From: Pseudomonadota bacterium
Lineage (GTDB): Bacteria > Pseudomonadota > Alphaproteobacteria > Rhizobiales > CBDHHC01
Direction of reading: 5' to 3'
NCBI GenBank assembly: GCA_039033475.1
Contig: JBCCCO010000002.1
Coordinates: 3,294-67,293, forward strand
DNA: 64,000 bases
Within the stretch, counting starts at the first letter, position 1. The number at the start of each line of letters is the position of its first letter. The position numbers were made by a program, and so were the translations under genes. The notes beneath the pieces were generated by a model that did no database searches, had not been told where the DNA came from, and saw nothing but the letters and a program-made list of their open reading frames with translations. Below, in pieces: positions 1 through 64,000 of the stretch.

Positions 1-34
1 GTTCTTCACATGGGCTCCAAATAAAAATTATCTC

Positions 35-1207
35 ATGGTATTGCGAGCGTTGAGATTCTTTGGCGTTTTGTATGTTGTATTATGCGTAAGCGTTACCCAG
101 CAAAGTTTCGCAAATTTTGAATCAAGTGCCTCCCATGCCATATTGATGGACTCAGAAACAAACTCTGTTCTGTATGAGAAAAAAGCAGATGAGCTTATGT
201 ATCCAGCAAGCATGAGCAAGCTCATGACCCTTGCGCTTGTTTTCCGAGAGATGAGTAGCGGAAAACTCAAACTTGATGATGAAATCTTTATCAGTGTAAA
301 TGCATGGCGTAATGGCGGGGCACCGTCCCGAACATCAGCCATGTTTGCCAGCGTCAAGTCCAAAGTAAGCTTAAAAGATATCTTGCAAGGCATTGTTGTT
401 CAATCCGGAAATGATGCGAGCATTGCCATAGCTGAAGCCATGTATGGGTCGGAACAAGCTTTTGCAGAAGAAATGACAAAGCTTGCCAGAGAGCTTGGCC
501 TTTCAAAATCTATTTTCTCTAATGCGACTGGTTTGCCCAGCCCAAACCACAAAATGACAGCCCGTGAACTGGCGGAATTATCTATTTATCTGATCAAAAC
601 ATATCCAGAGTATTACACATACTTTGCGCAAAAAGAGTTTAAGTATAAGCGCTACCGTTTCATTAATCGCAACCCTCTGCTGTCTCAAAATATAGGCGTT
701 GATGGTTTGAAAACCGGTTTTGTGAAAGATGCTGGATACGGCATAACAATATCAGCAAAAAGAGGGGACCGTAGGCTTGTCGCGGTTATAAATGGCCTGA
801 AATCCAAGAAAGAACGCACGTCTGAAGCGCGCCGTTTGCTGGAATGGGGATTTCGTAGTTTTAAATCATTCCGGCTATTTAACCCAGATGAAACTGTGGG
901 ATATATCAGAGTTTGGGGCGGAGAAAAAACATACCTTCCGCTAACCGGAGATGAAAATGGCGTGAACATTTATCTTCCGCGAATTGGAGATAGCCGTTTA
1001 AGAGCGTCTATTGTGTATGATGGTCCTCTGAAAACACCAATCAAAAAAGGCCAGAAGGTCGCAAGTTTGCGTATTAGAACGCAAGGCAGCACCTCAACGC
1101 AAGTTCCGCTGTATGCCGCAGAGACTGTTAAACCAAGCGGTTTTATTTGGCAAGGCATCGATTCTCTTATATTTTTAGCATTTGGTTGGCTTTACCATGC
1201 GATATAA
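35..1207 (+). CDS. D-alanyl-D-alanine carboxypeptidase (PBP5/6-type, peptidase S11)
   Basis: 390-aa ORF with hydrophobic N-terminal signal-like segment; SxxK (SMSK), SxN (SGN) and KTG motifs in canonical order. Confidence 0.9.
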   Translation: MVLRALRFFGVLYVVLCVSVTQQSFANFESSASHAILMDSETNSVLYEKKADELMYPASMSKLMTLALVFREMSSGKLKLDDEIFISVNAWRNGGAPSRTSAMFASVKSKVSLKDILQGIVVQSGNDASIAIAEAMYGSEQAFAEEMTKLARELGLSKSIFSNATGLPSPNHKMTARELAELSIYLIKTYPEYYTYFAQKEFKYKRYRFINRNPLLSQNIGVDGLKTGFVKDAGYGITISAKRGDRRLVAVINGLKSKKERTSEARRLLEWGFRSFKSFRLFNPDETVGYIRVWGGEKTYLPLTGDENGVNIYLPRIGDSRLRASIVYDGPLKTPIKKGQKVASLRIRTQGSTSTQVPLYAAETVKPSGFIWQGIDSLIFLAFGWLYHAI

Positions 1208-1266
1208 AAAACAAAAATAGAGCTGATCCAATGTTAAATGGTTTATTTTTAAAGATACTCTCAGTT

Positions 1267-1292
1267 CGTCATTCCAGCGAAAGCTGGAATCT
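1267..1292 (+). repeat. Palindromic intergenic element core (single copy)
   Basis: CGTCATTCCAGCGAAAGCTGGAATCT; 8-bp stem ATTCCAGC/GCTGGAAT around GAAA; possible degenerate inverted partner at 1308-1337. Confidence 0.85.
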
Positions 1293-1415
1293 AAACAGAA
1301 ATGCAAAGAGATCTTCTGACTTATCGTTGGGATGATCCCTTTTGTTTGTATAAATGAATAAATCAAAGTCATTTTAATCAGACGAGCTGTAGTCATATTG
1401 ATATAGGACACTTAA

Positions 1416-2054
1416 ATGGCCTACGGAAAATTTATTACCTTCGAGGGAGGAGAGGGGGCAGGCAAAACAACCCAAATGGCCCACCTCGCAAGACGGTTGG
1501 AAAATGCAGGTGTTGATGTCAGGCAAACCCGAGAGCCAGGTGGTTCCCCACGCGCCGAACAAATACGCGAGGTTTTGCTCAAAGGTGTTGGCAAAAGTTT
1601 AGGCTCTATGGCTGAAACTTTGTTGTTTTTTGCCGCCAGAGAAGATCATTTGGAAAAAACCATTCGTCCGTTCTTACGCGCCGGAGGCTGGGTAATATCA
1701 GATAGGTTTACCGATTCTACAAGAGCGTACCAAGGTGCTGTTGGCGGTGTTTCTGAGGAGGTCTTAGATTATCTTGAAGATATTATCGTAGGCTCAACCC
1801 GTCCGTATTATACAATCATTCTTGATATTCCTGCAAAAGAGGGGTTGGCCCGGGCAGCCGCAAGGCGGCAAAAAGATGAAGTGCCAGACCGCTTTGAAGC
1901 TATGGACATTGACTTTCACAATAAGTTACGCCAAGCTTTTTTAAAAATTGCAACAAAAGAGCCAGAGCGCTGCGTTGTCATTAATGCCAACGCAACAGAA
2001 GCCCATGTTGCTGATGAAATCTGGAAATCGGTAAAACAGCGTTTTTCGATTTAA
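1416..2054 (+). CDS. tmk: thymidylate kinase
   Basis: 212 aa; N-terminal FITFEGGEGAGKTT P-loop, DRF/TDS motifs typical of dTMP kinase. Confidence 0.93.
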   Translation: MAYGKFITFEGGEGAGKTTQMAHLARRLENAGVDVRQTREPGGSPRAEQIREVLLKGVGKSLGSMAETLLFFAAREDHLEKTIRPFLRAGGWVISDRFTDSTRAYQGAVGGVSEEVLDYLEDIIVGSTRPYYTIILDIPAKEGLARAAARRQKDEVPDRFEAMDIDFHNKLRQAFLKIATKEPERCVVINANATEAHVADEIWKSVKQRFSI

Positions 2055-2063
2055 ATTCTCTCT

Positions 2064-2205
2064 GTTATTGATAAGGAAAAAGTACTTAAAGCATCAAATC
2101 TTTCCGCCGTCATTCCCGCGAAAGCGGGAATCTCAGCGAAAATCACCGAGAGATCCCCGCTTTCGCGGGGATGACAGGGGAGGGTTTTATATTTTTATTC
2201 ATCAA
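2064..2205. repeat. Full-length nested palindromic element (arm-core / core-arm), MITE/REP-like
   Basis: Cores CCGCCGTCATTCCCGCGAAAGCGGGAATCTC (2104-2134) and inverted GAGAGATCCCCGCTTTCGCGGGGATGAC (2148-2175); left arm GTTATTGATAAGGAAAAAGTAC... is near-identical to the arm at 9733-9783. Confidence 0.85.
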
Positions 2206-2246
2206 CAATTGGGGTTGCTCAGTTGCCAATTTAACCTAAAAATCAA

Positions 2247-3386
2247 ATGCCTCGCAAAAAAACAACAAAAATAAGCGATGAATCCCCACTACCAGAAGCA
2301 GACCGCTTTGGAATATTTCCGCATCCTCGTGAAACCTTAGAACTCTATGGGCATGACAAACCCAAACAAGATATTCTTCAGGCGTGGCAACTCGGAAGAA
2401 TGCATCATGCATGGATTCTATCAGGACCAACAGGCATTGGTAAAGCAACATTTGCATATCATATTGCACGGATTATCTTACAGCATGATACCGCATCAGA
2501 TGTCGCTCCGCAAACAAGCAGCCCAGAGCCAGACGATCAAATCACCCGTCAAATTGCGGCCCTCTCCCACCCAAATATGCTGGTTCTGCGCCGCATTTGG
2601 GATGCGAAAACAGGGCGATTTTCAACAGGTATCCCGGTCAGTGAAGTCAGACGGTTGCGAAATTTCGTTGGCATGACAGGAGAGCAGGGGCGCTGGCGTG
2701 TTGTGATTATCGACAGAGCAGATGAGATGAATATCAACGCTGCCAATGCGGTTCTAAAATCTTTAGAAGAACCCCCTGCATTTTGCATCTTCTTTCTCAT
2801 CACAGAAACATTAGGCAAACTCCCGATAACAATAAGGTCTAGGTGTCGCAAATTAGCGTTCAATACCTTATCTTTGCAAGATGTGACTCAATCAGTACAA
2901 AATGTATGCTCGAGCCAGGGTATCGATCCACCAGACCATGCTAAAATGGAAATCTTGCATGGTGTTGCCAAAGGTAGCGTCCAAAGAATGCTCGATATGA
3001 TGCAAAACAAAGGGCTGGACACTTATGAAAATCTGCTCGCACTTTTGCAAACCTTACCAAGGTTAGACATAGCCAAAATGCACGCACTGGCAGATAAATT
3101 AGCCTCAGCTCAGGCTCAAAAAGAATTTGAAATGTTTTTTATGCTATTAACAGATATTATACAGCGCGGTGTGCGTGTTGCAGCAGGTCATGGCACCGCG
3201 CCCGAACGGGAAATATCCATCGCCTTAAAGCTTATAAATCAACAGACCCTTGCACAATGGGCTGAGCTATGGGAAACAGTGGTGCAAGCGAAAAACGAGA
3301 CCATGGCACTTAATCTTGACCGTAAGACGTTTATACTAAATATATTTCAAAAATTGCAGACTGTCACAGCTAATGCCCGACCATAA
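2247..3386 (+). CDS. holB: DNA polymerase III subunit delta prime
   Basis: 379 aa; AAA+ clamp-loader pattern (GPTGIGKAT Walker A, SRC motif in TIRSRCRKL); follows tmk as in many bacteria. Confidence 0.88.
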
Positions 3387-4941
3387 AAAATACTATATCA
3401 CCACAGCCATTTCATACCCCAATGGTTCTCCTCATATTGGCCACGCTTATGAAGCCATTGCCACTGATGCTCTGGCCCGGTTTAAGCGGTTGGATGGATA
3501 TGATGTGTTTTTTCTTACCGGAACAGATGAGCACGGCATAAAGATGCTTCAAACCGCCAGGAATGAAGGTATAACACCAAAACAATTGGCAGATAAAAAC
3601 ACAGATAAATTCAAGCACATGGTAGAAGCATTAAGCTGCTCCCACGATGATTTTATTAGAACAAGTGAGCAGCGGCATCATGTTGCAAGTCAAGACATCT
3701 GGCAACGCATGAATGAGGCCGGCGATATTTATCTCGACAGCTATGCTGGCTGGTATTCAGTACGCGATGAAGCTTATTACGAGGAAAAAGAACTCACCAA
3801 AGCGCAAGATGGAACAAAGCTCTCCCCGCAAGGTACACCTGTGGAATGGGTGGAAGAAGAAAGCTATTTTTTTAAGCTCTCGGCCTACCAGGACAAGTTG
3901 CTAGAGCTATACCAAACGCAGCCAGATTTTATCGGTCCAGAAAGCCGTCGCAATGAAGTAATGTCCTTCGTAAAAGGCGGCCTGCGTGATTTATCAATTT
4001 CCCGCACGACATTTGATTGGGGCGTTGATGTTCCGCAAGATGGAAAAACAGATAAAGACCACGTGATGTATGTTTGGGTTGATGCGCTCACCAATTATCT
4101 CACTGGAATTGGCTATCCAGATACAGACAGCCAAAGCTATCAAAACTATTGGCCTGCGGATGTGCATATTATCGGCAAAGACATTATCCGCTTTCATACG
4201 GTGTACTGGCCTGCGTTTTTAATGTCTGCGAAACTCCCTTTGCCAAAGCGTGTGTTTGGCCATGGTTTTTTGTTTAACAAAGGCGAGAAAATGTCTAAGT
4301 CCGTAGGCAATGTGATTGACCCATTTGCCTTAGCAAAAGAATATGGCATTGACCAGTTGCGATATTTCTTGCTTCGCGATGTACCCTTTGGTCAAGATGG
4401 CAATTATTCCCATGAAGCAATAGTTGCGAGAATAAATGCCGATTTGGCAAATGATTTGGGGAATTTGGCCCAAAGGTCACTATCCATGATTGCAAAAAAC
4501 TGTGATGGGCTTTTACCAGAACCACAAGATTTGACAGATGAAGATTCCACTATTCTGAGCATGGCAGATAATTTGCTGCCAGATATACGTAAAGAAATTG
4601 ACCATCAAGCCATACATAAAGCAATTGAGCGTATTTGGTTTGTGGTCGGTGAAGCAAATAAATATTTTGCCGCGCAAGAACCCTGGGCCTTAAAGAAAAC
4701 CAACCCAGCTCGCATGGGTACAGTCTTATACGTTACAGCAGAAGTGGTGCGCCAGGTGACCATTCTAGCTCAGCCCATTATGCCAACATTAACAAAACAG
4801 CTGCTTGCCTTATTGCAGGTCACCGATGAAAACGATATGCAATATAGTGCCTTGGGAGAGAAAGGCCGCCTGAAACCAGGAATTGAGATTGCCAAACCCA
4901 CCCCCGTATTCCCCAGGTATGTTGAGGAGGAGATAAATTGA
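3373..4941 (+). CDS. metG: methionine--tRNA ligase
   Basis: 522 aa; class I HIGH (PHIGHAYE) and KMSKS motifs; overlaps holB by 14 nt. Confidence 0.95.
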
Positions 4942-5005
4942 GTTAATTGAAGCGGATAATCCTGAGTGGAGAGATTTATATTTTGATATTTTTTGAAAAG
5001 CAGAT

Positions 5006-5032
5006 GAGATTCCAGCTTTCGCTGGAATGACG
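5006..5032 (-). repeat. Palindromic intergenic element core (inverted orientation)
   Basis: GAGATTCCAGCTTTCGCTGGAATGACG = reverse complement of family core. Confidence 0.85.
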
Positions 5033-5128
5033 CATGAATTAAGTTTGGTGTATGAGGTGAAAACTAAAGATTCCATAAAAACTAACAAAAAATGAGATGC
5101 GTAGTATTGCTAAAAAAACTCTCTGTTT

Positions 5129-5154
5129 CGTCATTCCAGCGAAAGCTGGAATCT
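5129..5154 (+). repeat. Palindromic intergenic element core
   Basis: CGTCATTCCAGCGAAAGCTGGAATCT, identical to the copy at 1267-1292; upstream arm ...AAAAAACTCTCTGTTT resembles the arm at 45911-45922. Confidence 0.85.
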
Positions 5155-5213
5155 AAAAACAATTTATAAAAACTTTAAATTCAGTAATTAATTAAAGCTA
5201 AGAATACAAAGAC

Positions 5214-6023
5214 ATGTTCATCATAGACAGCCATTGCCATTTAGACTATCCGCCACTTAGCGAGAACGTTACAGGCGTTCTAGAGCGCGCATGGGACGTA
5301 AACGTAAAACTGATGCTGACCATTTCAACGCGCGTTAAGGAATTTCAAAAACTTAAAAACATTATTGAAAAGAACGACAATGTCTATGGCTCGGTTGGAA
5401 CACATCCCCACAATGCCGATGAAGAGTTGGATGTCACAGCACAAGACCTCATAGACATGGCAAAGCATCCAAAAGTCGTCGCCATTGGCGAAGTGGGGCT
5501 GGATTATTATTACGATAACGCCCCAAGACAAGCCCAAGCGCAAGGTTTTCGCACACATATTGAAGCCGCACGGCAAACAGGCCTTCCATTGGTTATACAC
5601 TCTCGCGATGCTGAAACAGATACCATCGCAATCCTCGAAGAGGAAATGGCCAAAGGTTCATTTAAACCTTTGTTGCATTGCTTTTCATCAAAGAGAGAAT
5701 TGGCGATGCGGGGATTAGAATTAGGCGCATATATATCTGTATCAGGAATTATCACATACAAAAATGCAGAAGATATCCGTGAAACCATAAAAGATGTGCC
5801 GTTAGACCGTCTGCTGGTGGAAACAGATGCGCCCTATCTTGCGCCAACGCCTCATCGCGGCAAAAAAAATGAACCCTCTTTTGTGGTGCATACACTTGAA
5901 AAATTAGCAGAAATCAAAGGTGTGAGCAAAGAGCATATGGCGCAACAAACGTCAGAGAACTTTTTTCAATTGTTTTCAAAAGTGAAAGCACCGGAAACCT
6001 TTACAAAAAGTGCTGCTGAATGA
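5214..6023 (+). CDS. TatD-family metal-dependent hydrolase/DNase
   Basis: 269 aa; IDSHCHLD N-terminal metal-binding motif, later VIHSRDA and ETDAPYL motifs. Confidence 0.9.
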   Translation: MFIIDSHCHLDYPPLSENVTGVLERAWDVNVKLMLTISTRVKEFQKLKNIIEKNDNVYGSVGTHPHNADEELDVTAQDLIDMAKHPKVVAIGEVGLDYYYDNAPRQAQAQGFRTHIEAARQTGLPLVIHSRDAETDTIAILEEEMAKGSFKPLLHCFSSKRELAMRGLELGAYISVSGIITYKNAEDIRETIKDVPLDRLLVETDAPYLAPTPHRGKKNEPSFVVHTLEKLAEIKGVSKEHMAQQTSENFFQLFSKVKAPETFTKSAAE

Positions 6024-6832
6024 CTTTAAAATTGACCATTTTAGGATGTGGCTCTTCAACGGGTGTCCCCCGCATCGGTGGAGATTGGGGGGCGTGTGAT
6101 CCGAACAATCCCAAAAATTATAGACGCAGATGCTCGCTGCTTGTGGAGCAGGAGGCACCAGAGGGCATCACCAGAGTTATTATCGACACCTCTCCAGATA
6201 TTCGTCAACAGTTACTCGACACCAATGTAGACTGGCTTGATGGTGTGCTCTACACCCACGACCATGCCGACCACACCCATGGCATTGACGATTTGCGCAT
6301 GCTGGTAATGAACAAAAAACGCCGTGTTGATGTCTATGCGAATACAGAAACCTTAGGTGTTTTGCAAAAGCGTTTCGATTATTGTTTTACCTCTCCTGAA
6401 GGCAGCGTATATCCGCCGATTTTAAATGCAAATCTTGTCCATCCCGGTCAGCCTGTGAGCATTTCAGGTCCCGGAGGTGATATCGAAGTGCTTCCATTTT
6501 TGCAACATCACGGGCGGATTGCGTGCCTTGGTTTTCGTTTTGGCAATGTGGCATATTCGTGCGATTTGCATGATTTGCCAGAAGAGACCTTATCCCATCT
6601 GCAAAACCTTGATGTCTGGATTGTTGATGCCTTGCGCAGAAAGCCTCATCCAACCCATTTTAATTTGGAAACAACGTTATCGTGGATTGAGCGCGTGCAG
6701 CCCAAAAAAGCAATCTTAACAGATATGCATGTGGATATGGATTATCAAACGCTATGCGAGGAATTACCAAAGCATATCAGGCCAGCCTATGATGGGTTGG
6801 TAATTATTGATGGTGAAGTGCTAACGTATTGA
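6020..6832 (+). CDS. MBL-fold metallo-hydrolase (PhnP/GPMB-like)
   Basis: 270 aa; HxHxDH motif (THDHADHTHG); ATGA start/stop overlap with the tatD-like gene. Confidence 0.85.
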   Translation: MTLKLTILGCGSSTGVPRIGGDWGACDPNNPKNYRRRCSLLVEQEAPEGITRVIIDTSPDIRQQLLDTNVDWLDGVLYTHDHADHTHGIDDLRMLVMNKKRRVDVYANTETLGVLQKRFDYCFTSPEGSVYPPILNANLVHPGQPVSISGPGGDIEVLPFLQHHGRIACLGFRFGNVAYSCDLHDLPEETLSHLQNLDVWIVDALRRKPHPTHFNLETTLSWIERVQPKKAILTDMHVDMDYQTLCEELPKHIRPAYDGLVIIDGEVLTY

Positions 6833-6938
6833 AAAAATGTGATTTTTTATATTGTTTAAAATGCCATTTTATATACTCTTACATCTTTGAAATATGGTAT
6901 GTAAAAAAGGCTGCGACTCGTAAGGAATAAGAAACAAA

Positions 6939-9680
6939 GTGACCGATAACAACAACACAGTAACACCACCCCCAGGTTCAGAGCCATCTGATATCCGCCC
7001 TGTAACAATCACCGATGAGATGCAAAAATCGTATCTTGATTATGCTATGAGCGTGATTGTCTCGCGCGCGCTGCCAGATGTGCGCGATGGCTTAAAACCT
7101 GTGCACCGCCGCATCCTCTATACCATGGATGAAAATGGCCTGGAGTGGAATAAACCCTATAAAAAATCAGCACGTGTCGTCGGTGATGTTATGGGTAAAT
7201 ACCATCCTCACGGCGATCAGGCAATTTATGATGCATTGGTGCGCATGGCGCAGGATTTTTCCATGCGCTTACCCCTTATAGATGGTCAGGGCAATTTCGG
7301 TTCAATTGACAATGATCCACCAGCCGCCATGCGTTATACCGAATGCCGCTTGGAAAAAGTCGCGCACACATTACTCAATGACATTGATAAAGATACTGTT
7401 GATTTTCAGGTAAACTATGATGGCTCTGAAACCGAGCCGAAAGTTCTGCCAGCGCGGTATCCAAATTTATTGGTCAATGGGGCCGGTGGCATTGCGGTCG
7501 GGATGGCAACCAACATCCCTCCTCATAATTTGTCTGAAATTATCAATGCGTGTATTGCCCTAATGGACGCTCCTGAGATGAGCATTGAAGAGCTAAATCA
7601 GATTGTGCCCGGGCCAGATTTCCCGACAGGCGGCATTATCTTGGGCCGCATGGGGATTCGTTCTGCCTATCATAAAGGCCGTGGATCCGTTGTGATGCGT
7701 GGGCAGGTTGAGGTACAAACTATCCGCAAAGACCGTGAAGCACTCATCGTCAATGAAATTCCATATCAGGTCAACAAAGCGGCCATGATTGAGAAAATAG
7801 CAGATCTGGTACGTGACAAACGGATTGAAGGCATTAGCGACATACGTGATGAATCTGACCGCCAAGGCATGCGTGTTGTCATTGAGCTGAAACGTGATGC
7901 AGTGCCAGATGTGGTTCTAAACCAGCTCTATCGTTTTTCACCACTGCAAACAACGTTCGGCTGTAATATGGTGGCGCTCAACGGCGGACGGCCTGAGCAA
8001 CTCAATTTAAAAGACCTCATGCAGGCCTTTATCGCCTTTCGCGAGGAAGTGGTCAGCCGTAGAACCAAGTATCTGCTGAGAAAGGCTCGTGAACGTGCGC
8101 ATGTTTTGGTTGGTTTGGCGATTGCCGTTGCCAATATAGATGAAGTCATTCGTCTCATCCGCCATGCTCCAGACCCAGCTACAGCCAAAGCACAATTGCT
8201 TGAGCGCGAATGGCCTGCAGGTGATATCATCCCTCTGGTTGAGTTGATTGCAGATCCGCGCCATAAGGTTTCGGACAAGGGCACTTACCGCCTTTCAGAA
8301 GAGCAAGCCAAAGCCATTTTAGAATTGCGCTTGCAACGTCTAACAGCACTGGGCCGTGATGAAATCGATGAAGAATTAAAAACCATCGCATTGAAAATTA
8401 CAGACTACTTGGAAATTCTTGGCTCCAGAGCGCGCATCATCGATATCATCAAAACAGAACTGCTCGAAATCAAAGAGGAATTTGGGACACCACGCCGCAC
8501 GGAAATTACTGAATTTGATGGTGAGATGGAAGATGAAGATCTTATCGCCCGTGAAGATATGGTGGTTACATTCTCCCACAAAGGCTATATCAAACGCGTT
8601 CCACTCTCAACATACCGCGCTCAACGCCGTGGCGGTAAAGGGCGCGCCGGCATGGCAACACGTGATGAAGATTTTGTCACCCGTTTGTTTGTGGCCAACA
8701 CACATACGCCAATTTTGTTCTTTTCATCCAGAGGCATGGCGTACAAAATGAAGGTCTGGCGTTTGCCTGCTGCTGCACCGCAAAGCCGTGGCAAAGCGCT
8801 TATTAACATGCTGCCATTGGCACAAGATGAACGCATTACAACCATTATGCCCTTGCCAGAAGATGAAGAAAGCTGGAGCAAGTTGCACGTAATGTTCTCT
8901 ACCAAATCAGGCAATGTACGGCGCAATGACTTATCAGACTTTGTTCAAATTCAACGCAATGGCAAAATCGCCATGAAGTTGGATGATGGTGACAGTATTG
9001 TTGGGGTGCAGATTTGTAATGAATTAAATGATGTATTACTCACCACCTCAAGTGGCCAGGCAATTCGATTCCCTGTTACCGACGTTCGGGTTTTTTCTGG
9101 TCGAAATTCAGTCGGCGTGCGCGGCATTAGATTAAGCGAAAATGATGAGCTTATTTCAATGACGATCTTGCGCCATGTTGATGCCAGCGCTGATGAGCGC
9201 AGCGCATATCTCAAGCAAGCAAGTGCGATACGCCGCGGCCTTAATGGAGAAGGGGAAGAAGCCATTGAACTTGATGAAGAAAACACAACAAATGACGTAA
9301 TCCTTAGTCAAGATCGCTACGCTGAACTCAGTGCCGCAGAACAGTTTATACTCACCATATCAAGCAACGGTTTTGGCAAACGCTCATCAGCCTACGAATA
9401 TCGCATTTCCGGCCGTGGAGGTAAGGGGATCATCGCGATGACGGTAAATGAACGCAACGGCCCGCTGATAGCCACCTTCCCGGTTGAAGAAACGGACGGT
9501 ATTATGCTTGTGACCAATGGTGGAAAACTGATCCGCTGCCCCATCAATGATGTCCGCATCGCAGGTCGCAGCACACAAGGTGTGAAAATCCTAAACACAT
9601 CTGAAGGCGAAGACGTTGTCTCGGTTGAACATATTCCAGATGACGGCAGTAGCGAGGATGAGCAAGGCATGGAAGAGTAG
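6939..9680 (+). CDS. gyrA: DNA gyrase subunit A
   Basis: 913 aa, GTG start; [23 protein letters not shown], catalytic-Tyr region AAMRYTE, C-terminal beta-pinwheel repeats, acidic tail. Confidence 0.97.
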
Positions 9681-9732
9681 GGAAATTCTTATTTTGAAAA
9701 TGAGCATGCAGTTTTTGTCTTAATGAATTTTA

Positions 9733-9783
9733 GTTATTGTTAAGGAAAGTACGTTTTAAACACCAAAATGTGCCACCGTCATT
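9733..9783 (+). repeat. Truncated arm of the palindromic element (core missing)
   Basis: GTTATTGTTAAGGAAAGTACGTTTTAAACACCAAAATGTGCCACCGTCATT aligns with the 2064-2113 arm but stops at GTCATT. Confidence 0.7.
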
Positions 9784-9805
9784 AAATAACAAACGATATT
9801 ATCCA

Positions 9806-10303
9806 ATGCAGAAAATAGGCTTTTATTCTGGAAGTTTTGACCCGGTCACATTGGGGCACTTGGATATTATTGAACGCAGTATTCATCTTTTTGATAAGCT
9901 TGTAATTGGCATTGGGGTTCATCATGGCAAAGCCCCATTTTTTAACGAGCAAGAACGTAAAGATATGTTGTGCGCTGAAACACAAAAAATTTCAGCAGAT
10001 ACAAGCAAACCCATAGAAATAATTAGTTTTAACAATCTCGTTGTTGATGCTGCAAGAGAGCAGGGCGCGCAAACCATTATACGCGGCCTGCGAGATAGCA
10101 GTGATTTTCGTTATGAAGCACAAATGGCGGGAATGAACAAAGCTATGAGTAAAGATATTGAAACTGTATTCCTCATTTCCTCTCCCCACCTAAAACACAT
10201 TGCCTCAAAATTCGTAAGGCAAATTGCAAATCTGGGAGGTGATGTTGCACCGTTTGTACCTCAAAGTGTGATTGAGCATTTAAAGCACAAAGGTGTAAAA
10301 TAA
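9806..10303 (+). CDS. coaD: phosphopantetheine adenylyltransferase
   Basis: Start moved to the ATG giving MQKIGFYSGSFDPVTLGHLDII (canonical T/HxGH motif near the N-terminus); the longer ORF from 9737 only reads through the repeat arm. Confidence 0.92.
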   Translation: MQKIGFYSGSFDPVTLGHLDIIERSIHLFDKLVIGIGVHHGKAPFFNEQERKDMLCAETQKISADTSKPIEIISFNNLVVDAAREQGAQTIIRGLRDSSDFRYEAQMAGMNKAMSKDIETVFLISSPHLKHIASKFVRQIANLGGDVAPFVPQSVIEHLKHKGVK

Positions 10304-10311
10304 CTCCAGTA

Positions 10312-10378
10312 GGATTAAGAAAAGTGTATTTTATACCCCAAAACGCGCCGCCGTCATTCCAGCGAAAGCTGGAATCTC
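10312..10378 (+). repeat. Palindromic element, arm plus one core
   Basis: GGATTAAGAAAAGTGTATTTTATACCCCAAAACGCGCCGCCGTCATTCCAGCGAAAGCTGGAATCTC; the arm parallels 45883-45922. Confidence 0.85.
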
Positions 10379-10415
10379 AGGCTATATATAAGGACTTTAA
10401 CTGGGGTTATTCGGA

Positions 10416-11303
10416 TCATACCAGACTTTCAGGCGACAACTTCTGAAAGATGATATTATCTTGAATTACAGGCTGCATAAATTTTGGAATAGATACAGTC
10501 TTACCAGTCGTCAAAAAACGACATCTCTGTTGTTCGAGAGCATCCGGCAAAGTATTCTTTAAATAATATGGATGGCGCTCCAGATAATCTTCCAGGCTAT
10601 CGGCAACCCGTGTGGGTTGGCAAAAAATCCGCGTATAGTCTGGCAAATACACTTCAAATAAAGTGCGCACCAGAGGATAATGCGTACACCCTAAAATTGC
10701 TGTATGGGGTGTGTGGTGAGGCCACTTTTCAAATGCGGTTTTGAGAGCTGTATCAACATAGCTTTTAACAAGAGCCTCTCGTTCGTGTTGCGGGGCCATA
10801 TCTTCAATAGCCCCCGCCAAATGAGGGCAGTCTTGTTGTAAAAGCCGCACCCTGGGACAACGTTTATGAATTTCTTCTGGATAAACATCTGTCGATACGG
10901 TGCGCTGGGTGGCAAACAAAAGAATAACATCATCATTGTTCTTTTGCGGATACTGAGGTGTCTTAATTGACCATGGGGTTTGAGTTGCCGCCTCCACAGT
11001 TGGGGCAATGATCCCCACAACATTATGTCCGCTCCATTCAGAACCAGGCAGCCAGTCTTGTTGTAATTTTCTTGCAGCCACTGCCGTTGCCGTATTGCAA
11101 GCTAAAATAACCAGCCTGCAACCATAGCGAAAAAGACTTTCGACGCCAAATTGTGTCAGTTCATAAATATCTTGAGAGGATTTATTGCCATAAGGAGCGT
11201 TTCCATGATCCCCCAAATATACAAAGGGAATGTCAGGAAAACGGGATTTGAGAGCCTGATAAATCGTAAGTCCACCAAAACCTGAATCAAACAAGCCAAT
11301 CAT
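10416..11303 (-). CDS. murI: glutamate racemase
   Basis: MIGLFDSGFGGLT N-terminus, ACNTAT and GCTHYPL catalytic-Cys motifs; ATG at 11303 preferred over the TTG at 11312 in the ORF track. Confidence 0.9.
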   Translation of the reverse strand: MIGLFDSGFGGLTIYQALKSRFPDIPFVYLGDHGNAPYGNKSSQDIYELTQFGVESLFRYGCRLVILACNTATAVAARKLQQDWLPGSEWSGHNVVGIIAPTVEAATQTPWSIKTPQYPQKNNDDVILLFATQRTVSTDVYPEEIHKRCPRVRLLQQDCPHLAGAIEDMAPQHEREALVKSYVDTALKTAFEKWPHHTPHTAILGCTHYPLVRTLFEVYLPDYTRIFCQPTRVADSLEDYLERHPYYLKNTLPDALEQQRCRFLTTGKTVSIPKFMQPVIQDNIIFQKLSPESLV

Positions 11304-11312
11304 AACTCTCAA

Positions 11313-11340
11313 CCGTCATTCCCGCGAAAGCGGCAATCTC
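11313..11340 (+). repeat. Palindromic element core (one stem mismatch)
   Basis: CCGTCATTCCCGCGAAAGCGGCAATCTC, beginning 10 nt upstream of the murI ATG. Confidence 0.8.
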
Positions 11341-11416
11341 ACTGACTATAAGTATATTGTAAGTTCCAGAGATCCCGGTTCGTTCGCACTTTATGCGCTT
11401 GACTTAGTGAATAGAT

Positions 11417-12295
11417 CTACTCAGCCGCGTTTGAAGTCTCATCTTGCTTTGCAGATACAGATGGCACGGCTTCATCATAGTCTTTAATGGCATCAAGTGT
11501 TGGCATTGCAACTGTATTGTATCCACAATCGACATAGTGAACTTCGCCAGTGACAGCACCCGACAAATCCGACAAAAGATAAAGCGCAGACCCTCCAACC
11601 TCATCTAATGTTGGAGTGCGTTTCATAGGAGAATGATCGCGCTGATAATTAAACAGTATGCGAGCATCAGAAATGCCAGCCCCTGCAAGCGTACGCATAG
11701 GGCCTGCGGATAAAGCATTAACACGGATTTGATTTGGTCCAAAATCAGTTGCCAAATAACGCACACTCGCTTCTAGTGCAGCTTTAGCAACGCCCATTAC
11801 ATTATAACAGGGCACGACCTGGCTTGCGCCGCCATAGGTCAAGGTAATCATAGAGCCACCTTCTGTCATAAGATCAGCGGCACGCTTTGCAATTTCGGTA
11901 AAGGAAAAGCATGAAATCACCATAGTATTGGTGAAATTATCCCGTGATGTATCGGCATACCGTCCCTTTAGCTCGGTTCTATCGGAAAAGGCAAGCGCAT
12001 GAACAACAAAATCAAGCTTGCCCCAAGTTTCTTTAATCTGCTGAAAGGCTGTATCGACACTTTGCAAATCAACAACATCACAGGGGACGATAATCTCTGC
12101 ACCAACAGATTCGGCAAGGGGTACAGCTCTTCGTCCAAAAGCTTCACCTTGGTAGGTAAAGGCCAAATCGGCACCATGGTCTGCCAAAGTTTTAGCAATA
12201 CCCCAGGCTATGGACCGGTCATTTGCCACGCCCATTATAAGCCCTTTTTTCCCTGACATGAGACCAGACGATGGAGTTATATTTTGTTCTGTCAT
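11417..12295 (-). CDS. fabI: enoyl-[acyl-carrier-protein] reductase (NADH)
   Basis: 292 aa; GKKGLIMGVANDRSIAWGIAK dinucleotide-binding N-terminus, SDR fold pattern typical of FabI; downstream of fabA-fabB. Confidence 0.93.
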   Translation of the reverse strand: MTEQNITPSSGLMSGKKGLIMGVANDRSIAWGIAKTLADHGADLAFTYQGEAFGRRAVPLAESVGAEIIVPCDVVDLQSVDTAFQQIKETWGKLDFVVHALAFSDRTELKGRYADTSRDNFTNTMVISCFSFTEIAKRAADLMTEGGSMITLTYGGASQVVPCYNVMGVAKAALEASVRYLATDFGPNQIRVNALSAGPMRTLAGAGISDARILFNYQRDHSPMKRTPTLDEVGGSALYLLSDLSGAVTGEVHYVDCGYNTVAMPTLDAIKDYDEAVPSVSAKQDETSNAAE

Positions 12296-12401
12296 TGTTG
12301 CGCTACCTGGAATGCAATTATATAAAATATAGACTGTAATGTATAAGAATCTTTTTCATAAAACATATTTTGTTTCAGAGTGTTTCAGTTTGGAATTAAC
12401 G

Positions 12402-13634
12402 TTAAGCCTCAAAACGCTGAAAAATGAGTGTCGCGTTCGTGCCGCCAAATCCAAAGCTATTGGACATCACCGTATTTAAATTCACATCATCCTGTCGCTC
12501 AAGGGCAATTGGCATATCCTTAAAGTCAGGGTCAAGATTTTCTATGTTTGCCGATTTGCAGATAAATCCATGTTGCATCATAAGGATAGAATATATCGCC
12601 TCTTGCACGCCGGCCGCACCTAGGGAATGTCCTGTGAGCGATTTGGTTGCACTGATTGGGGGCACGGTATCTCCGAAAACCTCTCGCAAGGCTTCAATTT
12701 CTCGTAAATCTCCAATAGGTGTCGATGTTGCATGGGGGTTGATGTAATCAATCGGGGCATTAATGCCATTTTGGTCTAACCTATTAAGAGCCTGTTTCAT
12801 GCAGCGCACAGCACCTTCTCCAGAGGGTTGAACCATATCAAAACCATCTGATGTTGCTCCATAACCGACAACCTCACAGTATATTTTTGCGCCGCGGGCT
12901 TTGGCATGCTCCAATTCCTCCAGCACAACAACGCCAGCGCCTCCGGCAATCACAAAACCATCCCGGTCAACATCATAAGCCCGGCTGGAAACCTCGGGTG
13001 TTTCGTTGAACTTGGCGGACATCGCATTCATGCCATCGAACAACACTGATAGGGTCCAATCGAGCTCTTCTCCACCACCTGCAAAAATAATATCTTGTTT
13101 ACCCAACTGAATAATCTCGGTGGCATTGCCAATGCAATGCGATGATGTGGAGCAGGCCGATGAAATCGAATAGTTGACGCCTTTAATTTTAAAAGGTGTT
13201 GCCAAAGTTGCAGAATTTGTACTGGACATGGCCTTTGGAACTTCAAAGGGGCCAATCTTTTTAGGACCGCGATGCCTGGTTACATCAGCAGCTTGTACAA
13301 TCGCTTTGGTTGAAGGCCCACCGGACCCCATGATCAGACCTGTGCGCTCATTTGAGACATCATCATCCTCTAGCCCAGCATCTTCAATCGCTTGTTGCAT
13401 CGATACATAATTCCACGCGGCACCAGCACCCATAAAGCGGCGAATTTTGCGATTTATACCGTTTTCCCAATCTAAATCCGGTGCGCCATGAACTTGGCTG
13501 CGAAAGCCGAGTTCAACATAATCTTCAGCACAAACAATACCGGATTTTGCTTCACGTAGGGAGTTCAAAACCTCAGGCGCTGTGTTTCCTATCGAAGACA
13601 CAATGCCAATACCTGTAACAACAACACGTTTCAT
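12402..13634 (-). CDS. fabB: beta-ketoacyl-ACP synthase I
   Basis: 410 aa; active-site Cys ([10 protein letters not shown]), HATSTP and GHSLGAAG His motifs; located directly after fabA. Confidence 0.92.
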
Positions 13635-13719
13635 AACTTATGATAGCCTCACTTGAGAGGGATTAATATTTTCATTCATTCTGCTTTGATCACGAACAAA
13701 ACAGCCAATTTGGAAAAGC

Positions 13720-14247
13720 TTATGAGGCTTCAGACCCCGCTTCGGGCTCGAACAAACCGACACGTAAGTTCGTCGCTTCATATATTTTTTCTCCGTCAGC
13801 TTTCAAAAGACCATCGGCGATACCCAGAGTTAACTTCCGTCTTATAACCCGTTTGAGATTAATGACATATTCTACTTTCTTCACATTTGGTAAAACCATA
13901 CCCGAAAATTTGACATCGCCAACGCTAAGTGCACGCCCTTTTCCAGGCTCTCCAAGCCAGGCAAGAAAAAAGCCAAGCATTTGCCACATCGCATCAAGGC
14001 CCAGGCACCCAGGCATAACAGGATCTTTGTCAAAATGGCAGGAGAAAAACCATAAATCCGGTTTAATATCAAGCTCAGCAATAATTTGTCCTTTGTTGTG
14101 CTCCCCGCCCTCTTCAGAAATATGGGATATGCGGTCAAACATAAGCATAGGTGGCAAAGGAAGTTGTGCATTGCCAGCTCCGAAAAGCTCGCCTCTGCCA
14201 CATGACAAGAGATCTTCATATTCAAAAACGGAACGGCGTTCGGCCAT
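13720..14247 (-). CDS. fabA: 3-hydroxydecanoyl-ACP dehydratase/isomerase
   Basis: 175 aa; [20 protein letters not shown] matches the FabA active-site region. Confidence 0.95.
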
Positions 14248-14293
14248 ATTTTTATTCCTGACAGTCTTAGACGTTGTTGTACAAAATTAAATT

Positions 14294-14350
14294 TAGGCTC
14301 AGGACCTGTAAATAGCATCCATTCTATGTTATTTATAGGTCCTGAGCCTA
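14294..14350. repeat. Long inverted repeat (21-nt arms, 15-nt loop) in the fabA/irr divergent region
   Basis: TAGGCTCAGGACCTGTAAATA ... TATTTATAGGTCCTGAGCCTA; 20/21 complementary. Confidence 0.9.
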
Positions 14351-14414
14351 GTTTGCGATATAATATTTTGCTTCCGTAACATAGTCTTGAAAATATAAAA
14401 AGAAGATTTTACAT

Positions 14415-14445
14415 CCAGAATTATAGCTGGAAGCCAGAATTATAG
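14415..14445 (+). promoter_or_regulatory. Tandem direct repeat CCAGAATTATAG x2 (possible operator)
   Basis: Exact 12-mer at 14415-14426 and 14434-14445 between fabA and irr; function unknown. Confidence 0.3.
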
Positions 14446-14635
14446 ATAGAAGGATGTTATCAGAGGTGTTTGCGATCAAGATCGTATGCGTAAACGTGAC
14501 CTAGATCATGTAAATTTTATCGTTTTGGAAGAAAATTTATGAAACTGCGTTATTTTGTAATATGACTTTTATCCTAAGTAATGATAGAGTGCCCTCTGTA
14601 ATTATACAAAATGATTATTTTAGATACCATATAAT

Positions 14636-15037
14636 ATGAAACAAGTACGTCACCTTTTAGAAAAAGCAAATTTAAGACCAACCCGTCAACGGTTGGCTCT
14701 TGGCGATCTGCTTTTTACCGGCCAGGATCGCCATGTCACAGCCGAAGCCTTACATGAAGAAGCTGTTGCAAAGAATATGGCTGTCTCATTAGCGACGGTA
14801 TACAATACGTTGCATCAATTCACAGAAGCAGGACTGTTAAGGCAAATTGCGGTAAACGGCTCTAAGGCATTTTTTGATACCAACACATCAAATCACTATC
14901 ATTTTTATAGCGAACGTGATGGCCATATCACAGATATCCCAAATGATGAAATAGAAGTCGTTGGTTTACCAACCGCGCCTGAAGGTATGGAAATCAGCCG
15001 GGTCGATGTCATAGTGCGATTGGCCAAAAAGAGCTGA
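14636..15037 (+). CDS. irr: Fur-family iron response regulator (Irr-type)
   Basis: 133 aa Fur fold; HxH-type motif (NHYHF) where Irr has HHH; divergent from fabA as in many alphaproteobacteria. Confidence 0.8.
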   Translation: MKQVRHLLEKANLRPTRQRLALGDLLFTGQDRHVTAEALHEEAVAKNMAVSLATVYNTLHQFTEAGLLRQIAVNGSKAFFDTNTSNHYHFYSERDGHITDIPNDEIEVVGLPTAPEGMEISRVDVIVRLAKKS

Positions 15038-15060
15038 TAATTATTTGGTGTTTCGGCTAA

Positions 15061-15882
15061 ATGACTAATACGCACAAAGCTCGTGTCGCTCTCATCCAAA
15101 TGTGTTCAGGACAAAATGTTCAGGAAAATATCTATCAAACATGTCAATTTGTAACGGAAGCTGCAAAGGCAGGGGCAGAGTATATTTTAACGCCCGAGAA
15201 CACCTCTTTGATGGAGCTGCGGACAAAAGCCTTATTTGCAGCAATTGAGACAGAAGACAATAACTCGGTCCTTTCCGCTTTTTCAGATTTGGCCAAAAGG
15301 CTGAGCATTTGGCTGCATATTGGCAGTATTCCGGTCAAACTTAGCGAAGAAAAAGTTGCTAACCGCTCTTACGTCATCTCGCCAAAGGGAGACATTGTCA
15401 CAAATTACGATAAGATCCACATGTTTGATGTTGATTTGCCAGGCGGTGAGAAATATCGTGAATCTAAAAACTATGTTGCTGGGCAAGTGCCAAAGTGTGT
15501 GGATTTGCCTTGGGGAAAATTGGGACTGACAATTTGCTATGATTTGCGTTTCCCATATTTATACCGGATGTTGGCCCATGCAGGCGCGCACATGATAAGC
15601 GTGCCCTCCGCTTTTACCCAGCAAACAGGCAAGGCTCACTGGGAAATTTTATTGAGGGCGCGAGCAATTGAAACTGGCTGTTTTATCTTCGCCGCAGCGC
15701 AGGGCGGGCGTCATGAAAACGGCCGAGAAACTTATGGAAACACCATGATTGTTTCACCTTGGGGTGAGATTATAGCAAATATGGGCCGTGATCCGGGTTG
15801 GATTTGCGCGCATATTGATTTACAAGAGGTCTCACAGGCTAGAGAAAAAATCCCATCTTTGCAGCATGATAGACGAATTTAA
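15061..15882 (+). CDS. carbon-nitrogen hydrolase family amidohydrolase
   Basis: 273 aa; E-K-C triad context (LTPEN, YDKIHMFD, LTICYDLRFP). Confidence 0.88.
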   Translation: MTNTHKARVALIQMCSGQNVQENIYQTCQFVTEAAKAGAEYILTPENTSLMELRTKALFAAIETEDNNSVLSAFSDLAKRLSIWLHIGSIPVKLSEEKVANRSYVISPKGDIVTNYDKIHMFDVDLPGGEKYRESKNYVAGQVPKCVDLPWGKLGLTICYDLRFPYLYRMLAHAGAHMISVPSAFTQQTGKAHWEILLRARAIETGCFIFAAAQGGRHENGRETYGNTMIVSPWGEIIANMGRDPGWICAHIDLQEVSQAREKIPSLQHDRRI

Positions 15883-15894
15883 AAAAATAACACT

Positions 15895-16359
15895 ATGATT
15901 CTATACACTTTAATATGTGACCAAGGTCATGAACAAGATGCATGGTTTCAAAATGCGGCAGCCTTTGATAAGCAAGCTAAAGCTGGATTATTGGAATGCG
16001 CGGTATGTGGTTCGACCAAGATACAAAAGTCCTTGATGGCACCACATGTCAATTCTTCAAAGGCAAAAAATAAAAACACGCACCAGCCAGATCTCAGAAC
16101 CCAAGACAAAAATACAAAGGCTATGGCACAGGCCATAAAAAGTTTGCGTCAGAAAATAGAACAAACCGCAGATGATGTGGGAGATAATTTTGCCTCTGAG
16201 GCCAGAAAACTGTACTACAGCGATAATAGCAATCAGAATGAGAGCGATGAACAAAGCCGTGGCATTTATGGGCAAGCTACAACACACGAAATGAAAGAGC
16301 TAAACAAAGAGGGAATTCCTTTTCTCCCAATTCCAAGTCTGCCTGAAGAGCAGAATTGA
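15895..16359 (+). CDS. DUF1178 family zinc-ribbon protein
   Basis: MILYTLICDQGHEQDAWF ... CAVCGS N-terminal pattern, low-complexity middle. Confidence 0.7.
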   Translation: MILYTLICDQGHEQDAWFQNAAAFDKQAKAGLLECAVCGSTKIQKSLMAPHVNSSKAKNKNTHQPDLRTQDKNTKAMAQAIKSLRQKIEQTADDVGDNFASEARKLYYSDNSNQNESDEQSRGIYGQATTHEMKELNKEGIPFLPIPSLPEEQN

Positions 16360-16366
16360 ACAGCCC

Positions 16367-17107
16367 TTATTTTTTTGCGGCTATAAAATAATTCACATCA
16401 ACGTCATCAGACAAAGTCCAACCATTGCTTACATCTTGTGTCCGGAAAGGATTGTAAATCAGCCCAGTGGTATCAAACGCCTTGAGGTGGGAAGTGCTTA
16501 GAGCATTTTCAAGCTCATCAGGCGTGATGAAGGCATTCCAGTCATGGGTTCCTATTGGCAGCCATCTCAAAATATACTCAGCCCCCATAATCGCAAGCCC
16601 AAAGGAATTAAGTGTACGGTTGAGTGTTGACAGGATCATGACGCCCCCAGGTCTGAGTGCGCGTGAGCATGTTTCAATAAAATGAGGATAATCCGGCACA
16701 TGCTCTAATATTTCTAAGAGAAGCAAAACATCATACTGGTTCTGTTGCTCTGTAAAAGTCTCTATGCGGCCATGACAATATTGAATGTTAAGATTGTTTT
16801 GTTGCGCATGCGCTTGAGCAACTTGGATCGCATCCAAGCTAGCATCAAGCCCCGTAACATTAGCGCCAAGACGCGCCAACGGTTCACACATCAAACCACC
16901 ACCGCAGCCAACATCTAAGAGTGATAACGTTTGGAATGGCTTTTGTAAGCTCAGATCAATACCAAAATGTTCACCAATTATCTTTTTTACATAGATCAAT
17001 CGAGCTGGCCCAAGAAGGTGTAATGGACGGAATTTTCCATTAGGATCCCACCATTCTCTGGCAAGTGCTGAAAATTTCTCAATTTCTTTAGGGTCAAGCG
17101 TTGAAAT
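16367..17107 (-). CDS. ubiG: bifunctional 3-demethylubiquinol 3-O-methyltransferase
   Basis: SAM motif LDVGCGGGLMCEPLARLG; the conserved N-terminal DPKEIEKFSALAREWWDPNGKFRPLH lies upstream of the track start (TTG 16999) with no ATG/GTG/TTG before it; 5' end set at an ATT codon, uncertain. Confidence 0.85.
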   Translation of the reverse strand: MSTLDPKEIEKFSALAREWWDPNGKFRPLHLLGPARLIYVKKIIGEHFGIDLSLQKPFQTLSLLDVGCGGGLMCEPLARLGANVTGLDASLDAIQVAQAHAQQNNLNIQYCHGRIETFTEQQNQYDVLLLLEILEHVPDYPHFIETCSRALRPGGVMILSTLNRTLNSFGLAIMGAEYILRWLPIGTHDWNAFITPDELENALSTSHLKAFDTTGLIYNPFRTQDVSNGWTLSDDVDVNYFIAAKK

Positions 17108-17507
17108 TGTGGTCTACTCTTTGTATTGGTTCAATTAAGAAGGAAGTGATATAATTCATACATTATGGTTATTCATATCCTGACAGTGAGATAAGTGCAA
17201 TTTGATATAATACCAAATAACATTATTAGACGCTTATAATGTTATTTCGCAAGCGCGGCGCGCTTTAGCGCGTAAAGCCTGCGTGGAGCTTAAACGCAAA
17301 TAAAAAATGGCTGCATATTTCGGGACTGGAGTATAGGTCAAAATCAATATGACATGGAATAAGGAAAAAATATTCTGTATAAGTATTAATGTGTTGATAG
17401 CGCCTTTTTTTGCGCGTACTGTGGCATTACGATGCGTCCACAAAATATCAGCTGCACACAATACTCTAAATAATTTCATAAAAAACATATCACTTTAGGT
17501 TTCTGAA

Positions 17508-18770
17508 ATGGCATTACTTGTACTTAAATTTGGAGGGACGTCCGTTGCTGATTTGGAGCGTATACGCCATGCTGCCGCTCACATAAAACGTGAAGTTGAA
17601 GCTGGGCACCAGTGTGCCGTCATTGTTTCTGCGATGGCAGGGCATACCAATCAGCTGATTTCATGGACAAAAGAAGCTGCCTCCTTGCATGATGCCAGAG
17701 AGTATGATGCTATTGTCTCGTCTGGTGAACAAGTCACATCTGGGTTAATGGCAGTCACCTTGCAATCAATGGGAGTGCAGGCCAGGTCCTGGCAGGGGTG
17801 GCAAATTCCTCTACAAACTTGTGACACTCATGGGGCCGCACGTATTCAAAACATTGAAGGAGAGCATTTGAAATCAAGGCTGCTTGGTGGGGAAGTTGCC
17901 GTCATCGCAGGGTTTCAAGGCATTAGTGAGAATAACAGAATTACCACTTTGGGGCGTGGTGGGTCTGATACAACCGCTGTTGCTATTGCAGCAGCTCTCA
18001 AAGCAGACAGATGTGATATTTATACAGATGTAGATGGGGTTTATACGACAGATCCCCGCATTGTATCTCAAGCCCAAAAAATGTACAAAGTATCTTATGA
18101 AGAAATGCTGGAAATGGCATCTCTCGGAGCGAAAGTCTTACAGACCAGGTCTGTTGAAATGGCTATGGTCCATGATGTAAGATTACAAGTCCGCTCTAGT
18201 TTTGCACCACCAGATGGAGTTAGCTCAAGTGGTGATGATGGGACTTGGAATGGTCCTGGTACTCTTGTCTGTAATGAGGATGAAATTGTGGAAAAACAAA
18301 TAGTCAGCGGCATTGCCTATGCTAAAGATGAAGCTAAGGTGACTTTGGTTAAAGTGGCTGATAAACCTGGTGTTGCGGCACGTGTTTTTGGTCCACTCGC
18401 TGCGGCAAATATAAATGTCGATATGATCGTACAAAACGTCTCGGATGATGGGCGTCATACGGATATGACCTTCACAGTACAAAGTGAAGATTTGAACAAG
18501 GCCTTAAACGTCCTCTCTGATGAGAAAGAAGGTATTCAGTATTCAGCTCTACATGGTTCGACAGATATTGTAAAAATTTCAGCTATTGGTGTTGGGATGA
18601 GAAGTCATGCGGGCGTTGCTGCGGATATGTTTAAAGCCCTTTCAGATAAAGGGATCAACATTGAAGCCATTACCACATCTGAAATTAAAATTAGTGTGCT
18701 CATCAATTCAGATTATACCGAACTTGCTGTAAGGACATTGCATTCATTATTTGGACTGGATGCAAACTAA
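17508..18770 (+). CDS. lysC: aspartate kinase
   Basis: 420 aa; LVLKFGGTSV N-terminus, two C-terminal ACT-domain-like repeats. Confidence 0.95.
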   Translation: MALLVLKFGGTSVADLERIRHAAAHIKREVEAGHQCAVIVSAMAGHTNQLISWTKEAASLHDAREYDAIVSSGEQVTSGLMAVTLQSMGVQARSWQGWQIPLQTCDTHGAARIQNIEGEHLKSRLLGGEVAVIAGFQGISENNRITTLGRGGSDTTAVAIAAALKADRCDIYTDVDGVYTTDPRIVSQAQKMYKVSYEEMLEMASLGAKVLQTRSVEMAMVHDVRLQVRSSFAPPDGVSSSGDDGTWNGPGTLVCNEDEIVEKQIVSGIAYAKDEAKVTLVKVADKPGVAARVFGPLAAANINVDMIVQNVSDDGRHTDMTFTVQSEDLNKALNVLSDEKEGIQYSALHGSTDIVKISAIGVGMRSHAGVAADMFKALSDKGINIEAITTSEIKISVLINSDYTELAVRTLHSLFGLDAN

Positions 18771-18912
18771 TCCGATTAATATGATTTTTTAAACATCAAC
18801 AAGGATCTATAAATCACACAGATAAGCCCCTTATCTCGACACTTTAGTCAGTGTGATGTCGTGAAAAATAATATTTGCCATACGCAAATATATCAAAAGT
18901 AGAGATGAAATC

Positions 18913-21174
18913 ATGGTTGCCCCTATTGGAGCTCCACGCGTATTATTGCGGCGCTTGCGGGAAATTATGGCAGAGCCTGAAAGTCCGCAAACTAGGCTTG
19001 ACCGTATTGTTGTACAAATTGCGGCCATTATGGTTGCGGAGGTGTGTTCTATATACCTGTGCAGGAAAGATGGGTCGCTTGAACTTTTTGCCACAGAAGG
19101 CTTGAAGCCAGAAGCCGTTCACTTTACGCATATGACGCGCGGGGAAGGACTTGTTGGCCGGATCGCTGAAACTGCGGAGCCAATGAACCTATCGGATGCG
19201 CAAAGCCACCCTGCATTTTCATACCGCCCTGAAACAGGAGAGGATTCATATAATTCTTTCCTTGGTGTTCCTGTTTTGCGCGCTGGGCATACATTGGGAG
19301 TTTTGACTATTCAGAACAAAGCGCGGCGTCATTACTATGAAGAAGAGGTAGAGGCTCTGCAAACAACCGCTATGGTTTTGGCAGAACTTATTATTTCTGG
19401 AAAAATGGCAAATGTTGAGGATGTAGCTGTTGAGTTCATTCATCAAAATCATTTGCAATTGAATGGCATTCCACTTTCAGAAGGCATTGCGCTTGGCCAT
19501 GTTGTATTGCATGAACCTCGGGTTGTCGTAAATAAGCTCATTGCAGAAGACGTTGCGCTGGAAAGAGGACGGATACGCACAGCGATAAGCAAATTGCGTT
19601 TAACGGTTGATGATATGCTGGCAAGAGGTGATATCTCAGCCACCGGAGAGCACCGTGATATTCTTGAAACCTACCGCATGTTTGCCTACGACCGGGGGTG
19701 GGGAGACCGATTGCATGAGGCTGTGGCCACTGGCTTAACCGCAGAGGCTGCAATTGAGCGTGTGCAAAATGATACCCGTGCGCGAATGTTGCGGCAAAAA
19801 GATCCGTATTTGCGCGAGCGTTTGCATGATCTTGATGACCTCTCAAACAGGTTGCTGCGCATTCTGGCCGGCAAGACAACAGCAGCCTCCAAGGAAGCTT
19901 TGCCAGATCATACCATTCTTGTTGCGCGGCATATGGGAGCTGCTGAGTTGCTCGATTATGATCGTAAAAAGTTACGCGGTCTTGTTTTGGAAGAAGGCAC
20001 TACCTCAAGCCATGTGGTGATTGTGGCACGTGCCTTGGGAATTGCTGCAATCGGTAAAATTTCAGGAGCAGTTGATAAGGTTGATACGAACAATGCTGTC
20101 ATTGTGGATGCAATTACGGGCCAGTTTCATATTCGTCCAACCAATGAAATTATAAAGGCCTATTCCGATAAGGTACGTTTTCGTGCAAAACGGCAAGAGC
20201 AATATAAAGAAATCAAACAACAACCAGCGCTCACCTTGGATGGTAAAAAAATAGACCTTATGGTCAATGCCGGTTTACTGGTTGATATGCCGCTACTTGA
20301 AGAATCTGGGGCAGATGGCATTGGATTATACCGTACAGAATTACAATTTATGGTCTCGCCAACACTGCCACGTTTAAATGCACAAAAGGAGAATTACGCG
20401 AAAATCATTCAAGCCGCCCAAGGCAAACCCATTGTATTTCGCACGCTTGATATTGGTGGTGATAAACTGTTGCCGTATTTGCGACACCAGAAAGAAGAAA
20501 ACCCCGCTCTTGGATGGCGTGCGGTGCGCATTGGTTTGGACCGGCCAGGTTTATTTCGCCGTCAAATCCGAGCGCTCTTACTCGCATCAGAAGGCCGTGA
20601 GCTAAGAGTTATGCTGCCGATGATCTCGCAAGTTAGTGAGTTGGATGCAGCGGTGGAGTTGATACACAAAGAAGTTGCTTTTGTGAAACAGCACAGAAAT
20701 TTTTCGTCTGAAAATCTCAAAATAGGCATTATGATAGAAGTGCCTTCATTGCTTTGGCAGTTGGATCACATTCTTGCAAAAGTTGATTTTGTCTCTGTTG
20801 GTAGCAATGATTTAAAGCAATTTATTTTTGCAGCCGACAGATCTAACGTTATGGTCAACGAGCGTTTTGATACTTTAAGTCCAGCCTTTTTAAAGGTATT
20901 ACGTCAGATTGTATTGGCGACACAAAAACATGATGTTGCTTTGGGGTTGTGCGGCGAGATGGCCGGCCGGCCGCTTGAAGCGATGGCTTTGATCGGGCTA
21001 GGTTTTACTTGCCTTTCTATGGCGCCAGCTTATATAGGTCCTGTAAAATCAATGATTCTCTCATTAAAGGCGGCTGAAATTCAAGCTTATATTTTATCCG
21101 GCATTGAAACGCAAAAAGAAACGTTACGCCCTGCGCTAGAAGAATTTGCAAGGACCAATGAGATTTCTATATAG
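18913..21174 (+). CDS. ptsP: phosphoenolpyruvate--protein phosphotransferase, nitrogen PTS (EI-Ntr, GAF-containing)
   Basis: 753 aa; N-terminal GAF region, EGTTSSHVVIVARALGI phospho-His region, C-terminal PEP-utilizer TIM barrel (SVGSNDL). Confidence 0.93.
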   Translation: MVAPIGAPRVLLRRLREIMAEPESPQTRLDRIVVQIAAIMVAEVCSIYLCRKDGSLELFATEGLKPEAVHFTHMTRGEGLVGRIAETAEPMNLSDAQSHPAFSYRPETGEDSYNSFLGVPVLRAGHTLGVLTIQNKARRHYYEEEVEALQTTAMVLAELIISGKMANVEDVAVEFIHQNHLQLNGIPLSEGIALGHVVLHEPRVVVNKLIAEDVALERGRIRTAISKLRLTVDDMLARGDISATGEHRDILETYRMFAYDRGWGDRLHEAVATGLTAEAAIERVQNDTRARMLRQKDPYLRERLHDLDDLSNRLLRILAGKTTAASKEALPDHTILVARHMGAAELLDYDRKKLRGLVLEEGTTSSHVVIVARALGIAAIGKISGAVDKVDTNNAVIVDAITGQFHIRPTNEIIKAYSDKVRFRAKRQEQYKEIKQQPALTLDGKKIDLMVNAGLLVDMPLLEESGADGIGLYRTELQFMVSPTLPRLNAQKENYAKIIQAAQGKPIVFRTLDIGGDKLLPYLRHQKEENPALGWRAVRIGLDRPGLFRRQIRALLLASEGRELRVMLPMISQVSELDAAVELIHKEVAFVKQHRNFSSENLKIGIMIEVPSLLWQLDHILAKVDFVSVGSNDLKQFIFAADRSNVMVNERFDTLSPAFLKVLRQIVLATQKHDVALGLCGEMAGRPLEAMALIGLGFTCLSMAPAYIGPVKSMILSLKAAEIQAYILSGIETQKETLRPALEEFARTNEISI

Positions 21175-21240
21175 CTCAAAACAAACAATATCCTTGCAAT
21201 CAATATTTCCGAAATCCATTAAAAAGATAAAAGAACAACT

Positions 21241-22320
21241 ATGACAGCCATCCCTGAACAAAAACTTGATATGCTCTATGAACGCTGGGAAGCTGTTCAG
21301 TCTGAATTGGCCGCAGGCCCGGATCAAGATGTTTTCGTCAAATTATCTAAAGAATTTGCAGATCTTGATCCTATTGTGAATGTGATACAAACATATCGAA
21401 ACGTAAAGCAGGAAATTAATGACTTAAAAGACATTATTGACGATCCTGATGCCGATGATGACATGGAGGCAATGGCCAAAGAAGAATTGTCAGAATTAAG
21501 CGCCAAGCTGGAGATACTTTCACAAGACATCAGAATATTGTTATTGCCAAAAGACGCCGCTGATGAAAAAAGTGCAATTTTAGAGGTGCGCGCTGGGACA
21601 GGTGGAGATGAAGCCGCTTTGTTTGCGGGTAATTTATTCCGCATGTATCAAAGATATGCCGAATTGCAAGGCTGGAAAATACAAATCATGTCGGCAAGTG
21701 AGGCTGCGGTTGGTGGTTTCAAAGAAATTATTGCATCCGTCAACGGTAAAGGTGTTTTTGCAAGAATGAAATATGAATCAGGGGTGCACAGGGTGCAGCG
21801 GGTTCCTGAAACGGAATCCGGTGGCCGTATTCATACCTCTGCGGCAACAGTTGCGGTTTTGCCCGAAGCAGAAGATGTTGATGTGGACATTGAGCCAAAA
21901 GATTTGCGCATTGATGTGTTTCGCGCAAGCGGTCCTGGGGGGCAGTCGGTAAACACAACAGATAGCGCCGTTCGAATAACGCATTTACCTACTGGCCTTG
22001 TGGTCAGCCAGCAGGATGAGAAATCGCAGCATAAAAACAAAGACAAGGCAATGAAAGTGTTGCGCTCCCGGCTTTATGAAGCAGAACGCAACAAGTTAGC
22101 TCAAGAGCGAGCAGCAGATCGAAAAGATCAAGTTGGATCAGGAGATCGTTCTCAGCGCATTCGCACTTATAATTTTCCTCAAGGCCGGGTTACTGACCAT
22201 AGAATCAATTTAACACTTCATAAGTTGGAACAAATTCTATCTGGTGATGGGCTTGATGAAGTTGTAAATACCTTGATAACCGAAGATCAGGCTAAACAAC
22301 TCGCTGCTATGGAAGAATAG
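21241..22320 (+). CDS. prfA: peptide chain release factor 1
   Basis: 359 aa; PET (PxT tripeptide) and [12 protein letters not shown] motif. Confidence 0.96.
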
Positions 22321-22325
22321 AGCAA

Positions 22326-22357
22326 TCCACCTTTTAATAGATTCATTTAAAGGTGGA
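22326..22357 (+). terminator. Hairpin just after the prfA stop (weak terminator candidate)
   Basis: TCCACCTTT / AAAGGTGGA 9-bp stem, 14-nt loop; no T-run follows on the + strand. Confidence 0.35.
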
Positions 22358-22382
22358 CAAATTGCTCGCTCACAAAAAACTT

Positions 22383-22422
22383 AGAGCATGCCAAATAAAT
22401 TTGCTTAAAGGTTGCATGCTCT
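22383..22422 (-). terminator. Hairpin with downstream T-run on the minus strand
   Basis: AGAGCATGC / GCATGCTCT 9-bp stem; the minus-strand reading is followed by AAGTTTTTTGTG. Confidence 0.45.
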
Positions 22423-22430
22423 AGGTGCAT

Positions 22431-22473
22431 AAAAAAAGATTGCAAGACTTGGGGAGACAACCAAGTCTTGCAA
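22431..22473 (-). terminator. Rho-independent terminator of the TadG-like gene
   Basis: 13-bp perfect stem TTGCAAGACTTGG / CCAAGTCTTGCAA, 8-nt loop, followed on the minus strand by TCTTTTTTT. Confidence 0.8.
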
Positions 22474-22505
22474 CAGTTCCCATCCGTTTTGTCAAATTTT
22501 ATTAT

Positions 22506-23798
22506 TTATTGAGAAAGTCTAACCCTAGCCAATCTAATAGCGATACTTCTAAAGGCATCGCGTAATTCTGCCCCATTTTGTGCGTCAAAATAGTTGTCTG
22601 CTTGTGTTGCGCAATTTCTTAATGTTTGTTGCGCCCGCGTTGGAGCTTGAAAAGACACAGAGTAAATAACCACATTTTCACTCTTCATATTATTACAAAG
22701 CTGTTCGGTAATATCCTTAGATGTTGGACTTCCGTCATAATCGCCGCGTAAACCGTCTTCTGGTGATCCGATGAATGCTGTGTTAAACATACCGTCAGTC
22801 ATGAGGATAACAGCTTTGATAACATCATTCTGATTGTAATCATCTGGGGCACTATCACTTGGCCAAACATTGCGCCATAAAGGTGAGATTATGTTCCAAG
22901 CCCATGTTACGCCGACATGTCCTGCTGTGAAACCTGCAGGCTGAAATTGATCAATTTCTGATTTAAGAAGAGCTGCGTTATTTGTTAGCGGAACAATTTC
23001 AGATGTAGGGCACTGATACCTTCTATTGTACTCACTAATGCGATTGCTACCGTACTGGTCTCTTATATTCTGTATTGCATTTTGAAAAGACTGAAAAGAT
23101 TTATTGCCATTAGGTGCATCATCTCTACTTGTTGCAACAGCACGCTCAACAACGCAATTGTCCAGACTGGTATTATTACTAATACGGCTTGCAAACGAGC
23201 CTACATTGACAGCAGCAGCATAAGGCGCTAACCCAATTCTGGTTTTATTTGATGCAGGTCCAGAGCCGATCAAAATATCCACCACATCTTTTGCAGCAAC
23301 TTTCAAGTCATCTATTCTGTTTTGATGCTGCATTGAGCCTGTAACATCCAGCATCATGGCTAATTCAATATCTCTAGTATTAAAAATAGTGCTAGATTCA
23401 TTACTGATGGGGATAGTTGTTATATTCACCACACTTGCAAATGACGTTTCAACAGCGCCATTAACACGGCCTGATACTGTATTTGTTTCTCGGTTGATTG
23501 AAAGACTTACGGTTTCAAATCTTGCGTCAGCTATGATCCCATAAATATTTGCACTGAATGTTCTGTTAGCAATGTCTGTTAACTCTGCATCATTTGCTTC
23601 CGTTTCATTAAGAGCTTTTGCAGCAGCTAAAATAGCTGCATCTAGAGCATAGCTTGATTTGCTTTTGGCATTAAAAGCTTTTGCGCCGTCTACCACCATG
23701 CTGACGGCCATCATGATAACGAGAAAGAAAAAAGCAAAAAGAATAATAACAGAGCCATTTTTATTCTTTACAAACGCATTAAACTTCAACATTGCCAC
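22506..23798 (-). CDS. TadE/TadG-like N-terminal domain + von Willebrand factor A domain protein
   Basis: 430 aa; N-terminal TM segment followed by MAVSMVVDGAKAF (Tad-like), MIDAS-like DVTGSM and later LMTDGMFN typical of vWA. Confidence 0.7.
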   Translation of the reverse strand: MAMLKFNAFVKNKNGSVIILFAFFFLVIMMAVSMVVDGAKAFNAKSKSSYALDAAILAAAKALNETEANDAELTDIANRTFSANIYGIIADARFETVSLSINRETNTVSGRVNGAVETSFASVVNITTIPISNESSTIFNTRDIELAMMLDVTGSMQHQNRIDDLKVAAKDVVDILIGSGPASNKTRIGLAPYAAAVNVGSFASRISNNTSLDNCVVERAVATSRDDAPNGNKSFQSFQNAIQNIRDQYGSNRISEYNRRYQCPTSEIVPLTNNAALLKSEIDQFQPAGFTAGHVGVTWAWNIISPLWRNVWPSDSAPDDYNQNDVIKAVILMTDGMFNTAFIGSPEDGLRGDYDGSPTSKDITEQLCNNMKSENVVIYSVSFQAPTRAQQTLRNCATQADNYFDAQNGAELRDAFRSIAIRLARVRLSQ

Positions 23799-24107
23799 AC
23801 ACTCATAGTTAACTGAAACAAAACTTAATGTTTCAATCTGAGCAAGGCATATGCCATTTCTAAAGGTTTTGCGTTTGATCTAGAAAACGCGGAATAGCAC
23901 GGAGTGCTTAGTATATTGAAATTTATGAAATTTTTATATTAAGGAAAAGAAAATAAAAGGAGTAACTGTGAGTCTGCAAAAGGGTTAATCTGAATTGAGA
24001 TATTTTTGAAATGTTATGAAAAGAAATTATAAAAGTGCCAAAATGAGAAGGGCATTAATATTTTGCAATTCAGAGAGTAAGAACGTCGATGTAAAGATCG
24101 TAAATTC

Positions 24108-24323
24108 TCAAAAATCAGAGATAATACCGTCTTTTTCCCAATCCCCATAGCGTGCCGGGTCGGGCCCTTTTTGGCCACCAATTTCAGTTGGCGCTTGTTT
24201 TTGATTTTGCGTCTGACGGCGCTGTTCGGCCTCTTTCAAAGCGCGCTTTGCTTCTAGCGTAAGCTTCTTTTCTGCAGAATGGGCTTGGTTTTCTCGTGGA
24301 GTTTCTTTATTGGATGCATTCAT
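24108..24323 (-). CDS. DUF1674 (SDHAF4-like) small protein
   Basis: 71 aa; C-terminal RYGDWEKDGIISDF signature. Confidence 0.75.
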   Translation of the reverse strand: MNASNKETPRENQAHSAEKKLTLEAKRALKEAEQRRQTQNQKQAPTEIGGQKGPDPARYGDWEKDGIISDF

Positions 24324-24743
24324 GATAGCCTCAACATTACTTTCTGTCTTGATCTCAATACTCTAGGGGTTGCACCAGATAACTAGTCCATTTGCTGTTT
24401 AATCCATTGTTTTAAAGTTTGTAATTGCGTTTTAGGTGATGGGTTATTAAATCGCTATCCACATGTACTCAAAAATAAGGGAAAATCGCCTTTTAGAATA
24501 CCATTAAATTTCCTCAAATGCCATTAATATGCCGGCTGTCACAGGAGTGAATTTCAGTGTTGTTTTTTTTCGCATCAAGAATAACTTGCATGTACACTTT
24601 GTCTCTGCGCTTTAAAATACTTCCATCATCCTAGCCAAGTGCCGGTCCGGATGGCTCAAATTTGAAGAAAAACGCTCCGGCACCAGAAAACAGTTTTTGG
24701 GCTGGAAACTCGTTTTTCAATGTAAGATCTCTATATTTCTATT

Positions 24744-24806
24744 GAGCTTCCTGCCTTCGCGTGAATGACGGCGGAGGGTTTTGATATTTTAAATGCAATT
24801 TTCTTG
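24744..24806 (-). repeat. Degenerate palindromic element (core + arm) at the 3' end of the A2M gene
   Basis: Reverse complement reads CAAGAAAATTGCATTTAAAATATCAAAACCCTCCGCCGTCATTCACGCGAAGGCAGGAAGCTC. Confidence 0.7.
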
Positions 24807-24823
24807 ATCCTACTTGGGTTAGT

Positions 24824-27800
24824 TTAATTGCTCTTTTGAACTTCCACTCTCGTGGCTGATGTTCGGGCAAACCGTCCTGGGCGATACATATCTTCAATTT
24901 TAGCAGATGGATGCAAATATGCCCCTGGCGAAACTGCGCGCATAATATAAGCTACACTCAGGCTTTGTGGTGTTTTCTTAGAATTCGGTGCAACATTGAA
25001 TGCTGCAACAAACTTGTCATCCTTAAATTCAGTATGTTCCACACGTCCTTTTGTTTTCAGCCATGCCAGCTGCTTTGTACTGGAGGAGTTTACAAGACGT
25101 GGGTTCTCTATTTCAAAACCCGCGGGTAGCCGATCAACCAAGATCAGTCGACCGCGTTTTGCCTCCTCTTCATCAACAGATAGCACAACAACAAATCGAT
25201 CGTTTTGTGTCACTTTCTCCAGGCTCGTTAACTGACCATCAAGTGTATAGATTTGGCGCTCTATGCGAAAGCCTTTAGCAAGCGCAGGCTCTGGGTTTTT
25301 TCCATCGCCCATTACGCTTACAACTGCTTTTAAGAGTTTGTCTGTTTGATTTGTAACGGTGATATCCTTGGTAGAAAATTGGTCCGCTGTCATAACGCGT
25401 TGTAATGCGCCGGAATGAGGTTTCCCATTGACGAGCATTTTTAAATTTTTCGCCTGCTTTTGTAAGGCATGAGCTGCTAGCAATAGCCAAGCATTCTCCT
25501 GAGTGGACGTGAAGTCTTGGGACTGAGATGCACTGGCTAAAATATCATTTATTTCTGGGATAAACCTGTTTGTGACAGGTGTTTCTGATACCAGTGTTAG
25601 CATTGCAGCTCCATCTCGCAGCCTGCTTCCATAATCTTTGCGGTAGTCTTTATCCTCGTATTTTGGGTTTAAACGCTTTAATGCCGCTCCATAAGCCTCT
25701 TCGGCACGGGCTTTATCACCATACATTGCAAGCGCTGATCCAAGTTGGGCTTGTGCTAAACTGGTGGCAAAGTCATCTAATTTGGTATCAAGGTAATATC
25801 TTAAATCTCCAATTCCGGCTCTACCATTTCGCGCCAATACATATAAAGCATACGCCAAACCTTCTCCACCATTTTTAAAATCAGAGGCATAGCTTATGGC
25901 ATTTTGCAAGCGATCAATCGCCAGTTCAAAAGTCTGTTGGGACACATTATGTCCTTGCGCTTTGGCGCGTGTTAGAAAGTCAGCAACATATGCTGTTAGC
26001 CAGAGATCTTGGTTAAACGGGCCCCATAAACCAAAAGCACCGTTACTCATTTGCATAGAAGACAAGTGATTGACTGCCATTTCAATGCGGGTTTTGACAT
26101 CGCTGTCCTTTATCAAACCAGATGCCTTTGCAACAGAACTCATATAAAGTAGCGGCAATGCACGGCTTGTTGTTTGTTCCGCACAACCATAGGGATACTG
26201 ATCAAGAGCGAGCAATAGACCTGGTACATCGAACACGGCACCTTGATTCACATTTACGCTCACTTTTACTGTATCAGTTGCAAGTCCGCTCACAAGGTCT
26301 TTGGTAAAGCTAACTTGGCCCCCATTGGGCTTTACATCTAAGGCAAACCTGCGGGTCACATTAGGGGCGCCAGGATGGACGTTAAATGCAAAAGACCTTT
26401 CTAATATAAATTCATCGGGCCCTTTTACTTTGAGTTTTAATTGAGCCGTACCTGTCTTATTCTTTGCTGTAATAGGAATGGACAGCATACTATGGCCTGA
26501 TTTTTCCAACCGAAGAGTTTGCTCTTTCAGTTTCATATCCACATCTACCGGACCTGAAGGCTCGATTTGAATAGAAAATTCACCATCAGGTCCTTCAATA
26601 TTGTTGAAACTTAAATGCAAATTTGATTGATCACCTATTGTTAAAAAACGTGGGGCAGTGCCAATAAGTACAACGGGATCACGCACGATGATATCTTGTT
26701 CAGCATTGCCGATTTGGGTCTCATTCCAAGCAACCATCATGAGGCGAAGTGTACCATCAAAGGCAGGCAATTTGAGTGGAATATTAACTTTGCCATCTGG
26801 ATCTACGGCGACAATTCCTGAATATAGAGCAATCGGTTCGACATTTTTGGGAGCCTCGCTCTTTAGTCCTACAGAACTTAATCTAGCCAAACCATCACCA
26901 CCGGAGCGGATTTTTCCGCGCACAGCTTGCATGCCATCGATTAGCTTGCCGTATAAATCACGGATCTCCGTCCTAAAACGGCGCTGCCCATAATACCAGG
27001 TCTTCGGATTAGGAGATTTATATTCTGTGAGACTTAATATACCTTCATCAACCGCGCTGAGTGTTACATATGTTTTGCTATTTGCTTTTAGGCCATCAAT
27101 TTTAACCGGTACGTTTAGAGTGGTATTGGGCCTTGTTTTCTCTGGTATATCAATAGATACTTTGAGTTTGTTACTCTCTTTTGATTGCGGCAACCAGTTA
27201 ATACCAATAGACCGGCTTGGCATGCGTTTGGTTTTGGTGTCCATAGGACGATAAAAGAAAGCAGTGACATAAGTTCCTGGCCCCCAGTCCTCACCAACTT
27301 TAAAATCTACGTTTGTATTGGCTTCATTGACATCAACAAGCTTTATTTTGCGAATATCTGTATCAATTATAGCAACAAGCGCTTTACCAACTGTTTCTGA
27401 CTTAATAGTTACAGTTAAAGTCTCGCCCGCTTTGTAAGTTGGTTTATCAAAGGCTATATTAAGAAGATCTGGCGTATCTGCATTACTGCTGCCATACCAT
27501 CCAGAGGAAAACAGGTGGCTGGAAACCGGCCCGTTAGTATTCTCGGAACTGACATCCAGACGATACTGACCTGATTGTACAGCTGTACTTATTATGGCAG
27601 GGCCATCTGCTTTCGTCTCAAGAGTGCCATCGCCAACTTTTTTAGTGTATTCGATAGATTCATAATTCCACGATCCATTGCGATTGTACCATTGATATCG
27701 TCGCTGAATTTCAAATATTTCCCATTTCAAATTTTTGAGCGTGCTTTGTTTGCCGGTTTTATCAACGCTCACAATTTCGAATTGTGCATTCGTGCGCTGC

Positions 27801-30118
27801 CCAAGTTGGCCACTTTTGAATAAGGGCTTAATGCCAAGCGCTGGCTGTGTTGGTTTAATGTTCAGACGAACTTGCTCAGCAATTGCCTTGCCGCCAGGCT
27901 CAGTCATTCGAAGTGTAACTTCTGCTTCCAGGGGAATATTTGTGGAGGTAAGTTCAGTAAGCGCAACAGGGATTTGCGCTTTACCGTCTTGATTTGTGCG
28001 CGGTAAGGTGTTGAAAGGTGTGTTTACGGGTAAAAATGTTTCATCATGAAGCCCGAAGTGATACCCCTTGAAGCCCTTTAATCCTTGTGTACTTTTCTGA
28101 ACCAAAACCTCGCCATTTAGTTGTAGATTCGCAGCCGGGGCGCCATAGAGATATCTCCCGGTTAATGCAATCTCAGCGGTGTCTGTTACAGAAATATTGT
28201 CTATATTTGGCTTAAGTTCTAATTCCAAACGTTGAGGATTATAGTCTTCAACAAGGAAAGATGTGTTGCCAACAGGCTCTTGTTCCGGGTCAATATATGC
28301 CTGTACGTGCCACGTGCCACTCATTGCTGAGTTTTGCAAATCTATAATATGGCTGCGACCGCCAGCCCCTTCATCTTGCCAAATTATGCGGTTATGTTCT
28401 TTGCCATCTGGGCGGCGAATGATCAGGGTAAGTGGCAATTTTGGTACGGCAAGCCCTTTATCATCACGCAATAACCCAGTTAAATAAACTTGCTCACCAG
28501 AGCGATAAACGCCGCGCTCAACATAAAGATAGGCATCTAGAGGGCCAGCAGTCTTTCGGCCGGAAACGCCGCGGTCACTAAGATCAAAAGCTGCTTTCGT
28601 TATGTCTAGAAAAGCATAATCGCTGGCATTCTCGCCTTCTGCAACAACAAGAAACGGTGCTTGAGAGCCTTCACCATTTATAAGCCCTTTAGAGAATTTA
28701 GCATGACCATTGTTATCTGTTTTGACCTGACCAAGGATCTCATTATTCCGCGCTAACACCTTAACAGCAACATTGCTTAAGGGCTCCGCTGAAGCTAAAG
28801 AGCGTACAAAAACATGCATACCTTCCGGACTTGAAAGAGATGTCAAACCAAGATCGCTTACCACAAACCATTGGCTTGCCCTTCCTTGGTGGGCTCTTCC
28901 TTTTTTGGTTTCAGCTGGAGAGGCATAAAGGACATAAAGGCCTGGTTGAATATCCTTTATTACATCATGAGCGGGAAAGGCTGTGGTAACATCTTTGTTG
29001 AGCTGAGATTTGACATCCATCTCCCCAGACCAAATTTTACGGCTTAAATTCTTTTTGAGTTGCTCAATATTATAGTGATTAAACTGTCTTCCTAAATATC
29101 CCTTCACCATCGTCTGGCTAAGCGCTCGATCACCAATGTTATGTACTTCAACTTTAAGTTTCTTTGTATTCACTGAAATAAGGGGAATACCGTTTTGGCC
29201 TGTTTTAGGCAGTACGTATGTCTTGCCCGAAGCCCGAACAGCTGGTGATCTATCACGCACATAAACCTTGAGATTTGCCGTCTTTGTAATGGCTTCATCA
29301 ATTTTTGCAGGCAAACCAGCACGTACTTTTACCTCATAGCGCTGGCCATGAATCAACCCATCAAGGCACAACTGGCGATCCTCACGGGTGACAGCAGAGG
29401 GATCTTTTCCGTTTAAAGTAATGTATTTTGCAAAGTTGATTTTTCCGTTGGCGAGCGTTTCTGAGAACTGAATACAGACGCGAGGGTTCTCAGTTTCTGT
29501 ATCAACTTTGTAATTGGTAACGCGAAAACCATGTTGTCCATTCAACTCATTGTAAGCGGACCGTATTTTTGGATCTTCTTTTAGTGACAGACTGGCTTTA
29601 TAAGCTTCAAGGGCAGGGCGCCAATAAGACCTTTGCATCAAAGCTTTTGCAAGAACGCTCAGGGCTTTTATTTTATTTTCAGGACGTTTTGCCAAAGTAT
29701 ATGCAAGGTATGATGCTGACGTTGCCGTTCTTGTAAACCTTCTGCGCTCTTTTTTCTTGTCCTTAGATAATTGGATATTTGCATATCCTTGTCCAAGTTC
29801 TAGCCAGTTTGATACGTTTTGAGGGTCTAAAATAAGGGCTGCCCAAAAAGCTTCTTGTGCGAGTGACGTATTTCCATTGCTCTTTGCCTGTTGCGCTGTT
29901 GTAATCCAATCTTGATAAGATTTCTTCTGGTCATTCCAGCGTTTTCTATGTGTCCGCTCCCAGGTCTGTTGTAATTTTTTTTGAAATAATTTGGCACCAT
30001 AGGCAATCTGTTTGTTTTTGAAAATTTTTTCCTGTGCGCTGCTGCTTGATATATTTGTTTGAAATAGAACGACAAAAAGTAAAAATATGAGGTATGGTAA
30101 TTTGTGGTTTTTTAACAT
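24824..30118 (-). CDS. alpha-2-macroglobulin family protein (thioester-containing)
   Basis: 1,764 aa from the ATG at 30118 (track start is TTG 30136); signal peptide MLKNHKLPYLIFLLFVVLFQTNISSSSA without lipobox Cys; LDQYPYGCAEQTTSRALPLL thioester region; size and repeat-beta architecture of bacterial A2M. Confidence 0.88.
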   Translation of the reverse strand: MLKNHKLPYLIFLLFVVLFQTNISSSSAQEKIFKNKQIAYGAKLFQKKLQQTWERTHRKRWNDQKKSYQDWITTAQQAKSNGNTSLAQEAFWAALILDPQNVSNWLELGQGYANIQLSKDKKKERRRFTRTATSASYLAYTLAKRPENKIKALSVLAKALMQRSYWRPALEAYKASLSLKEDPKIRSAYNELNGQHGFRVTNYKVDTETENPRVCIQFSETLANGKINFAKYITLNGKDPSAVTREDRQLCLDGLIHGQRYEVKVRAGLPAKIDEAITKTANLKVYVRDRSPAVRASGKTYVLPKTGQNGIPLISVNTKKLKVEVHNIGDRALSQTMVKGYLGRQFNHYNIEQLKKNLSRKIWSGEMDVKSQLNKDVTTAFPAHDVIKDIQPGLYVLYASPAETKKGRAHQGRASQWFVVSDLGLTSLSSPEGMHVFVRSLASAEPLSNVAVKVLARNNEILGQVKTDNNGHAKFSKGLINGEGSQAPFLVVAEGENASDYAFLDITKAAFDLSDRGVSGRKTAGPLDAYLYVERGVYRSGEQVYLTGLLRDDKGLAVPKLPLTLIIRRPDGKEHNRIIWQDEGAGGRSHIIDLQNSAMSGTWHVQAYIDPEQEPVGNTSFLVEDYNPQRLELELKPNIDNISVTDTAEIALTGRYLYGAPAANLQLNGEVLVQKSTQGLKGFKGYHFGLHDETFLPVNTPFNTLPRTNQDGKAQIPVALTELTSTNIPLEAEVTLRMTEPGGKAIAEQVRLNIKPTQPALGIKPLFKSGQLGQRTNAQFEIVSVDKTGKQSTLKNLKWEIFEIQRRYQWYNRNGSWNYESIEYTKKVGDGTLETKADGPAIISTAVQSGQYRLDVSSENTNGPVSSHLFSSGWYGSSNADTPDLLNIAFDKPTYKAGETLTVTIKSETVGKALVAIIDTDIRKIKLVDVNEANTNVDFKVGEDWGPGTYVTAFFYRPMDTKTKRMPSRSIGINWLPQSKESNKLKVSIDIPEKTRPNTTLNVPVKIDGLKANSKTYVTLSAVDEGILSLTEYKSPNPKTWYYGQRRFRTEIRDLYGKLIDGMQAVRGKIRSGGDGLARLSSVGLKSEAPKNVEPIALYSGIVAVDPDGKVNIPLKLPAFDGTLRLMMVAWNETQIGNAEQDIIVRDPVVLIGTAPRFLTIGDQSNLHLSFNNIEGPDGEFSIQIEPSGPVDVDMKLKEQTLRLEKSGHSMLSIPITAKNKTGTAQLKLKVKGPDEFILERSFAFNVHPGAPNVTRRFALDVKPNGGQVSFTKDLVSGLATDTVKVSVNVNQGAVFDVPGLLLALDQYPYGCAEQTTSRALPLLYMSSVAKASGLIKDSDVKTRIEMAVNHLSSMQMSNGAFGLWGPFNQDLWLTAYVADFLTRAKAQGHNVSQQTFELAIDRLQNAISYASDFKNGGEGLAYALYVLARNGRAGIGDLRYYLDTKLDDFATSLAQAQLGSALAMYGDKARAEEAYGAALKRLNPKYEDKDYRKDYGSRLRDGAAMLTLVSETPVTNRFIPEINDILASASQSQDFTSTQENAWLLLAAHALQKQAKNLKMLVNGKPHSGALQRVMTADQFSTKDITVTNQTDKLLKAVVSVMGDGKNPEPALAKGFRIERQIYTLDGQLTSLEKVTQNDRFVVVLSVDEEEAKRGRLILVDRLPAGFEIENPRLVNSSSTKQLAWLKTKGRVEHTEFKDDKFVAAFNVAPNSKKTPQSLSVAYIMRAVSPGAYLHPSAKIEDMYRPGRFARTSATRVEVQKSN
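26174..26185 (-). other. CxEQ thioester motif (CAEQ) of A2M
   Basis: Codons TGT GCG GAA CAA, aa 1318-1321 of the track ORF. Confidence 0.85.
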
Positions 30119-30317
30119 TATGATATGCCGCCCCAAAATGTTTATTGAAAAGCCAAAACTTAAGAATGTTCCTATAGTTTAAAATAAGATAATTTTTGAT
30201 ACAAGTAAGAGTGTAGAATAGAAGGGATGTTTTCACCAGTTGCAAAGCATCAGATAGGAGATGACGCAATTAAACAGACACTTGGTTGAGACGACAGTGC
30301 AGAAGCTTTGCCTTCCC

Positions 30318-33300
30318 TTATCCTTCAACGGCTTGGTGAGCACCATTTATTAGATCAAAAATATTAAAATTAAACTGGATTCTAGGTCTAACATCTAACA
30401 TAACATCTGCTTTTTTATTTGTAGGGCCAGGGAAATAGGCAAGCGGATTAAAGGTGCTATATAAAAGCTCAGTTTCTTCAAATGTTGTCCCTAAGGTGAT
30501 AGGCAAGAAGGCTAACCAGCCGGTAAAATTAAAATTAATCTTTACAAATTCATTTTCGTCTGAGTTTAGTACGTTGGCTGCAACTTCATCTGCAATTAAG
30601 TTGCCTGTACTCGCACCAGCATGCATTGCTGAAATATACCCTTTGTCTTCAAATAAATAATGATCAATGAATGATGCGGTTAATGCTCCTATACCAGCGC
30701 CCGCAATTTCAGCTCCAAATGGTGTCATCCATAAAGAGTCATTTGTTCTTTTCATTGCAGAGAGATTGTAAACATGACTTCTTGTGAGAGCGACTACAGG
30801 TTCTGTGTTGAGCGTTTTAGAAACTGAAAAGCTATTTTTATTTTTTATAAACGCGTGTGCACTATTTGTGGACGCATTTGCCTTTTTAATCAAACCATAT
30901 CGCTCATCGATTGTAGAATTAAGAAAGGTAGGTTCCAATTCTGCAACTACGTCAGTGGTATATGAATGATATTTGTCCAGAAGATTTCGTAATGTTGGAT
31001 CATCAATTTCATAACCTTTTATTTCAACTTTTTGCTTCGTGGTATCTAATACTGAATCTACAAAAGACTGAGAATCTGTAGAAGTTTTTACCGTTTCAGG
31101 AAAATTGTTTTCATGGAGGTGCTGTACAATAAAATCGAAAAAACTGATATCTTCCTTACTATACTTGAGCGTATTATCAGTTGATATAGACTCCCGGACT
31201 CTATTCTGTGCTTTTATTACACTGCTGTTAACTGTCTCGTCAAAATTCTGACCTGCACCGTTTGTCAATTCAATGACTCCATTCGCAGACGCATGAAGGG
31301 CATTTGTCACGCTATCTGCATCTTCAGTCACATCGCCTTCGCCAGACCACATCTGTCTTATTTTGGCAACTCCATTCTTTACACCCTCCTTCCCCGCTTT
31401 AACTGGCGCAAAAACAAATTCCGAACCATCTAACGTGCCTACAGATATTGCCCCAGTCGCAGATCGCCATTTAACATCCTCTATGCGGATATTGCCCGTG
31501 TTATTGATAAACCTTAATGGGCTTTCCCCATTTGTATGTTTTTTATCAATGGTCATAGGAATAATAAGCTCGTGGGTGCTAACCTGTCCTGCATTTAAAG
31601 ATAATTTTAAGAGTTCTTTTAATTGAGGGTTGAATAACATGTTGACGCCTGCAACATCAAAAAACCGAATGCGTAGTTCAGAATAATATTCTATTTCACC
31701 ATTTTCCTTTGGTCTTTCAATGGGGACAGTTGCTACATTTCTATTCTGAATGCTATCACTTAACGAAATTTGTTTCGGTTTAAAAAACTGGCGAAATGTT
31801 TGAAACGGGCCATCCGAAACGGGTTTTAATTTTATTGAAGCTGGGCCTGCCTTGTTTCCACCAAACTCACCTGGGACTTGATAGCCATTTAGCATTTTCC
31901 TCAAGGTGAATTTTATGTCAAACCCTATATCCAGGCGGAGTTCTGGACGATTGGTAAGCCATTCCGTAAGAGAGTCCGCTGTTGATGTTCTGCGCTGTAC
32001 GTCTTCTGGATCAAAGCTTCCGTTTTCAATAAGTGTGCTTGCCTCTGCAGCAAGCTGTAGCGCATCTTCCCCACCAGCATTGATAAATGTTTCAGTCATT
32101 AGCTGTGCAAACAATTCCTTGGCGTCGTCACCTCCTTCAAGAAAAGGTTTTACGAACTTCGCCATTTGCAACATGTATCTGGTGGAAGAAATTGTCTCAG
32201 TTGTAAAGCTCACAAGATCCGATGCGACTTTTGCTGCCTCTTCTGCTGTAGCCACAGTTTTTGCGGGTATTCCTAGTTCGGGGACCATATCCATGAGTAA
32301 CTCTATAGTTAAAGCTTCAAGCTCTCCGTACTGATCATGTAAACTCAAAATTTCATCGATAAAACCAAGACCTATATCTGTATAGCCACCAAATGTTTCC
32401 TGAATTTCAAGCACCAAATCATGTTCAAAATCTTCGATTTTGTCTGTGAGATAATGCAGCCCTCTTTCGACAGCTCGTTGTATCCAATTCTTTTTGGTAT
32501 GAGTAACGTGTGCAGTTTCAGTGAGTTCATGAAAATGACCAGCTTCGCTACTCCAGACCGTTGTTCCGGTATTTCCTGCTTCAGTATAGAGCACGCCATC
32601 ATCTCGTATAATCATTCTATAGTAATGGTTATGAGATTGGCTTTCAGCTGTATCACTACTAACGACTTCTGTATCAGTCCCTTCGTTATCTGTGAATATC
32701 AGAGAGCCATCGTCACCAATGCGAATTTGTGATTTTTGCCCTTTTCCAATTTGACTTGCTACTTGCTCAATATCACTTTTGCTACCATCGTCATTAATTT
32801 CATATATATGCAATCCGTCGTTAAGAAGAGTGACTTGATACTTGCCATTGTTTGACCATAAGCTTTGGCCTAATTTTAAAGCCCCCTCCTGGCTGGAAAT
32901 ATAATTCGTAGCAACAGAGATTTCTGAAGTGGTGGCTCTTTGATGTGTTGTTTCTGCCCCAGAGGTGTCAATTTCCCAAAGGGTGACTTCTGAATCATCT
33001 AAAGGATCAATTTCTGTTAGGGTGATATGTCCATCATCATGAACTTTCAGTTTTTTTAGGCCTGTTGTTACTCCTACTCCTTCGGTATCAGTGTGCCAAA
33101 CCGAATTTCCATCCCCATCAAAATACTCCATTTTGCCTGTGCCAAACACTTCCAGGTAAGCGTTATTTGCATTGTTGCTTGCAGGTATATCTTCAGACCA
33201 AATAACTTCATTGGCTGTTGTGTCTATGAGTTTAACTCCATTATCAAGTTTAAATTCATATTGCCCATTGTCCGAGATGAGTGAAGTATTGTGCGTCATT

Positions 33301-36092
33301 CGCCCATTGGTAAGACTGTTCCCAAGCAAAGGGGGGGGAGCTTTTTCTGGATCAGTCATTGTTCCATCTGACTGAATTCGCCAAATTACTCCTGGGTTGG
33401 CATTATTAAGATACTGATGAGTGCTATGCTCCAAATCTTTGAGTTTCAAAGTGCCATCATCGCCCATTAATAATGAAAATTCTCGATGCACGCCGCCATC
33501 ATCGCGTCGGGAACCAAATGTATTGATGATTTTTCCCATTTCATCTTTTTGTACCAGCGTGCCATCATAGCCAACTTCAAATTGTCCTCCATGGACACCA
33601 TCAATATAGTTGCTTGATCCTAAGTCCCATCCTCTGACCCACTCATCATCAACAGATGACCTAGAATAATAAACCAAATTACCGTCATCATTGACAGCCT
33701 CACTAACGTTTTCATCATATCCAGTCCCAAAACGTACCATGTGCAGGCCATTATGTGACATTATAAAATCGCCTGCCGTGAGAGCATTTCCACTTGTGAC
33801 TTTGTTTCCAATTAAAGCTTTTTGAGTTGGCTCACTTGAACCGATTTCCCAAAGAACCGAATTGTCGTCAGGTCTAGTGTCGTGAATATATGCGTCGAAA
33901 AGTTGGAGGCCATTTTCTGTTAGATTTAACTTAAAATCAGTAGGACGATCTACGCCCTTTCCACCGCCTGAGTCTGAAAGCCAAGTAGGGGTTTTGAAGC
34001 GGATAGCTTCCAAAACTTCTGTACGGCTGCCTGGTGCAATATCGGTATAAGCTGCAAGTTCGCCATCTGAATGCATTACGAGGGCGCCATTTACAGCACC
34101 TGTGTCAAGCGTTTCTACTATCGTTTGGTTGAGTACGTCATATACAATAAAACGTCCTCCTTTAAGAAAGGTGGCTTTATAGTGCAAATCATCTTGCCCA
34201 TCCCCATCGTTATCATCTGTATACTCAAGAAAGGTGCCGTCTCCCGCAAAGAGGACGCCGTTATTTGGATCATCTGAATCTTGAGAAGGTATTGTGAGTC
34301 TTTCACCCAGATTGATGCCTGAAAAAGGATTTTCTGCTTCACGAATAAACCCCTCAGAAATTGTTGTTGGCTTATCTGCTGAACTCCAAAGGAGTGAAGG
34401 AGATTCATCCGTATCATACAGAGTGTCGTGTAATTCTAGTGCACCAGTCTCATCATCTATGATGAAGAAAAAGTCACCACGTGGGGTCATTCCGGAATTT
34501 TCTGTTCCTGAGCTTGAAACGAGGCTATAGCCTGAGGAGGCTGTTGAATCTGCTCGGTATATTCTGAAACCGCCATCATCGTTAAGTTCGAGGTAACCAC
34601 CTACAGCGCTTGTATTAACGCTCGAAACAGTTACATAATTCTCTGAACTATCGAGTTGTGTTTTGTCATAAATTTTCAGAAATCCATTGGTTTCATATTT
34701 TAGCTCATATCTACCATTTTGCGAGTATATGCTCTCTCCTATGTGCAGTTTATCATCAACAAATAAGGTGGCCTTGCTGTCTGGCTCTCGAACAATGACA
34801 GTAACGTCCTGGATTGTTGTGCTAGTGCCATCAGATATTTCAATTGTAATTATATGTGTTTCTTGAGTTGCATGATCAAGGCTTTGACCTTCGGCTAGCG
34901 CAACTTCACCTGTTTCACTATCAACTTCAAACATACCCCCGGCATCATCTGCGAGAGAGTAAGTGAGTGTTTCTTCTCCAGAATATGTTGCGAAGGTCTG
35001 ATAAACATGATCTCCACCTATCAAATTTTCTGCTATGGTAACAAAATCGGGGGAATTAAATTCAGGAGAAGGGCCAGGTTCCCATGTCCATTCGGGCTCC
35101 ATTTCGTTGGTAAACTGATTGTGGCGCATAATCTTAACATCACCATCTTCTGTGAGTGTAAGATTTATTTCATTCCATGGCCCTCTTTCATTGCTGGTTG
35201 CAAGAATAGCTCCACTGCTGCTATCAAATGAAAAAGAGCCAGTATTTGAAGAAAAAGTTAGCTCGTCAGGAAGTGGAATTACGGAATGAGCTTTTTTCAG
35301 TGTGTCTATTCTAACTGCTGCAAAGGATGCGTTTCCCAACTCAACAATTGCGACGAAATAGTCCGCAATACCGTCATTATTACTATCTGAAGCACTCTTT
35401 AGCACGGTGTTTAGTGGAAACTGGGTTGGATACGATTCTTGTGTGCCTAAATTAAAACTTGAAATATACGCATTGTCGACATTATTACCCGAGTGTTGTT
35501 GAAAAAAAAGATCATACAAATTTTGCGAGGATGGCGTGCTTGAATTTTCAACAGCAACCCAAGTGCCTTCATCAAAGACAAAACCGTGATCATCCTTATA
35601 AAGCTGTAATTTTTTGGAATAGGTGAGATCATCAGCTGTAGCTTCACCGGATACGATATCTTGGAACAGCTCACCTTCATCCCATGGTGTGTCTTGGATT
35701 TCAAGCTTTGCTTCAACAAAATGGCCGATCTCCTCCATTAGAACTTCGGACATCTTATCTGGATTAGCTCTTAAGTTTTCGTTGATATAAATTGTATTGT
35801 TTTCTTTAGAATATCCCCCGTGCGCTCCGTTCATGTCAAAGTCAGATTTGAATTTTAATGTAGGTGCGCCATCATCTTGTATGCCTGAAAGCATCCGATT
35901 AAGCAAAAAACGAGCCTTTTCAGCGCTTGCCTCGTCAATTGGGCCGTCATATACTTGATTTAAAATCGAGCGCCAAGAAGTCTTTGTTTCCAACTTATCG
36001 CGCAAACCTTCAGCTTCATCATTTGCGATGAAATTTGAATCAAAACGAGTGGAAACATTGCCCGCGTAGGCCATTGCGATCTCTTCTTTCAT
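30318..36092 (-). CDS. Giant multidomain protein: N-terminal EEIGH module, cadherin-like domain, ~5 beta-prism-II lectin-like modules, unassigned C-terminal region
   Basis: Uninterrupted 1,924-aa ORF; polar/acidic N-terminus with no signal peptide; domain evidence listed in sub-features. Confidence 0.8.
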   Translation of the reverse strand: MKEEIAMAYAGNVSTRFDSNFIANDEAEGLRDKLETKTSWRSILNQVYDGPIDEASAEKARFLLNRMLSGIQDDGAPTLKFKSDFDMNGAHGGYSKENNTIYINENLRANPDKMSEVLMEEIGHFVEAKLEIQDTPWDEGELFQDIVSGEATADDLTYSKKLQLYKDDHGFVFDEGTWVAVENSSTPSSQNLYDLFFQQHSGNNVDNAYISSFNLGTQESYPTQFPLNTVLKSASDSNNDGIADYFVAIVELGNASFAAVRIDTLKKAHSVIPLPDELTFSSNTGSFSFDSSSGAILATSNERGPWNEINLTLTEDGDVKIMRHNQFTNEMEPEWTWEPGPSPEFNSPDFVTIAENLIGGDHVYQTFATYSGEETLTYSLADDAGGMFEVDSETGEVALAEGQSLDHATQETHIITIEISDGTSTTIQDVTVIVREPDSKATLFVDDKLHIGESIYSQNGRYELKYETNGFLKIYDKTQLDSSENYVTVSSVNTSAVGGYLELNDDGGFRIYRADSTASSGYSLVSSSGTENSGMTPRGDFFFIIDDETGALELHDTLYDTDESPSLLWSSADKPTTISEGFIREAENPFSGINLGERLTIPSQDSDDPNNGVLFAGDGTFLEYTDDNDGDGQDDLHYKATFLKGGRFIVYDVLNQTIVETLDTGAVNGALVMHSDGELAAYTDIAPGSRTEVLEAIRFKTPTWLSDSGGGKGVDRPTDFKLNLTENGLQLFDAYIHDTRPDDNSVLWEIGSSEPTQKALIGNKVTSGNALTAGDFIMSHNGLHMVRFGTGYDENVSEAVNDDGNLVYYSRSSVDDEWVRGWDLGSSNYIDGVHGGQFEVGYDGTLVQKDEMGKIINTFGSRRDDGGVHREFSLLMGDDGTLKLKDLEHSTHQYLNNANPGVIWRIQSDGTMTDPEKAPPPLLGNSLTNGRMTHNTSLISDNGQYEFKLDNGVKLIDTTANEVIWSEDIPASNNANNAYLEVFGTGKMEYFDGDGNSVWHTDTEGVGVTTGLKKLKVHDDGHITLTEIDPLDDSEVTLWEIDTSGAETTHQRATTSEISVATNYISSQEGALKLGQSLWSNNGKYQVTLLNDGLHIYEINDDGSKSDIEQVASQIGKGQKSQIRIGDDGSLIFTDNEGTDTEVVSSDTAESQSHNHYYRMIIRDDGVLYTEAGNTGTTVWSSEAGHFHELTETAHVTHTKKNWIQRAVERGLHYLTDKIEDFEHDLVLEIQETFGGYTDIGLGFIDEILSLHDQYGELEALTIELLMDMVPELGIPAKTVATAEEAAKVASDLVSFTTETISSTRYMLQMAKFVKPFLEGGDDAKELFAQLMTETFINAGGEDALQLAAEASTLIENGSFDPEDVQRRTSTADSLTEWLTNRPELRLDIGFDIKFTLRKMLNGYQVPGEFGGNKAGPASIKLKPVSDGPFQTFRQFFKPKQISLSDSIQNRNVATVPIERPKENGEIEYYSELRIRFFDVAGVNMLFNPQLKELLKLSLNAGQVSTHELIIPMTIDKKHTNGESPLRFINNTGNIRIEDVKWRSATGAISVGTLDGSEFVFAPVKAGKEGVKNGVAKIRQMWSGEGDVTEDADSVTNALHASANGVIELTNGAGQNFDETVNSSVIKAQNRVRESISTDNTLKYSKEDISFFDFIVQHLHENNFPETVKTSTDSQSFVDSVLDTTKQKVEIKGYEIDDPTLRNLLDKYHSYTTDVVAELEPTFLNSTIDERYGLIKKANASTNSAHAFIKNKNSFSVSKTLNTEPVVALTRSHVYNLSAMKRTNDSLWMTPFGAEIAGAGIGALTASFIDHYLFEDKGYISAMHAGASTGNLIADEVAANVLNSDENEFVKINFNFTGWLAFLPITLGTTFEETELLYSTFNPLAYFPGPTNKKADVMLDVRPRIQFNFNIFDLINGAHQAVEG
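30480..30731 (-). other. C-terminal hydrophobic / glycine-zipper-like segment of the giant protein
   Basis: aa ~1788-1871: WMTPFGAEIAGAGIGALTASFIDHYLF ... GWLAFLPITLGTTF. Confidence 0.5.
32538..34760 (-). other. Tandem beta-prism-II (bulb-type/MMBL lectin-like) modules of the giant protein
   Basis: aa ~445-1185; each module has three sub-repeats ending in DDG-x-hydrophobic-x-hydrophobic-Y/D plus a (V/L)(I/L)W(S/E) strand, e.g. LHIGESIYSQNGRYELKYETNGFLKIYD, YLELNDDGGFRIYR, AVNDDGNLVYY (QxDxNxVxY-like). Confidence 0.55.
34785..35051 (-). other. Cadherin-like repeat of the giant protein
   Basis: aa ~348-436: FVTIAENLIGGDHVYQTFA...LTYSLADDAGGMFEVDSETGEVALAEGQSLDHATQETHIITIEISDG...VTVIV. Confidence 0.6.
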
Positions 36093-36178
36093 TTTTTATT
36101 ATCGAGATCAGTCCATTATAATCAGGATTATACTACGCATTAAACACTACTTTCGTAGCCGTTGTTTTATGTAAAGAA

Positions 36179-37627
36179 TTATGATTTCCAAAATTGTGGG
36201 GTGAATAGCACCAAAACAGCAAAAAGCTCCAGGCGGCCAAGAAGCATGCCAAAAGAGAGTAGCCATTTGGCGGCATCTGGCAAATTGCCGTAATGCCCAG
36301 CAGGCCCAATGACAAACCCAAGTCCTGGGCCAACATTTGCGAGCGCGCTGGCAGAGGCTGAGAGGGCTGTCACCGTATCAAGGCCTGTGAGTTCTAAAGC
36401 AAGAGAAAGGGTAAAAAAACTCAAGGTAAACAAAAAGAAAAAGTTCATCACCGAGGTGATCACTTGCGCGGGAATAGGGCGTCCATTATAGGTTAAAGCG
36501 AACATACCATTTGGATAAATAAGTGTTTTCACGCGGTACTCAACAGCGGCCCAAATGACTTGAAACCGAAAAATTTTAATACCGCAAGAGGTGGAGCCAG
36601 AACACCCTCCAATAAACATTACGATAAAAATAATACTCACAGCAAACGCACTCCACAGTGTATAATCAGTCGAAGCGTAACCTGTCCCGGTCATGATAGA
36701 AACGATATTAAATGAGGTGTATCTTAGCGCTTGCGTGAAAGACATCTCACTATAGGCACTTTGGTGTATTGTTAGCAAAATGATGAAAAAAACTATGGTG
36801 ACCAGAAAACCAATAACTTGTTGGTCCCTGAAAATTTGCAAAAGCCCTGTTTGGAAGCCTTTTAAATAAAGCAAGAAGGGAATTGAGCTAATCACCATAA
36901 AAAGTATAGCATTAACCTCAATGGCGACATTATCAAAATACCCAATAGACAAATCTTTTGAGGAATATCCACCAGTTGCAATAGTTGTCATCGAATGAAC
37001 CGTTGCATCGAATAAAGGCATTCCACACATATGGTATCCAATCATACAAGCGACTGTAAATATGATATAAATTGCAGTTAGAGAACCTGAAATTTGTGTC
37101 GCGCGAGGGAGAATTTTTTCTGGCGTATCAAAACCCTCAACTTTAAAAAGTTGCATGCCACCAATTTTAAGCATCGGTAAAACGGCAAGAGCCATGACAA
37201 TAATACCAATGCCTCCAAGCCATTGTAATAACGCGCGCCAGAGGACAATTCCAGGGGGAGCAAAATCAAGACCTGTGATGACAGTCGCACCGGTTGTCGT
37301 TAAACCAGACATGGATTCGAAAAAGGAATCTGCAATACTAAGCTCTAGTTCAGAAAGAGCAAAAGGAAGAGCTCCAAAACTTGCTAGTGAAACCCATGAA
37401 AAAACAGCTAATATAAAAGCCTCACGAATGCTAAGGTCTTGTCGTTGCCCTCTTGTAGCAATGCTCATTGCAATGCCAACAAAAAGAGTAATAGCAGCTG
37501 AAAATGCAAAAACTATCCAGTCAGAATGACCGTAAGCGAAGTCATAAAATGCAGGAATAAGCATTGCACAACCGAGTGTAGCAAGCAAAATCCCTATGAT
37601 GAGTAAAACAGGCCTGAGATTGATCAC
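36179..37627 (-). CDS. trkH: TrkH-family potassium uptake protein
   Basis: 482 aa polytopic membrane protein; repeated selectivity-filter-like TTTG/ATGG/GTGY motifs. Confidence 0.9.
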   Translation of the reverse strand: MINLRPVLLIIGILLATLGCAMLIPAFYDFAYGHSDWIVFAFSAAITLFVGIAMSIATRGQRQDLSIREAFILAVFSWVSLASFGALPFALSELELSIADSFFESMSGLTTTGATVITGLDFAPPGIVLWRALLQWLGGIGIIVMALAVLPMLKIGGMQLFKVEGFDTPEKILPRATQISGSLTAIYIIFTVACMIGYHMCGMPLFDATVHSMTTIATGGYSSKDLSIGYFDNVAIEVNAILFMVISSIPFLLYLKGFQTGLLQIFRDQQVIGFLVTIVFFIILLTIHQSAYSEMSFTQALRYTSFNIVSIMTGTGYASTDYTLWSAFAVSIIFIVMFIGGCSGSTSCGIKIFRFQVIWAAVEYRVKTLIYPNGMFALTYNGRPIPAQVITSVMNFFFLFTLSFFTLSLALELTGLDTVTALSASASALANVGPGLGFVIGPAGHYGNLPDAAKWLLSFGMLLGRLELFAVLVLFTPQFWKS

Positions 37628-37658
37628 GATGTAAGAAATAAATTGTCTAGCATTATGC

Positions 37659-38051
37659 TTAATTTAATATCCGTTTTCCATAGGGGCTGTCTAAAGAAAA
37701 GGGGGGGATATCCACTTTTAAAAAATCGCCCTTCGAAGATTGCACCATATAATGTCCAACCATCATGCCAGAGGGAGTATATAATGGTGCACCGCTTGTA
37801 TAAACAAAAGATTCACTTGGCTGTATCCATGGCTCCTGACCAACAATGCCAGGTCCCTCTATTTCTTCTGTGTAGCCAGTCAAATCGGTAATACTCCAAA
37901 ACCGTGAGCGCACTTGCACTTGCAATGCCCCAAGATTATAAATCTCAACTGTATAAGCCCAAAAAAAATAGCTTTCATCCGGGATCGATTGTTCCTCAAT
38001 AAACTGCGGAGTGACACAAACTTTAATATTTTCAGTTATGGCTTCATACAT
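37659..38051 (-). CDS. apaG: ApaG protein
   Basis: 130 aa; ITENIKVCVTPQFIEEQSIPDESYFFWAYTVEIYN pattern typical of ApaG/DUF525. Confidence 0.9.
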   Translation of the reverse strand: MYEAITENIKVCVTPQFIEEQSIPDESYFFWAYTVEIYNLGALQVQVRSRFWSITDLTGYTEEIEGPGIVGQEPWIQPSESFVYTSGAPLYTPSGMMVGHYMVQSSKGDFLKVDIPPFSLDSPYGKRILN

Positions 38052-38073
38052 ACTTTGGGGTTCCGGATTGCAT

Positions 38074-39288
38074 TTATTTTTGTGATGCCGCTAATGCTTG
38101 CTCAATATCATCAATAAGGTCATTCGCATCCTCTAAACCGACAGAGAGACGAACCAAACAATCATTGATTCCTAATTCGGCTCTTTGCTCAACCTCCAAA
38201 CGTTGATGGGTTGTCGTTGCTGGATGTGTAATTAAGCTTTTTGCATCTCCAAGATTGTTTGAGATAGATATAATATTAAGAGCATTCATAAAGCGAAAGG
38301 CCTCTTCTTTCTGCCCCTTAATTTCAAATGCAACCATGTTAGAGCCAGCACTCATTTGTCTCTTAGCAAGCTCATATTGTGGGTGATCCTCGCGACCTGG
38401 ATAAAACACGCGCGTAATATCTTTATGTTCAGCTAACATGTCTGCCAGTTTATGAGCTGTGTTAGTAGAATGGGCAACGCGCAGTGGCAGTGTTTCTAAG
38501 CCTTTGAGCATAACCCACGCGTTAAAAGGGCTAATTGAGGGGCCAGATTGGCGCATATATTGATGTAAATAGTCGGCAACAAATTCTTCGTTAGATAACA
38601 CCATTCCCGCCAAACACCGTCCTTGGCCATCAATATGTTTGGTGGCGGAATAAATCACGACATCAGCGCCCATAGCATAAGGTTTTTGTAAGAGCGGGGT
38701 TGCAAAGACATTATCCACAACAACATAGGCGTTTTTGCTATGAGCTAACTCGCACACCGTTTTAATATCAACCAGTTCAAGCGTTGGATTGGTTGGGGTT
38801 TCAAAGAAAAAGGCTTTTGTATTGGGGCGGCAAGCTTGCTCCCATTGATGTAAATCACGACCATCGATAAGTGTCGATTCAATCCCTAAGCGAGGGAGCA
38901 TTGTCTCTACAATGTAGCGACAACTGCCAAATAATGCCCTTGCAGAAACAATATGATCACCAGCTTGCAAGCGGCACAAAAAAGCAGCTGTCACGGCTGC
39001 CATTCCCGTTGCAGTTGCTCGGCCATCAGGTGCGCCCTCTAAGCCCTTCATGCGATTTTCAAACATCGCCACAGTTGGGTTTGCAAAACGGCTATAAATA
39101 TATCCTTCACTCTCACCTTTGAAGCGTGCCTCAGCGTCTTCTGCTGTGTCATAAACGTAGCCTGAGCTTAGAAATAAACCTTCAGAAGTTTCTCCGAATT
39201 GACTCCGCAATGTACCACCATGTACTAATTGCGTTGCGGTTGCCCAGTTTTGTAGGCTCTCTTGAGTGTTCTGATTGTTTTTATCCAT
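38074..39288 (-). CDS. metZ: O-succinylhomoserine sulfhydrylase (Cys/Met PLP family)
   Basis: 404 aa; PLP-lysine motif YSATKHIDGQGR; SAM-II-like leader upstream. Confidence 0.85.
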   Translation of the reverse strand: MDKNNQNTQESLQNWATATQLVHGGTLRSQFGETSEGLFLSSGYVYDTAEDAEARFKGESEGYIYSRFANPTVAMFENRMKGLEGAPDGRATATGMAAVTAAFLCRLQAGDHIVSARALFGSCRYIVETMLPRLGIESTLIDGRDLHQWEQACRPNTKAFFFETPTNPTLELVDIKTVCELAHSKNAYVVVDNVFATPLLQKPYAMGADVVIYSATKHIDGQGRCLAGMVLSNEEFVADYLHQYMRQSGPSISPFNAWVMLKGLETLPLRVAHSTNTAHKLADMLAEHKDITRVFYPGREDHPQYELAKRQMSAGSNMVAFEIKGQKEEAFRFMNALNIISISNNLGDAKSLITHPATTTHQRLEVEQRAELGINDCLVRLSVGLEDANDLIDDIEQALAASQK

Positions 39289-39309
39289 AGCTTATGTCCT
39301 TTTCCGCAT

Positions 39310-39364
39310 AAAAAAACCCGGCAATGTGAAAGCGTTATAACGAGAGTGTAACGCTAAAGCCGGG
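39310..39364 (-). terminator. Terminator-like hairpin inside the metZ leader
   Basis: Minus strand: CCCGGC-UUU-AGCGUUA-loop-UAACGCU-UUCACAUU-GCCGGG followed by UUUUUUU, 22 nt before the metZ ATG. Confidence 0.55.
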
Positions 39365-39384
39365 GTGCAAAATCATTTCGCGGT

Positions 39385-39440
39385 CGCGGCCTTTTAGCAA
39401 ATTATTTTCTGTGGCTGCAAGCCGACCGGCCAAATCACCA
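39385..39440 (-). promoter_or_regulatory. SAM-II (metA-motif) riboswitch candidate
   Basis: Minus strand UGGUGAUUUGGCCGGUCGGCUUGCAGCCACAGAAAAUAAUUUGCUAAAAGGCCGCG; matches my recollection of SAM-II conserved blocks (GAUUUGGC, GGCUUGCAGCCAC, GCUAAAA-GCC) and the expected met-gene context. Confidence 0.7.
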
Positions 39441-39560
39441 CGTATATGAGCAAATAAAACTTGTGTATAAGTTATTAAGCCCTAACAAAGTCTTGGCGTC
39501 AAGAGGCAGTTGCGTTAAAGAGAAAATAAAATATTACTACACCTTTATTGGATAACACCC

Positions 39561-40679
39561 ATGATAGATAACAATAAAAAGCAGTCCACTCATGGTTTGC
39601 TACCATCACAAGCTATCAAGAAGCTTATTGAGAGTGAGCAGATTTGCCTTGCACAGCCTCTAATGCAAGGCCAGATTCAGCCCGCAAGTTTGGACTTGCG
39701 TCTTGGAAATATTGCATACCGCGTAAGAGCTAGCTTTCTACCGGGTCCTGGGCAGAATGTCTCAGACAAGCTTGAAGACTATACGCTACATAAGATTGAT
39801 CTTACTGCTAGCGCCGTGCTCGAAACAGGGTGTGTCTATGTTGTGCCCTTAATTGAAAGTCTGAATTTGCCAGAGACAATCAGCGCGGCAGCAAATCCCA
39901 AAAGTTCAACCGGGCGACTGGATGTGTTTACTCGCGTTATCAGCAATGGTGGGCGTAGTTTTGATCAAATAGATGCAGGTTATTCTGGTCCACTCTATGC
40001 TGAAATTTGTCCTCAAACATTTCCAATTTTGGTGCGCACTGGTTCTCGCCTCTCACAAATTCGTTTTCGCCTCGGAGACGTGGGATATACAGACAGCACA
40101 CTGTTTGATTTACAGGACGAGCACCAGTTGGTCTCTTCTGACACCCCTGATATTGCCAATGGCATTGCTCTTTCTGTAGATTTAATGGGAGAAAACACAA
40201 CAGGAGAGGGGTTGCTTGGATATCGCGCCAAACGCCATACCGGATTGATTGATGTTGATGCTCCAGGCGCATGCGACATTAAAGACTATTGGGAGCCAAT
40301 TTATGGCTACAATGAAAAACGTCTCATATTAGACCCGGATGAATTTTACATCCTTGCCTCAAAAGAAGCTGTGCATGTTCCGCCCACTCACGCGGCAGAA
40401 ATGGTCCCTTTTAATCCTCTGGTTGGTGAATTCCGCGTTCATTATGCTGGTTTTTTTGACCCAGGATTCGGTCACGACTCTGCTGGAGGGGCTGGTAGCA
40501 AAGGCGTGTTAGAGGTGCGCAGTCATAAAGTGCCGTTTATTCTAGAAGATGGGCAGATTATCGGCCGCCTGATTTATGAGAAATTAACAGAAATGCCTGA
40601 GTTAGTTTATGGCAAGACCATAAGTTCAAATTATCAAGCACAAGGTTTAAAATTGAGTAAGCATTTTAGAAGCAGCTGA
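39561..40679 (+). CDS. dcd: 2'-deoxycytidine 5'-triphosphate deaminase (long form)
   Basis: 372 aa; QPASLDLRLG and SSTGRLDVF motifs; two-lobed long form common in alphaproteobacteria. Confidence 0.85.
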   Translation: MIDNNKKQSTHGLLPSQAIKKLIESEQICLAQPLMQGQIQPASLDLRLGNIAYRVRASFLPGPGQNVSDKLEDYTLHKIDLTASAVLETGCVYVVPLIESLNLPETISAAANPKSSTGRLDVFTRVISNGGRSFDQIDAGYSGPLYAEICPQTFPILVRTGSRLSQIRFRLGDVGYTDSTLFDLQDEHQLVSSDTPDIANGIALSVDLMGENTTGEGLLGYRAKRHTGLIDVDAPGACDIKDYWEPIYGYNEKRLILDPDEFYILASKEAVHVPPTHAAEMVPFNPLVGEFRVHYAGFFDPGFGHDSAGGAGSKGVLEVRSHKVPFILEDGQIIGRLIYEKLTEMPELVYGKTISSNYQAQGLKLSKHFRSS

Positions 40680-40699
40680 CAGTCTTTTATATGATTTTA

Positions 40700-41500
40700 T
40701 TACAAAAAATGCGATAGGTCCTTATAAATCGGCAGCTTACCATTGAGCGGATTGTCTGGAGCCCAGCCATATGTCATGGTTTCAAAACGCATCATTTTGG
40801 CATCAAAAATAAGGAGACGTCCAACAAGAGATTGGCCGATGCCAACACTTTCTTTCAAAACCTCAGTAGCTTGCATACTGCCCATCACGCCGACAACTGA
40901 GCCTAAAATTCCAACCTGTTCGCAATTTGGATTATCTTCAGTGGTCGGATCTTCTGGAAAAAGACAGCGGTAGTTTGGATTGGGCAAGCCTTTCTCATTT
41001 TTTTCATAAGACTTAAATGTTGTGAGTTGCCCATCAAACGGGCCAACAGCTGCAAACACAAGAGGGCGTTTTGCCAAATAGCACGCATCATTGACAAGAT
41101 AGCGTGTCTTGAAATTATCTGACCCATCAGCCACTATGTCATAGTCTGAAATGATTTTAAGTGCGTTGTGGGCATCAAGCTTTTCAGAAATAGGAACAAC
41201 ATGCACATGCGGGTTAAGCATATTAATAAATTTAGCGGCGCTATCAACTTTTGAACGTCCTGTTTGCGTGGTGGTATAAATTACCTGGCGCTGCAAATTA
41301 CTTAAAGAGACTGTGTCATCATCAATAATGCCAATTGTGCCGATACCAGCTGCGGCCAAATACATCACTACAGAAGAGCCAAGCCCGCCAGCTCCAACCA
41401 CTAAGACTTTTGTCTTCTTTAATTTTTGCTGACCGGCTCCCCCAATCTCTTTCAAGACAAGATGGCGTTGGTAGCGTTCAATTTCTTCAGAAGAGAGCAT
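40700..41500 (-). CDS. moeB: HesA/MoeB/ThiF family adenylyltransferase
   Basis: 266 aa; RYQRHLVLKEIG, VLVVGAGGLGSSVVMYLAAAGIG nucleotide-binding motif. Confidence 0.85.
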   Translation of the reverse strand: MLSSEEIERYQRHLVLKEIGGAGQQKLKKTKVLVVGAGGLGSSVVMYLAAAGIGTIGIIDDDTVSLSNLQRQVIYTTTQTGRSKVDSAAKFINMLNPHVHVVPISEKLDAHNALKIISDYDIVADGSDNFKTRYLVNDACYLAKRPLVFAAVGPFDGQLTTFKSYEKNEKGLPNPNYRCLFPEDPTTEDNPNCEQVGILGSVVGVMGSMQATEVLKESVGIGQSLVGRLLIFDAKMMRFETMTYGWAPDNPLNGKLPIYKDLSHFL

Positions 41501-41518
41501 CAGATCGTATTCTAATAA

Positions 41519-41995
41519 TTACACACCTGTGGAGCCAAACCCACCCTTATTGCGTTCTGTTGTGTTGATAATATCAACAGCTTGGATTTCTGCTTGAACA
41601 ACTTGCTGAATAACAATTTGAGCAATGCGCATGCCATGTTCAATGTTAAATGGCTCTGTTCCCAGATGGGTCAAAATGATTTTAACCTCCCCGCGATAAT
41701 CTGAATCGATTGTCCCAGGGCTGTTCAGAACTGTAATACCATGCTTAAATGCCAAGCCAGAGCGTGGCCGCACTTGTGCTTCAAATCCTAATGGAAGTTC
41801 AAAGCTCAGCCCCGTTGGAATCAGTTTATGTTCGCCAGGGTTTAACGTGATTGTCTCTCCCTCTCCTAAAGCCGCACGGACGTCAAACCCAGAAGCACCA
41901 GAAGTTTGATATTCTGGCAAAGGTAGATCTTCTGCGTGAGGAAGCTGTTTTATGCAGAGTTGCATTTTTGTTATTTTTTGTGGATTTTCAGTCAT
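41519..41995 (-). CDS. dut: dUTP diphosphatase
   Basis: 158 aa; GASGFDV, PRSGLAFKHGITVLNSPGTIDSDYRGE, GGFGSTG motifs. Confidence 0.95.
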   Translation of the reverse strand: MTENPQKITKMQLCIKQLPHAEDLPLPEYQTSGASGFDVRAALGEGETITLNPGEHKLIPTGLSFELPLGFEAQVRPRSGLAFKHGITVLNSPGTIDSDYRGEVKIILTHLGTEPFNIEHGMRIAQIVIQQVVQAEIQAVDIINTTERNKGGFGSTGV

Positions 41996-42034
41996 GTTTT
42001 TCGTAGGTTGATTATAAATCTACGCCTCTTTCAG

Positions 42035-42192
42035 TTGTCATTCCCGCGAAGGCGGGAATCTATTTGAAACTCTCAAAATGTTCTATTCTAACGTCCTAAA
42101 AAGATCAGTTGCAAATACTATGTGTTCAAACAAAATTTAAAGTAAGTCGCAACCATCATTTTAGATTCCCGCCTTTGCGGGAATGACGGCGG
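42035..42192. repeat. Palindromic element pair (cores facing, ~100-bp spacer)
   Basis: TTGTCATTCCCGCGAAGGCGGGAATCTA (42035-42062) and TAGATTCCCGCCTTTGCGGGAATGACGGCGG (42162-42192). Confidence 0.85.
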
Positions 42193-42242
42193 CTAGCATT
42201 TTGCAATTTTATCAAGACAGAGCATGTTAAAACTTTTCGGTT

Positions 42243-43454
42243 CTAATTCTTTTCTAAAAAATCGGCTGCTTGCAACATCAATTTTGTTGCAACCTCTTGT
42301 TTTGACATTTTTTCCCATTCTTCGACCCCTTGCGGGGTGATTAAGCAAACTTGATTGTTATCGCCTCCAAAGGTATCGGTTCCTTCAGAAACATTATTAG
42401 CAACAATCCAATTACATCCTTTGTCTTGGCGTTTTTTCAAAGCATTTGGGACAATATTTTCTGTTTCTGCTGCAAAACCCACCACAAGAGAGGGCCTATT
42501 GCTAGATATTTTTGAAAGAGTCTTTAAAATATCAGGTGTCTCGACAAGCTCTAACAACGGCGGATTTTTTGATGACTTATTTTTCTTTATTTTTTGTGAC
42601 GCAATTTCTGAGACTCCCCAGTCGGAAACAGCAGCAGCGCACACTGCAACATCAACCGGAAGATTTGTTTTGCAGGCTTGTAGCATATCTTTTGCCGTTT
42701 CCACATATACGGTTTGCACACCTTGCGGGGGCGGCAATTGAGTTGGCCCGGAAACAAGAATAACCTCAGCGCCTAACTCACGTGCTGCTGCGGCTATGGC
42801 ATAGCCCTGCTTACCAGAGGAGCGGTTGGTGATATAGCGCACCGGATCAATTGGCTCTTGTGTTGGCCCAGATGTTATCAGAATACGTCGTCCCATTAGG
42901 GGAGCATCTTGTGAAACAGCCAGGCGGCGTTCAATCGCAGCGACAATATCATCAACCTCTGCCATCCGGCCGGGGCCATACTCTCCACATGCCATATCTC
43001 CTTCTTCTGGGCCGACAAAGCATATGCCATCTTGCATGAGGCTTGCCAAATTGCGCTGCGTTGCCACGTGGTTCCACATGCGCACATTCATTGCAGGGGC
43101 CACAATAACGTCTTTATCTGTTGCAAGCAGCACCGTTGAGGCGAGGTCATCTGCTAAGCCATGCGCCATTTTAGCAAGGCAATTCGCACTGGCTGGCGCG
43201 ACAACAATAAGATCTGCATGACGCGAGAGTTGAATATGCCCGATTTCCGTTTCATCTTTTAAGTTAAATAATTCTGTAAAACACTCGGTTTCAGCCAATG
43301 TCGAGACAGTTAAAGGTGTAATAAATTGCGTTGCTGATTTGGTGAGCACCACCCGCACCTCAGCCCCTTTTTTCTTAAGCTGGCGGATAAGCTCAAGAGA
43401 TTTATAGGCCGCAATGCCACCTGTTATGATGAGTAAAATCTTTTTCGTATACAT
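42243..43454 (-). CDS. coaBC: bifunctional phosphopantothenoylcysteine decarboxylase / phosphopantothenate--cysteine ligase
   Basis: 403 aa; ILLIITGGIAAYKSLELIRQL flavoprotein N-domain, C-terminal CoaB domain. Confidence 0.93.
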   Translation of the reverse strand: MYTKKILLIITGGIAAYKSLELIRQLKKKGAEVRVVLTKSATQFITPLTVSTLAETECFTELFNLKDETEIGHIQLSRHADLIVVAPASANCLAKMAHGLADDLASTVLLATDKDVIVAPAMNVRMWNHVATQRNLASLMQDGICFVGPEEGDMACGEYGPGRMAEVDDIVAAIERRLAVSQDAPLMGRRILITSGPTQEPIDPVRYITNRSSGKQGYAIAAAARELGAEVILVSGPTQLPPPQGVQTVYVETAKDMLQACKTNLPVDVAVCAAAVSDWGVSEIASQKIKKNKSSKNPPLLELVETPDILKTLSKISSNRPSLVVGFAAETENIVPNALKKRQDKGCNWIVANNVSEGTDTFGGDNNQVCLITPQGVEEWEKMSKQEVATKLMLQAADFLEKN

Positions 43455-43486
43455 GGTTGTATCTTACTATAGCAGATTTAAAAAAT

Positions 43487-45064
43487 CTAAAACATCATTT
43501 GGATCGCTATAGCCAATAATGAGAGTGCCCCAACCCAAATCCCCAAGCGGGCATTGCGGGAAAAATGCGCTTGCTCCTGTGCAATTTTTTTAATGGTTTC
43601 TTCATCCAGCCTGAGGCCTGAAGCTGCCATATCCGATAAGGATTGCGCAGTGCTCTCTGCCCGGCTGAGCAAACCTGGGATATCTCCCATAAATTTACCA
43701 ATTGTAACCGCGCCATCAGCTGCCTCTTGCAAGCGGCCTTCTGCACCAAAATGTGACTTAACCCACTCGCGCACCACAGGATCGGCTATGGTCCACATGT
43801 TTAAATGCGGGTCCAAAGTGCGGGCAACCCCTTCAACCACTACCATGGTTTTTTGCAGCATAATCAACTCTGGCCGCGTTTCCATATCAAAAATCTCAGT
43901 GACCTGTAACAATTGACCAAGAAGTTTCGCCATAGAAATTTCATCTGCCGTTCGATCCATAAGTGGTTCTCCTATGGCACGCAGGGCTTGGGCAAAATCC
44001 TCAACCTTTTTGTGAGGGGGCACATAACCAGCCTCAAAATGGACCTCGGCAACACGCGTATAATTCTTGGTGATAAAGCCATACAAGATTTCGGCTAAAA
44101 ATCGTCGTTCTTTTAAGCCTAGGCGGCCCATAATGCCAAAATCAATGGCGACAAGGTTGCCATACTTATCAACAAAAAGGTTGCCTTGATGCATGTCAGC
44201 GTGAAAAAAACCATCGCGCATGGCATGGCGTAAAAAAGACTGGATGATAAGTCGTGCCAAAGCTTGCAAATCATGTCCGGCTTTTTTTATGGCTTCCACA
44301 TCTGACAAGGGGATGCCATCAATAAACTCGGTGGTGAGAACGTGTTTGCTGCTTTTCGTCCAGTCAACTTTTGGGATGCGGAATTTTGGGTCATTTATGG
44401 TGTTCTCACGCATTTCAGAAATTGCTGAGGCCTCCATGCGCAAATCCAGCTCCAGCTCAACGCTATAGGCCAGCGTTTGCACAACTGAAAGAGGCTTAAG
44501 CCTTCGTGATGGACGATGTAAAAACTCAATCATTTTGGCTGCGAAAAAATAACTCTCCAAATTCTTATGAAAATGCACTTCAATATTGGGCCTTAAAATT
44601 TTTACCGCAACATCGCGTGTTATTCCGTTATCTTCTACGCACGCTTTATGCACCTGAGCGACGGAGGCGGCAGCGATAGGTGGGCCAAAGTCTTTAAACA
44701 ACGTGTCGACATCTGCACCGAGCTCTGTTTTAATAATGCTTTCTGCATCTTGATATGAAAATGGGGGCAATTTGTCTCGCAACATAGCAAGATCACGTGC
44801 ATTTTCAGACCCAATCAAGTCATCGCGAGTTGCCAAAAATTGGCCAAGTTTAATGTAGCTCGGCCCTAACCGAGCCAGGGCCCGAGCAATGCGGTTATGC
44901 CGGGCATCGCTTGAGGAAAACAGTCTTAAAGGTGAAGTCAGATAACGAAAAATCTTTACCGGCAAGGGGAGGGCCAGGCCTTGCGGTAGCAAACGCACGC
45001 CATAACGCGCAAACACAAAGCCTGCGCGGGCCAGCCGGGTCATATTGAGTATCGCACTTGCCAT
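43487..45064 (-). CDS. ubiB: ubiquinone biosynthesis regulatory kinase-like protein UbiB (ABC1 family)
   Basis: 525 aa; LGPSYIKLGQFLATRDDL, AAASVAQVH, HADMHQGN motifs; C-terminal TM; abuts ubiE. Confidence 0.92.
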   Translation of the reverse strand: MASAILNMTRLARAGFVFARYGVRLLPQGLALPLPVKIFRYLTSPLRLFSSSDARHNRIARALARLGPSYIKLGQFLATRDDLIGSENARDLAMLRDKLPPFSYQDAESIIKTELGADVDTLFKDFGPPIAAASVAQVHKACVEDNGITRDVAVKILRPNIEVHFHKNLESYFFAAKMIEFLHRPSRRLKPLSVVQTLAYSVELELDLRMEASAISEMRENTINDPKFRIPKVDWTKSSKHVLTTEFIDGIPLSDVEAIKKAGHDLQALARLIIQSFLRHAMRDGFFHADMHQGNLFVDKYGNLVAIDFGIMGRLGLKERRFLAEILYGFITKNYTRVAEVHFEAGYVPPHKKVEDFAQALRAIGEPLMDRTADEISMAKLLGQLLQVTEIFDMETRPELIMLQKTMVVVEGVARTLDPHLNMWTIADPVVREWVKSHFGAEGRLQEAADGAVTIGKFMGDIPGLLSRAESTAQSLSDMAASGLRLDEETIKKIAQEQAHFSRNARLGIWVGALSLLAIAIQMMF

Positions 45065-45844
45065 TTATAACCGCCACCCTGAATGAAGAGCGGCAATGCC
45101 TCCTGTTAAATTCTTGTATTTCACCTGGCTGAAACCAGCGTGTCTGATCATATCAGCAAAGTCGTCTTGATCTGGAAAACGTCTTATACTTTCAACAAGA
45201 TATTGATAGGACTCGCGGTCATTGGCAATAAGCTCGCCCAATCTTGGTATGGTATGAAAAGAGTACAAATCATAAAGTTTATCAAGAAATGGCATTTGTA
45301 CATCTGAAAACTCTAGGCATAAAAAGCGCCCACCGGTACGCAAAACGCGATGCGCTTCTTTTAAGGCTTGCTCTATCCGTGGCACATTGCGAATACCAAA
45401 AGAAATTGTATATGCGTCAAAAGACTTATCTGCAAAGGGAAGGTGTTCTGCATTGCCTTCCGTGAATGTGATGTCTTGCTCTAGGCCTCGGTCATAAGCG
45501 CGCCTTTTGCCTTCATCCAACATTTCAGGGCTTATATCGCAAATCACCATTTTTGCGCCATCTCCAGAGGCTTTGATAAACCGCTCTGCGATATCCCCTG
45601 TGCCACCTGCCACATCAAGCAATTTGAATGATGTTGCCCCTTTTGGCGGGGCAAGCCAGTTGATCATATCATCCTTCCACAGCCTATGCAGGCCAGCAGA
45701 CATGACATCATTCATAATATCATATGTGTTTGCAGATTTTGCAAAAACCTCGTTCACAAGCTCTTGCTTATCCTCCAAATTGACAGTTTTGGCGCCGAAA
45801 CTTGCTTTGACTTGCTCAAAGATGGTGCTAGATGTGTCAGACAT
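45065..45844 (-). CDS. ubiE: ubiquinone/menaquinone biosynthesis C-methyltransferase
   Basis: 259 aa; [17 protein letters not shown] and [12 protein letters not shown] motifs. Confidence 0.94.
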
Positions 45845-45882
45845 TATAAGACTTTCATTCGTATAGCCGTTTAACCTCGATA

Positions 45883-45990
45883 GGATTAAGGAAATAGAAT
45901 TTTATGTGCAAAAAACTCTCCAACGTCATTCCAGCGCAAGCTGGAATCTAAAAAATTGCAGCCAGATCCCAGCTTTCGCTGGAATGACGG
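45883..45990. repeat. Full palindromic element (arm, two facing cores 13 bp apart)
   Basis: ACGTCATTCCAGCGCAAGCTGGAATCTA (45923-45950) and AGATCCCAGCTTTCGCTGGAATGACGG (45964-45990); left arm GGATTAAGGAAATAGAATTTTATG... Confidence 0.85.
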
Positions 45991-46102
45991 AGTATACTGT
46001 AAATCCGTAATTTTATATGCGATTACTCGCAAGACAGTGAAGCAGTTTTTTTCCTTATTCTATAACCAAAAACTGAAGTTATTTAAGAATACATAACATT
46101 TT

Positions 46103-46996
46103 ATGCCAGAATTGCCAGAAGTTGAAACTGTAAGAAATGGTCTTGCCCCTGTTATGGAAGGAGCGGTGATCACATCTGTACAGCAAAACAGGCCAGATTT
46201 GCGCTTTCCACTGCCCCAAGGCTTTGCCAAACGTTTGCAAGGGGTGCAAATTCAATCTCTAGAGCGGCGTGCGAAATATATCCTGGGCCATTTAACAAAC
46301 AACGACATTCTTGTGATGCATCTTGGTATGAGTGGCCGATTTATCATTGATTTTCAAGAGGGCAACACACCGCACGCACAAAAACCTGGGGGCTTTATCT
46401 ATCATAATTCCCAGCGTTCTATCCATGACCATATCATTTTTCATTTACACAATGGTGCACGTATTCGTTACAATGATACAAGACGTTTTGGTTTTATGAC
46501 CTTGATTGAAAAGAGTGAATTGGATACGCATAAATTTTTTCATGCTCTTGGTGTTGAGCCTTTGAGTAAAACCTTCACTCCAGACTATTTGGCAGAAAAA
46601 GCGCTCCAAAAAAATACAAGCCTGAAAGCATTTTTGCTGAACCAAAAAATAATTGCAGGATTAGGCAATATCTATGTGTGTGAGGCCTTGCATATGGCGG
46701 GTTTGTCGCCTAAGCGTAAGGCGTCTGTTTTGGCCACATCCAAAGGCAAGGCAAATGTGAAATGCAAAGCATTGGTTGAGGCCATTCAAATAGTGCTGCA
46801 AAAAGCAATTGCGGCTGGGGGATCAACACTTAAAGATCACCGCCAAGCAGATGGTAGTTTGGGGTATTTTCAGCATAGTTTTCAGGTTTATAACCGCGCT
46901 GGCGAGGCGTGTTTGCGTTCAAAATGTGAGGGGAGCATTGTGCGGGAAACCCAAAACGGCAGGTCCAGTTTCTATTGTAATCACTGCCAAAAATAA
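46103..46996 (+). CDS. mutM: formamidopyrimidine-DNA glycosylase
   Basis: 297 aa; MPELPEVE N-terminus, C-terminal zinc finger CxxC...CxxC. Confidence 0.95.
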   Translation: MPELPEVETVRNGLAPVMEGAVITSVQQNRPDLRFPLPQGFAKRLQGVQIQSLERRAKYILGHLTNNDILVMHLGMSGRFIIDFQEGNTPHAQKPGGFIYHNSQRSIHDHIIFHLHNGARIRYNDTRRFGFMTLIEKSELDTHKFFHALGVEPLSKTFTPDYLAEKALQKNTSLKAFLLNQKIIAGLGNIYVCEALHMAGLSPKRKASVLATSKGKANVKCKALVEAIQIVLQKAIAAGGSTLKDHRQADGSLGYFQHSFQVYNRAGEACLRSKCEGSIVRETQNGRSSFYCNHCQK

Positions 46997-47045
46997 CACA
47001 GCATATAGCGGGGCTTAAATAAGGTTCAATACTAGGAGAAGCGGT

Positions 47046-47819
47046 ATGGCTTTTGACACACTATCAATAGAACATCATGGCAAGGTTGGGGTCATCAAGC
47101 TGGACCGGCCTGATGCTTTAAATGCAATCAACCGGCAACTTATAGAGGAGTTGGGAACAGCTCTGAAGCAACAAGATCAAGATGATCATGTTGGTTGCAT
47201 TATCATTACGGGAAGTGAGAAAGCCTTTGCAGCCGGTGCTGATGTGAAAGAGATGCAAAGCTATTCTTACATAGAGGCCACGAAAGAAGATTTTCTATCA
47301 CCTTGGGATGAGGTGCCAAAAACGCGTAAACCTGTCATTGCCGCTGTTTGTGGATATGCGCTGGGGGGCGGCTGTGAACTGGCTATGATGTGTGATTTCA
47401 TTATTTGTTCGGACACTGCGAAGTTTGGCCAGCCTGAAATCACCCTTGGAATTATGCCAGGGGTTGGAGGCACTCAACGGTTAACCCGTCTGATTGGTAA
47501 AGCCAAAGCCATGGAGATGTGCTTGACAGGGCGCACCATGAGCGCACAAGAAGCCGAAAGTGTTGGTCTGGTGAGCCGTGTGGTGCCTGCTAATGAACTT
47601 ATGGATACTGCTCTAAAAACAGCGGAAAAAATTGCAGAATTTTCCAAACCGATTGTGGCAATGACCAAAGCAACTGTAAACCGTGCGTATGAAACCACAT
47701 TGGCCGAAGGATTGCGCTATGAACGTCAGACCTTTTATTCAATGTTTTCGACGGATGATCAAAAAGAAGGGATGCAAGCTTTTATTGACAAACGTTCAGC
47801 CAAATTTCGGGATCATTAG
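47046..47819 (+). CDS. enoyl-CoA hydratase (crotonase family)
   Basis: 257 aa; FAAGADVKEM and GYALGGGCELAMMCD oxyanion-hole motifs. Confidence 0.9.
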   Translation: MAFDTLSIEHHGKVGVIKLDRPDALNAINRQLIEELGTALKQQDQDDHVGCIIITGSEKAFAAGADVKEMQSYSYIEATKEDFLSPWDEVPKTRKPVIAAVCGYALGGGCELAMMCDFIICSDTAKFGQPEITLGIMPGVGGTQRLTRLIGKAKAMEMCLTGRTMSAQEAESVGLVSRVVPANELMDTALKTAEKIAEFSKPIVAMTKATVNRAYETTLAEGLRYERQTFYSMFSTDDQKEGMQAFIDKRSAKFRDH

Positions 47820-47843
47820 AAGCTTCATTAACAGAGACGTGCT

Positions 47844-48806
47844 ATGTCATTTCGTATTGTTTTTATGGGAACACCAGATTTTTCGGTCCCGGTTCTGTCC
47901 CATTTGATTAGCGCAGGCCACGATGTTGCTGCCGTTTATTCTCAACCTCCACGGCCTAAAGGGCGCGGTATGGATGTGCGCAAATCTCCCGTTCAAGAAT
48001 GTGCAGAACAGATGGGTATTCCTGTCCATACACCAAAAAGTCTCAAAATAAGTGAAGCGCAGGAGGTCTTTATCTCCCATTATGCAGACTTGGCTGTTGT
48101 TGTAGCCTATGGTTTGATTTTGCCAAAAGCCATTTTAGATGCACCTAAAATGGGGTGTTTTAATATTCATGCGTCGTTGTTGCCGCGTTGGCGTGGAGCA
48201 GCTCCGATTCAGCGCGCTATTATGGCAGGAGATCAAATGAGCGGCGTGATGATTATGAAAATGGATGAGGGGCTTGATACCGGAGACATTTGTCTTGTTG
48301 AGCGTATTGAGATTGGCGCGAATACGACGGCAGGTGAGTTACATGATAAGCTTTCGCACACTGGAGCTGATTTGATAACCCGTTCTCTTGCGGCCCTTTC
48401 ACGAGACAGTTTGATGTTCACACAGCAACCCGAAGAGGGTGTGACCTATGCAGAAAAAATTAAAAAAGCTGAAGCTAAAATTAGTTGGGCGAAGTCTGCT
48501 CAAGAGGTCCATAACCATATACGCGGTTTGTCTCCATTCCCTGGTGCATGGTTTGAAGCCACAATCAGAGGAAAACAAGAAAGGGTAAAAGTGTTGCTCA
48601 GTGTTCTATCTGGTATTGAAAAACAGAACCAAAATGCAGTGCCTGGAACACTTCTAGAGACAAATCTAACGATCGCTTGCGCCACAGGAAAAGTGCAATT
48701 GCTTCAAGTTCAACGCGGCGGCAAAAAGCCGATGTCTGGTGAAGAATTTTTGCGAGGCGTTGATTTGGAAGTTGGGACAGTTTTTGCCAACAGATCTTCA
48801 GCCTAA
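47844..48806 (+). CDS. fmt: methionyl-tRNA formyltransferase
   Basis: 320 aa; [32 protein letters not shown] motifs. Confidence 0.95.
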
Positions 48807-49456
48807 TAATTTAAAGCCAATACAAGGGCATTGACATTACCCCCTTGCTCACTAACAAAATTATTAAATAAATCCCTTTGAAAAGGAACCAGCCAAAACC
48901 CTAAAACTTTTGCATCTCTGATTTTAAACGTTCTTTTGTGCTTTTTAATACGCCATTGCACATCATATTCGGTTCCGTCTTCTAAAATAACTTTGCTATC
49001 TACAAGATAAGAATTTTTTCGAATACCGCCCAAACCTAAAATTTCAGCTTTTGCTATCTTATACTGTTTGCTTTGTCCAATCAGATAGCGAGCCATAAAT
49101 TTGGCCACTCCGCGTTGATAAACACGGCGCCGTGAATTAGGTAGCTTTTTCGCATAATCGCCTAAAGAGTAAGTGCCAATGCCAGACATATCAGCGTAAC
49201 TCGCAATAACTCGCTGCATCTGCTTTTTAGACCCGGATTTTGCCGCTGCAAGTAATTTTTTCGCGACAGCCTCCATAAAAACAACCGGTTTCTCTTTTTT
49301 CTTTGCGGCATGAACGGAAGCAGAATGTAAAAAAGAGGCCAACAGTATAAGTAAAGCGCATGCTGTCATATAAAAGCTGCGGAATATATTCAAATTAGTC
49401 ATTGCTAATGGTCTCATTTTAGATTTCATTCTGACTACAAGCATTCTAGCTAACAA
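48803..49456 (-). CDS. MlaC/Ttg2D-like periplasmic lipid-binding protein (tentative)
   Basis: Signal peptide ...[17 protein letters not shown]; C-terminal pattern W..........[36 protein letters not shown] resembles the MlaC family; start codon uncertain (track start is TTG). Confidence 0.55.
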
Positions 49457-49755
49457 ATTGTAAATCTTAATTCAAATCATAACAAATACTAAAATTACAA
49501 TCAAATCCATAGTGTTGTTATTCATGAAATCCATACTGTAATCGCATATTAAAAATCGCATTTTGAAAGCTGAATTTTGTTTTTTCGTATTAGGAGAAAA
49601 TATCCGATTTATGGTATTTTTTAGAAATTAATTATGTAAAAGCCCAGATTTTTAATGTATTTGAGATTTTTTTTACTGGGATTAGAAAAAATTCTTGATT
49701 TTCCTCGGATAAGGTATAAGCATATCTTTATATCCATGATCTTTAGTGCGGCATT

Positions 49756-50802
49756 GTGACATACTCTCTCTCTACAGAAGCTTATCTTAACATTTTGCGT
49801 GCTGCTGGTGAAGCGACACGCTTACGCCTGTTGGTACTCTTTCAGGGGGGTGAGTTAAATGTCAAGGATCTCACGCAGATACTTGGGCAAAGCCAGCCGC
49901 GCATAAGCCGTCATTTGAAGATTCTATTGGACGCAGAACTCATTGAGCGTTTTCAAGAAGGCAGTTGGGTTTATTTCCGATTGGTGGAAAACAATAAAAC
50001 TGGTGGTACTATTCGCAAGCTCTTAGCTGAAATTGACTTCGATGATCCAATTTTGGTTCGGGATCAAATGAAAGCAAAAGCTGTCAAAACAGCGCGGGCA
50101 GAAGCTGCCCAAAGCTACTTCCGCAACCATGCGGCAGATTGGGACAAAATCAGATCACTCCATGTTTCAGAAGCTGCCGTCGAAAAGGCAATGATGGAGA
50201 TGTTAGGCTCTGGTCCTTTTGATGTTTTTGTTGATCTGGGAACGGGAACCGGGCGGGTGTTAGAACTCTTTGCAAAGAACATTGATCGCGGAATTGGTGT
50301 TGATATCAACCACGATATGTTATCTTACGCCAGAAGCAATCTGGAAAAAGAAGGTTTAAACCACTGTCAGGTGCGCTTTGGTGACTTGTTCCACCTCTCT
50401 TTTAATAATAACACGGCCGATGTGGTCGTGTTGCACCAGGTGCTGCATTTCTTATCTGACCCATCAGGCGCACTTCTGGAAGCTTGCCGTATTTTAAAGC
50501 CTGGTGGGAAGCTTTTGATTGTTGATTTTGCCGCCCATGATCTTGAATTTTTGCGCGAGCAATATGCACACCAGCGCTTGGGATTTGACCAGGGGCATGT
50601 CAAAAAGTTGATTCAAACATATGGCTTGAGTCTGACAAAGCAAATAAACCTGACCCCAAATTTAAATCAACAAACACATCAATTAACAGTTGCTCTCTGG
50701 TTGGCTTCAAAACCAAAAACACAACCACATAGCATTGTAAACAATGAATCTCAAAATGAGCCTTATACGCAAGAAATGGTAAGGAGTATGACATCATGTT
50801 AG
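49756..50802 (+). CDS. ArsR/SmtB-type HTH fused to a class I SAM-dependent methyltransferase
   Basis: 348 aa, GTG start; N-terminal RLRLLVLF...ELNVKDLTQILGQSQPRISRHLKIL wHTH; VDLGTGTGR SAM motif; precedes metF. Confidence 0.85.
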   Translation: MTYSLSTEAYLNILRAAGEATRLRLLVLFQGGELNVKDLTQILGQSQPRISRHLKILLDAELIERFQEGSWVYFRLVENNKTGGTIRKLLAEIDFDDPILVRDQMKAKAVKTARAEAAQSYFRNHAADWDKIRSLHVSEAAVEKAMMEMLGSGPFDVFVDLGTGTGRVLELFAKNIDRGIGVDINHDMLSYARSNLEKEGLNHCQVRFGDLFHLSFNNNTADVVVLHQVLHFLSDPSGALLEACRILKPGGKLLIVDFAAHDLEFLREQYAHQRLGFDQGHVKKLIQTYGLSLTKQINLTPNLNQQTHQLTVALWLASKPKTQPHSIVNNESQNEPYTQEMVRSMTSC

Positions 50803-51701
50803 ACCCCATTAAGAATGCAAGCCGATCTTTATCTGGCCAAGATTTAAAAGTGTCATTTGAATTTTTTCCTCCCAAAACAGAAAAAATGGAAGGAACACTA
50901 TGGAACTCAATCTCACAATTAGCACAGCTTAATCCAGATTTTGTGTCTGTTACTTACGGTGCTGGTGGCTCAACACGCGAGCGAACCCATGCGACAGTTG
51001 CCCGCATTCTTCGTGAAACACATTTAAAGCCAGCTGCTCACCTGACATGTGTGGCCGCAACACGAAAAGAGGTTGACGATGTAGTCAAGTCTTATTGGGA
51101 TGTTGGTGTCCGCCATATTGTAGCTTTGCGTGGTGATCCACCTGAAGGCGTTGGGCAAACGTTTCAAGCTCATCCAGAGGGGTATCAAAGCAGTATCGAG
51201 CTGATCAAAGGCATTAAAGCCATTGGAGACTTTGAGGTTTCTGTGTCTGCTTATCCAGAACAGCATCCTGAAAGTCGTAACTTGGATGAAGATTTGGATA
51301 TGCTTGAAGCTAAAGTAGAAGCTGGGGCAACTCGTGCAATCACACAATTCTTTTTTGATAACGATTATTATTTGCGTTATCTGGAAGCTGTTCGTGCGCG
51401 CGGCATAACAATACCGATAATTCCTGGCCTTATTCCAATTTATAGCTTTAAGCAAATTTCGAAATTTGCCGCTCAATGCGGAACAACTTTGCCAACATGG
51501 TTGGCTCACCGTTTTGAAGGCTTGGAAAATGACCCGGATACTTGCAAGCTCGTTGCAACGGCTGTCGCCGCAGAACAGGTTATGGAGTTGGCGGACCATG
51601 GCATCCGCGATTTCCATTTTTACACGCTTAACCGTGCGGAACTTGTGTACGCAATTTGTCATCTTTTGGGAATGCGCGCAGAGGAAATCGAAGCTGTTTA
51701 A
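50796..51701 (+). CDS. metF: methylenetetrahydrofolate reductase
   Basis: 301 aa; SFEFFPPKT, SVTYGAGGSTRE, ALRGDPP motifs; 7-nt overlap with the upstream gene. Confidence 0.94.
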   Translation: MLDPIKNASRSLSGQDLKVSFEFFPPKTEKMEGTLWNSISQLAQLNPDFVSVTYGAGGSTRERTHATVARILRETHLKPAAHLTCVAATRKEVDDVVKSYWDVGVRHIVALRGDPPEGVGQTFQAHPEGYQSSIELIKGIKAIGDFEVSVSAYPEQHPESRNLDEDLDMLEAKVEAGATRAITQFFFDNDYYLRYLEAVRARGITIPIIPGLIPIYSFKQISKFAAQCGTTLPTWLAHRFEGLENDPDTCKLVATAVAAEQVMELADHGIRDFHFYTLNRAELVYAICHLLGMRAEEIEAV

Positions 51702-51713
51702 GAAAGAAATAAA

Positions 51714-52805
51714 GTGGTACAGAAAATGATGGAAAAAATTAAATCCCCTTACGAGAAACCAGAGCAAATCTTGTCTGATTTGGCAAAACAGCGTATTCTG
51801 ATTATGGATGGTGCTATGGGGACAATGATACAGCGCCATAAACTGAATGAGCAAGATTATCGCGGCGAGCGCTTTGCTGATTGGGCCTCTGACTTGAAAG
51901 GCAATAATGATCTTTTGGTTTTAACGCAGCCAGATATCATTTATGATATTCATAAAAACTATCTTGAAGCTGGCGCTGATATTTTGTGTACCAACACATT
52001 TAATGGCACAAGCATCTCTATGGCTGATTATCATATGGAGGATTTGGCCTATGAAATTAATCATGCCGCCTCTAAATTAGCCAGACAAGCCGCAGATGAG
52101 ATTACGAAAAGCAATCCAGATAAACCGAGGTTTGTTGCTGGGGCCATTGGCCCGACCAACCGCACAGCATCCATTTCACCAGATGTCAATAATCCAGGGT
52201 TCCGCAATGTGACGTTTGACGAATTGGTCACCGCATATGCCGAGCAAACCAAAGGACTGCTTGATGGCGGTGTCGATGCTATTCTTATTGAAACTATTTT
52301 TGATACACTAAATGCGAAAGCTGCAGGTTTTGCTGTATGCCAGGTGTTTGAGGAAATTGGTATCTCGAAACCAATTTTTATTTCCGGAACCATTACAGAT
52401 TTATCAGGGCGGAATTTGTCAGGTCAAACCCCAGAAGCATTTTGGTATTCGATGAGGCATTTAAAACCTTTTTCGATTGGTTTGAATTGCTCGTTTGGAG
52501 CGGAACAATTGCGCCCTGCTGTTGTCGATATTGGCAATGTTGCCAATTGCTTTGTCAGCTGCTATCCAAATGCAGGGCTTCCCAATGAGATGGGAGAATA
52601 TGATGAAACTCCAAAGTATATGGCCGAACAGCTTGAAGAGTGGGCAAAAGCAGGATTGCTCAACATGATTGGTGGGTGTTGTGGTACAACAGAAGTGCAC
52701 ATTGCGGCTATTGCCGATGCTGTCAGCCCATATGCGCCGCGTGAATGCCCTCAAGTTGAGGTTAAGATGAGATTGTCAGGTTTGGAGCCTTTTGTACACG
52801 GATGA
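51714..52805 (+). CDS. metH: methionine synthase, homocysteine-binding (S-methyltransferase) module as a separate ORF
   Basis: 363 aa; [10 protein letters not shown], zinc-ligand GLNC and GGCCGT motifs; ends ...[11 protein letters not shown] at the domain linker; ATG at 51726 is an alternative start. Confidence 0.9.
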
Positions 52806-52837
52806 GTTTTATATAAACGGAACTGGATGTAATTATA

Positions 52838-55516
52838 GTGACCACTGCTGCTACAACATTCATAAATATTGGAGAGCGGACCAATGTAACCGGCTCGGCA
52901 AAATTCCGCAAGCTTATCGAAGCTGGGGATTATGATACGGCTTTGGCTGTTGCGCGCCAGCAAGTAGAAAATGGCGCTCAAATCATCGATATCAATATGG
53001 ATGAAGGGATGCTGGATTCCGAGCAGGCCATGGTCACTTTTCTGAACCTGATAGCCTCTGAACCAGATATTAGCCGCGTTCCGATTATGATCGATTCATC
53101 GAAATGGTCAGTCATTGAAAAGGGATTGAAATGTGTGCAAGGCAAAGGGATTGTTAATTCTATCTCCCTTAAAGAAGGAGAAGAAATTTTTCTTGATCAA
53201 GCCAAACGCGTTCAAAGCTATGGTGCTGCTGCTGTGGTTATGGCTTTTGATGAAGTTGGCCAAGCTGACACGGCTGATCGCAAATATGAGATTTGTGAGC
53301 GGGCTTATAATTTGTTGACGCAAAAGCTCGATTTTTTCCCTGAAGATATTATTTTTGACCCCAATATCTTTGCTGTTGCGACCGGCATTAAGGAGCATAA
53401 TAATTATGGTGTGGATTTTATTGAGGCTTGCAGCCGTATAAAAGCAAACTTGCCTCATGCACATATTTCAGGTGGTGTGTCTAACCTATCGTTTTCATTC
53501 CGGGGCAATAATCTCGTCCGTGAAGCCATGCATTCGGTATTTTTATATTATGCCATACAAGCGGGTATGGATATGGGTATCGTGAATGCGGGCCAGTTGG
53601 CTGTATACGATGATATCCCCTCAGACCTGCGTGATTTGGTTGAAGATGTTATTTTAAATAAAAACTCGGACGCAACGGATAAGTTGCTGGAAGCAGCAGA
53701 GCAATACAAAGGGCAGGGCGGTCAGAAAAGGAAAGTTGATCTGTCCTGGCGGGAAGGTCCTGTTAAAGAGCGGATACAACATGCACTGGTCAATGGCATA
53801 GCTGATTATATCGTTGAGGATACGGAAGAAGCCCGGCAAAGTGTGGAGCGGCCGTTGCATGTGATTGAAGGACCGCTCATGGATGGCATGAACGTGGTGG
53901 GGGATTTATTCGGGGCTGGAAAAATGTTCTTACCTCAAGTGGTCAAATCAGCCCGCGTGATGAAACAGGCCGTTGCCCATTTGATGCCCTACATGGAAAA
54001 AGAGAAAGAAGAGCTAGGCATTGATGATAACTCAAGCAATGGTAAAATCTTACTCGCAACTGTGAAAGGCGACGTTCATGACATTGGTAAAAATATCGTT
54101 GGTGTTGTTTTGCAGTGTAACAACTTTGAAGTTATCGACCTGGGGGTCATGGTGCCGTGTCAGAAAATCCTAGAGACTGCAAAGCAGGAAAAAGTTGACA
54201 TCGTTGGCTTGTCAGGACTGATTACGCCAAGTCTTGATGAGATGTGTTTTGTCGCGGAAGAAATGGAGCGGGAAGGTTTTGATATTCCATTGTTGATTGG
54301 CGGTGCAACCACTAGCCGTATTCATACCGCTGTAAAAATTAATCCAAATTATAATAAGGGCCAAGCCATATATGTTACTGATGCCAGCCGTGCCGTTGGC
54401 GTTGCGTCAAGTTTAATGTCAGATAATAAAGTCACTTATATCGATAACATTCAAAATGATTACGTGAAAATGGCAGAGGCTCATTCACGCGGACGAAGAA
54501 ATAAAAAACGTTTGGCCTTGAGTGATGCACGCGCGAATAAAATAAAAATAGATTGGGAAAATTATACCCCGACAAAGCCATCCTTCACTGGGACCAAAGT
54601 TTTTGCAAGCTATGACCTTGAAGAGTTGGCCCCATACATCGATTGGACACCGTTCTTTTCAACTTGGGAGTTGAATGGCCAGTACCCCCGCATTCTCAAT
54701 GACGATGTGATGGGGGAAGCTGCCCGGGCCCTTTATGACGATGCACAAAAAATGCTGGATCAACTTCTCACAGAAAAGTGGTTGCAGGCCAGGGCAGTCA
54801 TTGGGTTTTGGCCCGCAAATCGTATTGGTGATGACGATATTGCACTTTATACAAATGAAAGTAGAGATGAAAATCTTGCAATGTTCTATACATTGCGCCA
54901 GCAAATTGCGCGGGGACAAAATAAACCCAATATAGCCCTTGCAGATTTTATAGCTCCAGCAGAAACCAAACTTGAAGATTATATTGGCGGATTTGTTGTC
55001 ACCACAGGCATTGGTGAAGAGGAAATTTCCGAGAAGTTTGATAAAGCGAACGATGACTATAATAAAATCATGGTAAAAGCTTTAGCGGATCGTTTGGCTG
55101 AAGCCTTTGCTGAGAGAATACATCAACGGGTCCGTAAAGAGTTTTGGGCGTACAACAGTCAAGAAACACTCTCGTGCGAAGAATTAATTGCTGAAAAGTA
55201 TCCGGGTATTCGTCCTGCACCGGGGTATCCTGCCCAGCCAGACCATACCGAAAAGCAGACCTTGTTTGACATTCTCAATGCTGAGCAAGATGGCGGTGTT
55301 CACTTAACCGAAAGCTATGCCATGTGGCCGGGATCTGCTGTTTCAGGCCTCTATTTTTCCCATCCTGAGAGTTATTATTTCGGTGTTGGTAAAATTGAGC
55401 GTGACCAGATTGAGGATTACGCCAAACGCAAAGGGTGGGATATTGAAACAGCAGAAAAATGGCTTGCCCCAATTTTGAACTACGAGCCCAAAATGTACAA
55501 GACAGAGGCGGCTTAA
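52838..55516 (+). CDS. metH: methionine synthase, pterin-binding + cobalamin-binding + AdoMet-activation modules
   Basis: 892 aa, GTG start; [16 protein letters not shown]12 motif [10 protein letters not shown]-terminal reactivation domain. Confidence 0.92.
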
Positions 55517-56232
55517 ACGTTTTCTGATACCGTTTGGTTTTGCTTTGGTTCAAACAAATATTCAAATGCAAACGTCATAAAACTCAAAGAATTGGCTGTT
55601 ATAAAAACAGCGCCTATTACGGATGCTGGTATTGCCAAGATACCAAAACTCAAAACAGAGATAGCCGCAGCACCAAAAACGACAGGCAACGTGCAGGCAA
55701 TGTATCCTGCCAAAATGGCAAGGGTATTGTGAGCCGTCTTAGACCAGATGTGTGCAAAAGGAAATCCAGGCCAACCAAATGCTTTTCCAGGCAATCCGAG
55801 AGACAAGCGCATCACAATAATATAAATCAGCAATGCTAACACGAGGTATAGGCCTGCAGTGACAGATGTTCTCTCCAAAACAAATGTAAAAATCACCATA
55901 AGTATGAGAGAGGGAAGCGCGAGCACAAAGGCAAAGCCAAAATAATTTAAAGCAAGCGCGTCGGTGCGAAGATAAAAGCTAGAGGTCACTGTTTCATTTG
56001 CAATAATTTTTTTGTGCCACGCAATGCTAATGGATGCCACAGCAAAAATATTGATTGTTGTGAAAATCACAAACGCAACGATATTGTTCAAACCCAGAAA
56101 CAAAGCATTATTGAGTATGATAATGACCAATCCCACCCAGGAAATCTGTAGAAAATACAAGAAATTATAAAAGCTAAAATGATATGATTTGCGAATGAGC
56201 TTTTCTAAAGGGATCCTTCTAGAGGAAGACAT
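55513..56232 (-). CDS. hypothetical polytopic membrane protein
   Basis: 239 aa, ~6 hydrophobic spans; no motif recognised. Confidence 0.55.
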
Positions 56233-56328
56233 AATTGGAACCTATGCTTGTCTGTGCTATTCTCAAAAATATATTTTTATCAAATATTTCATTTGTTTTC
56301 ATAACGTATTTTTTTAAAAGGTATTCAG

Positions 56329-56685
56329 ATGATCAAACAAAAATGCTTTTGCTTGATTGGGTGTTCTATTGCCACCTTGTTTTTATCTCTAAGTAGCGCA
56401 GATGCCAAGCGTCAATGTGGTACTGCTTCATGGTATAGCTTAATCGGTCGCAAAACAGCAAGCGGTGAAATCAGACGTAGAGGTGTTTTAACCGGAGCAC
56501 ACAGAACATTGCGATTTGGCACGCGTGTGACTGTAAGAAACATGCGTAATAATCGTACGGTTAGAATTCGAATAAATGATCGCGGTCCATTTATTCGGGG
56601 GCGAATCGTTGATGTGAGTAAGGCGGCTGCAAGACGGTTGGGCTTTGTATCTCGAGGTACCACACGCGTTTGCATTACGTATTAA
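56329..56685 (+). CDS. RlpA-like double-psi beta-barrel (DPBB) protein
   Basis: 118 aa; signal peptide, GTASWYS...TASGE...AH.TL.FGT.V.V.N..N...V.IRINDRGPF..GRIVDVS.AAA..LG. Confidence 0.8.
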   Translation: MIKQKCFCLIGCSIATLFLSLSSADAKRQCGTASWYSLIGRKTASGEIRRRGVLTGAHRTLRFGTRVTVRNMRNNRTVRIRINDRGPFIRGRIVDVSKAAARRLGFVSRGTTRVCITY

Positions 56686-56702
56686 GGTCAATTCCAATTA
56701 TG

Positions 56703-56805
56703 AATAAGAAAGTAGAGTTTTAAATATTAAAACCAGCCACCGTCATTCCCGCGAAAGCTGGGATCTCTGTGAACTTTTTGAGATCCCAGCTTTCGCTGGG
56801 ATGAC
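56703..56805. repeat. Full palindromic element (arm, two facing cores 12 bp apart)
   Basis: CCACCGTCATTCCCGCGAAAGCTGGGATCTC (56737-56767) and GAGATCCCAGCTTTCGCTGGGATGAC (56780-56805). Confidence 0.85.
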
Positions 56806-56951
56806 ATACTCAGAATGTCTTGGAGAAAATAAATCATTCTAAATCAGATACTCTAAAATATATCTATAACTGGGGTTAAATAGCATGTCTTAGTTGCATG
56901 TGAGCAGAGAGTATGGCAGACAACATAGATTAAAAACCTAGGAGCGGCGAT

Positions 56952-57332
56952 ATGTTTCTCGGTATACTCATACTGATTTTTCTCCAAGCAGCAGGTGGAT
57001 TATGGCTTGGTCAATCCATACTTCGCGTTTTTGAAGAGCGTGGAATAATACTGAGCAATGAAATTTTGTTTGTGATTTTATTTGCGGTATTCGTCTCTAT
57101 TATCATATGGAGTATCGGGGTCTTAGGCGCCGAGATATTGCAAGGCGTGACAAAACCAACAAAGAATACGCTGGTTAGCGCATTGTTTGTTTCTGCCATT
57201 GTTATTGCCCTTATTAAGATCCCGCTTTTTCAGCAATACATAGATCCATTCCGTAATGAGTTCGTTCCAGGACTATTTGATATTCACCTAATTACAGCAG
57301 GCTCGGTCCTCGGGTATTATCTCACCAAATAA
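56952..57332 (+). CDS. hypothetical small membrane protein
   Basis: 126 aa with ~4 hydrophobic spans; no motif recognised. Confidence 0.45.
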   Translation: MFLGILILIFLQAAGGLWLGQSILRVFEERGIILSNEILFVILFAVFVSIIIWSIGVLGAEILQGVTKPTKNTLVSALFVSAIVIALIKIPLFQQYIDPFRNEFVPGLFDIHLITAGSVLGYYLTK

Positions 57333-57491
57333 ATAACGCTTTAAAACAAACCTCAGTTATGCTGTGCTGTTTGAGTATCAGTGTTATATATCAACCACAA
57401 TGCTTCATATAAAACATAGACGTATTGAAAAATATCCGATACACAACAATGATAAATAATATGTGATTTATAATAAGAATAGGCCTTTATA

Positions 57492-59807
57492 ATGGGCGTA
57501 GGATTCGGTCTTGAAAAAATAGGACAATTCGCGATTCGCGCTCCTTGGGTCGCTGCGCTTCTTATTGCTTTTGTATGTGCAATAAATATCATTGGTGTTC
57601 AGCGCATCAATGTTGATGATTCCCTAACTGAATTGTTCCGTGCCAACACAGAAGATTTTAAACGCTTTGAGGTTATGGCACAGCGTTTCCCATCCAGTGA
57701 ATATGATGTTCTTGCCGTTATAGAGGGCCCCTTCTTGCAGGACCCTAAAGCGTTAGAAGCTATGCGGGAGATGGCAGTTGAGCTTAATTTTGTTGATGGA
57801 ATAAACGGCATTATTTCCCTCTTTTCTGCACGAGAGCCCCCCAATGACCAGGGATACCCGCCTCCTGTTGTGCCAGATGTTCTGCCAACGGGGGATGAAT
57901 TTAAGGCTCTGACAGATAGAATCCTGAAGAACGAGATTATTAGCGGCAAGCTACTCTCTAACGATGGCCAGCTTGCACTCATCGTCATGGCCCTTGACCG
58001 TAAAGCTGTCGAGAAGTTGGGCTTGCGAAATGTCATTGGACAAATTCAAAGCGCTTTGGACAGCCAGGTTGGAAATTCGGGTCTGAAGGTGAGTTTATCT
58101 GGTGCGCCTGTAATGCAGCTTGAAATTCGCAATGCAGTGCAAAATGACCGGATTATATACAACGGTCTTGGCTTTATTTTAGGGGCAATCATATGCCTGA
58201 TTTTTTTCCGCCGATTTTCTTTGATGTTTATTACAATTGCGGCACCTGCTTCAGCCATTCTATGGTCCTTGGGGATGTTAGGGTTTTTAGAATTCCGGCT
58301 TAATTTGTTCCTCAATATTATTACACCCTTGATCATGGTGATTGCGTTTTCAGATGCAATGCATATGGTTTTTGCGATACGTCGTCGTATGATTGAAGGA
58401 GATGATCGTTTTAAAGCCACCGCCTATGCTATCGCGCAGGTCGGTCCGGCTTGCGTCTTAACCTCGTTAACAACAGCGCTGGCTTTGTTCTCACTCTATT
58501 TAGCTGAATCTGCATTGATTAAAACATTTGCCATTGTCGGTGGTTTGGCGGCAATTATGGCCTTTCTTGCGGTCATTATTGTGGTCCCAACCTTATCAGT
58601 ATTGCTGTTGCGCGGTGAAAAAGATTTTGCCAACAGTTTAAAGAAATCTGATAAAGCGATGTCTTATTTGCGTAAAGCATCCGATGTTATAGGTGAGCAT
58701 GTGGTGCGCATGCCATTCCTCTATTCCTTTTTGGCAATGCTTAGCGTTGTAATATTCACTTATGCCCATGTTTCACTTGAGCCGCGCTATCGGTTGCAAG
58801 ATCAAGTGCCAGATCGGGAGCAGGCTATGAAAGCCTCGGACCGTCTTGACAAAAAACTGACAGGGGCAAGTCCTGTCCATGTTATGATTGAATGGGATAA
58901 AACAAAAAAATCATTATACGATGAAGATGTGCTTGCTGTTATCGGCGCGGTTCACAATGAGGTTGAACAGACGGCAGGTGTTGGCAATGTTTGGTCTGTT
59001 GAAATGTTACGACGCTGGCTGCAAAAAATTGGCCAAAATGATATTGCAACACTGAAAAGCTATATGGAAATCTTGCCGGAGCATCTCGTCAGGCGGTTTA
59101 TTGCCCAAGAGCAAAATACTATTGTTGTGACAGGACGAGTGCCTGATATTGACGCGAGTGAGCTGCTTCCTGTTATTCAGAAAATGGAACAGGCCATCGC
59201 CCCTATTCAGGCAAGAAGTCCAGAGTTCACTATTTCGGTGACAGGTCTTGCCTCTGTTGCTGCCCGCAACAGTAATGCTATGATTACACAACTCAATTAT
59301 GGTTTGCTTTCCACTGTATGTGTTGTGGTTTTTATGATGGGGTTTGCATTTCGATCTGTGTTTGCTGGGATTGTCAGTTTCTTACCCAATCTTTTCCCGG
59401 TGGTTGCAGCGGGCGCTGTGCTTTATGCAACAGGCAACGGTTTACAGTTTGCCAGTGTTGTTGCGTTAACGGTGGCTTTCGGATTGGCTGTCGATGACAC
59501 AGTTCATTATTTGCACCGCCTACATTTGGAAGACGACCGTCATGGCAAAACGATGGAAAGCCTATTGCGCACTATGGATGTGATTGGTCCGGTCCTAATC
59601 CTCACAACATTTGTTTTAATCCTTGGATTGGCTGTCACGATTTTCTCAGGATTACCATCTCTTCGCCTCTTTGGGTGGCTTAGCGCGGCCACGCTCATTG
59701 CGGCACTTATCGGCGTTCTGGTATTTTTGCCTGCTCTGGTTGCTTCAATTCGAAAAATAACTTTGCCAAAGAAAGTGGAAACTCAAGAAGCTATAGAGCA
59801 AACGTAA
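57492..59807 (+). CDS. RND/MMPL-superfamily exporter (COG1033-like)
   Basis: 771 aa; two blocks of ~5-6 TM helices each preceded by a soluble loop, internal duplication typical of MMPL/HpnN-type RND proteins. Confidence 0.7.
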   Translation: MGVGFGLEKIGQFAIRAPWVAALLIAFVCAINIIGVQRINVDDSLTELFRANTEDFKRFEVMAQRFPSSEYDVLAVIEGPFLQDPKALEAMREMAVELNFVDGINGIISLFSAREPPNDQGYPPPVVPDVLPTGDEFKALTDRILKNEIISGKLLSNDGQLALIVMALDRKAVEKLGLRNVIGQIQSALDSQVGNSGLKVSLSGAPVMQLEIRNAVQNDRIIYNGLGFILGAIICLIFFRRFSLMFITIAAPASAILWSLGMLGFLEFRLNLFLNIITPLIMVIAFSDAMHMVFAIRRRMIEGDDRFKATAYAIAQVGPACVLTSLTTALALFSLYLAESALIKTFAIVGGLAAIMAFLAVIIVVPTLSVLLLRGEKDFANSLKKSDKAMSYLRKASDVIGEHVVRMPFLYSFLAMLSVVIFTYAHVSLEPRYRLQDQVPDREQAMKASDRLDKKLTGASPVHVMIEWDKTKKSLYDEDVLAVIGAVHNEVEQTAGVGNVWSVEMLRRWLQKIGQNDIATLKSYMEILPEHLVRRFIAQEQNTIVVTGRVPDIDASELLPVIQKMEQAIAPIQARSPEFTISVTGLASVAARNSNAMITQLNYGLLSTVCVVVFMMGFAFRSVFAGIVSFLPNLFPVVAAGAVLYATGNGLQFASVVALTVAFGLAVDDTVHYLHRLHLEDDRHGKTMESLLRTMDVIGPVLILTTFVLILGLAVTIFSGLPSLRLFGWLSAATLIAALIGVLVFLPALVASIRKITLPKKVETQEAIEQT

Positions 59808-59826
59808 CATTAAGAATCTAACATTT

Positions 59827-59867
59827 AAAAAAAATGCTGCAGCCATTTATCGCTAAGACTGCAGCAT
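59827..59867 (-). terminator. Rho-independent terminator of the fasciclin gene
   Basis: ATGCTGCAG / CTGCAGCAT 9-bp stem followed on the minus strand by UUUUUUU. Confidence 0.7.
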
Positions 59868-59895
59868 AGAGACACTACATTTTATAAAATTAAAG

Positions 59896-60399
59896 TTATG
59901 GCAAAATCACAGTGTCAATAACGTGTATAACTCCATTCTTGGTGATGATATCAGCTTTAACAACAGTGGCATTGCCAACCTTTACGCCATCTGTTGCATC
60001 AACTTCAACTTCTGACCCTTCAACAGTTTTAACGCTTTGCTTTTTTCCTTTGATATCAGCTGATTTAATTTTACCCGGCACAACATGATACGTTAAAATT
60101 TTCACCAACTTTTCTTTGTTTTCAGGCTTTACAAGGTCTTCAACGGTTCCTGCGGGTAATTTTTTGAAAGCTTCATCTGTTGGCGCAAAAACAGTGAAAG
60201 GTCCTTCACCTTTCAGAGTGTCTACCAAGTCAGCAGCCTTAACAGCAGCTACAAGGGTCTTGAATGTTCCTGCGGCAACAGCAGTATCAACGATGTCTTT
60301 TTTCTCGCTTTTTAAGTGTCCGCCAGCAAGAGCAGCTTGAATACTGCCGGCAACAAAGAATATTGCAAATACAGAGGTAATTGTTTTGAGCATGTTCAT
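59896..60399 (-). CDS. fasciclin (FAS1) domain protein, secreted
   Basis: 167 aa; signal peptide; [18 protein letters not shown] and [13 protein letters not shown]1 motifs. Confidence 0.9.
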
Positions 60400-60623
60400 G
60401 ATTTTTCCTTTTAAAATATCAAACAGGTAACAGAAGAACGGGTTTAGCTTTGGAAAGGATCAATTTTTAAACTCAAATTTTTATGGAATTTTTTCATGAA
60501 AAAAGTGATCTAATTTCAATCACCTTGAATTCTCCTGAGAGAATAAAAATTACGGTTGGTCTTAAAAGTAATCTGGTATAAGGATCATACGATAAAATCA
60601 AAAAACATGTTGAGCAAAATAAG

Positions 60624-61970
60624 ATGTACTCTGTTGCAATCATTGGCCGTCCAAACGTAGGTAAATCAACGTTATTTAACCGCCTTACTGGGCGGCGCTT
60701 GGCGCTCGTTGATGCTACCCCTGGGTTAACGAGGGACCGCCGCGAAGCAGAGGCAGAGTTTGGGGCCCATACCATTCGTCTGATTGATACTGCTGGTTTG
60801 GAAGAAGCACAAGAGCATTCCATTGAACAGCGTATGCGCGAGCAAACCGAACTTGCGATTACAGAAGCGGATTTAATTCTTTTTGTGATTGATGCACGCG
60901 CAGGTGTTATATCAGCGGATAAATCTTTTGCAGAATTGGTGCGTTCTTCAGGAAAGCCGGTTCTGGTTTTGGCTAATAAGTGTGAAGGCCGTGCCGGGGA
61001 GTCTGGTTTTTATGAAGCCTTTAATTTGGGGTTGGGCGAGCCAATTGCCATATCTGCCGATCACGGTGAAGGAACTGGTGAGTTATATAGTGCCCTGGAT
61101 CAAAACATTCTGGCGTGGCAATCAGAGCTGGTAGAAAATGCCGACAATGAAGATAGTACAGCGCGCGATATGCGTATTGCAATCGTGGGGCGACCCAATG
61201 CTGGAAAATCCACTCTCATTAATTCCTTGCTTGGTGAGGAGCGTATGATTACCGGGCCAGAAGCAGGGTTGACTAGAGATTCAGTATCAGTGCCATTTCT
61301 TTGGGAAGAAAAGCAGGTCCGTCTGTTCGATACCGCAGGCTTAAGAAAAAAAGCGCGGGTCAAAGAGCGTGCTGAGAAACTTTCTGTGACAGATGCGTTG
61401 CGTGCTATTCGTTTTGCAGAAGTTGTGGTGTTGTTGCTTGATGCGACACATCCCTTTGAAAAGCAGGATTTGCAAATTGCAGATTTGGTTGAAACAGAAG
61501 GTCGCGCTCTTGTGATTGCACTTAACAAATGGGATATGGTTGAAGATAAACAAAATTATTTGCGTGAATTAAAGTTAGAAGTTGAAAGACTGTTACCGCA
61601 AATTAAAGGCATTCAGCTGATTCCCATGTCAGCAGAAAAGAAAACAGGTCTTTCAAACTTAATGAAATGTGTTTTTAAAACCTATGAGATGTGGAATAGG
61701 CGTGTGCCTACAGCCCAACTGAATCGTTTTTTGAATGATGCGTTGGCGAGGCATACACCCCCTGCGGTCAGTGGTCGGCGCATTAGATTAAGATACATGA
61801 CGCAAGCTAACGCTCGCCCGCCAACATTTGTTGTTTTTTGCTCTAAGCCAACGGATTTACCAACGTCGTACAGCAGGTATTTGGTTAACAGCATACGCGA
61901 AGAATTTGATATGCCAGGTATTCCCATTCGTTTAAACATGCGAAAAGGAAAAAATCCTTATGATGATTAG
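60624..61970 (+). CDS. der: ribosome biogenesis GTPase Der (EngA)
   Basis: 448 aa; two GTPase domains (GRPNVGKST and GRPNAGKST, DTAG x2, NKxD x2) plus a KH-like C-terminus. Confidence 0.95.
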   Translation: MYSVAIIGRPNVGKSTLFNRLTGRRLALVDATPGLTRDRREAEAEFGAHTIRLIDTAGLEEAQEHSIEQRMREQTELAITEADLILFVIDARAGVISADKSFAELVRSSGKPVLVLANKCEGRAGESGFYEAFNLGLGEPIAISADHGEGTGELYSALDQNILAWQSELVENADNEDSTARDMRIAIVGRPNAGKSTLINSLLGEERMITGPEAGLTRDSVSVPFLWEEKQVRLFDTAGLRKKARVKERAEKLSVTDALRAIRFAEVVVLLLDATHPFEKQDLQIADLVETEGRALVIALNKWDMVEDKQNYLRELKLEVERLLPQIKGIQLIPMSAEKKTGLSNLMKCVFKTYEMWNRRVPTAQLNRFLNDALARHTPPAVSGRRIRLRYMTQANARPPTFVVFCSKPTDLPTSYSRYLVNSIREEFDMPGIPIRLNMRKGKNPYDD

Positions 61971-61981
61971 AGTAGATTGTA

Positions 61982-62587
61982 TTACATCAGCTTTCGTGAT
62001 TTTATAGCAGCAGCAAGCGTGCCTTCATCAAGGTAATCTAACTCCCCGCCGACAGGAACACCATGGGCCAAACGAGAAACTTTTACATTGGTTTGCTCTA
62101 ATAGCTCGGTGATGTAATGTGCGGTGGATTGCCCCTCAACAGTAGCGTTAAGGGCAAGCAAGATTTCTTGAACACCATCGTGACTAGCCCGTTCAATGAG
62201 TTTTGCAATATTCAAATCATCTGGCCCGCGTCCATCAAGAGGGGAAAGTGTTCCCCCTAAAACGTGATAGCGTGCATTCATCACAGCAGCTCGTTCCAAG
62301 GCCCATAGGTCTGCAATATCTTCTACCACGCAAATCATGCTGGTATCACGGCGTTGGTCTTGGCAAATCATGCATGGATTAACTGTATCTATGTTGCCGC
62401 ATATCTCGCATACACTGACCTTTGCCATCACCTCTACCATGGCATCAGCGAGCGGACCAAGCAGGTCCTGCTTTTTTTTAACAAGGTGGAGTGCAGCCCG
62501 GCGTGCAGAGCGTGGGCCTAAGCCCGGCATCCGCCCCAAAAATTGAATCAGCCGTTCAATTTCAGGGCCTGAAACTTTCCTGCTCAT
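61982..62587 (-). CDS. recR: recombination protein RecR
   Basis: 201 aa; HhH, C4 zinc finger CEICGN...CMIC, Toprim region. Confidence 0.95.
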
Positions 62588-62651
62588 AGTTTAAGGCCTA
62601 AGAAAAAAGTGAATTAAAATCCATAATAAAAAATGGGATATAGAAGTGAAG

Positions 62652-62972
62652 CTAAAACAACTTCATGCCAGGAGGTAATTGTAATCCGCCTGTGATATCT
62701 TTCATTTTTTCTTGCATTGTGCTTTCAGTTTTTGTTTTTGCATCATTGTGAGCAGCAACCAGAAGGTCTTCTAAGATTTCTACTTCATCTGCTTTTAATA
62801 ATGATGGGTCAATCTTAACGCCTTTCATGTTGCCCTTGCCAGTAAGGGTGACGCTAACCAAACCCGCGCCAGATGTGCCGGTGATTTCGATTTGTTCCAG
62901 CTCTTCTTGCATTTGCGCCATGCGCTGTTGCATTTCTTGCGCTTGTTTCATCATTCCCATAATGTTTTTCAT
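62652..62972 (-). CDS. ybaB: YbaB/EbfC family nucleoid-associated protein
   Basis: 106 aa; MMKQAQEMQQRMAQMQEEL ... GGLQLPPGMKLF; between dnaX and recR. Confidence 0.93.
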   Translation of the reverse strand: MKNIMGMMKQAQEMQQRMAQMQEELEQIEITGTSGAGLVSVTLTGKGNMKGVKIDPSLLKADEVEILEDLLVAAHNDAKTKTESTMQEKMKDITGGLQLPPGMKLF

Positions 62973-63001
62973 CGTAGCTTTGTCCTTTTATTAAAATAGA
63001 C

Positions 63002-64000
63002 TTATTCTTCTATTTCCGTTTCGTTTTCCATTTCTGGGTCATCTAGGGTATCATATTCAATTTTATCAATATGCTGAATTTCCGCATTAGGAAAATGGGC
63101 AAACATATTTTGCATGAAAGGATGCTGATTGACGAGTGCTAATTCCGCTTCATGTTTTTCTTGGCGTTCTTCGGCAAGCGTTTTTCGTCCCTGTTTTTGC
63201 GATAATGAGACAATCCAGCGGTATTTAGTCCAGCCTGTAAGTTTTTGTCCAAGGTCATTAGCCAAGTTGGCTGGAGCAGTTGGGTCGATATTCAATTCTA
63301 TGTGTCCGGGCTTGAAACTAACCAGACGTGCATATTTCTCTAGGCTAATTTTAAGTTTTAGGTCCCGTTTTGAAGAGATGTATGCAACAACAGCTTCAAA
63401 ATCATTAAGCTCTATGTTCTGTTCTGGCAAATCAATTGCAGGGGAGGGAGCGTGTTGGGGGGCTGGCGCAGAAGCATAGAGAGCAGATGCGCCTTGTCCT
63501 CCTGAAACCACATGCATATGGGCTTTCGGAGAAGATGAGGGAGACTGAGGCGTTGTTTGCTGTTGTGCAGCACCATTGTACTGGCCACCTTGCATGCTGC
63601 GAATAATCTCATCAGGCGGAGGAAGGTCTGCGACATGGGCCATTCGAATTAAAATCATTTCAACTGCTGCTATGGGTTGAGGTGCAGTTTCTGTTTCCGT
63701 AAGCCCTTTAAGCAGCATTTGCCACGCGCGTCCGAGCAAGGGAAGAGATAAACGTTCCGCAAAGTTAAGGGCTGAACTGTGTTCGGCTTCACTTAAATTC
63801 TGGCCGGATGACTTTTGTGATCGGGTTACTTTTAGGCGCGTCATCATATGCACGGCTTCGGCCATATCAGCCAACAATTGTAATGGGTCAACGCCATCTT
63901 GGTATAATGCATCGAGCTTTTCTAAAGCATTGGCGGTATTGCCTTGAAATACTGCATCAAGCAATTCAAAGACGCGCATACGGTCTGCAAGCCCCAGCAT
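63002..64000 (-). CDS. dnaX: DNA polymerase III subunit gamma/tau, C-terminal part (5' end beyond the window)
   Basis: Open to the window edge; domain III-like LGLADRMRVFELLDAVFQGN..., proline/glutamine-rich linker and tau-specific C-terminus; dnaX-ybaB-recR order. Confidence 0.88.
   Translation of the reverse strand: MLGLADRMRVFELLDAVFQGNTANALEKLDALYQDGVDPLQLLADMAEAVHMMTRLKVTRSQKSSGQNLSEAEHSSALNFAERLSLPLLGRAWQMLLKGLTETETAPQPIAAVEMILIRMAHVADLPPPDEIIRSMQGGQYNGAAQQQTTPQSPSSSPKAHMHVVSGGQGASALYASAPAPQHAPSPAIDLPEQNIELNDFEAVVAYISSKRDLKLKISLEKYARLVSFKPGHIELNIDPTAPANLANDLGQKLTGWTKYRWIVSLSQKQGRKTLAEERQEKHEAELALVNQHPFMQNMFAHFPNAEIQHIDKIEYDTLDDPEMENETEIEE

Follow-up and report, generated by a model that had tools for sequence, protein, structure and literature searches.

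The window analyzed here, a 64-kb stretch of DNA from an uncultured marine alphaproteobacterium, contains a giant gene on the minus strand that consists of a single uninterrupted open reading frame (ORF) of 1,924 codons plus a stop codon. It is flanked on one side by the TrkH gene (36179..37627; Pfam E value of 1e-60) and on the other by an alpha-2-macroglobulin (A2M) gene (24824..30136), as a preliminary description of the locus had stated. The A2M gene is of the bacterial type, with bMG3/5/6/10, bait region, and TED domains. The product of the giant gene is an acidic protein of 212 kDa (pI 4.48) that is free of Cys, and self-BLAST found no internal repeats in it. Its features are listed in Table 1.

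Table 1. Features of the giant gene and its product (positions in the window; residues of the protein in parentheses)
Feature	Position	Strand	Evidence or remark
Whole ORF	30318..36092	-	1,924 aa plus stop; no signal peptide, no transmembrane (TM) segment
N-terminal EExGH/GDEG module (aa ~30-190)	35523..36005	-	tblastn; family alignments A1 and A4
E120-E121-I122-G123-H124 motif	35721..35735	-	E, E, G, and H invariant in 71/71 family members
D138-E139-G140	35673..35681	-	Invariant together with F143 and D168
Beta-rich region (aa 191-347)	35052..35522	-	Single DxNxDG loop at aa 236; low-confidence AF2 model
Cadherin-like domain (aa 348-440)	34773..35051	-	Pfam Cadherin; PDB CDHR2; identity to cadherin repeats
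B-lectin (beta-prism II/MMBL) module 1 (aa 441-573)	34374..34772	-	Alignment and five-module profile
B-lectin module 2 (aa 589-753)	33834..34328	-	Alignment and five-module profile; contains insertions
B-lectin module 3 (aa 757-910)	33363..33824	-	Sole near-canonical sugar-site motif, NxDxNxVxY (aa 801-809)
B-lectin module 4 (aa 920-1045)	32958..33335	-	PDB lectins 4pdt and 4oit at aa 923-1025
B-lectin module 5 (aa 1062-1185)	32538..32909	-	Pfam B_lectin at aa 1118-1188
Orphan C-terminal region (aa 1186-1924, 739 aa)	30321..32537	-	Self only in exhaustive search
Gly/Ala-rich segment (aa 1788-1845), FGAEIAGAGIGALTASF...	30558..30731	-	Moderately hydrophobic, below TM-helix level

The giant ORF is a real and intact gene. 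A 5.8-kb open frame in DNA of 41% GC cannot have arisen by chance, and an independent Logan assembly (SRR22824269; 17,090-bp contig), possibly built from the same reads, reproduced window positions 22350 to 39439 with 0 mismatches and included both gene junctions. That the ORF arose by chimeric assembly, represents a pseudogene in decay, or is otherwise nonfunctional is hardly credible. Such a view could appeal to the occurrence of one sequence only among 5.8 billion clusters and to a somewhat atypical codon use, since GC3 is low (0.32 versus 0.41) and the RSCU correlation with the housekeeping genes of the window (r = 0.58) lies below the 0.63 to 0.87 of those genes themselves. It is at odds with 1,924 codons that stay open, with a coherent domain grammar from end to end that includes all nine invariant residues of the N-terminal module, with the same locus being recovered by a second assembler, and with an in-frame codon bias far above the off-frame values (0.15 and 0.19).

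The gene was absent from its site in all 80 loci that are syntenic around trkH, and no A2M gene was found at that site in them either. In L043, one of these loci, the sequence upstream of trkH contains a distant A2M-like match, which is on the opposite strand. A word-indexed search with the whole protein returned the protein itself and cadherin-only matches at 4 to 9% coverage.

The N-terminal module, of which an EEIGH-containing portion at aa ~80 to 160 had been pointed out before, proved to be the N-terminal hallmark of a large class of giant exoproteins that have no signal peptide, a fact that the preliminary description had missed. In a tblastn search of plasmids, it was homologous to the N termini of 17 plasmid-borne giant proteins, with E values down to 6e-13. 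At least 395 metagenomic relatives were confirmed, and further ones are located on cyanobacterial plasmids. As delimited by alignments A1 and A4, the EExGH-GDEG module is a large, unnamed family for which there is no Pfam or NCBIfam model; a full-text literature search for "EEIGH" yielded only noise. Nine residues (E, E, G, H, D, E, G, F, and D, in the pattern EExGH...DEG...F...D) are invariant across the 71 sequences counted, and the window protein keeps all of them (E120, E121, G123, H124, D138, E139, G140, F143, and D168). Of the 88 inspected family ORFs, most have EExGH at approximately aa 100 to 200, and in the window protein it begins at aa 120; three outliers carry it at aa 312 to 380, and two do not match the motif pattern.

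The family members resemble each other in their general makeup. A hydrophobic N terminus was present in 1 of 85 members, and the median Cys content was 0%. Among 33 complete members, the partner domains were of extracellular types throughout: RTX (18 members), Calx-beta (10), FG-GAP (6), PPC (5), and cadherin (4), and more rarely M23 and CHAP (2 each) and RHS, S8, and C-type lectin (1 each). B_lectin was absent from the 25 Pfam families seen most often in these 33 members. Examples are the RTX-cadherin protein of Acaryochloris marina pREB5 (WP_012167975; 1,859 aa), a protein of Gloeothece PCC 7822 (WP_013334310), and the RHS-colicin E3 protein of Nostoc UHCC 0870 (WP_237996442; 3,212 aa), in which the module is followed by RTX, Ig, VWA, RHS, and the colicin-E3 "Cytotoxic" domain, in this order. 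Judged by these predicted architectures, the module always heads giant, signal-less, Cys-free proteins made of extracellular domains, and by its homology the window protein belongs to this recognizable but unnamed class and to no named family. The earlier designation of the protein as the most likely novel element of the window is thus borne out for its C-terminal region and for its domain combination but not for the protein as a whole.

The EExGH motif aligned with the HExxH motif of M48, SprT, and M78 peptidases, Glu standing in for the first His in 71/71 family members. Seven independent models, including Tox-MPTase3 and PDB Ste24p/M48, gave weak zincin matches (M48, 1.4e-3; SprT, 4e-3; MYPU_1760, 0.01; DUF6782, 0.03; M78, 0.04; PDB Ste24p, 0.13), which are subthreshold and, each taken alone, nonsignificant, and all of them placed EExGH in register with HExxH. 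A single-sequence AF2 model of aa 1 to 345 was of low confidence (pLDDT of 39.0); its top Foldseek matches were two minimal zincins, selecase and projannalysin (probability of 0.92 to 0.94; E value of 0.018 for selecase). Together, these similarities suggest that the module is probably a zincin-like core in which the first His has been changed to Glu. D138-E139-G140 is a candidate for the third metal ligand or the catalytic acid.

Downstream of the module, the FG-GAP-like, Asp-rich loops previously proposed for aa ~230 to 340 were not recovered: the region contains one DxNxDG loop only, and aa 200 to 350 gave no Pfam match at E values up to 10. No counterpart of aa 191 to 347 was found in 94 family loci. 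One cadherin-like domain is supported by several lines of sequence comparison, in agreement with the repeat described earlier at aa 348 to 436. The Pfam Cadherin match (E value of 2e-4; 22.2 bits) is below the curated cutoff of 28.8 bits; PDB CDHR2 matched aa 348 to 448 with an E value of 6e-5, and the domain is 29 to 39% identical to repeats of 10 large cadherin-annotated proteins, with E values down to 1e-41.

The proposal of about five beta-prism-II lectin-like modules between aa 445 and 1185 held as well. The modules, whose bounds were set by eye and with MAFFT, are 21 to 27% identical to one another. A profile built from the five of them matched pyocin L1 (7e-8), pyocin L2 (3e-7), and the mycobacterial beta-prism-II lectin 4oit (9e-7) in the PDB, along with more than 20 plant B-lectins, the curculin, garlic, and snowdrop lectins among them (1e-4 to 1e-2). 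The single Pfam B_lectin match, in module 5, had an E value of 7e-4 with the whole protein and 2.9e-6 with the lectin segment alone; at 28.2 bits it is below the cutoff of 32.4 bits. Module 4 additionally gave a weak match to the NCBIfam model LLB_putidacin (aa 931 to 1038). The presence of five beta-prism-II (B-lectin) modules in aa 441 to 1185 is supported by these profile comparisons. Only 1 of the 15 lectin subsites is near the canonical QxDxNxVxY (N801-D-D-G-N-L-V-Y-Y809), the others being of the degenerate xDDGxLxx type, so sugar binding is not assured. The lectin region had no tblastn match on plasmids.

The C-terminal region, in which no recognizable motif had been seen before, is an orphan in the strict sense. 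The decisive result comes from an exhaustive search with HMMER (phmmer), in which its 739 aa matched only the protein itself among 1.84 billion representative proteins, and no homolog was found in the plasmid collection, in the phage collection (tblastn), in the PDB, or in the 94 family loci. Word-indexed searches with these 739 aa and with the N-terminal 343 aa had no matches at all, the query protein included, and are weak negatives. It had been suggested to look for recurrence of the C terminus on other scaffolds. None was detected; instead, recurrence on many scaffolds is a property of the N-terminal module. The first ~195 aa of the region are predicted to be helical, followed by mixed structure. 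The single-sequence AF2 model (pLDDT of 33.6) matched only generic or designed helical repeats and 14-3-3 proteins in Foldseek, which is uninformative. A subthreshold DUF3739 match in the Gly/Ala-rich segment (E value of 0.004) and an endosialidase N-terminal match (E value of 0.28) were treated as noise.

The first 45 residues of the protein lack the hydrophobic core of a Sec signal: the maximum Kyte-Doolittle value over 10 residues is 1.0, compared to 3.65 in the signal peptide of the neighboring A2M. Since the ORF begins at the first start codon past the upstream stop, a longer N terminus hiding a signal peptide is impossible. No 19-residue window anywhere in the protein reached TM-level hydrophobicity. 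GGxGxD occurs once and not in an array, and the Pfam family HemolysinCabind did not match. These results bear out the earlier statements that the Sec signal and RTX repeats are missing. The further statement that the window has no T1SS, T5SS, or T6SS genes stands for the 29 of 44 window ORFs (≥150 aa) that were scanned, none of which is a secretion gene. They comprise gyrA, metG, holB, lysC, ptsP, prfA, metH, der, coaBC, dut, and others with housekeeping or nonsecretion functions, and they include no T1SS genes (ABC transporter, MFP, or TolC-like), no LapG/LapD-like genes, and no contractile-injection genes. In the 73 neighbors of 30 family members, T1SS families were not prominent among the 25 commonest families listed. 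Because more than half of the family bears RTX and all of it is acidic and free of Cys, export is inferred to be Sec independent and to proceed most probably by a type I system, the genes of which would lie elsewhere in the genome. For the window protein, which has no RTX array and no T1SS genes among the 29 scanned ORFs, the argument for this route is one from RTX co-occurrence and composition.

Taking the sequence evidence together, we consider it somewhat more probable than not that the gene encodes a lineage-specific giant exoprotein with Sec-independent export and a five-lectin array for binding of cell surface glycans. The protein would be exported without Sec by a type I system located elsewhere in the genome. 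The N-terminal module, as a putative zincin-derived metal site (Glu-Glu-x-x-His plus Asp/Glu), may process or release the protein or retain it at the surface. The lectin array would then provide multivalent binding of polysaccharide on another cell, a host, or a particle surface, and the orphan C terminus could contribute a lineage-specific function as an effector, an anchor, or a secretion signal. Regarding the biological role, we lean slightly toward adhesion or surface binding over killing.

An antagonistic function is the main alternative. The protein could act as a giant bacteriocin of the lectin-like kind or as a polymorphic-type toxin, with the array docking on the LPS or an outer membrane target of a competitor, as for LlpA and pyocin L, and with a new type of lethal domain, membrane active or otherwise, at the C terminus. 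We regard this as possible but unlikely. Among PDB entries, the lectin profile has its best real matches in pyocins L1 and L2, and the weak putidacin match points in the same direction. The N-terminal module also heads a bona fide RHS-colicin E3 toxin as well as proteins that carry M23 or CHAP, which are peptidoglycan hydrolase domains. Absence from the site in all 80 related loci and the low GC3 would suit an accessory, conflict-type gene, and the helical N-terminal part and the Gly/Ala-rich hydrophobic segment of the C-terminal region could be read as parts of a lethal domain. No immunity gene lies directly downstream, where the A2M gene follows after a gap of 199 nt; according to PMC6465234, lectin-like bacteriocins require no immunity gene or factor, and the lack of a candidate fits this. 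A 107-aa ORF between the two genes was rejected as an immunity gene, as it overlaps the A2M gene, is of low complexity and junk-like, and has no Pfam match. On the other hand, the C terminus recurs nowhere, so that the polymorphic-toxin signature of one cassette on many scaffolds is missing, and its 739 aa are far above the usual size of a toxin tip. The protein fails the LLB_putidacin family model (20.6 bits versus a cutoff of 275 bits), PADLOC matched no defense-system family, and there is no TM-grade hydrophobic helix. Moreover, known lectin-like bacteriocins (Llps) consist of one or two lectin domains and a short, unstructured C-terminal extension that ends in a BamA-binding peptide of the form [aromatic/hydrophobic]-x-[aromatic/hydrophobic]-x-[aromatic/His] (preprint 10.64898/2026.09.25.754295). 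The strict aromatic form of this peptide is absent near the C terminus of the giant protein. A loose version of such a beta-signal mimic, IQFNF (aa 1905 to 1909), is located 15 residues from the end and is at chance level (~24% of random 30-mers).

The toxin idea can be combined with a broader one. EExGH-GDEG might represent an undescribed export or processing route, in which a His-to-Glu zincin provides autoprocessing or anchoring for hundreds of giant exoproteins that lack signal peptides and Cys, RHS-colicin-E3 toxins and peptidoglycan hydrolases among them, and the window protein might be a giant lectin-targeted bacteriocin with five MMBL modules for docking on the competitor envelope and a 739-aa killing domain. 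We consider the two propositions jointly to be improbable. Still more doubtful is a surface-retained adhesin of the LapA/RTX type, in which the N-terminal module would plug the outer membrane channel while the remainder projects as a fiber. The overall logic would be the same (a signal-less, folded N-terminal module followed by domains for extension and ligand binding and by a C-terminal region), the EExGH-GDEG family often carries RTX, and RTX adhesins with sugar-binding domains are known (PMC6650083). The window protein speaks against it by its lack of RTX repeats and of a tandem Big-type extender array, as do the scanned ORFs by the lack of LapG/LapD-like genes. Furthermore, acidic and His residues that are invariant and lie in a helix suggest a metal or catalytic site over a mere plug.

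Insight into the function of the N-terminal module could explain the export, processing, or retention of an entire class of giant exoproteins from cyanobacteria and proteobacteria, which spans adhesin-like proteins, RHS toxins, and cell wall hydrolases, and the invariant Glu-Glu-x-Gly-His/Asp-Glu-Gly site of the module suggests a variant zincin. As for the protein itself, it is fair to call the C-terminal region and the domain combination new; the whole is not categorically so. If the orphan C terminus were a toxin or anchor domain, the lectin-like protein-antibiotic scaffold would be extended far past the one- and two-domain forms; if the protein were only an adhesin, it would be one more lineage-specific giant surface protein, interesting and unsurprising.

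Compared to the EExGH-GDEG family, the window protein is homologous over the N-terminal ~160 aa (22 to 32% identity in A1 and A4; 28 to 42% in local tblastn matches), with all nine invariant residues present and the same position, ~120 aa from the start, and it is likewise signal-less, Cys-free, giant, and made of extracellular-type domains. In contrast, it shares nothing with the 94 family loci beyond aa ~200, it has none of the arrays of RTX, Calx-beta, or Ig that are common there, and its gene is chromosomal, alphaproteobacterial, and located among housekeeping genes. With the minigluzincins and the M48/M56 cores (selecase, projannalysin, Ste24p/HtpX), the N-terminal module shares the pattern "...(N)A(F/Y)a...tIYl...(12-15 aa)...vLxxEiGH" and the predicted strand-strand-strand-helix topology. 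It differs in having Glu in place of the first zinc-binding His in every one of the 71 members; all matches are below significance, and a peptidase activity would be putative.

A conceptual parallel is the PVC-metallopeptidase (DUF4157), which is N-terminal in polymorphic toxins delivered by eCIS/PVC and for which a role in processing or release has been proposed (Zhang et al. 2012, PMC3482391). In both cases, a small zincin-type domain, putative in our module, stands at the N terminus of otherwise highly variable proteins, toxins or effectors in the case of DUF4157. However, DUF4157 keeps HExxH, whereas the module family has EExGH; DUF4157 (PF13699) was not among the 14 Pfam families matched by 12 N-terminal modules at E values up to 1; and an association with eCIS/PVC was not seen among the 29 scanned window ORFs. 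RTX/LapA-type T1SS adhesins resemble the window protein in being giant, acidic, Cys poor, and signal-less, with a folded N-terminal module and internal ligand- or sugar-binding domains; the window protein differs in having no RTX nonapeptides, no Big-domain extender array, and, among the ORFs scanned, no LapG/LapD partners or nearby T1SS genes. Finally, the Llps (LlpA/putidacin L1, pyocins L1 and L2, and LlpB) have in common with it the tandem beta-prism-II (MMBL) domains and the lack of an adjacent immunity gene, Llps having no need of an immunity factor (PMC6465234). While the Llps have ~160 to 280 aa and one or two lectin domains, the window protein carries five modules within 1,924 aa and adds a zincin-like N-terminal module, a cadherin domain, and a 739-aa C terminus in place of the short tail.

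The giant gene proved to be a single open reading frame of 1,924 codons without interruption (30318..36092, minus strand), as the preliminary description had it. It opens at the first start codon past the upstream stop, and therefore a longer N terminus is impossible. No clear Shine-Dalgarno sequence precedes the ATG at 36092; the true start could instead be a second ATG at codon 7, which a purine-rich stretch precedes. No signal peptide was found with either start, and the hydropathy maximum of the first 45 aa (10-residue window) was only 1.0, compared with 3.65 for the signal peptide of the neighboring alpha-2-macroglobulin (A2M). The protein (212 kDa, pI 4.48, no cysteine), scanned end to end, contains neither a transmembrane-grade segment nor an RTX array. 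The earlier statements that a Sec signal and RTX repeats are lacking thus hold.

Codon use shows that the frame is coding: its RSCU values correlate with those of housekeeping genes at 0.58 when read in frame, and at 0.15 and 0.19 in the other two frames. GC3 was 0.32 for the giant gene, 0.36 for the A2M gene, and 0.41 for housekeeping genes. An assembly chimera had been named as a possible objection. However, a 17,090-bp contig of the Logan assembly of run SRR22824269, whose reads may be the same as those behind the window assembly, matches window positions 22350-39439 with 0 mismatches, both giant-gene junctions included. A chimera is therefore unlikely, and we regard an artefactual frame as most improbable.

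Features of the giant protein and its gene neighborhood (nucleotide positions in the window; aa, residues of the giant protein)
Feature	Position	Strand	Remarks
TadG/vWA-like protein	22506-23798	-	430 aa; beyond A2M; Tad N-terminal motif, sequence looks vWA-like
Bacterial A2M	24824-30136	-	1,770 aa; directly downstream of giant gene; signal peptide, intact GCAEQ thioester motif
PLP-dependent Cys/Met-metabolism enzyme (called MetZ), ApaG, TrkH	36179-39288		upstream of giant gene, same strand
EEIGH module (head)	aa ~30-190		family alignment, tblastn
Cadherin-like domain	aa 348-440
B-lectin (MMBL) module 1	aa 441-573
B-lectin (MMBL) module 2	aa 589-753
B-lectin (MMBL) module 3	aa 757-910
B-lectin (MMBL) module 4	aa 920-1045
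B-lectin (MMBL) module 5	aa 1062-1185

Pfam and NCBIfam searches with the EEIGH module returned nothing above threshold. In contrast, 17 good matches were obtained by tblastn against plasmids (30-42% identity, with E values as low as 6e-13); nearly all are cyanobacterial, with a weaker one in Leisingera. In every plasmid case inspected, the match lay close to the N terminus of a giant protein. These homologues are annotated as calcium-binding, Ig-like, Calx-beta, YD-repeat, PD40, bluetail, choice-of-anchor Q, peptidoglycan-binding, NPCBM, or "colicin E3/pyocin S6 family cytotoxin" proteins. Scanning metagenome contigs with a degenerate pattern confirmed at least 395 relatives among at least 600 candidate stretches. 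Among the 88 ORFs inspected, whose products range from 500 to more than 3,500 aa, most carry the motif at aa ~100-200; it lies at aa 312-380 in three outliers, and two others do not match the pattern. The family is signal-less as a whole, a hydrophobic N terminus being present in 1 of 85 members, and Cys-free, with a median cysteine content of 0%. The alignment revealed invariant E-E-x-G-H, D-E-G, F, and D positions, corresponding to E120, E121, G123, H124, D138, E139, G140, F143, and D168 of the giant protein. Since it shows every defining feature of this EExGH-GDEG family that could be set up, the giant protein is a member.

In 33 complete members, all partner domains were of extracellular types: RTX (18), Calx-beta (10), FG-GAP (6), PPC (5), cadherin (4), and TcdB_mid (3); M23, CHAP, PA14, and He_PIG (2 each); and RHS, subtilase, C25, haem peroxidase, C-type lectin, and pectate lyase (1 each). 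The member of Nostoc UHCC 0870 continues through RTX, Ig/cadherin, VWA, He_PIG, and RHS to a C-terminal colicin-E3 "Cytotoxic" domain and is a textbook polymorphic toxin, while that of Acaryochloris has 19 RTX stretches followed by cadherin-like repeats. The module thus serves as a common head for very different bodies. Neither Pfam (newest models dated 2025) nor NCBIfam release 20 has a model for it, and this widespread, strictly N-terminal, zincin-like module with a His-to-Glu exchange is possibly a more interesting result than the giant protein itself.

Two side observations concern this family. The UHCC 0870 protein (L082; 3,212 aa, ending in RHS and the colicin-E3 domain) and a plasmid protein of Nostoc TCL26-01 (L087/L095; 2,116 aa, annotated with an Ig domain only) are near-identical over the first ~300 aa, EExGH module and RTX included. 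Downstream of the latter lie an ISKra4 transposase and another CDS annotated "Ig domain"; the locus looks like an IS-split family gene or a swapped C terminus. Furthermore, among 73 ORFs (340-760 aa) neighboring head-family genes (L104-L173), glycosyltransferases (6) and sugar-nucleotide enzymes (Polysacc_synt_2, epimerase, GDP-mannose dehydratase, RmlD) were commonest; the family may be linked to envelope polysaccharide loci.

The only similarities of the head were to zincins, weak yet consistent, each placing EExGH on HExxH. They comprised Peptidase_M48 (1.4e-3), SprT-like (4e-3), DUF6782, M78, M64, Tox-MPTase3, the NCBIfam MYPU_1760 HExxH metalloprotease, and, in the PDB, Ste24p and an M48 peptidase. 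A poor single-sequence AlphaFold model of the region (pLDDT 39) is best at aa 78-130 (pLDDT 53-69), where three strands are followed by a long helix bearing EEIGH. With this model, the top Foldseek matches were the minimal zincins selecase and projannalysin (probability 0.92-0.94, E 0.018-0.05). The head is thus quite probably a zincin-derived core in which Glu replaces the first metal-binding His.

The preliminary description had mapped four of five modules correctly. The exception was its FG-GAP-like region: aa 191-347 are predicted to be beta-rich, with a single DxNxDG loop and no profile match, and we dropped this reading. The cadherin-like and B-lectin domains are genuine. The five beta-prism-II modules share only 21-27% identity, which explains why self-BLAST missed them. 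Their joint profile matched pyocin L1 (6.9e-8), pyocin L2 (2.9e-7), and the Mycobacterium smegmatis lectin 4oit (9e-7), as well as putidacin L1, curculin, neoculin, and garlic, snowdrop, and other monocot lectins; a designed propeller, nominally the top match, was disregarded because it consists of eight very weak repeats. Only 1 of 15 sub-sites retains a near-canonical QxDxNxVxY (NDDGNLVYY, aa 801-809).

The tail (aa 1186-1924, 739 aa) had been called unrecognizable, and this was confirmed in the strongest available way: exhaustive phmmer against 1.84 billion cluster representatives (~15 billion proteins) returned the giant protein alone. This HMMER search recovered the own protein; a word-indexed search did so with the full-length query and missed it with sub-fragments, making fragment negatives unreliable. 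The PDB, plasmid-family loci, and phages gave no match either. The AlphaFold model of the tail was unusable (pLDDT 33.6); it hints at helices in the first ~195 residues, and its Foldseek matches were limited to generic helical repeats. A Gly/Ala-rich, moderately hydrophobic stretch (aa 1788-1845) is below membrane-helix grade and has a sub-threshold DUF3739 match.

At the locus, the A2M carries a TPR-like stretch at its N terminus; it is followed by a DUF1674 ORF and the TadG-like gene, and the scanned ORFs downstream of it contained no match to a PBP1C-type transpeptidase/transglycosylase. That a protease inhibitor adjoins a gene whose product has a protease-like head may be coincidence. In the gaps flanking the giant gene (30119-30317, 199 nt; 36093-36178, 86 nt), neither a terminator nor a promoter convincingly exceeded what shuffled sequence would give, and therefore trkH, the giant gene, and the A2M gene could be cotranscribed. 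Beyond the MetZ-ApaG-TrkH genes, adjoining dCTP deaminase (DCD_N and DCD_C, 372 aa), ThiF-family, and dUTPase genes (39561-41995) look like ordinary nucleotide metabolism.

In one genome per GTDB species (185,579 genomes), the nearest TrkH was only 56% identical (Rhodospirillaceae-like marine MAGs), and the host thus lacks a close representative there; it is an uncultured alphaproteobacterium to which no sequenced genome is close. Many of 80 related loci (L002-L081, Rhodospirillales-like MAGs) keep the MetZ-ApaG-TrkH order. None has the giant gene or an A2M gene after trkH; upstream of trkH, but on the opposite strand, one locus (L043) shows a distant match to A2M. Judged from these loci, the giant gene is a lineage-specific addition at the trkH site.

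Taken together, the giant protein was shown to join the head of a large class of signal-less, Cys-free giants built from extracellular domains to a cadherin-like spacer, an array of five lectin modules, and a tail that is an orphan. Its export would be Sec-independent. RTX in more than half of the head family and the Cys-free, acidic nature of the proteins point to type I secretion (T1SS), to which we give even chances: the giant protein itself lacks RTX, and the 29 of 44 window ORFs (≥150 aa) scanned were all chromosomal housekeeping (including gyrA, metG, holB, fabA/B/I, lysC, ptsP, prfA, coaBC, dut, metH, and der) or otherwise non-secretion genes. Among these 29, no secretion-system gene was found, in line with the earlier claim. 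Beside 30 other head-family members (73 ORFs, L104-L173), T1SS families were not prominent, and ABC, HlyD, and TolC were not among the 25 commonest neighbor families listed, glycosyltransferases being the commonest. The invariant acidic and His constellation points to a metal or catalytic site in the head, which could serve autoprocessing, release, or retention. That the giant protein is a LapA-type retained adhesin is improbable.

The lectin array would bind glycans multivalently, and the tail may confer a lineage-specific activity. We cautiously favor a generic exported glycan-binding exoprotein, leaning to adhesion. A toxin or bacteriocin would fit the best lectin-array matches, which are lectin-like bacteriocins (Llps), and the lack of an immunity gene beside the giant gene, since Llps require none according to PMC6465234. 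The head is also common to the RHS-ColE3 toxin and M23/CHAP proteins, and the giant gene is accessory with atypical GC3. However, the tail is far bigger than toxin tips and, a recurrence on other scaffolds having been proposed as a check, recurs nowhere in the 1.84 billion representatives, so that a polymorphic-toxin signature is absent. Moreover, the Llps described so far consist of one lectin domain or two plus a short peptide at the C terminus that binds BamA (10.64898/2026.09.25.754295). The giant protein matches the motif of this peptide only loosely, at chance level. We consider a weapon the less likely reading.

Compared with known systems, the giant protein belongs neither to LlpA/LlpB nor to DUF4157, the RTX family, or classical polymorphic toxins, since defining features of each were looked for in it and not found. 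The DUF4157 "PVC-metallopeptidase" heads eCIS-delivered toxins (PMC3482391); it is absent from the families matched by 12 head modules, and its analogy to the EExGH-GDEG head is functional and not one of membership. The earlier view that the protein maps to nothing described stands for the tail, for which no relative was found. For the protein as a whole it holds only in part, since the head assigns the protein to a large class. As a giant modular exoprotein, it is of a known overall kind; what is new is its combination of domains and the tail of 739 aa.
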